Source: a virus. From it: DNA of 33,512 nucleotides. The position numbers and the translations under genes are program-made. Location of the stretch: IMG/VR virus record IMGVR_UViG_3300027976_000003; one strand, given 5' to 3'. This document shows positions 1 to 33,512 of this stretch, piece after piece (the stretch's first letter is position 1; each line of letters starts with the position of its first letter). The notes below the pieces were generated by a model. The model worked only from the letters and a program-made list of their open reading frames with translations, was not told the DNA's origin and searched no databases.

Positions 1-354
1 GGTGGTAATGCAACAGCACGTTCAGCAGCAGATCCTGCTGATGGTGAGTGGAGCACCGGATTCCTTGGTCCCGAATATTACGGTAATAGGGGTGGCGGAT
101 CCCAAGGTGGTAATGCAACAGCACGTTCAGCAGCAGATCCTGCTGATGGTGAGTGGAGCACCGGATTCCTTGGTCCCGAATATTACGGTAATAGGGGTGG
201 CGGATCCCAAGGTGGTAATGCAACAGCACGTTCAGCAGCAGATCCTGCTGATGGTGAGTGGAGCACCGGATTCCTTGGTCCCGAATATTACGGTAATAGG
301 GGTGGCGGATCCCAAGGTGGTAATGCAACAGCACGTTCAGCAGCAGATCCTGCT
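1..354 (+). repeat. Perfect 105-bp tandem repeat, 3 full units plus 39 nt. Identical to 33159..33512, so it is the contig-end overlap.
   Basis: The unit ggtggtaatgcaacagcacgttcagcagcagatcctgctgatggtgagtggagcaccggattccttggtcccgaatattacggtaataggggtggcggatcccaa restarts at 1, 106, 211 and 316. Sequence diverges at 355. In frame 1 each unit encodes GGNATARSAADPADGEWSTGFLGPEYYGNRGGGSQ. Confidence 0.95.
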
Positions 355-1578
355 ATGCTTGCACGTATGGGACTTACACAAGATCAATTCAATTCACTTA
401 CAGGTAGTATCAACTCCAATGCAGCAGCAGGTGGAGCAGGTATTAATCTGTCAGATTATTTAACTGGTTCAACTGCGCGTACATTAGGAACAGCAGATGT
501 TGCTACTGAAGCACAAAAGGGTAACTTGGCTGCACTTGCACAATTAACAGGGAATAACCCGCTTGCATTACAAGGTGGATATGGCGGATATGGAGCACAA
601 TTAAATTCAAGTTCCGCACAAGCTGCATTACAGCAAATGACTGCTAATGCTAATGCTAATAAAGCGTCAGAGGAACAGAAGCAAATATTGCAAAAGCAAT
701 TGGAAGCAATTCAAGCACAGAACCCAGGCAATACATATGACGGTAACTTAGGTGGTGGCGAGCAGGGTGGTGATGGTCCTAGCGGTGCAGATGGTGGTTA
801 CAGTGATGGTACTAATTATGGTAACGATTCAAGTAGTGCTGTGGGAACAACAAACACTGGCGTAACTATGGGACAAGCCAATAGTATTGGTAATATGATC
901 GCTGGAACACTCGGTGGACTAGCCGCAATGGGTATTAATGCAGCATTTGGAGCACAAGAAGGTCCAAGCGCAGATGCAGTAGAAGGTCCAAGCAGAGCAA
1001 GAAATCAAATGGATGCGCAAGCAATAGAGAACGAAGCCAACTTCCAAATGGGTGGAGGTGGTGCAGCAACAGGTGGACCAGATGGACCAGATGGACTTAA
1101 CCAAGGGCAAGGATTCGATGTCAATGATGATGGTGGTTACAGCAACCCAGGCTCCACCGCTGCCACAGCAGCTAGCCCAGATGGACCAGATGGACTTAAC
1201 CAAGGGCAAGGATTCGGTGGAGGTGGTGGTGGTGGTGATAAGATTATCTGCACTGCTATGAATGATATGTATGGTCTGCCATATAGAGAAAACAAAGTAT
1301 GGCTAAAATATTCGTCCACACACTTAACTACATCACATCAGAAAGGTTATCATAAAGTATTCCTGCCGCTGGTTAACTACGGATTCAAGGCAGGCGATGG
1401 TTGGACAAACAAAGTGGTTAGAAACTCACTAATATGGATTGGCAAGAACCGTACATCAGATATTCAAAACGAAGTAGCAGGTAAGAAACGTAATGTATTA
1501 CATAAGACACTTCGTGCTATTGCTGAACCAACGTTAGCACTTATCGGTAAAATGATCGCCGATAAGACTAATAAATAA
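1..1578 (+). CDS. 3' part of a wrap-around gene (continues 32301..33512). Large repeat-containing virion protein, probably internal/ejection type.
   Basis: Frame 1 is open from nt 1 and is the same frame as listed ORF 355..1578. The repeat units translate in frame. The protein is Gly/Asn/Gln/Ala-rich with PDGPDGLNQGQGF x2, a poly-Gly tract and a globular C-terminal ~100 aa. It sits in the virion-protein block. The listed ORF 2..463 is an out-of-frame shadow. Confidence 0.7.
   Translation, partial: GGNATARSAADPADGEWSTGFLGPEYYGNRGGGSQGGNATARSAADPADGEWSTGFLGPEYYGNRGGGSQGGNATARSAADPADGEWSTGFLGPEYYGNRGGGSQGGNATARSAADPAMLARMGLTQDQFNSLTGSINSNAAAGGAGINLSDYLTGSTARTLGTADVATEAQKGNLAALAQLTGNNPLALQGGYGGYGAQLNSSSAQAALQQMTANANANKASEEQKQILQKQLEAIQAQNPGNTYDGNLGGGEQGGDGPSGADGGYSDGTNYGNDSSSAVGTTNTGVTMGQANSIGNMIAGTLGGLAAMGINAAFGAQEGPSADAVEGPSRARNQMDAQAIENEANFQMGGGGAATGGPDGPDGLNQGQGFDVNDDGGYSNPGSTAATAASPDGPDGLNQGQGFGGGGGGGDKIICTAMNDMYGLPYRENKVWLKYSSTHLTTSHQKGYHKVFLPLVNYGFKAGDGWTNKVVRNSLIWIGKNRTSDIQNEVAGKKRNVLHKTLRAIAEPTLALIGKMIADKTNK
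1078..1216 (+). repeat. 40-bp direct repeat x2, offset 99 bp, in frame
   Basis: ccagatggaccagatggacttaaccaagggcaaggattcg occurs at 1078-1117 and 1177-1216 and encodes PDGPDGLNQGQGF twice. Confidence 0.9.
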
Positions 1579-1595
1579 TAAAAGGGAATAAGATT

Positions 1596-3074
1596 ATGGC
1601 ATGGACAGAAGACATTTATGGTAACCCGTTATGGCAGGATGACTATGGCGGGGACACTTCTGCTAATGGCAGTTGGGATAAGGCACAACCGCAATATGGC
1701 GGAGACACTTCTGCCAACGGCAGTTGGGATACGCCTCCAGCCGGCGCAACTCAAAAGGATGCGCAAGGTAATTGGTACGACGGCTTAGGTAATTTAATTC
1801 AACAAGCTGCTATTCCATTACTTGGTACACTTGCAACACCATGGCTTAACAACTTACAATCCGGCGGATTGCAGGATAAAGCAATTGAGATGCTTAAGGG
1901 CGGTGGCAATGTTATTGCTGGTGTAAATAGCCCAAATCTACAAGCACTTATTCCGCAACTAAGTTTGCAAGTAATGCAAGGCTTAATGACACCTGCTGAA
2001 GCACAGGCTGCATTGCAAGAAGCAAGTGGAATGAATAATGTAAACACAGACGCTGCAAGTTTGCAAGGTCAACGTGATGCATTATCTCGTTTAAGTCAAA
2101 TTGGCACAGATGGTGGAATGACGGATGCTGATCGTGCTGCACTTGCACAAACGATGAACCAAACAAGTGCTAAAACTGCACAAGACAGAGCAGCACAAAT
2201 TCAGCAAATGCAAATGCAAGGTAATGCAGGCACAGGGACTGAATTAGCAGCACGACTAAGCGGCGTACAAAGCGGTGCTAATGCAAATGCGATGGCTGGA
2301 GCACAAACTGCACAGTCTGCACAAGCACGAGCATTAGCAGCAATTCAAGCAGGAATGCAAGGTAACAGTGCGCTAAACACATCACAGTTTGACCAACAAG
2401 CAAGGAAGGCACAAGCACAGGATGCTGTAAATAATTTCAATGCTACTGCAAGAAACTCAATGAATCTTGCTAACCAGGGTGCGCAGCAAGCGGCTAACAT
2501 GGCCAACTTCAATACACGTAATACTATCGAAGGTACTAATACAGGTATTCGTAACCAGCAAGCTACAATGCCATTACAAGTTGCTAATCAGCAATTTGCA
2601 AATGACATGACCCGCGCTACAAATGCAAGTAAGGCACAAATTGGTGCGGGTTCTGCAATTGCTAAGATGGCCGGGGAGCAAATGGCTCGCAGCGGTAATG
2701 CAGCAGCAACAGCCCCGGCAGCAACTACAGGATCGAGCGGTAGCAACACTGCAAATACAATTGGCAAAGTTGTAGACATTGGTAGTAAGTTATGGGGTAT
2801 GTTCAGCGATGAACGTATGAAGACTGATAAGAGAGAACTTCAAGATGACGATGTAGATACAATGATGGCAAAGCTTACCGGCTATAAGTACAGATATCGT
2901 GGCAATGACCAAGAGCAACATGGTGTAATGGCACAAGATATGGAACATGGTATGAAGGATAGTGTTATTGATACCCCAGCCGGTAAAGTTATTCAACGCC
3001 CAGACGCGTTAAGTAATGCGCTTGCGGTACTTGCTAACCAGCATGATCGCATTAAAAAATTAGAAGGAAAATAA
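1596..3074 (+). CDS. Fibre/needle-like protein with a C-terminal peptidase S74 intramolecular-chaperone (auto-cleaving) domain
   Basis: SD aaggga lies upstream of the ATG. The body is Q/A/N-rich low-complexity sequence with YGGDTSANGSWD x2 at the N-terminus. The C-terminus from S404 (nt 2805) reads SDERMKTDK...GVMAQDMEH...LAVLANQHDRIKKLEGK. This matches the SDxRxK start and the G-h-h-AQ-E and L-x-x-L coiled tail of the S74 chaperone domain. Confidence 0.8.
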   Translation: MAWTEDIYGNPLWQDDYGGDTSANGSWDKAQPQYGGDTSANGSWDTPPAGATQKDAQGNWYDGLGNLIQQAAIPLLGTLATPWLNNLQSGGLQDKAIEMLKGGGNVIAGVNSPNLQALIPQLSLQVMQGLMTPAEAQAALQEASGMNNVNTDAASLQGQRDALSRLSQIGTDGGMTDADRAALAQTMNQTSAKTAQDRAAQIQQMQMQGNAGTGTELAARLSGVQSGANANAMAGAQTAQSAQARALAAIQAGMQGNSALNTSQFDQQARKAQAQDAVNNFNATARNSMNLANQGAQQAANMANFNTRNTIEGTNTGIRNQQATMPLQVANQQFANDMTRATNASKAQIGAGSAIAKMAGEQMARSGNAAATAPAATTGSSGSNTANTIGKVVDIGSKLWGMFSDERMKTDKRELQDDDVDTMMAKLTGYKYRYRGNDQEQHGVMAQDMEHGMKDSVIDTPAGKVIQRPDALSNALAVLANQHDRIKKLEGK

Positions 3075-3075
3075 G

Positions 3076-5058
3076 ATGGCACAAATTTCAGGAATGGCTT
3101 ATAAGGCTATTAAAAACGCTCGACCAGACTTGGACGACAATGCGATTATATCAGGATGGGATAAAGTTGTAGAATCCGCACCAGGATTGGCACAGATGGA
3201 CCCATCACAAGTAGCACAAATTATCCTTAAAACTCTGCCAAGTAAAATGCCAACTAATATGCAAAGTGCATATGAAGGCACTACTATGCAGCAAAGAAAT
3301 CCTAATGCTCCTGCAAGTACATTAATGAATCAGTTCGACCCAGGACAAATAGATGCTGCAAATGCTGATTATGCGCAGCGATATGGTGAAACAGCGATGC
3401 GACGCGGGATGGGCAACTTTATGCAAGCAGCCGGCGGTGGTGATCCATCCAAGACTAAGGGCGGGTGGGACGACTTGGATGCTTACAATAAGTTAATGAG
3501 CATCGATGCACAAAAGGCTAAACAAACACAAGCAACAGCAGGTATTACAGCAGCCGGGCAAGTTAAGGAACAAAACAAGACAACAGCAGAGTTTCCAGTA
3601 ACTCAGGGTAAGAGTATCGAGGAACTAAAGCAAGCAGGTCAAAAGACTGAAGGTGACCAAGTAGACTTAGACTTTAAGAAACGTCTATACGACGCAAATT
3701 CAATTGAGTCTAAAATGGCACGTTTACAACTTAAGACACAGGCAGCAGCTTCAAACACTCCATTACCACCAGATGTAGAGCTAAACAAAATGAGTGTGCA
3801 GGCTATGTTCCCTTACATGACTAAGGAAATGCAAGCTGCATACGGCAAATACTTAGGTAATGTTGTTGACCGGTCTAAGGCTACAGAAGCGCAAGCTATT
3901 ACTAAGGCTATTGTTAAGGATGCTCCACCTGTACCACAGTATGGCTCACAACCTACACCGCAAGCTGTAGCACCTGCTAATGTTGCTCCAATTGCTAATG
4001 CTGGAGGTGGTCGTGGTAATGTTAATCCGCAAACTGTTAAGCAACGTAGCATTAACCCATCTAACCCGATGGCACTTACAAATGGTGGCAGTCAGTACGG
4101 CTTTCAACAGTTCGAAACTGTTGAGCAGGGCATTGCTGCGGGTAAAGCAAACTTAGTTAAAAACTATAACGGGCTTACACTTGCACAGGCAGTACAGAAA
4201 TATGCTCCTGCAAGTGAAAACAACACCGAGGCATATATTAAGCATTTATCGCAACGTACAGGTATTGCACCCGACCAAAAGTTAGACTTTAGCAACAAAG
4301 AAGTGTTGGATAAAGTTGCAGCAGCAATTATCATACACGAAGGTGTTGGTGGTCGTGAAACTGCGATGCGTAATTCAGCAATTGCCGCAGGTAATATTAA
4401 GCAAACCCAGTCAGTGGGACCAACACTTAATGCAGACGGGCAAGAACGTTTAAGCAGAGCAAATATTACAAGTGCAAGTGGTCAAACACTTCCTGCTAAT
4501 CCTACACGAGAAATAGAATTGCGTGACCAAGCAGTTAAACAACTTGCTAATAAGGAAAATGAAATTAACTACAATGCTGTAGTTAAGCCATATATGAACG
4601 ATATTCGTACAATGCTTAATAATGATGCATACACGGGTAAAACTTCCGCTGCTATGGCACAATTCATTCCAGGGGCTCAGCAGGCAATTATCATTAGCAA
4701 GTTAAGTAAGATTAATGCAGCGTATCCAAATGTATTGCCAGAAGCACTTGCCAGAGACATTGCAGCAAGTCAAAAAGCAGGTGGATTTAGTGGTGCATTA
4801 ATAAGTTCGCTAACTGGTCCACAACTTGTTACTATGTTAGATGCTATCGAGCGTGATGTACAAAGTTCAATTAAAGTACGTAAGGATGTTGCTGAACAAA
4901 GCCGTGCTGGTGTAAATCCAAGTCAAACAGTTACACCGCAAACTCCTACAGTGCAAAGTAAAGGTAGTGTTCCAACTATAACTACACGTGAAGCGTATGA
5001 TGCATTACCTAAAGGTTCGCAATATATAAGAGACGGCGTTACAAAAATTAAGGGATAA
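3076..5058 (+). CDS. Large virion protein (internal/ejection-protein candidate); possible cell-wall-active central segment
   Basis: 660-aa ORF with SD gaagga, tightly packed after the previous gene. The central segment GGSQYGFQQFETVEQGIAAGKANLVKNYNGLTLAQAVQKYAPASENNTEAYIKHL...IIIHEGVGG resembles virion-associated peptidoglycan-hydrolase-type domains from memory only. Confidence 0.45.
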   Translation: MAQISGMAYKAIKNARPDLDDNAIISGWDKVVESAPGLAQMDPSQVAQIILKTLPSKMPTNMQSAYEGTTMQQRNPNAPASTLMNQFDPGQIDAANADYAQRYGETAMRRGMGNFMQAAGGGDPSKTKGGWDDLDAYNKLMSIDAQKAKQTQATAGITAAGQVKEQNKTTAEFPVTQGKSIEELKQAGQKTEGDQVDLDFKKRLYDANSIESKMARLQLKTQAAASNTPLPPDVELNKMSVQAMFPYMTKEMQAAYGKYLGNVVDRSKATEAQAITKAIVKDAPPVPQYGSQPTPQAVAPANVAPIANAGGGRGNVNPQTVKQRSINPSNPMALTNGGSQYGFQQFETVEQGIAAGKANLVKNYNGLTLAQAVQKYAPASENNTEAYIKHLSQRTGIAPDQKLDFSNKEVLDKVAAAIIIHEGVGGRETAMRNSAIAAGNIKQTQSVGPTLNADGQERLSRANITSASGQTLPANPTREIELRDQAVKQLANKENEINYNAVVKPYMNDIRTMLNNDAYTGKTSAAMAQFIPGAQQAIIISKLSKINAAYPNVLPEALARDIAASQKAGGFSGALISSLTGPQLVTMLDAIERDVQSSIKVRKDVAEQSRAGVNPSQTVTPQTPTVQSKGSVPTITTREAYDALPKGSQYIRDGVTKIKG

Positions 5059-5060
5059 TT

Positions 5061-6533
5061 ATGGCAGATAATAATTGGGGTAAAGATGATGAAGTTGTCG
5101 ACAATTGGGGTGCAAATGACCAAGTTGTAGGCCAAACAAACCCTATAATGACTGGCTTGCGTGCAGTACAAGACTCAGCTATGCTTGGATTTGATGATGA
5201 AGTCCGTGGTGCTATGAGTGCATTAAACCCTTTCGGTGACGGTAATATGGGTGATCGTTATACTAAAGCACGAGACCAAGCACGGGCACAAAAGGGTGAA
5301 TTTGCCAGAGACAATCCGCTTAGTTGGGGAACTGGCCAAGTTGCTGGTGCTTTTACTCCTGCAAGTGCATTAGCAAAAGGCACAAATGCACTAACTAAGG
5401 GCGTAACAAACATAGGAAGCCGTATTGCTGAATCAGCACTTGTTGGTGGATTAATGGGCAGTGGACAAGGTGCCGGCAGTGCCGAAACTGTTCAAGACGT
5501 ACCACGTGCTGCTAACATAGGTGGTGTTACTGGTGCAGCAGTTGGCGGTGCAGTTCCTGTTGTTGCTGCTGGCGGTGGTAAAGTAACTCAATTCCCTAAA
5601 GTAAAAGAATTTCTACAAAACTACAAAGACCTTGCACCTACTGTAACTGGTAAACTTGGTCCCGTAACAGTTGGTGGATTAGGTGGAGCTATTAGCCCTT
5701 CAGTTAGTGGTGCTATGGGTGGACCCGGCATTACACCCGAGGATTGGAGAACTGACCCATATAGTTCAGCAATGATTTCTGCAGCTGGTGGTTTAACCGG
5801 TATGGGAGCGGGTAAAGGAATTCAAATGATGGGCCGTGCTGGTGGAGCATTAGAACAAACAATGCGTGGCAAGCCAAGCGGTGGTCCCTCATTAAGTTCA
5901 ACGACACCTCCAACACCTCCAGTAACACCAAGTGCTACTACACCTAAGGAATCAATTATTCCAAGTGGTCCTGCTAATCCTAACTACGAATATACAATTA
6001 ACAAAAGTGGTTCAGTTATGCCGCAGCGTAAGCCTGTTGCTCCAACACCAGAGCCAGCAGTTGCTCCTACACAACCAACACCACAAACATGGCCAGAACG
6101 TGCTCCAATGGGGTCAGCAAAGGAATCTGCTGCATTTGACCAAATGGCAAATTACTTAACAAAGGCACGTGGTGCAAGTAATCCAGCAGTTAAGCAAACT
6201 GCTCAACAAATGGAACAAGCAACGGCAAGCGGTGGTGAAAATGCTCAACGTGTTGCTGCAATGAATGCAACTTCAACTCCTACTGGCCGTGCTGTAAGTA
6301 ATACTGAAAGTGTTGTTAGAGAAGCAACTGAAACTGCATTACCAACTGCACGTTATGAAGGTGGTAAGATGATTAGTACACGTACTGGTCAGTCCAATAA
6401 TCCAAATGTAATGGGTATGGTCGACGATGGTTACACCGGACCACAGTCTAGGTCGTCCAACGAATCAATGGACGATTTAGCAAAAGCATTAAAAGATCCT
6501 AAAGGGTATAAAAAGGACGTGGCGCCTGGATAA
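5061..6533 (+). CDS. Gly/Ala/Pro/Thr-rich virion protein with glycine-zipper-like hydrophobic segments (ejection/pore candidate)
   Basis: 490-aa ORF with SD aaggga. N-terminal DNWG x2. Segments IGGVTGAAVGGAVPVVAAGGG, VGGLGGAISPSVSGAMGG and AAGGLTGMGAGKG. A Pro/Thr-rich linker. It is the last large gene of the rightward virion block. Confidence 0.45.
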   Translation: MADNNWGKDDEVVDNWGANDQVVGQTNPIMTGLRAVQDSAMLGFDDEVRGAMSALNPFGDGNMGDRYTKARDQARAQKGEFARDNPLSWGTGQVAGAFTPASALAKGTNALTKGVTNIGSRIAESALVGGLMGSGQGAGSAETVQDVPRAANIGGVTGAAVGGAVPVVAAGGGKVTQFPKVKEFLQNYKDLAPTVTGKLGPVTVGGLGGAISPSVSGAMGGPGITPEDWRTDPYSSAMISAAGGLTGMGAGKGIQMMGRAGGALEQTMRGKPSGGPSLSSTTPPTPPVTPSATTPKESIIPSGPANPNYEYTINKSGSVMPQRKPVAPTPEPAVAPTQPTPQTWPERAPMGSAKESAAFDQMANYLTKARGASNPAVKQTAQQMEQATASGGENAQRVAAMNATSTPTGRAVSNTESVVREATETALPTARYEGGKMISTRTGQSNNPNVMGMVDDGYTGPQSRSSNESMDDLAKALKDPKGYKKDVAPG

Positions 6534-6614
6534 AGTGGATTGGACAAAATAAACCGCTTTACAAACCGCTAAACAGGCGTTATAGTAGAAGCATATACAC
6601 ACACAAAGGACTAT

Positions 6615-6785
6615 ATGTTGTTTATGATACTTTTTATATTAGGAATGATTGCTGTAATATCCCTTTTCGGATGGGTATTATTGCGATACGGCTTTTTTGC
6701 CGGAGTGATTTTTATTGTACTACTGCTTGGCGGCCCGAGTTTTGTTGCAGTTGGGAGCCACATCGCGAAATACGGACATATTTAA
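6615..6785 (+). CDS. Small 56-aa two-TM membrane protein, below the ORF-track cutoff; holin or exclusion candidate
   Basis: My translation is MLFMILFILGMIAVISLFGWVLLRYGFFAGVIFIVLLLGGPSFVAVGSHIAKYGHI. SD aaagga sits 4 nt upstream of the ATG at 6615. There are two hydrophobic stretches separated by RYG. Its stop overlaps the stop of the convergent gene (TTAA at 6782-6785). Confidence 0.45.
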   Translation: MLFMILFILGMIAVISLFGWVLLRYGFFAGVIFIVLLLGGPSFVAVGSHIAKYGHI

Positions 6786-7147
6786 GCTGAACGTGCATTA
6801 TTTGTTCGTGTAAGCAATTCCACGAACATTGTGCATACCAATTCCGTACTTCCTACCTCACTACGCACAGCATATAGGAATATCCAATTTCCGTAACTGT
6901 CAACTATAAACGCAACGCTGCGGGGTATGTAGGATTCGCTATATTCAAGCGAAATTCTACGCCTAATAGTGTCCGTGGGTAGTAGTGTACTTATGAACGG
7001 AACTACTGTAGTCTTTATAAGCATTTTACCCGCAAACACCTTATCGATATGTGCTGCAACAAGTGATTCATCTATACGTGCGATTAGGTCAAGTTGCTTA
7101 TCTGCAAGTTCTTGCTGTACGTAGTTTGTTTTCTTAAATGGCCACAT
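6782..7147 (-). CDS. Hypothetical protein, last gene of the leftward operon
   Basis: 121-aa ORF. ATG at 7147 with ggag upstream. Co-oriented with four upstream genes. Confidence 0.6.
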   Translation of the reverse strand: MWPFKKTNYVQQELADKQLDLIARIDESLVAAHIDKVFAGKMLIKTTVVPFISTLLPTDTIRRRISLEYSESYIPRSVAFIVDSYGNWIFLYAVRSEVGSTELVCTMFVELLTRTNNARSA

Positions 7148-7177
7148 TATACTTTACTCCAATTGATTTCGTTCATT

Positions 7178-7516
7178 TTATTCTCCTAATGTGTTTTGAT
7201 AATCAGCCCAACGCATGATTACCAACGGCTCTTTATATGGAGCCTTTACTATCAGTATCGGTGTCTTACCTTTACTGTTCTTTACGCATTGTTCCATATC
7301 TTTATAAGCATGACCATAACTTCGTTGGTTTTTACATTCCACTGAAATGTTTAGCATGGCTTCCAGTTCAGCACTGAATTGCAAATCTTCCCCATGAGCA
7401 CTAGATTTCGGCACTATGACACAATCTGCTGGCAACTCAGAAAACACTTCGCGAATTTTATCTGCCACCCATTCGCATAACTGTGTTCCTTTGGCTCTCT
7501 TAGCGGACGGAGTCAT
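7178..7516 (-). CDS. Small PD-(D/E)XK-fold nuclease (VRR-NUC/Hjc-like; possible junction resolvase)
   Basis: 112 aa. The stretch AHGEDLQF...NISVECK has the G-x-D ... h-h-E-x-K arrangement, with an upstream acidic residue in LCEWVADKI. An ATGA start/stop overlap links it to the upstream gene. Confidence 0.5.
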   Translation of the reverse strand: MTPSAKRAKGTQLCEWVADKIREVFSELPADCVIVPKSSAHGEDLQFSAELEAMLNISVECKNQRSYGHAYKDMEQCVKNSKGKTPILIVKAPYKEPLVIMRWADYQNTLGE

Positions 7517-7806
7517 CCCAACTCCAATCCCAACAATGCGCGAATAGCTAAGTATTCATTCCAAGCATTGCGAAGTGATTCGTGTTGTTGCATTTCATAG
7601 CGTGTAGGACCAGATAATACTTCGCTCATCAGTTTCTGTTCATACTTTCTTTTAAGTATGCGCAGTTCGTTTTCTTTTTGTAGAATAGATGACTGTAAGT
7701 CTTGTGCTGATGGTGAGTGGGTGTATGGAACATTCGTTATTCCTTGGTGAATGTATTTGTCTAAGTCTAAGTCCATTCCCTTCCTATAGTCGTCTCTGGT
7801 GGCCAT
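7513..7806 (-). CDS. Hypothetical protein
   Basis: 97-aa ORF with a strong SD (aggag) 6 nt upstream of the ATG at 7806. Confidence 0.6.
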   Translation of the reverse strand: MATRDDYRKGMDLDLDKYIHQGITNVPYTHSPSAQDLQSSILQKENELRILKRKYEQKLMSEVLSGPTRYEMQQHESLRNAWNEYLAIRALLGLELG

Positions 7807-7807
7807 A

Positions 7808-8230
7808 TTATTCTCCTAAGTAAAAATATTCGGTATTACTACGCTTTAGTTTATGACAAATTGCTGCACTTGTCACGCCTTCAAATTTTGCAGCGGCGGT
7901 AACACTCAGAAACTCTCCGTGCGGGGTCTTAACTGGTCGGATGATTTTCTTATATGTGTATGAAAAGTATTCACGGCAATCAAATGGCTGTTTGCCCCTA
8001 TTGCTTTCTATGTCTCGTAGTTTTCCAATTTCGCGTTGATGTGCTCCTTTTTGGCATCTATGTTTTATCAAAGAGGGTGTAATGCCGTGTGCTGTAGCAG
8101 CATCTTCGTACCCCAAAAACTCACCTAATGCAGTTTTCACACGAACTTTATACGGGTTTGAGTTTCTTGCTTGTAGCTTCGATTCATCACTTACCACGAA
8201 TCCTGGTTTTCTTCCTGGTTTCTTATTCAT
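7808..8230 (-). CDS. DNA-binding protein with an N-terminal basic/AT-hook-like tract and two NUMOD1-like HTH modules
   Basis: KKPGRKPG at the N-terminus. TALGEFLGYEDAATAHGITPSLIKHRC and TPHGEFLSVTAAAKFEGVTSAAICHKLK repeat the G-x-F-x-S-x-x-x-AA-x-x-x-G-h-(T/S)-x-x-x-I pattern. This pattern is typical of the DNA-binding modules of GIY-YIG/HNH homing endonucleases, but no nuclease domain is present. Confidence 0.55.
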   Translation of the reverse strand: MNKKPGRKPGFVVSDESKLQARNSNPYKVRVKTALGEFLGYEDAATAHGITPSLIKHRCQKGAHQREIGKLRDIESNRGKQPFDCREYFSYTYKKIIRPVKTPHGEFLSVTAAAKFEGVTSAAICHKLKRSNTEYFYLGE

Positions 8231-8543
8231 TTATGTCCTCGTAATAAAAATTATGTTTCGTCCAATGACCGCATCTATGTGCTATCGCCGCTGGGGTAAC
8301 GCCGTAAAACTCTGCCGCAGCGATAATGGATTCATATATTCCGTCTGGTGTGATTACTCTGCATCGTTTCAGTGGAGTGTCCCGCATTGGTTTGACGTGA
8401 GTGCATCCAGGTGGTAATACTTTATTACCTTTATATTTGCGAATGTCTATAGTGCGTGTGTTGATTTGCATAGTGGTGTATTCTGTTATCACAGATTCTT
8501 TCTTTTGTGTGTACGCTGCAATTGCTTCTTCGAAGTTATCCAT
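8223..8543 (-). CDS. DNA-binding protein with one NUMOD1-like HTH module (paralogue of 7808..8230); first leftward gene
   Basis: TPDGIYESIIAAAEFYGVTPAAIAHRC carries the same motif. An 8-nt overlap (ATGAATAA) links it to the next gene. It starts 5 nt from the divergent promoter. Confidence 0.55.
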   Translation of the reverse strand: MDNFEEAIAAYTQKKESVITEYTTMQINTRTIDIRKYKGNKVLPPGCTHVKPMRDTPLKRCRVITPDGIYESIIAAAEFYGVTPAAIAHRCGHWTKHNFYYEDINE

Positions 8544-8547
8544 TTAC

Positions 8548-8576
8548 TTGACCTTTCGTGTAGTTATCTGTATTAT
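8548..8576 (+). promoter_or_regulatory. Sigma70-type rightward promoter TTGACC-17 nt-TATTAT
   Basis: TTGACC at 8548-8553, a 17-nt spacer, and TATTAT at 8571-8576. It lies in the divergent intergenic region about 60 nt upstream of the ATG at 8640. Confidence 0.5.
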
Positions 8577-8639
8577 TTATCAATAGTGGTCAATCGTGAT
8601 AAATAATAATAATAATAACATAATAAGTTGGGAGAAAAT

Positions 8640-8816
8640 ATGGACCTAAGTAAAGAACAATATCTGGTGGATGTGCTAAAAAATAAATGCAGGACTGTGG
8701 CTAAAGTTACATTGGACGGTGTAGAGATGAAAACACAGTCGTATGAGGCATGGGTTGGTAGAAAGAAAATGATGGATTACTTGTACACGACTTTGGGTAA
8801 AAAGTTCAGAAAGTAA
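8640..8816 (+). CDS. Small 58-aa protein, first rightward gene
   Basis: The listed ORF 8628..8816 starts at a TTG. The ATG at 8640 follows SD gggag by 5 nt. The protein is basic and of unknown function. Confidence 0.5.
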   Translation: MDLSKEQYLVDVLKNKCRTVAKVTLDGVEMKTQSYEAWVGRKKMMDYLYTTLGKKFRK

Positions 8817-8825
8817 CTCGGTAAG

Positions 8826-8855
8826 TTGACTGATTTGACTGAGTAGTGTATAAAT
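8826..8855 (+). promoter_or_regulatory. Sigma70-type promoter TTGACT-17 nt-TATAAA, with TG just upstream (TGTATAAAT)
   Basis: TTGACT at 8826-8831, a 17-nt spacer, and TATAAA at 8849-8854. It sits immediately after the stop of the small ORF and faces the structured leader and the primase gene. Confidence 0.5.
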
Positions 8856-8863
8856 ATGCATGT

Positions 8864-8950
8864 AGCAGTTCTTGCTATATGTAGTCTGAGTTAAAATCTG
8901 AAACCCCGAATCGGCCTTTATTGGCCTTTTCGGCTGAAGCAGTTCTTGCT
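8864..8950. promoter_or_regulatory. Twin 13-nt palindromes AGCAGTTCTTGCT, 74 bp apart, flanking a hairpin (operator or RNA-hairpin candidates)
   Basis: Identical 13-mers at 8864-8876 and 8938-8950. Flanks extend the pairing differently: tgTAGCA..TGCTAta versus GAAGCA..TGCTTC. The hairpin ccgaa-tc-ggcc-tttatt-ggcc-tt-ttcgg lies at 8906-8933. Confidence 0.4.
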
Positions 8951-8953
8951 TCG

Positions 8954-9069
8954 TTTCTTGTCGCAAAATCTCACTTTCGATCGCCCCTTCACTGGGGCTT
9001 TCGATTGAGTAAAGGAGTGAGATCCCGAACTTCCGCCCATAGCAAGTATGGTGCCCCTGCGACAAGAAA
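8954..9069 (+). ncRNA. Candidate structured RNA (or ssDNA origin structure): multi-stem element closed by a 12-bp helix
   Basis: P1 pairs tttcttgtcgca (8954-8965) with tgcgacaagaaa (9058-9069). P2 pairs atctcact (8968-8975) with agtgagat (9016-9023). P3 pairs tcga..gcccc (8977-8987) with ggggc..tcga (8994-9004) around loop ttcact. There is no credible + strand ORF. It lies downstream of the promoter at 8826. Confidence 0.35.
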
Positions 9070-9172
9070 AAGATAATAACTTCTGGGGTTTAATTTATAT
9101 CCATAACTCTGGAGTTAAAAATGCCATCCATAAGTCACTGTGCAGAAGTCGTGCTTATTACGAGGAGGAACA

Positions 9173-10114
9173 ATGTTAATAAGTTTTCATCCAAAAATAA
9201 TCGGTAAGCCCATATTCGATGATAATAGGATCGCTACTATAAATGGACAGCGAGTCTATCTAAGTCACGGATGGGTAACAGGTGAGTTCGAATTCGACGA
9301 AGTGTTTGAGGTGCTCACTACACTCGGTCACGCCATGACCTGCGCACTAAAAACAGATCACCGGATCGAAACAGACTTTGTGTCACAACAATTAGCATTG
9401 GTCGATATTGATAAAGGCATGTCAATAAAGCAGTTAGAAACGCACGAGTTTTATCAAAAATACGGAAGTGGATATTATACAACACCGTCGCATACAGATA
9501 CAGATAACAGATTCAGGTTAGTGTATATGTTGGAATCACCTATCACAGTTGCAGAAGACATGAGAGTATTATACGAAAGTCTACTCGCAGTGCATGGTGC
9601 GGCCGACATTAGTTGTAAAGATCCGGCAAGGTTGTTCTTTGGAACTATCAACGCTGTTAAGAAAGAAACAACAGGCAGAGTGTTAACATCAGAGGGTGTT
9701 GTAGAGGCATATATTGCACGGGGTGCTATACTTGCGGCGAGGCCTGCACCGCAAGTATATAGCGGGTCATCTACACCGCTAAATTCGAAAGAAATTGGCG
9801 AAATTTTAGACGAACTGCACAAGTATTACCCTTCGCTGCCTTACGATGTGCGACGCGATGTCACATGGGCAGTGCTTAGTGAGTGCAGCGAAGCAGATAC
9901 AATCCAACTCATGAGGAGCAGATGGGATGATAGCAGGTTGGCCGGGAAATATGAAGTGATGATAGCAGGTCGTACAAGGGATGACATATCCATCGGCACG
10001 CTATACTTTATGATTCGACAACACAATCCGAGGTATAGAAAACAAGCGAAGTATAAAGACCAAAACTTTATGGACAATTTAATGAATAAACTAAAAAGGA
10101 AACAAAATGAGTAA
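9173..10114 (+). CDS. Archaeo-eukaryotic primase (AEP) superfamily primase-polymerase
   Basis: The listed ORF starts at a GTG (9140). The ATG at 9173 follows a strong SD gaggagg. Motifs are LALVDIDKG (DxD), YYTTPSHTD..RFRLVY (sxH plus strand) and ADISCKDPARLFFG, as in VirE-N/BT4734-like AEPs. Confidence 0.7.
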   Translation: MLISFHPKIIGKPIFDDNRIATINGQRVYLSHGWVTGEFEFDEVFEVLTTLGHAMTCALKTDHRIETDFVSQQLALVDIDKGMSIKQLETHEFYQKYGSGYYTTPSHTDTDNRFRLVYMLESPITVAEDMRVLYESLLAVHGAADISCKDPARLFFGTINAVKKETTGRVLTSEGVVEAYIARGAILAARPAPQVYSGSSTPLNSKEIGEILDELHKYYPSLPYDVRRDVTWAVLSECSEADTIQLMRSRWDDSRLAGKYEVMIAGRTRDDISIGTLYFMIRQHNPRYRKQAKYKDQNFMDNLMNKLKRKQNE

Positions 10115-10475
10115 ATTATTAGAAATAGCAAGAGCAATGAAAGCAAACAATTCCACTAAAGGTGAACTATACATACTTAGGATACCAGCACCAGAGAAGG
10201 AACATGCTAAAGCATCTGGTGCTAAGTGGAACAACGAGGAAAAACACTTCGAGGTGAGAACAGAAGACATTGATAATCACCCACTGAAACACTTACAAGT
10301 CACAAACCCTGAATGGATACAACTGAAAGGCAATATCCCGTTCGACTACAAAAAGGATTTTAAAGATGCGGGTGTGGTGTCAGATAAGATTGATGACAAG
10401 TGGTGTGACTTCGTATTGGCAACCGAGAAGTATAGTGACGTTATCAACGCATTATATGAGGCGGAGTTGATATGA
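10107..10475 (+). CDS. Small protein with two tandem ~45-aa modules of the type often fused to plasmid/phage primases and topoisomerases (recalled as DUF5710-like)
   Basis: YILRIPAPEKEHAKASGAKWNNEEKHFEV and IPFDYKKDFKDAGVVSDKIDDKWCDFV both fit h-P-F/A-x-x-K-x-x-A-K-x-x-G-A-x-W-x-x-x-x-K-x-W/F. The gene overlaps the primase stop. Confidence 0.45.
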   Translation: MSKLLEIARAMKANNSTKGELYILRIPAPEKEHAKASGAKWNNEEKHFEVRTEDIDNHPLKHLQVTNPEWIQLKGNIPFDYKKDFKDAGVVSDKIDDKWCDFVLATEKYSDVINALYEAELI

Positions 10476-10948
10476 GTGCGTTTATATGGAAGGGAGGTTA
10501 CCCACACAAAGGGTGGATTAACACAAATATAGAAGACTTAGGTGAGGGTAATTATTTCAAATGTGAGATGTGCAGCAATCCTGTAGTTCGGTACAAGCAC
10601 ACAATGGAACACCTGGAAATAGGAGCAATAAGCACAGGGTGTGACTGTGCTGAAAAAATGTCAGAGGAGTATAAAGGTGTCGGTAGTGCCAGAGAAGAAG
10701 AACTTAAAAAGTTAGCAACAAGCAGGAAGAACTTTTATGTAAACGGATGGCACGAATCTGAACAAAATACATTTAGAAAGTTAGGCAAAGATAGGCTATC
10801 AATAACAGAAGTTAACAACAGTTACTACTGGTTAGTTGAAAAGGACACAGACGAGTACTCAAATGTGTTTAATAACACACCGTGCAGCACAGAATTAGAA
10901 TCAAAACAGAAGATATGGGATATGTATAAAGATGAAGGATGGAAATGA
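10472..10948 (+). CDS. Cys-rich (zinc-ribbon-like) protein of the replication module
   Basis: CEMCSNPVVRYKHTMEH...GCDCAEKM. An ATGA overlap links it to the upstream gene. Confidence 0.5.
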   Translation: MSAFIWKGGYPHKGWINTNIEDLGEGNYFKCEMCSNPVVRYKHTMEHLEIGAISTGCDCAEKMSEEYKGVGSAREEELKKLATSRKNFYVNGWHESEQNTFRKLGKDRLSITEVNNSYYWLVEKDTDEYSNVFNNTPCSTELESKQKIWDMYKDEGWK

Positions 10949-12366
10949 TAGATAAAACGACAAAGGCATTATTGCCACAACTAATAATAGATACAGTAGA
11001 TGCACTGGGGAAACTAACAAACGCACCGGACGAGATGACCATCCCCATAGTATTGTCTATCGCCAACTTTGCAACACAAGGATTAAATGACGCCAACCCT
11101 CTTATGTGGAAACGATGTCCTGTGTCTGAATACTTTATGATACTTGTGCCAAGTGGTGGGATGAAATCGGGTGTTACCGACTACACACTCGACGGCATTA
11201 AGGATTTCGAGAAGCAACAAAAGTTGGCAACGAAACAAGATATAACAGCATACCTGGTAGATAAGAAAAAATATCTTAAAGATGTCGAAGCAGTAGTAAA
11301 AGACCCAACATTACCTTATCCAACATTACCTGAACGCCCACGCGGACATAAAGTGCGTATCGAGAAAGGAACAACAAATGGTATCATCAATACGCTCAGA
11401 GGTGTGCCGTTCTCATGTTTGCTTAATACAGACGCAGCGGAGTTCTTTAACAGTCACAGTTTCCAAGATAGTAATAAGTCTATGGAAATGATTAGTATGT
11501 TGTCGAAACTGTGGTCGGGGGAAAAAATCGAACGCAATACAGGTATAGAGGATGATAATGTGGAACTTACCGATAGACGGTTTAATATGTTGATGTTATT
11601 ACAACAACAAATGGCTGGGTTTCTCGTAGATAACAGATATAAGGATCAAGGTTTCACAAACCGCATTCTTATCACTCAAGCAGAACTATTTAAAAAACCA
11701 TATGTAACATCCGCCTCCCTAAGTAGTATTAAACACACCCAGGCAGCACTTGATCCATTCCATGATAAGATACTACATTTGTTGCAAAAGGTTATAAAAA
11801 CCCAAATAAAACAACATGCAGCAGCGGCTCAATATAATCAAGATGTTGAGCCAAATCAATTGATACTCGATTTAATAGAGTTCGATAAGAAAGACGGTGC
11901 AGAACAAGTTATGATAGACTTCTATAATAAAATGGGCGCTGCAATGCATGATCCATGTAACATAGAGTATCAAAACTTTATATCCAGGTTGTACGAACAC
12001 GCAGTTAGGTTGGCTGCTACATTTGCTATATTCGACGAACATAAAACCATTAATATTAAATATGCAGAGGCAGGATGTAAATTAGCAATGTGGTTTTTAA
12101 AACAGAGGCAGGATTTACAAATTGATGGGAAAGAAGTTGTGGATCCAATTGTGGAGCATGCAGAAAAAATACGTAAGTTGTGGTGGAAGATGGAGGCGGA
12201 TTACAAAGCCTCCGGCGATGAAAAAGACAAACCTACTAAGAGTAAGATAACGCAGAGATCGCATCGTGGATGGAGAGCATTATCAAGAGATAATAAGAAA
12301 CGAGTATGGGCGGAAATAGAAGGTAGGGAAGAAGACAGAATAGAAGAGGAGAACGAAAATGAATAG
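10939..12366 (+). CDS. Helicase-like P-loop protein (DUF3987/YfjI-like candidate) partnering the AEP primase
   Basis: 475 aa. Degenerate Walker A VPSGGMKSG and Walker-B-like CLLNTDAAEF. Its size and position directly downstream of a primase-polymerase are typical. An alternative start is the ATG at 10945. Confidence 0.45.
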   Translation: MEMIDKTTKALLPQLIIDTVDALGKLTNAPDEMTIPIVLSIANFATQGLNDANPLMWKRCPVSEYFMILVPSGGMKSGVTDYTLDGIKDFEKQQKLATKQDITAYLVDKKKYLKDVEAVVKDPTLPYPTLPERPRGHKVRIEKGTTNGIINTLRGVPFSCLLNTDAAEFFNSHSFQDSNKSMEMISMLSKLWSGEKIERNTGIEDDNVELTDRRFNMLMLLQQQMAGFLVDNRYKDQGFTNRILITQAELFKKPYVTSASLSSIKHTQAALDPFHDKILHLLQKVIKTQIKQHAAAAQYNQDVEPNQLILDLIEFDKKDGAEQVMIDFYNKMGAAMHDPCNIEYQNFISRLYEHAVRLAATFAIFDEHKTINIKYAEAGCKLAMWFLKQRQDLQIDGKEVVDPIVEHAEKIRKLWWKMEADYKASGDEKDKPTKSKITQRSHRGWRALSRDNKKRVWAEIEGREEDRIEEENENE

Positions 12367-12526
12367 ATCACAAGCACAAAGTTATAGAAGATTTTTGGAA
12401 AATACTATCAACGATGAGAATTTATCGTCTCAACAACGAGTAGATATTTTAAGGTATTATGTTGAAATTCACGGGTTAGTATTCGACAAAAAGAAAACTC
12501 TAACAAGTGCAACTTTTAAAAAGTAG
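12359..12526 (+). CDS. Possible 55-aa ORF (below the track cutoff) overlapping the helicase stop
   Basis: My translation is MNRSQAQSYRRFLENTINDENLSSQQRVDILRYYVEIHGLVFDKKKTLTSATFKK. The ATG sits inside ...aaaATGaatag, overlapping the upstream stop. The ORF ends inside the first iteron/inverted repeat. Confidence 0.3.
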   Translation: MNRSQAQSYRRFLENTINDENLSSQQRVDILRYYVEIHGLVFDKKKTLTSATFKK

Positions 12527-12730
12527 CATGCAAAAGTTGCACGCATAGTAGCACGGGTAAAAATCACGAAAAACCCAATAAAAACAACATTCTTAGAGGT
12601 GATTTGAGTGAAAAGTAGCAAAGTAGCATGGCATATGCTAATACGAAGTTTTGTTATGTATTCTTATATATATATGTATGCGTGTACGCGTGGTGTGCTA
12701 CCCGTGCTAATCGTGCTATTTCGTGCTATT
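12507..12730. promoter_or_regulatory. Opposed iteron arrays flanking a (TA)n tract; candidate replication origin or master operator region
   Basis: AGTAGCA at 12522, 12547, 12614 and 12622. The complement-oriented GTGCTA at 12695, 12704, 12713 and 12723, spaced 9, 9 and 10 nt, plus ATGCTA at 12635. tatatatatat at 12665-12675. An 11-bp inverted repeat gtgcaactttt/aaaagttgcac at 12507-12517 and 12532-12542. Confidence 0.5.
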
Positions 12731-12847
12731 TTTTAATTATGCAACATTTAGCGATAGCAACAACAACAGAAAATCACCAGCACTTCTAGTATGATTAATT
12801 GGCAGTAAATATTGGCAGTAGTTAAACAAACAACTAAAGGAATCAAA

Positions 12848-13045
12848 ATGAAAGAATTTAAAGAAATGTTAGATCACTTGCGAACATTGTCATATAAAGA
12901 ACAAGCCCGAATGAAACTGATAGAGGACAAGTTCGATGAATACTCGGATGCATATATTATCGAGAATGGATGGACAGTAGAAGACTTTCGAACCCAATTG
13001 AATATTTTTGATGGAGATGATTCGCATATAGAACAAAAGCAGTAA
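12848..13045 (+). CDS. Small acidic hypothetical protein
   Basis: The listed ORF starts at a TTG (12812). The ATG at 12848 follows SD aaagga. Confidence 0.5.
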   Translation: MKEFKEMLDHLRTLSYKEQARMKLIEDKFDEYSDAYIIENGWTVEDFRTQLNIFDGDDSHIEQKQ

Positions 13046-13188
13046 GCAGTTGAGTATCTATAACACGCAAGCAGGTGTCAAATACGTCAAAAAACGTGAA
13101 AAATCCAATGACAACTATGCTTAGCATTGCTTGGCTACATGAGAGGTAAATAATAGCGTAAATAAGTCATAATAATCCTTTAGATTCT

Positions 13189-13237
13189 GCCAACACTTCG
13201 GCTCCCTTTACCTTAGGGACTGTTGTGTTGGCTTTTT
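13189..13237 (+). terminator. Stem-loop followed by a T5 run (intrinsic terminator candidate)
   Basis: gccaacac (13189-13196) pairs with gtgttggc (13225-13232), with an inner tccct/aggga stem, followed by ttttt. Confidence 0.45.
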
Positions 13238-13330
13238 AACGACTACAATTTTTGCAATGAGATAAATAAGCGTGTTGTAAACTAATCATAGAGCAACAAA
13301 CTAACCTGTAAACCAGTAGCAGGAAGATAC

Positions 13331-13846
13331 ATGTCAGAAGAAGAAAAACCAAAGAAGAAATATTCTCCAGCGGGCGGACGCAAGGCAGATACATTCATGC
13401 CAGTAGAAACAACTGGCAACTTCAAACGCGACAATCCATTTCATATGAGCATTAACGAACTTATTGCTTGGAAAGAAACTGGTCAAAAGCCTAAGCTGAT
13501 TATGCGATCAGAAGAAGTATTCAACTTAGCGAAAGCTGGTATCAGCATGAAAAACATTGCTGGAGTATATTCTACTACTGAAATGACTATATTAGATAAC
13601 CCTGCGTTCTTGAGCGCTTTTAATGATGGTCGTGCGGAATGTGGGTCCAGAGTGCGTGCAATGATATATCAACATGCTGAAGCGGGCAATTTAAATGCCG
13701 CTATTCACTTAGATAAGTTGTTATCAGGTGAAATTCAACGCCAAGAGATTAAACTGGAGTTATCTACACGTCCAGCCGGAAATATAAGTGATGCTGAACT
13801 AATAGAAAGTATCGAGTTCGACGATGGCGAAGATAACCTTAACTAA
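13331..13846 (+). CDS. terS: Terminase small subunit (positional call)
   Basis: 171-aa ORF with a basic N-terminus. It lies immediately upstream of the large terminase and overlaps it. Confidence 0.5.
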   Translation: MSEEEKPKKKYSPAGGRKADTFMPVETTGNFKRDNPFHMSINELIAWKETGQKPKLIMRSEEVFNLAKAGISMKNIAGVYSTTEMTILDNPAFLSAFNDGRAECGSRVRAMIYQHAEAGNLNAAIHLDKLLSGEIQRQEIKLELSTRPAGNISDAELIESIEFDDGEDNLN

Positions 13847-15296
13847 ACAGCAAATTAAAGAGGAACTCTTCCATAGAGGAATCCTTCGCCATCTGTTGTA
13901 TCCACATCAACGACCCATCTACGACAAAATTAGAGAAGTTCTAGCAAGTGACGATATAGACAGTAACAGTTATGTAATTGACTGTGCGAGACAATTCGGA
14001 AAGTCGTTTATCATGTTTACAATAGCAGTAGAAGAGTGTCTAAGAGAACCTTACACCACCATTGCGTACATTGCACCACTTAAGAGCCAAGTAATAGAAA
14101 TTGTAACAGAAGCCACATTTCGCACTATATTCGCAGATGCACCAAAGGAACTTATTCCAGTGCTGGACGGTAGTGCATTAGCATTCAGCAATGGTAGCCG
14201 TATTAGACTTGCAGGAACTGACAATAAGAACTATGCTAACTTACGCGGTGGTAAAGCACATCAAGTATTATTAGACGAAGCAGGATTCATGGCAGACTTA
14301 GACATTGGTGTTCTACCATCTGTAACACCTATGTTGAAAACAACGGGTGGTAAACTTATCTTTGCATCTACACCACCCGAGAACTTAGATCATCCTTACC
14401 AAGATATTCTAAAAGACCACGAAGAGTCTGGACACATTAGCACATATACAATTCACGACGATAAGTCCTTAACTGAAAAGCAACTAAACAAAATTATACA
14501 GGATTGTAGAGGACAGGATACAACACTATTCAAACGTGAGTACGAATGTCAGCGTATCGCTGAATCAAGTCTACAAGTGATACCAGAGCTAACACACGAA
14601 GTAAGCCTCAAAATACTACAAAAAACACGCGAAATCGTAGATGACCTGCATCAGTACTATACCAAGTATGTGGTTGTCGATTGGGGCGGTAAAGACAAGA
14701 CCGCAGTTATATTTGCTTACTATGATTATCGTGCCAAGTCTGTAATTGTAGAAGACCATTTAGATCTAAGTGGTGCTGAAATAAGCAGTGGTAGAATTGC
14801 AATAGCCATTAAGGATAAGGTAAAGGAACTCTGGCCTACTACAGAACATCGCAAAGACATACGTTACATATGCGATAGTAACAATGTGCTTATTCAACAG
14901 GAAATGATTAACACATATGGTCTACCATTCGTAAGTACAAGCAAGAGTAAGTTAGAAAGTCAAATGGTACAAAAAGTGCGGGACTGGATATTCGACGAAC
15001 GCATAGAGTTTCTACCAGCTGCAGAGTTTGTACTTAGAAGTGCAGCAAGTGCTTGGTGGGCTAAATCACGCGATAAGTTTGCACGTAGTAAGATATACGG
15101 TCACTATGACCATTGTGCTGCACTTATATACTTAATTCGCAATGTAGACGAAACAAGCGATCCGTTACCTCTAATTAGAAATGCAAACATACATACACAT
15201 TTTATTGATCCGCTGATACAAAATAAGCATACTGGTCAAATTGGAGAATTACAACAAATATTCAACCCACGTAAGGGTATGAGTTTTAGGAGATAA
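13824..15296 (+). CDS. terL: Terminase large subunit
   Basis: Walker A CARQFGKS, Walker B HQVLLDEAGF and a C-terminal nuclease-type acidic motif VVVDWGGKD. It is 490 aa and precedes the portal. Confidence 0.9.
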   Translation: MAKITLTKQQIKEELFHRGILRHLLYPHQRPIYDKIREVLASDDIDSNSYVIDCARQFGKSFIMFTIAVEECLREPYTTIAYIAPLKSQVIEIVTEATFRTIFADAPKELIPVLDGSALAFSNGSRIRLAGTDNKNYANLRGGKAHQVLLDEAGFMADLDIGVLPSVTPMLKTTGGKLIFASTPPENLDHPYQDILKDHEESGHISTYTIHDDKSLTEKQLNKIIQDCRGQDTTLFKREYECQRIAESSLQVIPELTHEVSLKILQKTREIVDDLHQYYTKYVVVDWGGKDKTAVIFAYYDYRAKSVIVEDHLDLSGAEISSGRIAIAIKDKVKELWPTTEHRKDIRYICDSNNVLIQQEMINTYGLPFVSTSKSKLESQMVQKVRDWIFDERIEFLPAAEFVLRSAASAWWAKSRDKFARSKIYGHYDHCAALIYLIRNVDETSDPLPLIRNANIHTHFIDPLIQNKHTGQIGELQQIFNPRKGMSFRR

Positions 15297-15297
15297 G

Positions 15298-15549
15298 ATG
15301 AAAAAGCTACCATCATTAGTAGAAACTATTAAAACATTAGAAGCAAGCGAAATTGCTAAAGAAGTATTGGATAATATATTAGAACGTAAACAAGAGCTCG
15401 AGGATTATGTCGCAGTTGTTCAACCACTATTATATACAATTAGTGTTGCATTATATGGTGAGGACAATGCAGAGGATGTAGCATTATCCAAACTTGTATT
15501 CGATGCTATCAATTTAATCAACAGAACAACAGATGAACCATGTCACTAA
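15298..15549 (+). CDS. Hypothetical acidic protein
   Basis: 83-aa ORF with an SD, tightly packed. Confidence 0.55.
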   Translation: MKKLPSLVETIKTLEASEIAKEVLDNILERKQELEDYVAVVQPLLYTISVALYGEDNAEDVALSKLVFDAINLINRTTDEPCH

Positions 15550-15791
15550 AGCACACACACTATTTAGGTAAGCCTTGTGTTAACGGTCACGTAAATGACG
15601 ACGGTTATTCGATACGATTAAAGAGTTCCAGTGCTTGTGTAGCATGTAATAAAGAGTCAACACAGAGGAATAGACCAGTAACAACTAGGGGAGACCCTCC
15701 ACTTAAAAGTACAGCAAAATGTACAAATTATTGGAGCGGAACATTAACACAACTTAGAGCGAAACTTAAAAGAGAAGGAGAATTAGTATGA
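15540..15791 (+). CDS. Small zinc-ribbon-like protein (GKPCxNGH...CxxC motif)
   Basis: YLGKPCVNGHVNDDGYSIRLKSSSACVACNK is a motif recurrent in small phage proteins. Confidence 0.5.
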   Translation: MSLKHTHYLGKPCVNGHVNDDGYSIRLKSSSACVACNKESTQRNRPVTTRGDPPLKSTAKCTNYWSGTLTQLRAKLKREGELV

Positions 15792-16027
15792 AAAAAGAGA
15801 AAGTAAAGGTAAGTGGAATATTCCACAGAGTAACACGCGCACCAATGGGTATGTATGGATTGGAGTCAATTACAGTTGAGGACGGCGTCGTAACTGAAAG
15901 TAAAGTAGTAGATCCAAACTATCCAACTATTACACTTGCACAATTCGGTAAGCAAGCATTTGTCGAAGCACAAGAAGCATACGACAAACGTTCGCAGGAA
16001 GAATATGCAAAACAGGAAAACAAATGA
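15788..16027 (+). CDS. Hypothetical protein
   Basis: 79-aa ORF with SD gaaggag. Confidence 0.55.
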   Translation: MKKEKVKVSGIFHRVTRAPMGMYGLESITVEDGVVTESKVVDPNYPTITLAQFGKQAFVEAQEAYDKRSQEEYAKQENK

Positions 16028-16290
16028 GTTTCATTGTTTGGCCATTAGTATTACTAATAGTTGCAGCATTGAGTTTCTACTTGCTTAATAAGTATCTAGA
16101 CCAGCGACAATTAGAAATTAACCTAAGAAACTCTATAAATAATGGAGCAGCTGATGCTGCACTTGCTGTTGCCGCTAAAGAGTTGCACAAACAATTCGAT
16201 GAGCGGATAAACAAAACATGGGAGACCATCGCGATCACCAAAACGGAACTCGAATCTCTTAAGTTACAGCTTGCAATTAAGGGTAAATGA
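16024..16290 (+). CDS. N-terminally membrane-anchored coiled-coil protein
   Basis: FIVWPLVLLIVAALSFYLL is followed by a charged helical region. ATGA overlaps occur at both ends. Confidence 0.55.
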   Translation: MSFIVWPLVLLIVAALSFYLLNKYLDQRQLEINLRNSINNGAADAALAVAAKELHKQFDERINKTWETIAITKTELESLKLQLAIKGK

Positions 16291-18377
16291 TGGAACAATT
16301 TGGTAATAACGATCCCATAGTGGACGAAAACTTAGATGAAGATCTGTACGACAAACAAGTGGAAGACGATTGGGCACTTAAATATTTTGCAGCGGCACCT
16401 ACAAGGGAATGTGCTGATGAAATTCTTAAGCGTTGCGACGATTATTGGACATTCTGCAAAACAAGTAACTGGTTCGAGAACTGGAGAAAACTTTACTATG
16501 CATACAATCCAAACAGGTATGTTGCTGGTCAAACAATTATGGCAGGCGAAAGTAACGAGTATAGGACAATTAAAGTAAATCACTTCCGTAATTTACTGGA
16601 ACATATCCAAACACTATCCATTACAGACCGTCCTGCTTGGCAACCACAAAGCACTAACAGTGATAGTTCAAGCCAAAAGCAAACTATTATTGCAGCAGGT
16701 GTATTGGATTATATGATGCGCGAAAAGCGTGTAGAACGTCACTTACGAGATGCAACACGAAATGCATTGTTGTTTACCGAGGGTTTCGTTAGTGAACGCT
16801 GGGAACCACAAGCCGGTAATGCAATTGCACAAGACCAAGACACTGGTGAAAAACGCCACGACGGTGATATTAAGTATTCCAGTCATGAGCCAGTAGACGT
16901 AGTACGTGATCCAAACCTTAAGCACTTCAGCCAGCGTTCGTGGATTGTATTACGCACATATGAGAACAAGTATGATCTTGCTAAACGTTATACAGAGTAT
17001 CAGGATGAGATTATCGACTGTAACTTAGGTGTAAGCAATGTTAACCACTACATGGCTGGGCAGTTTATGGATAGAAGTATAGAAACTGATCTTATTAGTG
17101 TGCTGAATTTCTACCACGTAAAGTCCCCGGCATGCCCAGAAGGTAGACAAATTACTATGTTACCGGACGGCACAGTATTAACAGACAGCATTCTGCTTTA
17201 TAAGCACTTGCCAATACATAGAATTGTAGCAAATGACCAACCAGGCACTCCAATGGGTATGTCTGTTAGCTTAGACTTACTTCCGTTACAGGAAATGTTA
17301 GATGCGCACTATAGTACAATTCTTTCAATTAACGAAAACTTTAGTATTCCTAAAATTCTATTGCCAACTGGTAGTAACATTATGGCGGACACACTAAGCC
17401 AGGGGTTTCAAGCAATCAGCTATAATGCACAAAGCGGCAAACCAGAAGTAATGATTATGCCAACAGCACCGGATGGGCTGTTTAAAGCAATGTTACAATT
17501 GCAACAGGATATGGAAACAATCTCGGGTGTTAATAGTGTAAGTCGTGGTAACCCAGAAGCATCACTAAAGTCTGGTTCGGCACTTGCATTAGTTCAATCT
17601 ATGGCAATACAATTCAATGCTCCGTTACAACAGTCATACATACAACTATTGGAAGATGTAGGCACTGCTACTATTCAAATCATGCAAGACTATGCTAATA
17701 CACCGCGTATTATCCAAATTGCTGGCAAACGTAATAAAGGTATTGTACAACAGAGTTTCACAAATGAAGACATTAGTGGAATTAGTAGAGTACAGGTACA
17801 GGCAGGTAATCCACTAAGCAAAACAGTTTCAGGTAGACTAAGTATTGCACAGGATTTATTGCAGAATCAAATTATTACTACAGCAGCAGAGTATCTAATG
17901 GTATTAGAAACAGGATCGTTGGAACCAATGATACAAGGCCCAACAAGTGTATTGCTTAACTTAGCAAGCGAGAACGAACTGTTATTGGATGGAGAGCAAG
18001 TTCCAGTATTGTTTACAGACGAGCATATTTTACACATACAGGAACACACAGCACTTGCAAGTGATCCGCAGATTAGGATGGATCCGGAAAGGTTTGGTAT
18101 GTTGGCACAACACATTCAAGAGCACATCATGATGTTAAGTGACCCGATGTATCAAAATTTCCGTATGCTTACTAACCAGCCAAGCTTACCAGGTGCAGCA
18201 CCAAGTGGTATGCCACAACAACAGCAAATTGGAAATAACCAAGCAGCCGCTACTACGATGAGTGCAAGTAACGGACCTAATCCGCAAGTGCAAGAGAAGG
18301 CAAGTAAGGTAAACATGCCAAATTCACCAGCAAACGCTTTAACAGGCGAAAGACCAGAACTGGCACAACCAGTATAA
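16287..18377 (+). CDS. Portal protein
   Basis: 696-aa ORF lying between terL and the scaffold/capsid genes. Its size and position are typical. The C-terminus is Q/P-rich. Confidence 0.75.
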   Translation: MMEQFGNNDPIVDENLDEDLYDKQVEDDWALKYFAAAPTRECADEILKRCDDYWTFCKTSNWFENWRKLYYAYNPNRYVAGQTIMAGESNEYRTIKVNHFRNLLEHIQTLSITDRPAWQPQSTNSDSSSQKQTIIAAGVLDYMMREKRVERHLRDATRNALLFTEGFVSERWEPQAGNAIAQDQDTGEKRHDGDIKYSSHEPVDVVRDPNLKHFSQRSWIVLRTYENKYDLAKRYTEYQDEIIDCNLGVSNVNHYMAGQFMDRSIETDLISVLNFYHVKSPACPEGRQITMLPDGTVLTDSILLYKHLPIHRIVANDQPGTPMGMSVSLDLLPLQEMLDAHYSTILSINENFSIPKILLPTGSNIMADTLSQGFQAISYNAQSGKPEVMIMPTAPDGLFKAMLQLQQDMETISGVNSVSRGNPEASLKSGSALALVQSMAIQFNAPLQQSYIQLLEDVGTATIQIMQDYANTPRIIQIAGKRNKGIVQQSFTNEDISGISRVQVQAGNPLSKTVSGRLSIAQDLLQNQIITTAAEYLMVLETGSLEPMIQGPTSVLLNLASENELLLDGEQVPVLFTDEHILHIQEHTALASDPQIRMDPERFGMLAQHIQEHIMMLSDPMYQNFRMLTNQPSLPGAAPSGMPQQQQIGNNQAAATTMSASNGPNPQVQEKASKVNMPNSPANALTGERPELAQPV

Positions 18378-18438
18378 CCCAAAATTTGGGTGTAAACCAT
18401 AATGGAGCACCCAACCATAATCTAAGCAAAGGACGATA

Positions 18439-19320
18439 ATGGAAGAAAACGTAGTAAACACAGAAGTAAGTTCAGAAACATCAAACGAACCACAAGGAGT
18501 TGGCTCGCAGTCTAAGAACCAGCCAACAAACAATGTACCAGGTGCAGCACCAGGAGAAACTAAAGCAGAAACTCTTAAGCGTATGTATAAGGTAACAGTC
18601 GATGGTAGCGAAATGGAGGTAGACGAGGACGAACTGCGTCGAGGCTATAGCCATAATAAGGCAGCAGAGAAGAAGATGCAGGAAGCAGGGATGACACGTA
18701 AGGAAGCAGAGAAAGTATTAAGCATTTTCCGCGATAATCCACGCGAAGCATTCAAGTTACTTGGTAAGGATGCACGCGCATTTGCCGAGTCTGTAATTCA
18801 AGACGATTTAGACGAAGCAATGCTTAGTAAAGATCAAAAAGAACTTAGAGACTATAAGCGTCAATTGGAACAGTATCAACTAAGTGAAAAGTCTGCAAGA
18901 GAAGAGTATGAACGCGAACAAACTGAAACAGAAATGGCACGTTATACAGAGCACATCCAGCAAGAAATTGTTGGAACACTGGAAACTGCTGGATTACCGA
19001 GAACAGAGCGTACAGTTGGTCGTATCGCGTACTATATGCAGGCAGCATTGCAAGCAGGTTACAATGATGTAACTCCAAAGGATGTAATTGAGTATGTGCG
19101 TAACGATTATGTAACAGACTTTAAATCCTTTATGGGTGGTATGTCAGAACAGCAAATAGAAATGTTCTTAGGTGCAGATACAATGCGTAAGGTAGCAAAG
19201 TCTACACTAAGCAGCGGAATGAAAGAAAGAGTAGTACCAAAGTCGGTTAACACTAACATTCAACCACGTGATAAGGACAAGAAAGTAGTATCTCCAAGGG
19301 AATACTTTAAGAGAAAGTAA
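18439..19320 (+). CDS. Scaffolding protein
   Basis: 293 aa, highly charged (E/K/R/Q-rich) and helical in character, lying between the portal and major capsid genes. Confidence 0.65.
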   Translation: MEENVVNTEVSSETSNEPQGVGSQSKNQPTNNVPGAAPGETKAETLKRMYKVTVDGSEMEVDEDELRRGYSHNKAAEKKMQEAGMTRKEAEKVLSIFRDNPREAFKLLGKDARAFAESVIQDDLDEAMLSKDQKELRDYKRQLEQYQLSEKSAREEYEREQTETEMARYTEHIQQEIVGTLETAGLPRTERTVGRIAYYMQAALQAGYNDVTPKDVIEYVRNDYVTDFKSFMGGMSEQQIEMFLGADTMRKVAKSTLSSGMKERVVPKSVNTNIQPRDKDKKVVSPREYFKRK

Positions 19321-19337
19321 CCATTTGTATAAATACA

Positions 19338-19379
19338 GTTATAGATTCGAAAGCCTAAGGGTACATTCGAATCTATAAC
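19338..19379 (+). promoter_or_regulatory. Perfect 14-bp stem / 14-nt loop hairpin between the scaffold and capsid genes
   Basis: gttatagattcgaa (19338-19351) pairs with ttcgaatctataac (19366-19379). There is no T-run. TGTATAAAT (19326-19334) lies directly upstream. Confidence 0.5.
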
Positions 19380-19490
19380 AAACACTTAGTTAGAAGATTT
19401 TACGAGCCCCGAGGGTAAACTCCACAAATTGGAAAACTGGTACAAATAGAGTAATTTTTATTAACGCCATTATTCAAGGAGAATTATATC

Positions 19491-20753
19491 ATGGCTGGAA
19501 CCACAACAACAGACCTAAATGGTCTATTTAAGGAAGTTTATGCTTCCGACCTTATTAACTTAATCCCAGACGAAAGTCTTTTAGTTAAAGCAATCAAATT
19601 CCAAGGACGCGAGCACTTACTTGGTCTCACTTATAACCAACCGGTTATTGTACGCTCGGAACAAGGCTTTACATATAGCCGCCCAGATAATGGTGCGTTT
19701 GCTATCGAAGTACCAAGTTCAATGAAGACACGTAATGCATCGTTAGGAGCATTCCAAATCATCGAAAACAGTGGCATTTCGTACGAAGCAGTATCGCGTT
19801 CGAACAACGCAAACAGTTTCAAAGAAGCTACAGCACTTGTTATGCAAGACGCTATGGAATCCTTTGGTCGTAGAATCGAAATGGCTTTGCTATACGGTCA
19901 GGCAGCAACAGGCTTAGGTGAAATGCTATTGGCTACAAACGTATCCGCAACATCGACAACCATCACATTTGCAGCTGGACAGTGGTCTGCTGGTTTGTGG
20001 ACACCGTTGGAAGGTGCATCGTTGGACGCATATAGCTCAGCCGCAGCACACTTAAACACAGCCGCTCCATTAGTTGTAGCATCAATTGACGTAGTTGGTA
20101 AATCAATTACTGTTACTGGTGCAGCAGGCGACATTACAGCAGTAGAAGCAGGTGAAGTTGGTGGTTGGTTGCGTTTCTATAGCGCAGGTAGCGATGGTGC
20201 AGACGAAGCAGTTGGACTAGACAAAATCATGACCAACACAGGTACATTGTTCGGCATTGACGCAGCAGTTTACTCGCTATGGAAAGCAAACACATCAGCA
20301 GTCTCTGGCGCGTTGACACTTGCTAAGATTCAAGCTGGAGTTGCAACAGCAGCAGCACGTGGATTGAGCGAAGATGTATCCATCTACGTTAACCCAAGTG
20401 TATGGCAGTCATTATCTAATGAGCAAGTTGCGTTCCGTATGTTCGACAGTTCATACAGTTCTAAGAAAGCCAGCAATGGTTTCGAAGCATTGGAATTTTA
20501 CAGCCAGAACGGCAAGATCACTGTATACGCACACAAGTATGTAAAAGAAGGCGAAGCTTTTATGTTACCTACAGACCGTGCAGTACGTATTGGATCAACT
20601 GAAGTTAGCTTCAATATCCCAGGTACAGACAATGGTCAAGTGTTCATCCAGAATCCAAGCACAGCAGGCTTTACATTCCGCCTATATAGCGCACAGTCGC
20701 TATTGGTTGAGAAGCCAGCATCATGCGTGAAGTTCACTGGTATTACATTTTAA
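19491..20753 (+). CDS. Major capsid protein (HK97-fold type)
   Basis: 420 aa with the strongest SD in the window (aaggag). The N-terminus TDLNGLFKEVYASDLINLIPDES is typical of HK97-like capsid proteins. A terminator hairpin follows the gene. Confidence 0.85.
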   Translation: MAGTTTTDLNGLFKEVYASDLINLIPDESLLVKAIKFQGREHLLGLTYNQPVIVRSEQGFTYSRPDNGAFAIEVPSSMKTRNASLGAFQIIENSGISYEAVSRSNNANSFKEATALVMQDAMESFGRRIEMALLYGQAATGLGEMLLATNVSATSTTITFAAGQWSAGLWTPLEGASLDAYSSAAAHLNTAAPLVVASIDVVGKSITVTGAAGDITAVEAGEVGGWLRFYSAGSDGADEAVGLDKIMTNTGTLFGIDAAVYSLWKANTSAVSGALTLAKIQAGVATAAARGLSEDVSIYVNPSVWQSLSNEQVAFRMFDSSYSSKKASNGFEALEFYSQNGKITVYAHKYVKEGEAFMLPTDRAVRIGSTEVSFNIPGTDNGQVFIQNPSTAGFTFRLYSAQSLLVEKPASCVKFTGITF

Positions 20754-20770
20754 TTAATTAACTTGTAACA

Positions 20771-20806
20771 AGCCCCATATCCTTAACAGGACTGGGGCTT
20801 TATCAT
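20771..20806 (+). terminator. Intrinsic terminator candidate after the capsid gene
   Basis: agcccca (20771-20777) pairs with tggggct (20793-20799) and is followed by ttatcattt. Confidence 0.5.
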
Positions 20807-20841
20807 TTGCATAAATATAGTATAAATTTCGAGGATTAACA

Positions 20842-23800
20842 ATGACAACACCCGTAATAGTTTCAGGGCAGACTGTATTGTGGCCTACTACTGGTGACAC
20901 CAATTATTCAGCAGCTACAACTCAATATGTAAATTTAGTAGCATCAGCACTATATCCAACTGCAGGCGGCAGCCCAACTCCAGGTGATCCATATGTGCAT
21001 GGTCTAACAAATACGACAACCGGTAACGCTGGATGGTTATCATTAGATAACAGCAATAACTTAGTTGTAAGAGTTTTAAACAGCGGCGTATTAGGCCCGC
21101 CATTGGTATTCGGGACAGTTTCAAGCGTAACAGTAGATGGTACTGCTGGACGCATTACATCAAGTGGTAGCCCAATTACATCAAGCGGCATTATCACAGT
21201 AGACTTAGCTACAACAGCAGTAACTCCTGCTATATACACAAACCCAAATTTGACAGTTGATGCATATGGTCGCATCACAGCAGCAAGTAACGGTAGTGGT
21301 ACTATACCAGGTGGAGCAAACACAGAAATTCAATTCAACAATGTCGGCGCATTCGGCGGCAGTGCCAATTTAACGTGGGATGGTTCAACATTAGGTGTAA
21401 CTGGTAACAGCAATATAATCGGAAACGCACGCAGAATACAAGCACAATTCAGTGGTACAGGCTCAAATAGAACAGCATTCCAAACAAACCAACTCAATAC
21501 AGCCACTATAATAGAAGTGGTACCAAATGGCACTTCTACTTCCGCGTTCTTTCAATTAGAAACAGATAGTGCTATTGCTAATGGATCCCTATTATCCATT
21601 AGCGTAAGCACAACTGGTGCAAATCTAGATACAAATTTGCGCGGAACCGGATTAGCAATTCCACTCACTATGTTGTCAAGCGGATTACGTGGTATTAGAA
21701 TTGAACCATTAGGTAACGTAGTATTGGGCGGTACCGCAGCATTAACCACCACTGCAACAGATAGATTCGTATACTTAAACTCGATGAATGGGACACCAAC
21801 CGGTGTCCCTACAGTTCCAAGTGGTTATAGTGGTAAGAATCCCATTACAATCGACTATGCAAACGATAGATTATATTTCTATTCAAACAGTGCGTGGCAT
21901 GCAGCAGGTACTGGTTCTGGTTCGGTTACCAGTGTAGCAACAGGTATTGGATTAACAGGTGGGCCAATTACAACAACTGGCACAATTGATTTAGCAAACA
22001 CAGCAGTCACACCAGGTGTATATACAAGTGCAGATATCACAATTGATGCACAAGGAAGAATTACATCGGCTGCCAATGGCACAGCAGGTGGCGTAACAAG
22101 TTTCAATACAAGAACTGGAGCAGTTACATTAACAAGTTTGGATGTAACAGATGCATTGACATTTACTCCATATGACGACACTAACCCAGCAGGTTACACA
22201 ACCAACACTGGAACTGTTACATCAGTTACTGCCGGAGTTGGATTAAATGGCGGAGCAATTACTGCCAGCGGCACTATTGACTTAGCAGACACCGCAGTCA
22301 CACCAGGTGTATATACAAGTGCAGATATCACAGTGGATGCACAAGGGCGTATTACATTGGCTGCCAATGGCACAGCCGGTGGCGTAACAAGTTTCAATAC
22401 AAGAACTGGCGCAGTTACTCTTACATCATTGGATGTAACAGATGCATTGACATTTACTCCATATGACGACACTAACCCAGCGGGATACACTAATAATACT
22501 GGAACGGTAACAAGTGTAACAGTAAACGGCACAGCAGGCAGAATTACTTCAAGCGGAAGCCCTGTCACAACAAGTGGGGCAATTACTGTAGACTTAGATA
22601 CGACAGCAGTAACTCCAGGTTCATATACATTAACAGATATAACAGTAGATGCCTACGGCAGAATTACAGCAGCAGCCAATGGCACCGGCGGCGGTAGCGG
22701 AACCGTAACAAGCATCGATATTACTGGTGCAGATGGTGTAACAAGTTTGGGCGGCCCAATTACAACAAGTGGAGCAATCACAGTTGGACTTGGGGCAATA
22801 ACTCCAACAAGTGTAGCAGCATCAGGAACAGTTACAGGTAGTAACCTCTCAGGCACAAACACTGGTGATCAAACTATCACATTAACCGGCGGCGTAACAG
22901 GTTCCGGAACAGGAAGTTTCGCAGCAACGGTTATCACTAATGCTAACTTAACAGGTGATGTAACCTCAATTGGAAATGCAACAACACTCGCGAACACAGC
23001 AGTAACAGCAGCAAGTTACACCAATGCAGATATCACAGTGGATGCACAAGGGCGTATTACATTGGCAGCCAATGGCACAGCAGGTGGCGTAACAAGTTTC
23101 AATACAAGAACTGGAGCAGTTACATTAACAAGTTTGGATGTAACAGATGCATTGACATTTATTCCATATGACGACACTAACCCAGCAGGATACACTAATA
23201 ATACTGGAACGGTAACATCAGTAACTGCCGGAGTTGGATTAAATGGCGGAGCAATTACTTCATCTGGCACCATTGACTTAGCAGACACAGCAGTAACAGC
23301 AGCAAGTTACACCAATGCAGATATCACAGTGGATGCACAAGGGCGTATTACATTGGCAGCCAATGGCACAGCAGGTGGCGTAACAAGTTTCAATACAAGA
23401 ACTGGAGCAGTTACATTAACAAGTTTGGATGTAACAGATGCATTGACATTTATTCCATATGACGACACTAACCCAGCAGGATACACTAATAATACTGGAA
23501 CGGTAACATCAGTAACTGCCGGAGTTGGATTAAATGGCGGAGCAATTACTTCATCTGGCACCATTGACTTAGCAGACACAGCAGTAACAGCAGCAAGTTA
23601 CACCAATGCAGATATCACAATTGATGCACAGGGAAGAATTACATTGGCAGCCAATGGCAGTGGAGGAACACCAGCTGGTGCCAATACAGAAATTCAATTC
23701 AACAATGCTGGTGCATTCGGTGCAAGTAGCAACCTTATTTGGGATGGATCGAAGGTTGGAGTAACTGGTAATATAGAATTAGTTGGCACAGCACGCAGAA

Positions 23801-24615
23801 TAACTGCCGATATGTCAAATAGCACTGCAAGTAATAGGTTAGTATTTCAAACCAGTACAACAAATGGATTTACTGCACCAATTTTTGCACCAAACGGTAC
23901 TAGCACTGACACTGGCCTCAATGTGCAGAATAACAGCGATATTAATAACTGCGGAGCAATGCTTATCGCTTGTTCATCGACCGAAGGATATTTGCAATCC
24001 TATAAGCGCGGAACCGGCACAGCATTGCCGATGGTATTTAGAAACGCTGCTGCTAAGGCACTAACAATTTCAGTAGATACAAATCCAAACATTGTATTAG
24101 GTTACACTTCCGCATTACCGGCTGCATCCACAGAAGGGTTTCTATGGTTGCAAACTGTGCAAACTGTGCCAACAGGTGTACCAATAGATCCAGTGGGTTT
24201 CACAGTGGGAAGCAAGATTCCATTCGTAGTCAATACTACCGACGGTAAGTTGATGAAATACTTTGGTGGGGCTTGGGTAGAAGTTGTTAATACAGGGATT
24301 GCACAAAATAGCCAATCAGCCAACTATACTTGCGTATTAGATGATGCCAGTAAACATATCTTTCACCCTGCCAGTGATGCAAATGCACGAACATTTACAA
24401 TTCCTGCAAATGGATCTGTAGCATATCCAATTGGTTCTACATTGAGTTTCGTCAATATGACATCACAAGTAGTTTCAGTAGCGATAACAACAGATACATT
24501 GTACTTGGGTGGAGCAGGAACAACAGGAACTCGTTCAATGGCACAATATAGTGTTGCGACAGCATTAAAGATTACATCTACGAATTGGATCATTACAGGA
24601 ACAGGATTAACATAA
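20842..24615 (+). CDS. Tail fibre 1 (1257 aa), highly modular and repetitive
   Basis: Multiple copies of YTxADITVDAQGRIT-type modules. Two ANTEIQFNNxGAFG domains. The C-terminal tip reads ANYTCVLDDASKHIF...TIPANGSVAYPIGSTLSFVN...WIITGTGLT. Confidence 0.85.
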   Translation: MTTPVIVSGQTVLWPTTGDTNYSAATTQYVNLVASALYPTAGGSPTPGDPYVHGLTNTTTGNAGWLSLDNSNNLVVRVLNSGVLGPPLVFGTVSSVTVDGTAGRITSSGSPITSSGIITVDLATTAVTPAIYTNPNLTVDAYGRITAASNGSGTIPGGANTEIQFNNVGAFGGSANLTWDGSTLGVTGNSNIIGNARRIQAQFSGTGSNRTAFQTNQLNTATIIEVVPNGTSTSAFFQLETDSAIANGSLLSISVSTTGANLDTNLRGTGLAIPLTMLSSGLRGIRIEPLGNVVLGGTAALTTTATDRFVYLNSMNGTPTGVPTVPSGYSGKNPITIDYANDRLYFYSNSAWHAAGTGSGSVTSVATGIGLTGGPITTTGTIDLANTAVTPGVYTSADITIDAQGRITSAANGTAGGVTSFNTRTGAVTLTSLDVTDALTFTPYDDTNPAGYTTNTGTVTSVTAGVGLNGGAITASGTIDLADTAVTPGVYTSADITVDAQGRITLAANGTAGGVTSFNTRTGAVTLTSLDVTDALTFTPYDDTNPAGYTNNTGTVTSVTVNGTAGRITSSGSPVTTSGAITVDLDTTAVTPGSYTLTDITVDAYGRITAAANGTGGGSGTVTSIDITGADGVTSLGGPITTSGAITVGLGAITPTSVAASGTVTGSNLSGTNTGDQTITLTGGVTGSGTGSFAATVITNANLTGDVTSIGNATTLANTAVTAASYTNADITVDAQGRITLAANGTAGGVTSFNTRTGAVTLTSLDVTDALTFIPYDDTNPAGYTNNTGTVTSVTAGVGLNGGAITSSGTIDLADTAVTAASYTNADITVDAQGRITLAANGTAGGVTSFNTRTGAVTLTSLDVTDALTFIPYDDTNPAGYTNNTGTVTSVTAGVGLNGGAITSSGTIDLADTAVTAASYTNADITIDAQGRITLAANGSGGTPAGANTEIQFNNAGAFGASSNLIWDGSKVGVTGNIELVGTARRITADMSNSTASNRLVFQTSTTNGFTAPIFAPNGTSTDTGLNVQNNSDINNCGAMLIACSSTEGYLQSYKRGTGTALPMVFRNAAAKALTISVDTNPNIVLGYTSALPAASTEGFLWLQTVQTVPTGVPIDPVGFTVGSKIPFVVNTTDGKLMKYFGGAWVEVVNTGIAQNSQSANYTCVLDDASKHIFHPASDANARTFTIPANGSVAYPIGSTLSFVNMTSQVVSVAITTDTLYLGGAGTTGTRSMAQYSVATALKITSTNWIITGTGLT
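21998..22579 (+). repeat. Two diverged copies of the 291-bp (97-aa) fibre unit
   Basis: Units start at 21998 and 22289. They have scattered substitutions relative to each other and to the copies at 22994. Confidence 0.8.
22994..23618 (+). repeat. 100%-identical 291-bp tandem duplication plus 43 nt of a third copy, in frame in fibre 1
   Basis: I compared 22994-23284 and 23285-23575 base by base and found them identical. A third copy begins at 23576 and diverges after atatcaca. The identical minus-strand shadow ORFs 23016..23288 and 23307..23579 reflect this duplication. Confidence 0.95.
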
Positions 24616-25604
24616 TGGGTGCAGTTTCATTATTAATGGCGGCGACACCAGCCGGACGAAAATTTATTGTTTTTGGAAACAATAATTTCAGTTATAGGTC
24701 AGATGATGGATCTACAGGATCGTGGACTGCCGGCCCAACAAAGGGATTTAGCACCTTAGGTGGCGTGGCAGCAGGCCCAGCTGCTGGGACTCTTGTGGTT
24801 GCAGCAACAGGGTCTATTACCACAACAAAGATATCCTATGACTGGGGCGCTTCGTGGACTACGAGTTCGGCATTTTCATCAATTCCGTTTTTTGGCTTAG
24901 CATATGGTAATGGTATATACATTGGGTTACGAACAAATTCAACAACTAATAATATCTATTCAAGCAACGCACTTACTTGGTCTACATTTTCTCCACCAGA
25001 GAAATTCTCGAATATCACTTTCGCTGATGGATTATTCATCGCTGTAACAACAACAGGCAAGGTATATTCTGCAACTGATCAAAGTAATTTTACTCTAAGG
25101 CATACACTTGGAGTTTCAAAAGCATTAACAAAACCCGAATACAACAACGGTTATTGGTTAATTGGGCAAGCCGGAGCAGATGCAAGTTTTACAGGCAGAT
25201 ACTTATATTCGACAAATGGAACGAGTTGGACTGAGTCCAACTATACTGCATCACCGAGTCTTACTACTCCGGCCGTTTATGCAATCGGGGCTAATAAGAA
25301 TTCCTATATACTTTCTTGGTATCGTTATAATACAATTAGTGGCACATATGAAACAGTAATTTCCGGCAGCACTAATTTAACCAGTGCATGGGGTGCCGCT
25401 ATATCTGGTACTACGGCAGTTAGTACGAACTGCACTCAATCGGTAATTATTAGCGATTATAGCGGATCCAATGACAAAGTTGTGTTTTTACCTGGTCCGT
25501 CAGGTTCTACAACCAGTTATAAATATTCAACTAATGGTGGATCAACATTTTCAAGTCAAACCATGCCAGTATCAGCATTTTGGTATGGAGGAGTATATGC
25601 ATAA
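24615..25604 (+). CDS. BNR/Asp-box repeat beta-propeller protein (sialidase-like fold; glycan-binding or depolymerase candidate)
   Basis: The listed ORF starts at a TTG (24585). The ATG at 24615 overlaps the fibre stop (TAATG). Asp-box-like motifs are SDDGSTGSW, SYDWGASW, SSNALTW, STNGTSW and STNGGSTF, spaced about 45-60 aa apart. Confidence 0.6.
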   Translation: MGAVSLLMAATPAGRKFIVFGNNNFSYRSDDGSTGSWTAGPTKGFSTLGGVAAGPAAGTLVVAATGSITTTKISYDWGASWTTSSAFSSIPFFGLAYGNGIYIGLRTNSTTNNIYSSNALTWSTFSPPEKFSNITFADGLFIAVTTTGKVYSATDQSNFTLRHTLGVSKALTKPEYNNGYWLIGQAGADASFTGRYLYSTNGTSWTESNYTASPSLTTPAVYAIGANKNSYILSWYRYNTISGTYETVISGSTNLTSAWGAAISGTTAVSTNCTQSVIISDYSGSNDKVVFLPGPSGSTTSYKYSTNGGSTFSSQTMPVSAFWYGGVYA

Positions 25605-25809
25605 TATGAAACTCGAACCTATATCTGATATAACTATAATCAAAACTGGTATAACCACCAGTGCCACCGCTGTGCCAGTTCTATCTTTTATTGGAGTAGC
25701 ATTAGCAGATTGGGTATTAATAATTACAGCCTTATGGTTTATAATGCTGATAATCGAAAAAGGATATGGCTGGTATAAAGCGTATAAAGACAACAAGGAA
25801 AGTAAATGA
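25597..25809 (+). CDS. Small (~70 aa) membrane protein with a charged C-terminus (holin-like)
   Basis: The ATG at 25597 follows ggagg by 5 nt. The hydrophobic core AVPVLSFIGVALADWVLIITALWFIMLII is followed by EKGYGWYKAYKDNKESK. An ATGA overlap links it to the fibre 2 start. Confidence 0.45.
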   Translation: MHNMKLEPISDITIIKTGITTSATAVPVLSFIGVALADWVLIITALWFIMLIIEKGYGWYKAYKDNKESK

Positions 25810-27926
25810 GCACATTAGTCACATTAAACGGAATTCCGTATTTAATCCCAGCCACTGGCGAACAAGGCTGGGGACAGGAAGTATCTAACTACTTAATCGC
25901 ATTAGGTAGTGGCGGTGTTCTTACACTTGCTGGTGGACCATTCCCGTTACAAAGCGAAGTAAACTTTGGACCAAACTATGGCATAGCAAGCCCATATTTC
26001 CGTAGTGGTCTTAATCCAGCTTCAAGCACAGGCGTTATCCGTTTAACAAATACGGAAGCAATGGCCTGGCGTAATGCAACGGACACAGCGAATTTATCGT
26101 TGTATGTTGTTGGAAATGCGTTATATTTCAACGGTGCTCCAATTGGGGGTGCAAGTGCTAGTCCCCTTACAACTAAGGGCGATATTTACACGTTTTCTAC
26201 AGCAAACACACGCTTAGGCGTTGGCTTAAACGGGCAAGTGTTACAAGCAGATTCAAGCGACCCAACCGGTCTTAATTGGGCAACAGTTGGCGGCGTAAGT
26301 TCAGTTGTAGGATTCAGCTTTACAGATGCAAATGGAATTACAGGCATAGTTGCAACTCCAACTACTACTCCAAATCTAACATTAAGTCTTGGCGCTATCA
26401 CTCCAACCAGTGTAGCAGCAACAGGTGCACTCAGCGGAACAAACTTTTCTGGTAGTTTAAGTGGAACTTTTACTGGTGCAAGTTCGGGAACCAACACTGG
26501 TGACCAAACAATTACATTAACAGGTGATGTAACCGGCAGCGGCAGCGGTTCTTTTGCAACAACCTTAGCAACAGTGCCATTGTCAAAAGGTGGAACTGGC
26601 CAAACCACTGCTAACGCTGCATTTAATGCTCTAGCACCATCTCAAGCCACGAATAATGGTAAGGTACTTTACACTGACGGAACTGATACAAGTTGGCAAT
26701 TAGTTTCAGGTGGCGGTTCCGTAACAAGTGTAAGCAGCACATCAACACAGGGTGTAACTGTAGTAGTAACTAACCCTACAACTGTACCTGCAATTGCAAT
26801 TGGTTTAGGTGCAATAACTCCTACAAGCGTGGCTGCATCCGGTAACGTCACTGGTGCAAATATCTCTGGATCATCTAGTGGATCCAATACCGGCGACCAA
26901 ACAATTCAACTGACAGGTGATGTCTCTGGAACAGGAACTGGTACCTTTGCAGCAACTCTTGCAAATACGGCTGTAGTTGCAGGAAGTTACACCGCTGCCA
27001 ATGTTACAGTTGATAGCAAAGGGCGTATCACAGCCGCTGCCAGTGGAACTGGTAGTTCACTTGTTGGGTATACAAATTCAAGTCCAAATGGGACTTCAGC
27101 ATTTGGTGTAAACGCAATGACGCTTCTTGCAGCAGGAGCCAACTCAACTGCTGTAGGTCATGCAGCACTATCTAGTAATACTAACGGAATTAACCCACTC
27201 GACTTATCACCGTTTGGTGGACAATCAAATACAGCAGTTGGTGTAAACGCATTGTTTAGTAACACTCTCGGTTATAATAACACTGCTATAGGTGTTGAGG
27301 CCATGATGGACTTACAAAACGGTATAAACAACACCGCAATCGGATTTCGCGCGTTGTATAATGCAGTTGATGCTTCAGAAAACGTTGCAATCGGTCGCCG
27401 GGCTTTAGAAAATTTAATCTCAGGCGGAAGCAATATCGCCATTGGTGCCCGGGCTGGTCAAAGCAGCACAAATGGCTCGGATAACTTACTTGTTGGCAAT
27501 TATGTAGCCAATGGAATTACTACCGGCGCCAGCAACCTAGTACTTGGAACATCTGCTGCTAGCTCGTTAACTACAGGCAGCAACAACGTATTAATTGGTA
27601 ACTTATTATCTGTTGCAAACGTTAGTGACACAGTTAAAATACACGCCGGGACTAACGTAGGTATCCAGATTACTTCAAGTGGAGTGAGTGTAAACTCTAA
27701 TCCTTACATAACTACAGGAACTAGTACATTAGTTTCGGGTACTGTCACTGTTTTCACAACATCTGTTCGTGCAGGTAGTATTATACAACTGACACATCAA
27801 ACTATTGGTGGAACACAAGGTATGTTGAGATACGGATCGCTAACACCAAACGTTTCATTTGTGATTACAAGCAGTTCAGCTACAGACACCGGAACTGTTG
27901 GGTGGGCTGTTATCAATGCGGCGTAA
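25806..27926 (+). CDS. Tail fibre 2 (706 aa) with YadA-head-like NxAIG repeats
   Basis: The N-terminal IPATGEQGWGQEVSNYLIAL motif resembles the fibre 1 N-terminus. It has two copies of the LGAITPTSVAA..TGDQTI.LTGDV cassette that is also present in fibre 1. NTAVG/NTAIG/NVAIG/NIAIG periodic repeats follow. Confidence 0.8.
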   Translation: MSTLVTLNGIPYLIPATGEQGWGQEVSNYLIALGSGGVLTLAGGPFPLQSEVNFGPNYGIASPYFRSGLNPASSTGVIRLTNTEAMAWRNATDTANLSLYVVGNALYFNGAPIGGASASPLTTKGDIYTFSTANTRLGVGLNGQVLQADSSDPTGLNWATVGGVSSVVGFSFTDANGITGIVATPTTTPNLTLSLGAITPTSVAATGALSGTNFSGSLSGTFTGASSGTNTGDQTITLTGDVTGSGSGSFATTLATVPLSKGGTGQTTANAAFNALAPSQATNNGKVLYTDGTDTSWQLVSGGGSVTSVSSTSTQGVTVVVTNPTTVPAIAIGLGAITPTSVAASGNVTGANISGSSSGSNTGDQTIQLTGDVSGTGTGTFAATLANTAVVAGSYTAANVTVDSKGRITAAASGTGSSLVGYTNSSPNGTSAFGVNAMTLLAAGANSTAVGHAALSSNTNGINPLDLSPFGGQSNTAVGVNALFSNTLGYNNTAIGVEAMMDLQNGINNTAIGFRALYNAVDASENVAIGRRALENLISGGSNIAIGARAGQSSTNGSDNLLVGNYVANGITTGASNLVLGTSAASSLTTGSNNVLIGNLLSVANVSDTVKIHAGTNVGIQITSSGVSVNSNPYITTGTSTLVSGTVTVFTTSVRAGSIIQLTHQTIGGTQGMLRYGSLTPNVSFVITSSSATDTGTVGWAVINAA

Positions 27927-27966
27927 TAGAGAGAATTTTAAACAACTAAATACAACAAGGGGACAT

Positions 27967-28245
27967 ATGGACAAGTCAACAAAAATGAAGAGTGACGTAC
28001 TCGACTTACTTAAAGGCTTTATGATGAGTCAAGATGGTGAGAAAATAAAGCCTAAGTCTATGTCAGTTGACATTATATCAGGCAAGCCAGGCGAAAGCTT
28101 AGGTGATGTACTGGATAATGCTGCAGAACGTGCTGAATCGATGGACTACGACGCAGACAAAGAACTAACGGACGAAGAAACAGAAGACGAAGATGAGGGT
28201 AAAAAGTCTAAGCAAAGCATGAAAGACTTCTTTGCCCGTAAGTAA
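27967..28245 (+). CDS. Small acidic protein
   Basis: The ATG at 27967 follows aagggga. The listed start at 27898 overlaps fibre 2. The C-terminal half is very acidic (TDEETEDEDEG). Confidence 0.5.
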   Translation: MDKSTKMKSDVLDLLKGFMMSQDGEKIKPKSMSVDIISGKPGESLGDVLDNAAERAESMDYDADKELTDEETEDEDEGKKSKQSMKDFFARK

Positions 28246-28253
28246 GGAGCATT

Positions 28254-29297
28254 ATGGCAGATACAACTGACGATCTACTAACACGGGTCAAAAATAAAGA
28301 AACCCTTCCAGACAGTGGTGCTGCATATTCTGAATCCGTACTATTAGAATATCTAGATCAAAGTCTTAAAGGTTTTATTGTTCCAGCAATAGAGGCAACA
28401 CTCGAGGAACACTTTGTTGTTACACGAGACTTTACGATGCCAGTACAACCAAGCTATGGCGAGGGTAATCCACCAGTAAACGTAACAAACGTAATATACA
28501 TTCCAGGCGAAAGTGTTGGTATGCGTTTACGTGACATTTACTTAGTGGGCAACGATGGCAGTTTCTATAATCTACCAAGACTTACACCTACTCAAGCAGC
28601 AGCACAGAACTTTGGTAATATTAACTGGAGTATGAGTTATAATAACCAAACAGCAGCAGTGGGCGGATTCTTCCTACAAGGTAACCAAGTACAAATATTC
28701 CCATATGGGCTTGCAAATAACAAGATTATACGCATTACATTTCAACGCGCTCCAGCAGATTTAACACTTGTTGCGAATGCAGGACTTGTAACAAACGTAG
28801 TAGGTGATGTTGTAACAATCGACAAGGTGCAAAATACATGGATTAGCGGCGTAACTCGCATTAACGCTATTAAAGGCACTGCACCGCATGACTATTGCCC
28901 CGATATGACACAGAATACAGTTGTATACGGTTCATTCCCTCCATTGGATGATGTACTACTCACAAGTATTTCAGGCGGTAACGTATTAACACTACCAGCA
29001 GGTACAGGTGCAGGGATTGCAGTAGGGGATTGGATTGCGCTAAGAGGCTATTCAGTGTTTGCACAAAACATTCCTAAAGAAGTTCTACCCGCACTTGTTC
29101 AAAAGGCAGCTGAAATGTGTATACATGCAGCAGGAGATTCAGAAGGGTGGAAAGTTGCACGTACAGAATTTAGCGATATGCTTGGAATGGCACTAAAAAT
29201 GATTGCCCCGCGTGTAATTGGCAAACCAGTTAAACTGTTACCAACTAACTCGGCATTTAAAGCAAGCCGAGCACGTGGTACAGTAGGACGTAGATAA
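28254..29297 (+). CDS. Virion structural protein (adaptor/tail candidate by position)
   Basis: 347-aa ORF with SD aaggag. It lies immediately upstream of the 855-aa tail candidate. Confidence 0.4.
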   Translation: MADTTDDLLTRVKNKETLPDSGAAYSESVLLEYLDQSLKGFIVPAIEATLEEHFVVTRDFTMPVQPSYGEGNPPVNVTNVIYIPGESVGMRLRDIYLVGNDGSFYNLPRLTPTQAAAQNFGNINWSMSYNNQTAAVGGFFLQGNQVQIFPYGLANNKIIRITFQRAPADLTLVANAGLVTNVVGDVVTIDKVQNTWISGVTRINAIKGTAPHDYCPDMTQNTVVYGSFPPLDDVLLTSISGGNVLTLPAGTGAGIAVGDWIALRGYSVFAQNIPKEVLPALVQKAAEMCIHAAGDSEGWKVARTEFSDMLGMALKMIAPRVIGKPVKLLPTNSAFKASRARGTVGRR

Positions 29298-29304
29298 GGA
29301 TATT

Positions 29305-31872
29305 ATGGCTCAACCAGGCACACCGACAAGTATTATACTTGCGATTAAAGGGTTATTCCTTAATCCAAGCACATTTGGAAATAACGCTCCAACTGGTGCA
29401 CTCACGATTGCAAATAACGTTGTAATTGATCGCCCATCCGTTGTTGCAACACGCAGGGGATTCAGCAATGCATTCTCAACAATTAATACAAATGCAAGTA
29501 GTATGTTCCAATATGCAGGCGTTAAGTTATTGCATGGCACGGACAACTTATTATACGACGACCTATTAGGTAATGGTGTATATGGTGCATATGCAGGTGT
29601 TTATACAGTTCCGGATACTAATAATCCAGAAAGTAGAGTACGCGCAGTAGAAACCAATAAGAACTTCTACTTTCTAACAGGCGAAGGTACATATCGGCTG
29701 GATAGCCCATCTGGCACACCACGTTTAGCAGGTGCACCTCCTGGATTATCCGGCACAGGTGTAGTTGCAGGCGATCCAAGCGGCTTTTTACCAACTCTTA
29801 CAAATATTGCTTACAGAGTTGTATTTGGATATAAGGATGCAAACCAACAGTTAATACTTGGTGCTCCTTCAAGTAGAATTGTTGTACAAAATCCAAGTGC
29901 AAATTCGGATAACGTAGCCCTTACATTTCAAACTCCAAAAGAGATTCAAGCTAACCCGCTTAACTTCTTCTTCCAAGTATATAGAAGCGAAGCAAGCCCA
30001 AACTTAGCAACAGAACCAGATGACGAAATGGCACTTGTTTATGAAGATGTATGCACAGCAGCGGCAAGTATTACAATTAGTGATATTACACCAGACACAT
30101 TAAAGGGTGCATCGTTGTATACAAACAACGGCCAGGATGGTATATTGCAATCCAATTATCGACCACCTTGGGCATTAGATGTGTGTACATTCAAGCAATA
30201 CGCTTTCTATGCAAATACACGTAACTTACATAATGCTGAAATTACACTTATTGCAGCAGGTGCAAGTAACGGACCAGATGCATTATTAATTGGTGATACT
30301 ATCACATTTACTATGAGTGAATTTGGTGGTAATGTGTTTACACTTACAGGTGCCGCTGCAAATAATGCAGCACTTGGCGAATTTGCAGTGCAAGATAGTG
30401 GTGGTACAAATCCAGGTGGAGATATTCAAGTAACTGCAAGCAACATTGCACTAATAGCTAATGCCTATGCAACTAACACATCGTTAGATTGCTATTATAC
30501 ATCAACAGGAAACGATTTACCAGGCAAGTTACGTTTCAACAGACTTAGCCTTACAAAGAATAGTTTTGCTATTACTGTAAGTAGAGCAGCTTCGTGGGAA
30601 CAAGCAACACCAATTACTTCAACTAACGACGAACGACCAAACAGGATTTACTTTAGTAAGTTCAACCAGCCAGAAGCTGTACCGCTTGTTAACTACATAG
30701 AAGTAGGTAGTGCCAATGCTCCAATTGTGCGTGTTATACCGCTGCGAGACGGTATAATGGTGCTGAAGCAAGACGGTATTTTTCGTATAAGCAATGCAGC
30801 TCCTCCATTTACAATTACTCCTATTGATTATAACGTAAGAATTTTAGCAGCAAATACAGCAGCAGAATTGGACAACAAAGTTTACTTTCTAAGTGACCAA
30901 GGTGTAGTTGCATTAAGCGACTCAGATAGTCAAATTATGTCATTCGTATTGGATAAAACTATTATCGAGAATACAAGCCCTACATTGTTTCCAAATTTAA
31001 AGGCAACTGCGTGGGGTATTGCATACCAATCGGACAGGAAGTACATATTAAATATGCCAACAAGTTCAGTCGATGTGCAAGCACGTCAGCAGTATGTGTA
31101 TAATCACATTACTGAAGTATGGACACGTTGGACACTTGCTGTTTCGTGTGGACTTGTGTTCCGTGGCGACAGCAGATTATATCTCGGCAGCCGAAATACA
31201 GCACCAACATTGGGTAGTTATGTTTACCAAGAACGTAAAACATTTACACAAGCAGACTTTGCTGATAATGAGTACACAACTAACAATACTACAGCCGGTA
31301 ATTTACAGACTATTATTATTGATAATCCAGCATTACCACCGGGTGTAGAGTTACTTCCAGGTTGGACAGTTACACAAACTCTAACAGGTGCAGTTGCGCG
31401 TATTACAGATATTTCAGTTGGGCTTACACAAACTACACTTACTATGAGCCAAATACAAAATTGGACAGTAGGTAATGTTGTAATATATACACCAGTATAT
31501 ACTGAAGTGCAAACAATTCAAATAGACTGCGAAAACCCAGGTATGAATAAGCAATACAGTGAAATTGTTTACATATTCACTAAGCAAGACTTTAGTCAAA
31601 TTGTAAGCCGTATGAGTAGCAATACAACAGGTACGCCACAAGAGGATTATCTTATTCCTAATAGGACAGGCGGTTGGGGTATTGATCCTTGGGGAGTTAC
31701 TCCATGGGGCGGTGGGCCAAGCGGACAAGGTAAAATTCGACGTTATGTTCCGCAGAGAGTGCAACGTGCCGGATGGGTTTATGTTAACCTAACCAATGCC
31801 GAAGCATTTACCGAATTTGGATGGTCAGGATTAGAGTTGTTCTATAAAAATACTTCCAGTAGGCAGAAATAA
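29305..31872 (+). CDS. Large tail protein (nozzle/tail-tubular-B-like candidate by size and position)
   Basis: 855-aa ORF with SD aagga. Its composition looks beta-rich. The call is positional only. Confidence 0.35.
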   Translation: MAQPGTPTSIILAIKGLFLNPSTFGNNAPTGALTIANNVVIDRPSVVATRRGFSNAFSTINTNASSMFQYAGVKLLHGTDNLLYDDLLGNGVYGAYAGVYTVPDTNNPESRVRAVETNKNFYFLTGEGTYRLDSPSGTPRLAGAPPGLSGTGVVAGDPSGFLPTLTNIAYRVVFGYKDANQQLILGAPSSRIVVQNPSANSDNVALTFQTPKEIQANPLNFFFQVYRSEASPNLATEPDDEMALVYEDVCTAAASITISDITPDTLKGASLYTNNGQDGILQSNYRPPWALDVCTFKQYAFYANTRNLHNAEITLIAAGASNGPDALLIGDTITFTMSEFGGNVFTLTGAAANNAALGEFAVQDSGGTNPGGDIQVTASNIALIANAYATNTSLDCYYTSTGNDLPGKLRFNRLSLTKNSFAITVSRAASWEQATPITSTNDERPNRIYFSKFNQPEAVPLVNYIEVGSANAPIVRVIPLRDGIMVLKQDGIFRISNAAPPFTITPIDYNVRILAANTAAELDNKVYFLSDQGVVALSDSDSQIMSFVLDKTIIENTSPTLFPNLKATAWGIAYQSDRKYILNMPTSSVDVQARQQYVYNHITEVWTRWTLAVSCGLVFRGDSRLYLGSRNTAPTLGSYVYQERKTFTQADFADNEYTTNNTTAGNLQTIIIDNPALPPGVELLPGWTVTQTLTGAVARITDISVGLTQTTLTMSQIQNWTVGNVVIYTPVYTEVQTIQIDCENPGMNKQYSEIVYIFTKQDFSQIVSRMSSNTTGTPQEDYLIPNRTGGWGIDPWGVTPWGGGPSGQGKIRRYVPQRVQRAGWVYVNLTNAEAFTEFGWSGLELFYKNTSSRQK

Positions 31873-32291
31873 TGGCAATACCAGTATTTAGGCGTTTTAC
31901 AATATCGGACTACGATAAAGCCCCGAATTGGGCTAACCAAATGTTTGCACCTCTTAACTTGTTTTGTGAGGGCACTATTCAATCCTTAACTAAAGGATTA
32001 ACTATTGGTCAAAATGTTCAAGGGCAAAAACTCACAGCAACGTTTGTGACACCAAGTGATTATGCAACAGGCGGGTTCAATTCTATTGTGTATAACTATA
32101 CAGGAGGCGGTACACCTACGTGTTTGCTAATTGGAAGCATAGTAGATGTAGCAGGCACTGCATTATTGACGCCAATTAGCATAACAAGTTGGGTATTAAA
32201 TATTAATACAAGCCCGGCAACTGTAACTGTTAAATACATTGCAGGATTAACAGCAAGCACGAAATACAATATTGTGCTATTAGCACTATAA
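31872..32291 (+). CDS. Virion-block hypothetical protein
   Basis: 139-aa ORF with a TAATG overlap to the upstream gene. Confidence 0.5.
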   Translation: MAIPVFRRFTISDYDKAPNWANQMFAPLNLFCEGTIQSLTKGLTIGQNVQGQKLTATFVTPSDYATGGFNSIVYNYTGGGTPTCLLIGSIVDVAGTALLTPISITSWVLNINTSPATVTVKYIAGLTASTKYNIVLLAL

Positions 32292-32300
32292 GGATAATAT

Positions 32301-33512
32301 ATGGCATTTATAAGAAATCAAAATGTAAATGAAGGCACGCAAGATCCGTTGGAGTATAACCCAATACTCAGCTCAGCAGCTGGAACAATTGATACACCGT
32401 CTTCGACTGGTACAACATCACAAGCACCACAAAGTTCAGGTTCGTTTACTAACTTGCAGCGTTATTTAAGCGCAAATGCAGGTGGAGCGCAAGGACTGGG
32501 TAACAGAGTAGCTGGTGTAGTAGAAGGTGCCGGCACTGATGCAAGAAATGCAATGGAAACAGGTACAAACCAGTTTAAAACAGCAGTAGACCAAGGAACA
32601 ACACAATACGACTCCGGATTGCTTAATAGTGCTGCTAATAATGCAAGAAGCTTTTTAGGTAACGTTGACCTTACTAAGCAATTAGCAGGTGGATATAGTG
32701 GGCCACAAAACTTCGGCGATGTGCAAGGTGGACAGGATGCATATTCAGCACTTACAAAGGCTCAGGATAAGGCACAATTCTCCGGCAATGTTGGCGGACG
32801 AACAAGTTTAATTCGCGACATTGTAAACCAACCAGGTGGCACACAGACAAGTTCAGGTGGACTTAACCTTAACCAGTTCTTAGTACAAAACAGCCCAGTT
32901 TATAATAAAGTTGCTGATGCAGCAAATACAATTAAGCCATTGGGTGGAGAGTTTCTTGACCGTGCAACTAACTTGCAGGGTGATGTTAATACTGCACGTG
33001 GTGTTGGGCAAGCTACACGCCAACAAGCACTTGGTAGACTAAACCAAGGTGTAACTGACATTGGTAGTGCAATTGGTAGCCAATTAACCGCACAACAAAC
33101 TGCGCTTAATGCTGAAAACAGGGATGCTGATCTAAAGGCATATTTAAGTAGCATAAGTGGTGGTAATGCAACAGCACGTTCAGCAGCAGATCCTGCTGAT
33201 GGTGAGTGGAGCACCGGATTCCTTGGTCCCGAATATTACGGTAATAGGGGTGGCGGATCCCAAGGTGGTAATGCAACAGCACGTTCAGCAGCAGATCCTG
33301 CTGATGGTGAGTGGAGCACCGGATTCCTTGGTCCCGAATATTACGGTAATAGGGGTGGCGGATCCCAAGGTGGTAATGCAACAGCACGTTCAGCAGCAGA
33401 TCCTGCTGATGGTGAGTGGAGCACCGGATTCCTTGGTCCCGAATATTACGGTAATAGGGGTGGCGGATCCCAAGGTGGTAATGCAACAGCACGTTCAGCA
33501 GCAGATCCTGCT
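32301..33512 (+). CDS. 5' part of the wrap-around repeat-containing virion protein; runs off the window end and continues at nt 1 or nt 355
   Basis: The ATG at 32301 follows SD aagga by 6 nt. I translated it by hand as MAFIRNQNVNEGTQDPLEYNPILSS... and found no stop through 33512 (404 codons). It enters the 105-bp repeat at 33159 in the same frame as nt 1. It is absent from the ORF track. Confidence 0.7.
   Translation, partial: MAFIRNQNVNEGTQDPLEYNPILSSAAGTIDTPSSTGTTSQAPQSSGSFTNLQRYLSANAGGAQGLGNRVAGVVEGAGTDARNAMETGTNQFKTAVDQGTTQYDSGLLNSAANNARSFLGNVDLTKQLAGGYSGPQNFGDVQGGQDAYSALTKAQDKAQFSGNVGGRTSLIRDIVNQPGGTQTSSGGLNLNQFLVQNSPVYNKVADAANTIKPLGGEFLDRATNLQGDVNTARGVGQATRQQALGRLNQGVTDIGSAIGSQLTAQQTALNAENRDADLKAYLSSISGGNATARSAADPADGEWSTGFLGPEYYGNRGGGSQGGNATARSAADPADGEWSTGFLGPEYYGNRGGGSQGGNATARSAADPADGEWSTGFLGPEYYGNRGGGSQGGNATARSAADPA
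33159..33512 (+). repeat. Perfect 105-bp tandem repeat (3 units plus 39 nt), identical to 1..354
   Basis: Units restart at 33159, 33264, 33369 and 33474. The minus-strand ORFs 32900..33214 and 33106..33492 are shadows. Confidence 0.95.

Follow-up and report, generated by a model that had tools for sequence, protein, structure and literature searches.

The non-coding stretch that precedes the primase-polymerase gene of the phage analyzed here is most likely an evolutionarily conserved folded RNA, absent from Rfam 15, that heads a set of DNA-replication genes. In the window (the whole stretch of 33,512 nucleotides analyzed, from IMG/VR virus record IMGVR_UViG_3300027976_000003) it runs from a predicted sigma-70-type promoter to the start of the primase gene (Table 1). 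The same core recurs in about 20 distinct uncultured phage contigs, to which three reduced variants can be added, always in the sense orientation upstream of an AEP-primase/helicase replication operon and 0–105 nt from the start codon of the operon's first gene. From these comparisons it seems probable, if well short of certain, that the element is a riboswitch-like cis-regulatory leader of the replication-gene mRNA that acts on translation, with a metabolite or a protein of the operon as its possible effector.

Distribution and gene neighborhood

The first six or seven homologs were obtained with nhmmer, and the set was enlarged with covariance models, by looking up additional contigs and by scanning for a DNA pattern; several of the family members derive from IMG/VR. 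A tighter DNA pattern succeeded where two degenerate ones proved too loose: the latter returned some 240 loci, mostly chance matches, and out of these nhmmer picked only L282, L310 and L350, which are three true members. Every match lies on the strand of the downstream primase operon, and elsewhere in the fetched loci nothing scored comparably (20 bits or more, E of 0.04 or less); the leftover weak hits, below 14 bits and with E of 0.15 or more, were treated as chance. An exact 21-mer scan and a single-protein scan of viral contigs found nothing. Against cultured phages, blastn searches that used the region or the leader of one relative as query returned no DNA match; for the primase, tblastn yielded only three partial matches, in Bacillus and Staphylococcus phages, which cover about 34% of the protein at 34–36% identity.

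The gene that follows the element had been called an AEP primase-polymerase. By sequence it has no Pfam or PDB sequence/profile match, and fold comparison was required: among solved structures, its AlphaFold2 model (pLDDT 88.7) best matches the AEP domain of cyanophage S-2L PrimPol (6zp9_A; E 2e-5, probability 1.0), followed by RepB' (3h20; E 8e-3) and then by ASFV and human PrimPol, which supports the assignment. Residues D78, D80, H107, D145 and D150 are invariant and would correspond to AEP motifs I–III. Downstream of it lie a weak DUF5710 ORF, a 158-aa ORF and a DUF3987 helicase-like protein. The association of the element with replication genes is independent of how the loci were fetched, since those retrieved by RNA sequence pattern alone (L372, L375, L373 and L310) also have a primase homolog, 250–500 nt downstream; in L282 the protein encoded directly downstream is not the usual primase homolog but a DUF5906 protein with DNA-primase PHROG matches. 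Relatives of the same primase also occur without the element (L119, L120, L124 and L380, among others), so that it appears to be dispensable for replication modules of this kind.

Table 1. Predicted features of the leader and the adjacent replication genes, in window coordinates.
Feature	Position	Strand	Details
Sigma-70-type promoter	8826..8855	+	TTGACT (8826-8831), 17 nt, TATAAA(T) (TATAAA 8849-8854)
P0a, hairpin at the predicted transcript 5' end	8857..8883	+	stem 8857-8867/8873-8883, loop GUUCU; first 13-mer copy
Window-specific insert between the P0 copies	8884..8935	+	contains hairpin 8906-8933 (CCGAA..GGCC / GGCC..UUCGG)
P0b, second hairpin copy	8936..8952	+	GAAGCA-GUUCU-UGCUUC; abuts P1 as P0 of the relatives does
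Aptamer-like conserved core	8954..9069	+	homologs by nhmmer and two covariance models; z = -6.83
P1 closing helix	8954-8965/9058-9069	+	perfect 12 bp
P2	8968-8975/9016-9023	+	in minimum-free-energy fold
P2a	8977-8980/9001-9004	+	
P2b	8983-8987/8994-8998	+	
P3 pseudoknot, degenerate in the window	9008-9010/9029-9031 and 9014-9015/9024-9025	+	
P3' hairpin	9034-9041/9047-9053	+	loop GCAAG
Putative degenerate, duplicated equivalent of the family P4 / anti-Shine-Dalgarno segment	9065..9114	+	aligned to ACAAUCUCCCAGG of the relatives
Direct repeats	within 9065..9114	+	ATAACTTCTGGGG (9076-9088), ATAACTCTGGAG (9103-9114)
Small hairpin	9149..9163	+	UCGU 9149-9152 / ACGA 9160-9163
Shine-Dalgarno site	9162-9168	+	GAGGAGG; primase ATG 9173-9175
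AEP-fold primase-polymerase, first gene of the replication operon	9173..10114	+	AlphaFold2 fold match; PHROG DNA-primase matches
DUF3987 helicase-like protein	10939-12366		DUF3987 E 4e-28

Architecture and folding

The 116-nt domain that the original prediction had delimited by a perfect 12-bp helix is there, and both of the inner helices proposed for it (P2 and the hairpin 8977–9004) appear in the minimum-free-energy fold. The folding energy of the core is -48.7 kcal/mol as against -26.3 ± 3.3 for its shuffles, and the longer region 8860–9172, for which a comparison with shuffled controls had been suggested as a check, likewise has excess structure (z = -4.77). Folding energy alone cannot choose the strand, as the minus strand also folds well (z = -3.97), and the stability of the core when DNA parameters are used (z = -5.71) would also be compatible with a role as single-stranded DNA. 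In the family as a whole the element attains a complexity of seven helices and a pseudoknot; the pseudoknot (loop strand, P2/P3), which was missed on first reading, is part of the family fold and is degenerate in the window itself. A conserved junction, CCUGC, precedes the 3' strand of P1, and the P3' loop of the window is common to most relatives.

Transcription from the promoter would begin at the 5'-terminal hairpin P0, duplicated in the window phage, and would go on to yield a compact P1-closed domain, about 116 nt long, that holds P2 and the long hairpin P2a/P2b. The loop of the P3 hairpin would pair with the 5' strand of P2 to form the pseudoknot, with P3' as a second hairpin in the domain. 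The promoter that had been placed at 8826–8854 matches 10 of 12 consensus positions, and a simple promoter scanner omits it because it demands T at hexamer position 6. Near-perfect promoters in the homologous leaders of L370 (TTGACA-17-TATAAT) and L008 (TTGACT-17-TATAAA), in the same placement relative to the 5' hairpin, support the call, and relatives have -10-like sequences (TAAATA/TATAAT) as far from that hairpin as in the window, where transcription is predicted to start at about 8860–8862.

Two identical 13-mers had been noted at 8864 and 8938, and they are indeed present, 74 nt apart; they extend to a 16-mer with one mismatch, at 8861 and 8935, with the same spacing. Both copies form hairpins, the second with the stem 8936-8941/8947-8952. 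The first occupies the place of the relatives' single P0, immediately 3' of the -10 box. Between the two lies the insert with its own hairpin, which had also been proposed and is found in the fold. This insert is missing from all relatives, in which P0 abuts P1 directly, and the stretch 8857–8953, made up of P0a, insert and P0b, folds with z = -5.49. Comparison with the relatives shows that a lineage-specific duplication of this 5' hairpin, single elsewhere in the family, gave rise to the twin 13-mers, which are not a special paired device.

Covariation, strand and coding potential

Alignment of the relatives establishes a conserved structure on the sense strand. Over 16 distinct sequences and 44 proposed pairs, 92.8% of cells are paired, a value reached by none of 500 shuffles (71.8 ± 1.0%), with the proviso that the aligned sequences are kin and that shuffle controls therefore overstate significance. 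Both sides have changed in 36 of the 44 pairs, and sliding the partners by 1–3 columns lowers pairing to 36–49% of cells. P3 and P4, which were absent from the model used for aligning and searching, have both-side changes in 8/8 and 4/5 of their pairs, respectively; with seven sequences aligned by MAFFT only, 18 of 36 pairs are compensated. The wobble pair that corresponds to G9035-U9052 of the window is invariant in all 16 sequences. Sense-strand RNA is favored by this invariant pair, by the promoter directly upstream in the window, L370 and L008 and, weakly, by an excess of G-U over A-C cells (32 versus 13, a weak asymmetry of 16 versus 13 once the invariant wobble is set aside).

The region had been described as having no credible plus-strand ORF. 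Small ORFs do exist there (51, 43 and 28 aa); none is conserved in relatives, nor is a 129-aa ORF on the minus strand. A conserved coding signal on either strand, named in the original prediction as grounds for giving up a structured RNA, is absent: each of the six frames contains stops in the majority of the 16 members, and the conserved CCCAGGACC segment falls in different frames in different members. A leader peptide (uORF) in the conserved AUCUCCCAGGACCAUAAA segment was rejected for similar reasons: one class has no AUG, indels in the A-run shift the frame, and the frames of L282 and L370 differ. Two further motif readings were discarded. The loop of the GCCCC-UUCACU-GGGGC hairpin, considered as a T-loop, is unconserved (UUCG, CCAG, UGAA and others in relatives), and a GGNCC/GGNCC pairing between the junction and the downstream CCAGGACC has a central G-A mismatch in one class and, in L107, a repeat that is direct instead of complementary.

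Proposed link to translation initiation

Three roles had been offered for the region: a free-standing phage RNA, a cis-regulatory leader of the replication genes, and a transcription-activated origin whose fold is a template for the primase-polymerase. The comparative data favor the leader, because of its constant sense orientation and short distance from the first start codon and because P1 of the reduced variants holds the ribosome-binding site; a free-standing RNA is unsupported, as no intrinsic terminator was found 3' of the element, and nothing in the comparison favors the third role. About 20 members have, judged by sequence, one of the features expected of a riboswitch, a conserved structured domain in the 5' leader of the gene that would be regulated, and a Shine-Dalgarno site and start codon follow the element in every member. 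The domain would be the sensor (aptamer) of either a riboswitch or a translational operator to which a protein binds; its effector may be a small molecule or one of the proteins of the operon, for example the primase, and its output is most likely the translation initiation of the first replication gene.

How the sensor would be coupled to the ribosome appears to differ with the size of the element. In the reduced variants L046 and L118, the second of which comes from the closest relative of the window phage (primases 57% identical), the 3' strand of the predicted P1 (11–12 bp) contains the first gene's Shine-Dalgarno site and the helix stops 0–3 nt short of the AUG, so that in these simplest relatives the 3' strand of P1 would itself be the ribosome-binding site. 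In larger versions, a pyrimidine-rich segment that follows P1 has two possible partners, a Shine-Dalgarno-like sequence by P1 (to form P4) and the true site, some 70 nt further downstream, and a competition between these two pairings is plausible. Among full-length members the anti-Shine-Dalgarno segment changes with the type of Shine-Dalgarno site (UCUCC/GGAGA, UUUCC/GGAAA, CUUUUCC/GGAAAAG, ACUUC/GAAGU), and RNAfold predicts the latter to be paired, with an unpaired probability near 0, in most members. Cognate combinations average -6.8 kcal/mol and non-cognate ones -5.4 kcal/mol, which is a weak signal, and relative to unrelated gene starts the pairings are modestly better, ranking from 1/64 to 40/64 with few independent changes among them. 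P1 and P4 abut without overlap in the larger versions, and the route by which the state of the sensor would reach P4/P6 is not evident.

In the window this part of the leader departs from that of the relatives: P3 and P4 are degenerate and the spacer to the Shine-Dalgarno site is longer. The direct repeat reported at 9076 and 9103 is present, and the segment that contains it (9065..9114) can be assigned, from its alignment, as the probable counterpart of the family's P4 / anti-Shine-Dalgarno segment. Within it, AGAA (9065–9068) stands with UUCU (9081–9084), in a register that differs from that of the family. The CUUCU of the window could pair with the Shine-Dalgarno site at -7.5 kcal/mol, which outranks 57 of 64 background gene starts, and the ensemble prediction has the site mostly paired to 9186–9192, in the coding region.

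Comparison with known translational regulators

The features shared with translational riboswitches are a place in the 5' leader, a P1-closed multi-helix domain with a pseudoknot, conserved junction nucleotides, the lack of a terminator, a Shine-Dalgarno site that P1 is predicted to sequester (reduced variants) and possible competing anti-Shine-Dalgarno pairings (larger ones). The differences are that no ligand suggests itself, that the genes concerned encode replication proteins and not a metabolic pathway, that there is no likeness to the riboswitch models of Rfam 15, and that P1 and the platform of the larger versions adjoin each other instead of overlapping. That the element represents a new riboswitch class which gates phage replication genes on a host metabolite is possible, if somewhat unlikely.

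The leader pseudoknot of T4 gene 32 and the operator of T4 gene 43 offer a second comparison, as there too a structured leader with a pseudoknot precedes a replication gene, and the gene 32 precedent of an autogenous operator is cited in a passage of PMC10690425. The T4 operators also share the A-rich tract between structure and Shine-Dalgarno site, which is found in most relatives and not clearly in the window, and the nucleic-acid-binding proteins encoded directly downstream, which would be candidates for feedback. The domain described here is much larger and more complex, with its seven helices, and has no sequence or structure homology to them.

To our knowledge, few structured regulatory RNAs have been described for phage replication genes and none has been catalogued for AEP primase-polymerase modules. 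Here a complexity of riboswitch grade, with covariation in nearly every pair, is found at the point where a phage would set its commitment to replication. Should the domain bind a metabolite, it would define a riboswitch class not seen before and reveal which signal of the host is monitored by these phages; if it binds the primase or another protein of the operon, it would be part of a new autoregulatory circuit.

Alternative explanations

Unlikely, in our view, is a transcribed replication origin or primer RNA, in which the folded transcript or the displaced single-stranded DNA would start replication as a primer precursor or as a template recognized by the primase. Such a role is consistent with the finding that in every member the element heads the replication module, as it is with its folding with DNA parameters, the many hairpins and short direct repeats of the window region, and the place of the RepB' primase as second-best structural match of the adjacent protein. 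RepB' primes on the ssiA/ssiB hairpins of RSF1010, and the two cases have in common an adjacent primase of RepB'-like/AEP fold with conserved hairpins next to it. Each ssi site is one hairpin of some 40 nt formed by single-stranded DNA, and they lie on opposite strands of oriV, whereas the element, at about 160 nt, is a pseudoknotted domain on the sense strand whose position is tied to a start codon. ColE1 RNA II and the PE1-T transcript of lactococcal phage c2, the models for a primer precursor, resemble it as promoter-driven, highly structured non-coding RNAs that open an early or replication region. The structured, non-coding early transcript of c2 is essential for origin function, according to a passage of PMC7150918 that cites Schiemann 2004; PE1-T is not followed by a ribosome-binding site, and the c2 origin functions independently of phage proteins (PMC7150918). 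In the family described here, by contrast, a gene start always follows and may sit inside P1, the closing helix of L046 and L118 holding the Shine-Dalgarno site, and there is no sign of origin function. No array of at least three iterons and no AT-rich unwinding block was found. A multi-helix pseudoknot with an invariant G-U pair is more typical of RNA than of single-stranded DNA, and some related primases occur without the element. The identity of the P0 loop, moreover, does not follow the phylogeny of the primase: most members have UGCAAYG where the window has GUUCU, the loops of the window and of its closest relative, L118, differ, and UGCAAYG is common to members whose primases are only 30–46% identical to that of the window. 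If the element were also an origin, AEP priming would be linked to RNA structure. A dual role, in which control of translation is combined with a structure-specific start site for the adjacent RepB'-like AEP primase-polymerase, on the transcript or on the displaced DNA strand, is decidedly unlikely; were it true, replication-gene expression and origin firing would be physically coupled on one RNA.

It is very unlikely that the 116-nt domain is freed from the leader as a trans-acting small RNA that hits host or phage targets, or binds or sequesters a protein. Its compact, very stable, P1-closed form would suit such an RNA, the conserved loops (GCAAG of P3', UGCAAYG of the relatives' P0) could be contact points, and the 5' hairpin would stabilize it. 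Against this, neither a terminator nor a conserved processing signal was found 3' of the domain, no target could be proposed, and the strict placement before a start codon, together with the Shine-Dalgarno site inside P1 of the reduced variants, fits a cis role.

Very unlikely indeed is an antitermination RNA of the HK022 put type, in which the nascent leader would bind RNA polymerase and cause read-through of the rightward unit of about 25 kb. The element is promoter-proximal and sense and opens a very long same-strand gene block (8.6–33.5 kb), and promoter-like sites in 9000–28900 are no commoner than in shuffled sequence (45 versus 51.8 ± 6.5). Yet 9000–28900 has no convincing plus-strand intrinsic terminators to override, several relatives have the element 3' of an upstream same-strand gene and not of a strong promoter, and the Shine-Dalgarno covariation and overlap point to translation. 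The put RNAs, moreover, are two stem-loops, and the element is a P1-closed pseudoknotted domain.

For the twin 13-mers only, it is conceivable, though highly improbable, that they are DNA operators of a dimeric repressor, with a 74-bp spacing (about seven helical turns) that would permit cooperative binding or looping over the transcript start. The copies are palindromic and identical, and the first overlaps the predicted transcription start. In the family, however, the arms of P0 are variable with compensation in all five pairs (96.7% of cells paired) and the non-palindromic center, (U/C)GCAAYG, is nearly invariant, which is the opposite of half-site recognition. The suggestion that pairing and not sequence is preserved is borne out by this covariation in about 20 relatives. 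Relatives carry one copy of P0 only, the stems of L040, L107, L102 and L121 contain G-U pairs, and no DNA-binding regulator was identified nearby. Finally, a new self-cleaving ribozyme or RNA-processing element is scarcely credible in spite of the complex pseudoknotted fold, the highly conserved junction nucleotides (ACC...GGUGA, CCGUC and GGNCCUAC) and the small ribozymes for which phage intergenic regions are a known habitat, as nothing specific suggests cleavage and there is no Rfam 15 ribozyme match even at E up to 10.

Relation to catalogued RNAs

The earlier remark that the fold matches no known RNA family agrees with the Rfam 15 scan, in which the whole window had no match that reached a gathering threshold and, with the cutoff relaxed to E 10, the window and two relatives returned noise only, from snoRNA and lncRNA models (another example of noise is rli22, at 17.7 bits versus a threshold of 80). 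ARAGORN found no tRNA or tmRNA. In some relatives a GIY-YIG gene lies just 5' of the element. This prompted the idea of a group I intron, which was rejected: the primase gene is uninterrupted from its first residue onward, in several members a promoter takes the place of the endonuclease gene, and no intron model matches. With their covariance models and alignments, the leaders constitute a testable family for Rfam-style curation and in-line probing. They resemble the structured-RNA catalogue drawn from IMG/VR in being a covariation-supported intergenic motif of uncultured phage contigs; at about 160–250 nt, the element is long relative to the 8,495 candidate motifs of that catalogue, which average 67 nt (PMC10690425).

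The leader in the window and its surroundings

Every feature that the original prediction listed for 8826-9172 is present in the sequence, including a 116-nt element closed by a perfect 12-bp helix, the inner helices of which match the earlier account (see the table). The 13-mer AGCAGTTCTTGCT sits inside a 16-mer that occurs at 8861 and 8935, 74 nt apart and with one mismatch; both copies form hairpins, a third hairpin lies at 8906-8933, and the stretch 8857-8953 folds with an energy of -35.7 kcal/mol (z = -5.49). For the 116-nt core domain, -48.7 kcal/mol is to be compared with -26.3 ± 3.3 kcal/mol in dinucleotide shuffles (z = -6.83), and the excess of structure over shuffled controls holds over the whole of 8860-9172 (z = -4.77). 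As the minus strand is likewise well folded (z = -3.97), as is the core with DNA parameters (z = -5.71), energy alone tells neither the strand nor the molecule. The observation is nevertheless confirmed as real, and chance is exceeded by far. The claim that no credible + strand ORF crosses the region needs rewording, as small ORFs do overlap it, but none is conserved in relatives and no open reading frame extends across the members on either strand.

The product of the gene that follows has no match in Pfam or PDB by sequence. It matches PHROG DNA-primase families, and its AlphaFold2 model (pLDDT 88.7) has as its best fold match the AEP domain of cyanophage S-2L PrimPol (6zp9_A, E 2e-5), followed by RepB' of RSF1010, ASFV PrimPol and human PrimPol; its invariant acidic and histidine residues fit the AEP motifs. 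Because of these three lines of evidence, the label "AEP primase-polymerase" is right.

From 8.6 kb to the window end all large ORFs are on the + strand, terminase, P22-like portal and tail fibres among them, and the window (1-6533, 13331-33512) seems to hold the greater part of a podovirus-like genome. No DNA polymerase gene was noticed in it, and two stretches of ~1 kb each within the + strand block (12367-13330 and 15297-16286) are without an ORF of at least 90 aa. The minus-strand block and the divergently oriented 62-aa ORF are separated by 84 nt of intergenic DNA, in which an AT-rich inverted repeat lies at 8559-8620 (24-nt arms, 79% complementary, 14 nt apart). This repeat overlaps the promoter-like sequence TTGACC-17-TATTAT (8548-8576) and may represent an operator or divergent promoter region.

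Features of the window and of related loci (L-numbers)
Feature	Position	Strand	Remark
Minus-strand gene block	ends 8543	-	5' of leader; includes RusA-like resolvase
62-aa ORF	ends 8816	+	5' of leader
Promoter TTGACT-17-TATAAA	8826-8854	+	from sequence
P0, promoter-proximal copy	8857-8883	+
Insert between P0 copies			52 nt, own hairpin
P0, P1-proximal copy	8936-8952	+
P1, closing helix of core	8954-8965/9058-9069
AEP primase-polymerase gene	9173-10114
Weak DUF5710 ORF			3' of primase
158-aa ORF			3' of primase
DUF3987 helicase-like protein			3' of primase
Tail fibre	1596-3074		Peptidase_S74 chaperone domain
T4-type large terminase	13824-15296
P22-like portal	16287-18377
Tail-fibre-like protein	20842-24615		1257 aa
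Protein with K1-lyase domain	25806-27926		domain is C-terminal
GIY-YIG gene	L121:545-1336; L119:1306-1995		also upstream of leader in L020, L052, L040, L103, L098
Reduced leaders	L118:2186-2316; L046:1523-1662

A family of leaders with a common fold

Three contigs from further JGI samples do not differ from the window and are uninformative. We collected 118 loci encoding primase relatives, and nhmmer with the window region matched window 8953-9077, significantly or nearly so, in 6-7 of them, these leaders all lying upstream of the primase gene on the same strand. Searches with two covariance models, more contig look-ups and a scan with one specific DNA pattern brought the total to ~20 distinct members and, in addition, three reduced variants (L002, L046 and L118). 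Specificity was good: of ~240 loci, mostly chance matches, that two patterns of too loose a design had brought in, nhmmer singled out only L282, L310 and L350, all three of which are members. Loci fetched by the RNA pattern alone (L372, L375, L373 and L310) also have a primase homolog 250-500 nt downstream, and in L282 the place directly downstream is taken instead by the gene of a different replication protein, of DUF5906 and with matches to DNA-primase PHROG families, so the link to replication genes is not merely an artefact of fetching. The element is not universal, being carried by only ~15 of the 118 primase loci (many of which have little upstream sequence); relatives of the same primase in L119, L120, L124 and L380 have other intergenic regions.

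Members begin with a -10-like box (TAAATA or TATAAT), the P0 hairpin, the 5' strand of P1, an A-rich linker and the 5' strand of P2, and continue with a long hairpin P2a/P2b of variable loop, the 5' strand of P3, the 3' strand of P2, the 3' strand of P3, CCG, the P3' hairpin (pentaloop NNNNG, usually GCAAG), GGNCCUAC and the 3' strand of P1. There follow the P4 hairpin, CCAGGACC(A)n, the P5 hairpin, UAACCAACCU, a Shine-Dalgarno site and AUG. Because the 3' strand of P2 is located in the P3 loop, with linkers of ~2 nt and ~1 nt, P2 and P3 make a loop-strand pseudoknot, with a geometry that would be like that of a kissing-loop helix.

In an alignment of 16 distinct sequences (A6), standard pairs occupy 92.8% of 692 cells versus 71.8 ± 1.0% with shuffled partners, a level reached in 0 of 500 shuffles, and both-sided changes occur in 36 of 44 pairs versus 20.4 ± 2.0, although the shuffle control overstates significance for related sequences and helices fitted by a model lean towards that model. 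Sliding the partners by 1-3 columns brings pairing down to 36-49%. P3 (8/8 pairs compensated) and P4 (4/5) are independent tests, as they were absent from the model that made the alignment; in a plain MAFFT alignment of 7 sequences, 18 of 36 pairs are compensated. The wobble pair G9035-U9052 of the window is G-U in 16/16 sequences, and G-U cells outnumber A-C cells by 32 to 13 overall and by 16 to 13 without this invariant pair. The wobble evidence alone is modest; taken together with the sense orientation, which is fixed, and with the promoter that lies upstream, it favours an RNA of the + strand.

Relatives have a single P0 hairpin, directly 3' of the -10 box and directly 5' of P1. In 12 hand-extracted hairpins, all from relatives and with the window's two copies left out, 5/5 stem pairs have compensated changes, 96.7% of cells are paired and the loop (U/C)GCAAYG is nearly invariant; the window, by contrast, has two copies of the hairpin, with GUUCU as the loop. 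Since L380 (500-575), where the core domain is absent, keeps the TAAATA box and a P0-like hairpin before a Shine-Dalgarno site, P0 appears to be a module of the early transcripts that is separable from the core. In the alignment, the direct repeat (9076 and 9103) falls on the P4 3'/CCAGG segment of the family, and it looks like a second local duplication. The P3' pentaloop, usually GCAAG and so also in the window (8954-9069; A6 columns 138-143), has a GCAA core in common with the UGCAAYG loop of P0 in most relatives (columns 6-12 of the P0 alignment, A7); this GNRA-type sequence is carried in the window by P3' only, and both loops may be contacted by the same partner or receptor.

Leader and ribosome-binding site

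In L118 and L046 the P3' hairpin is missing from its usual place, and P0, P1, P2b and the pseudoknot are retained, the latter as CCACA with UGUGG in the loop closed by AGUAAG/CUUACU (L118) or AUCUCAC with GUGAGAU in the loop closed by UGUC/GACA (L046). L118 is the window's closest relative (primase 57% identical), with a leader of ~130 nt versus ~310 nt. In both variants the first gene's ribosome-binding site is the 3' strand of an 11-12-bp P1 that ends 0-3 nt before the AUG, which on sequence is how a translational OFF switch is classically laid out.

In the larger versions the 5' strand of P4, a purine run that resembles a Shine-Dalgarno sequence, comes after P1. The 3' strand of P4 is complementary to this run as well as to the true Shine-Dalgarno site, which lies ~70 nt further downstream. 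These three segments vary jointly among lineages (GGAGA/UCUCC/GGAGA, GGAAA/UUUCC/GGAAA, GGGAAA/CUUUUCC/GGAAAAG and GAAGU/ACUUC/GAAGU). In most members RNAfold pairs the Shine-Dalgarno site with the P4 3' segment; the resulting helix is lengthened by CAGG:CCU and has P5 inside it. In L040, L107 and L008 the segment forms P4 instead. Mean duplex energies of -6.8 (cognate) versus -5.4 kcal/mol (non-cognate) give modest support, and in a comparison with 64 unrelated gene starts the rank of the cognate site varies between 1st and 40th. Tentatively, P4 and the Shine-Dalgarno site might compete for the P4 3' strand. The window's own site is predicted to pair with primase codons 5-7, and its output side has drifted, with P3 and P4 degenerate and the spacer longer. 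The primase start codon of L020, and likewise that of L310, has no Shine-Dalgarno site nearby and is overlapped by a 7-codon mini-ORF (ATGTTATTATGC..., L020:1895-1915) whose own Shine-Dalgarno site is well spaced, which suggests translational coupling in this lineage.

Discussion

Of the three options originally offered (a non-coding RNA, a cis-regulatory leader of the replication genes or a transcription-activated origin), the second is best supported, although its function is one that we infer. As no terminator was found after the core domain, a start codon follows it in every member and P1 of the reduced variants holds the ribosome-binding site, the leader probably acts in cis on translation of the replication genes. 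An operon protein as effector, for which the autoregulation of T4 gene 32 and gene 43 offers an analogy, seems rather unlikely and a small molecule quite improbable; the remaining probability falls to a constitutive or kinetic role.

A transcribed origin or primer RNA has real precedents, among them phage c2 PE1-T, and the RepB'-like fold modelled for the adjoining primase would keep structure-specific priming alive. However, the c2 transcript has no downstream ribosome-binding site (PMC7150918), whereas the start codon is integral here; neither an iteron array nor an AT-rich block was found, and the loop of P0 does not vary in step with how closely the primases are related. The leader's place, near the promoter and at the start of a 25-kb unit, would suit a put-like antiterminator, but no convincing + strand terminators to override were found in 9000-28900, where the frequency of promoter-like sites does not exceed that of shuffled sequence. 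Against a free-standing sRNA stands the missing terminator. That the 13-mers are a repressor operator is contradicted by the family, in which variable arms flank a conserved non-palindromic centre, the opposite of the dimeric operator pattern; P0 is for this reason read as an RNA hairpin, with a loop that would be functional and probably a role in stabilising the 5' end. A ribozyme seems very improbable; nothing points to one.

The cis-regulatory leader belongs to no named family. Rfam 15 gave no matching family for the window and two canonical members at E up to 10, neither the element nor a close primase was found in cultured phages, and a text search of the literature brought up no description of an RNA motif that precedes AEP primase genes. 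We would file it as a new family within a known kind, the structured cis-regulatory leaders or riboswitch candidates, with possible overlap with the 8,495 unnamed candidate motifs of the IMG/VR catalogue (PMC10690425). New structured-RNA candidates are common in metagenomic catalogues; this one is a complex, well-supported fold at a decision point of phage replication, for which we infer both function and effector.

Primase homologs that are 32-41% identical occur in bacterial contigs (L081, Variovorax fucosicus NZ_JASZYU010000004.1; L082/L083, Methylomonas and Methylococcaceae MAGs), in which the covariance models match no leader; they hint at prophages and, as hosts of the phage group, at beta- or gammaproteobacteria. 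Just 5' of the leader, many relatives encode a ~263-aa protein with a GIY-YIG domain (PF01541, E 4e-5) that looks like a free-standing homing endonuclease. The stop codon of its gene overlaps the leader's -10-like TAAATA box, and in its place the window has the 62-aa ORF and a full promoter.

Follow-up and report, generated by a model that had tools for sequence, protein, structure and literature searches.

Introduction

[quoted passage not shown] (2007/2012) and cited here through PMC9371898 and PMC7581432. According to the passages of these two sources that deal with them, the origin lies directly downstream of rep and consists of 6-12 penta- or hexanucleotide repeats with an AT-rich centre, half of the repeats being located on each side and at least two per side in opposite directions. 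The same passages describe Rep as an MCM-like, self-loading protein whose winged helix recognises the repeats and which is thought to load as two hexamers (PMC9371898, PMC7581432). In SCCmec, the Cch2 helicase has an unconventional primase as a partner and recognises direct repeats of 5 nt that directly follow the cch2 gene; this site is at the same time a preferred start of priming (PMC7581432). AgaPH, found in pAgo-associated mobile elements, is a PriCT-DUF3987 helicase of proven activity with an AEP primase-polymerase partner and a small C-terminal domain (PMC11724360).

The window, by which we mean the whole 33.5-kb stretch of viral DNA that was analysed, encodes a helicase of the same Pfam family as AgaPH (DUF3987). 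Past the stop codon of its gene lies a group of short opposed repeats around an AT-rich tract, for which a sequence-only reading had proposed an origin made of repeats plus an AT-rich unwinding element or, alternatively, a set of operators gating the late operon. The loci of helicase relatives were compared with that of the window, and this comparison strongly supports the first of the two proposals: the region 12507-12760, with its core at 12611-12728, is probably a phage replication origin of the self-loading initiator-helicase type.

Results

The gene content of the window is that of a small tailed phage (Table 1), and the plus strand carries every gene from position 8628 onward. The helicase gene is followed by a mostly non-coding stretch and then by a putative small terminase gene (TerS, 13331), the large terminase gene (TerL, 13824) and the structural genes. 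The 55-aa ORF that overlaps the end of the helicase gene was called in near-identical contigs only and is absent from locus L118, the closest relative. Pfam and PHROG searches with this ORF returned no match, and the possibility that it represents a detached wing or recognition helix of the winged helix of the helicase was rejected because hhalign gave a probability of 0.5% against a winged-helix profile. The intrinsic terminator at 13189-13237 has an RNA folding energy of -26.1 kcal/mol (z = -5.98, with none of 200 shuffles as stable) and closes the replication unit ahead of the TerS and TerL genes. An analogous ORF-plus-hairpin arrangement is found in L118, where the hairpin and its T-run are located at 6878-6910. 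An Rfam search of 8500-13400 produced one sub-threshold chance match only, and no match was obtained when 12300-13100 (blastn) and the helicase (tblastn) were compared with 50,697 phage records.

Table 1. Genes, repeats and signals of the window on both sides of the helicase stop codon.
Feature	Position	Strand	Remarks
Tail-fibre genes	both window ends		
Short leftward block of small genes	6782-8543		
Rightward promoter and leader	~8826-9140		
Primase-like protein	9140-10114		Weak match to PHROG 'DNA primase'; replication module
122-aa DUF5710 protein and 158-aa protein	between primase-like gene and helicase gene		Replication module
DUF3987 / MCM-like AAA+ helicase, 475 aa	10939..12366	+	Pfam DUF3987, E = 3.9e-28; PHROG 'DNA helicase'
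Putative 55-aa ORF	12359..12526	+	Overlaps the helicase stop; its own stop lies inside the first AGTAGCA copy
Distal (putative auxiliary) repeat cluster	12507..12553		TGCAACTTTT (reverse, degenerate), AAAAGTAGCA, AAAAGTTGCA (degenerate), atAGTAGCA; includes the 11-bp inverted repeat
Inner left repeat pair	12611..12628	+	AAAAGTAGCA / AAGTAGCA, 8 bp apart
Conserved oriented AT-rich centre	12629..12694	+	Left box CATATGCTAATACGAAGTTT (~12632-12651), (TA)n (12665-12675), right box TATGTATGCGTGTACGCGTGG
Right repeat array	12695..12728	-	Four (C)GTGCTA copies, i.e. TAGCAC(G) on the minus strand; spacing 9, 9, 10
Trailing degenerate copies	12740..12759		TGCAACATTT (reverse) and TAGCA at 12755
65-aa ORF	12848..13045	+	Between the repeat element and the terminator; no family match
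Strong intrinsic terminator	13189..13237	+	Stem GCCAACAC...GTGTTGGC, then U5; upstream of TerS (13331) and TerL (13824)

The description of the repeats given by the sequence-only reading proved accurate. AGTAGCA occurs at 12522, 12547, 12614 and 12622, GTGCTA at 12695, 12704, 12713 and 12723 with a spacing of 9, 9 and 10 nt (three of the four copies read CGTGCTA), tatatatatat at 12665-12675, and the 11-bp inverted repeat at 12507-12517 and 12532-12542. The orientation of these eight copies is fully segregated, with the forward copies to the left and the reverse copies to the right of the (TA)n tract. Two points can be refined. The two arms have no more than the pentamer TAGCA in common, the left one being aGTAGCA and the right one TAGCACg. 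The spacing of 9-10 nt, taken for one helical turn, is correct as measured and is not a conserved feature, since the left pair is 8 bp apart and the copies in relatives are mostly 8-9 bp apart. The suspected enrichment of TAGCA/TGCTA was borne out: 10 of these words are present in 12507-12760, where the rest of the window would predict 0.94, which corresponds to a Poisson P of 6e-8 (~8e-6 after correction for the number of windows), and the other 254-bp windows contain at most 5. The longer word GTAGCA has 27 copies on the plus strand of the genome, and 33 on both strands against 24.7 expected.

The arrays include eight exact copies of the TAGCA core and three or four degenerate ones. The 11-bp inverted repeat at the left edge consists of one-mismatch copies of the repeat, TGCAACTTTT (12508-12517, reverse) and AAAAGTTGCA (12532-12541), as compared with AAAAGTAGCA. 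The distal cluster starts 141 bp and the core 245 bp after the helicase stop, and relatives likewise have extra copies past the helicase stop and ahead of the core. Folded as single-stranded DNA, the hairpin of the distal cluster has an energy of -9.9 kcal/mol (z = -2.3). The core 12611-12728 folds no better than its shuffles (z = -0.96), which points to selection on the words rather than on base pairing; a cruciform or hairpin reading of the core as single-stranded DNA was rejected on the same grounds. The GC skew, which the sequence-only reading had named as a place to look for the origin, rises monotonically with no inflection at the element. Where nearly all transcription uses one strand, as in this genome, no such inflection is expected. 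In a scan with sigma-70 and terminator consensus sequences the number of sites was not above that in shuffles, and no plus-strand promoter scored in 12500-12850.

It had also been suggested that one DNA-binding protein connects the element, through the TAGCA half-site, with a palindrome located downstream of the rightward promoter. The palindrome, tgTAGCAgttctTGCTAta / TAGCAgttctTGCTA, is present at 8861-8879, but the connection found no support. The arrangement TAGCA-N(0-12)-TGCTA occurs three times against 0.9 expected, a count reached by 12 of 100 shuffles. Moreover, the palindrome is one of twin 13-mers, AGCAGTTCTTGCT, located at 8864 and 8938 (0.08 expected), which have in common the half-site AGCA rather than TAGCA, and the promoter/leader region of L118 lacks any copy of ATAGAG, the repeat of that locus. 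The 8864 palindrome belongs to twin leader hairpins; the hairpin found at the equivalent place in L118 differs in sequence.

For the helicase, 79 homologues with 30-55% identity were found, and the loci of relatives were gathered by exact look-up and profile scans of genome, viral and metagenome collections. A search of viral contigs for related loci with the helicase alone found none, and a scan of viral contigs for CGTGCTANNCGTGCTA gave more than 112 unrelated chance matches. Five near-identical metagenome contigs (L113-L117) are 100% identical to the window over the element and therefore carry no information on covariation. Samples in which this phage is present are ERZ27247429, ERZ27247425, JGI 3300007523, JGI 3300007516 and SRR5208886. 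Enough sequence downstream of the helicase gene to judge the arrangement was available for 35 relatives, and a common layout was seen in all but two, L134 and L153 being the least clear loci. In this layout, two to four forward repeats with a period of ~8-9 bp are followed by an oriented centre and by the same repeats reversed, 15-250 bp past the helicase stop. Within the first 12 relatives, in which the 400 bp after the helicase stop were inspected, the layout was present in 12/12 with an AT-rich centre of ~65-110 bp. The spacing of the repeats in relatives is mostly 8-9 bp (range 7-11), and an 8-9 bp pair is found at the position equivalent to the inner left pair of the window.

An exact-word test was defined as at least two forward copies 7-11 bp apart, then 30-140 bp with at least 60% AT, then at least two reverse copies. 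Of 13 loci searched up to 400 bp from the helicase stop, 10 passed with words of six nucleotides and 12 with words of five, each locus passing one of the two versions. Background windows of these loci passed in 0/412 (k=6) and 2/412 (k=5) cases, and shuffled regions in 0/2600 and 3/2600 cases, respectively. When metagenome loci were added, 22 passed automatically; in the others the layout was recognised by eye, with copies that are degenerate or differently spaced.

The repeat word changes between lineages and the layout stays constant. The word is ATAGAG in L118 (55% helicase identity), AAATGTG in L119, GTTGTAA in L122, GACCAGC in L126 and TTAGCTA in L123, a phage-like region of the Variovorax fucosicus genome. 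TAAGCA is found in L120, L124, L125, L131 and L135, GTAGAC in L127, L129, L145 and L151, and TTAAGAG in L136 and L157, and the word of the window, GTAGCA, is also that of L128, L141 and L150. Variants of GTAGnn or TAAGCA make up many of these words, and the sequence space of the repeats may therefore be constrained. Distance between repeats follows distance between helicases, with r = 0.55 (Mantel test, 27 loci).

An alignment of the centres of the relatives' elements showed them to be homologous and identically oriented across loci. Its oriented consensus is formed by a left box of approximately ACATATAAACGAGATT, a run of AT or (TA)n and a right box of approximately TTTTTATGTGTG, and the whole is often bracketed by GGGG...CCCC. 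A profile HMM built from the centres of 24 relatives, with the window left out, had a single significant match in the window (12633-12689, plus strand, E = 4.3e-4; the next had E = 2), which indicates that the element of the window is a somewhat divergent homologue of the family-wide element. The TGCTA at 12636 belongs to the conserved centre box of the family and is not a copy of the array repeat. By nearest-neighbour energy, only one 30-bp duplex in the 33.5 kb is less stable than the one that starts at 12649, and we propose the centre as the putative unwinding/loading region. TATAAA-like words are found inside it. Lineages in which the centre is conserved and oriented have helicases that are only ~30% identical and unrelated primases.

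The position of the element was then compared with that of the genes on either side. In every locus it lies 15-250 bp from the helicase stop, and what lies downstream varies. Terminase genes are found 0.6-2.4 kb downstream in the window, L118, L122 and L128, the TerL gene of L122 being 2.2 kb from the element. In L120 the element is followed by a gene for a virion structural protein, in L119 by genes for homing-endonuclease-like and glycosyltransferase-like proteins and not for packaging functions, and L123 has convergent minus-strand genes. No terminase gene was found within 3.5 kb downstream in L119 and L120. A fixed link to the small-terminase gene, as would be expected of a pac or cosB site, was not observed: the distance to terminase genes ranges from 0.6 to more than 3.5 kb, and in the window a terminator lies between. 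The 65-aa ORF and the strong terminator that precede TerS, together with the varied downstream genes, place the element inside the replication transcription unit and not at the head of the late operon, which argues against both the operator and the pac readings. The earlier suggestion of operators gating the late operon is not supported, as the element tracks the helicase whatever lies downstream and the 65-aa ORF and the terminator at 13189-13237 precede the terminase genes.

The 475-aa helicase was modelled with AF2 (pLDDT 88.9). The best 50 Foldseek matches of the model in the PDB were all MCM or CMG subunits, with E down to 2e-5 and a TM of ~0.38, and no SaPI Rep was among these 50. A phmmer search against all chains of the PDB copy used gave no helicase match at E <= 1. 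These two results limit the comparison with SaPI origins to a statement that the element works like one, and not that it belongs with them by descent. The last ~80 amino acids are the most divergent segment of the helicase in every comparison (for L118, 33% identity vs 53-67%). In the representative L122, the C-terminal domain of the family is predicted from both its sequence pattern and its model to be a canonical winged helix (H1-S1-H2-H3-S2-wing-S3, pLDDT 85.9), and its Foldseek matches are the DNA-binding domains of PadR, MarR, ROK, forkhead and RTP proteins with a TM of 0.5-0.67. In the helicases of the window and L118 the domain stops at the putative recognition helix, and an acidic tail takes the place of the wing strands that the other family members have; the helices themselves are present in the window. 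Pfam searches with the isolated C-terminal domains found nothing significant, the best being a faint Mnd1 HTH match (E = 0.11).

Whether the C-terminal domain determines the repeat word was approached through covariation. A partial Mantel test with 27 loci gave a partial r of 0.16 for the C-terminal domain vs 0.18 for the core, and the loci that have the same word as the window (L128, L141 and L150) have C-terminal domains only 14-23% identical to that of the window. The primases vary, with a Prim-Pol in L119 and L120 and unrelated proteins of 324 and 337 amino acids in the window and L128. These two loci both encode a small protein resembling DUF5710, with only 28% identity over 71 amino acids. 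Neither comparison singled out a specific reader common to the window and L128, which have the same word.

Discussion

The organisation of the element is that of a SaPI origin. In both cases the known or putative origin is located directly 3' of the gene of the helicase or initiator, which itself follows a primase gene. The eight exact and three or four degenerate copies in the window fall within the range of 6-12 repeats, the centre is AT-rich with at least two opposed repeats per side, and the element lies immediately downstream of the helicase ORF. In other respects the likeness is partial. SaPI origins have an element-specific repeat word; here the words differ by lineage in step with the helicases (r = 0.55), and the same words also accompany divergent C-terminal domains. 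SaPI Rep combines an MCM-like AAA+ module (pre-sensor II insert) with a C-terminal winged helix, and the helicase analysed here has an MCM-like fold, with a predicted winged helix in L122 and without the wing strands in the window. The differences are that the helicase belongs to the DUF3987 family, for which sequence searches found no similarity to any solved chain, that the element is part of a complete phage with structural genes and not of a satellite, that a 55-aa ORF and a distal cluster are interposed between the helicase stop and the core in the window, and that the centre keeps its sequence and orientation in lineages that differ in their repeats. No such centre is among the features of SaPI origins described in the passages cited above. 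The element thus appears to work like the self-loading helicase architecture of SaPIs, by analogy, with a helicase of another family and within a complete phage.

Other systems resemble the locus in fewer respects. The repeats lie directly 3' of the helicase gene in the case of Cch2 too, although the Cch2 site consists of three direct repeats only, with no opposed arrays around an AT-rich centre, and Cch2 is a helicase of the D5_N / Primase_Cterm type. AgaPH differs from the window helicase by its N-terminal PriCT domain; no origin has been defined for it, and its reported polarity is 5'->3' (PMC11724360), vs 3'->5' for the SaPI Reps. The lambda origin and iteron plasmids have initiator-binding repeats beside an AT-rich unwinding element; the lambda initiator has no helicase function of its own and depends on a loader (P) and the host DnaB. 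The repeats of the lambda origin are direct, ~19 bp long and inside the O-like gene, whereas the core repeats here are 5-8 nt, intergenic and in opposed arrays, and no O- or P-like genes were found in the window with Pfam and PHROG. In the satellite phage P4, a single primase-helicase-initiator polypeptide reads short octamer repeats, direct and inverted, via a C-terminal DNA-binding domain. P4 needs two separated loci (ori and crr); in the window, the idea of a second locus at 8864 is without support.

In the mechanism that we propose, the DUF3987 helicase would bind the TAGCA repeats, most likely via its C-terminal helix-turn-helix or winged-helix-type domain, and two rings would assemble in opposite orientation flanking the AT-rich centre, because the two arms point in opposite directions. 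The centre would then melt, the primase-like protein (9140-10114) would prime and a host polymerase would extend. The distal cluster 12507-12553 may provide auxiliary binding sites. Binding, melting, the loading of a double ring and the identity of the repeat-reading protein are the parts of this scheme that we infer.

If the element is an origin, our best guess, held with modest confidence, is that the helicase itself reads the repeats. The sequence-only reading had listed the HTH proteins, a 58-aa protein and the primase as candidates; the evidence points instead to the adjacent helicase, which was not on that list. It is the only protein whose gene has an invariant position relative to the element in every locus, the C-terminal domain of its family is a bona fide winged helix, and its analogues SaPI Rep and Cch2, for which there are experiments, bind repeats themselves, the former according to the passages cited above (PMC9371898, PMC7581432). 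A variant in which the repeats are read by another protein of the replication module (the 122-aa DUF5710 protein, the 158-aa protein, the primase-like protein or the product of the 55-aa ORF), which in turn recruits the helicase, seems fairly unlikely. It would account for the absence of the wing from the window helicase, for the occurrence of the same words alongside C-terminal domains only 14-23% identical, for the DUF5710-like protein that the window and L128 have together with a common word, and for the partial Mantel test, which gives the C-terminal domain no advantage over the core. It fits poorly with the differences between the primases of the loci.

Explanations other than replication were weighed against the same comparative data. 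A transcriptional control region, with operator arrays or a promoter for the downstream genes, would suit a position between the replication and structural modules. Short repeated sites around an AT-rich stretch can be operators, the centre contains TATAAA-like words and the genes from 8628 on are on the plus strand. Nonetheless, this explanation is improbable, as no sigma-70-like plus-strand promoter scored in 12500-12850, the 65-aa ORF and the strong terminator come before the terminase genes, the downstream genes of relatives vary in kind and strand whereas the helicase stop is always 15-250 bp away, and repeat word and helicase lineage change together. Terminase binding sites such as the lambda cosB R sites and the SPP1 pacL/pacR boxes are short repeats as well, and many siphoviruses have pac or cos upstream of the terminase genes, which is where the element lies with respect to TerS and TerL (13331 and 13824). 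That it is a packaging recognition site, of the pac type or with cos-type repeats bound by TerS, is nevertheless very improbable: the TerS gene is 600 bp and one terminator away, L119 and L120 have no terminase within 3.5 kb and L122 has its TerL at 2.2 kb, and the element always adjoins the helicase stop. The TerL is of the Terminase_6N type and the portal of L118 of the P22 type, a combination that presumably fits headful packaging rather than cos ends and that also speaks against repeats of the cos type. As for a functionless chance cluster of a common pentamer, GTAGCA is indeed common on the plus strand of the genome, but the probability of this explanation is negligible in view of the corrected P of ~8e-6, the segregated orientation, the presence of the layout in ~35 loci vs 0-2/412 background windows, and the match of the relatives-only HMM, which supports homology. 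A replication origin of the self-loading initiator-helicase type is the reading that we retain.

A more general proposal can be put forward tentatively, and we regard it as doubtful at present. In a large clade of uncultured phages, the DUF3987 helicases would be self-loading initiator-helicases, and their origins would pair lineage-specific repeat arms with a common oriented centre of ~60 bp (ACATATAAACGAGATT ... TTTTTATGTGTG, often clamped by GGGG/CCCC) that is read by a conserved part of the replication apparatus. The centre may be recognised by conserved replication machinery, for example as a track on which the helicase core loads or melts the DNA, or as a fixed site where priming starts. 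If true, this would amount to a two-layer origin code, with a variable address and a constant launch pad, that is undescribed for SaPI or plasmid origins.

The analysis provides a concrete proposal of origin and initiator for a clade of uncultured phages of ~33-35 kb, for which a search of 50,697 phage records brought up no cultured representative. A full-text literature search found no paper with both 'DUF3987' and 'iterons', so that apparently no origin has been described for the DUF3987 family. The design in which a self-loading helicase is followed by a downstream repeat origin would thereby extend from staphylococcal satellites to complete phages and to this family. The ~35 natural origin variants, in which differing words are placed on a common scaffold, constitute a data set for the evolution of initiator specificity, and they could supply compatible minimal replicons. 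The value of these results lies mainly in the family-wide data set and in the conserved centre.

Results

The GC clamp was a recurrent feature of the relatives' candidate origins. In many of them, the left repeats are bordered on their inner side by GGGG(T) and the right repeats on theirs by (A)CCCC, so that the AT-rich centre is bracketed by a short GC clamp that is missing from the window. The helicases encoded next to these elements differ at their C-terminal ends. An acidic tail closes the proteins of the window and of its closest syntenic relative, L118, at the position where other members of the family have the two wing strands of a winged helix. Small DUF5710-like proteins with the motif L.VPY..K...K.LGAKWD...K.W were found in the window and in a distant relative, L128, and in both cases their genes keep company with those for the primase and the helicase. 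The coordinates are listed in the table.

Coordinates of the features described in the window and in related loci
Feature	Location	Coordinates	Details
Twin 13-mers	Window	8864-8876; 8938-8950	AGCAGTTCTTGCT, 74 nt apart
DUF5710-like protein	Window	10107-10475	
DUF5710-like protein	L128	951-1187	
Helicase end with acidic tail	Window	12100-12366	EGREEDRIEEENENE
Helicase end with acidic tail	L118	6141-6407	AKREEERLSEGGENK
Perfect 10-bp direct repeat	Window	12798-12820	ATTGGCAGTA twice, 13 bp apart
Intrinsic terminator	Window	13189-13237	-26.1 kcal/mol, z = -6, U5
Hairpin and T-run	L118	6878-6910	CTCTATA/TATAGAG in stem
GC-clamped centre	L120	5098-5167	
GC-clamped centres	L124, L125, L147, L136, L157		
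Phage-like region	NZ_JASZYU010000004.1 (L123)	416986-423395	40-53% GC

The identical 13-mers are in the leader 5' of the primase-like gene. Each copy corresponds to a hairpin of 4-6 bp with the loop GUUCU, and this leader had no Rfam match. The direct repeat lies immediately 5' of the SD/ATG (12848) of the 65-aa ORF. Its second copy is the sole difference, within the stretch common to all, among otherwise identical contigs, one of which (L113) has ATTGGCTGAG. This repeat may serve as a short operator or as a promoter element; its spacing does not match the GG-N10-GC of sigma-54 sites.

The sequence-only reading had offered the repeat element as a possible control region of the late operon. A gap of 285 bp separates the 65-aa ORF from the TerS gene. 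It contains a strong terminator, and the segment 13238-13330 is the more likely control region. L118 has an analogous structure, and its stem includes a near-copy of that relative's own repeat word.

Discussion

The phage-like region in Variovorax fucosicus (L123) encodes a T7-type endonuclease I, a 339-aa protein in the primase position and the helicase, and holds a textbook copy of the putative origin with the repeats TTAGCTAG. Variovorax genomes are far more GC-rich than this region. Since it is the only match to a named organism for the window's helicase clade, it provides a weak lead to the host, or it may come from a contaminating contig.
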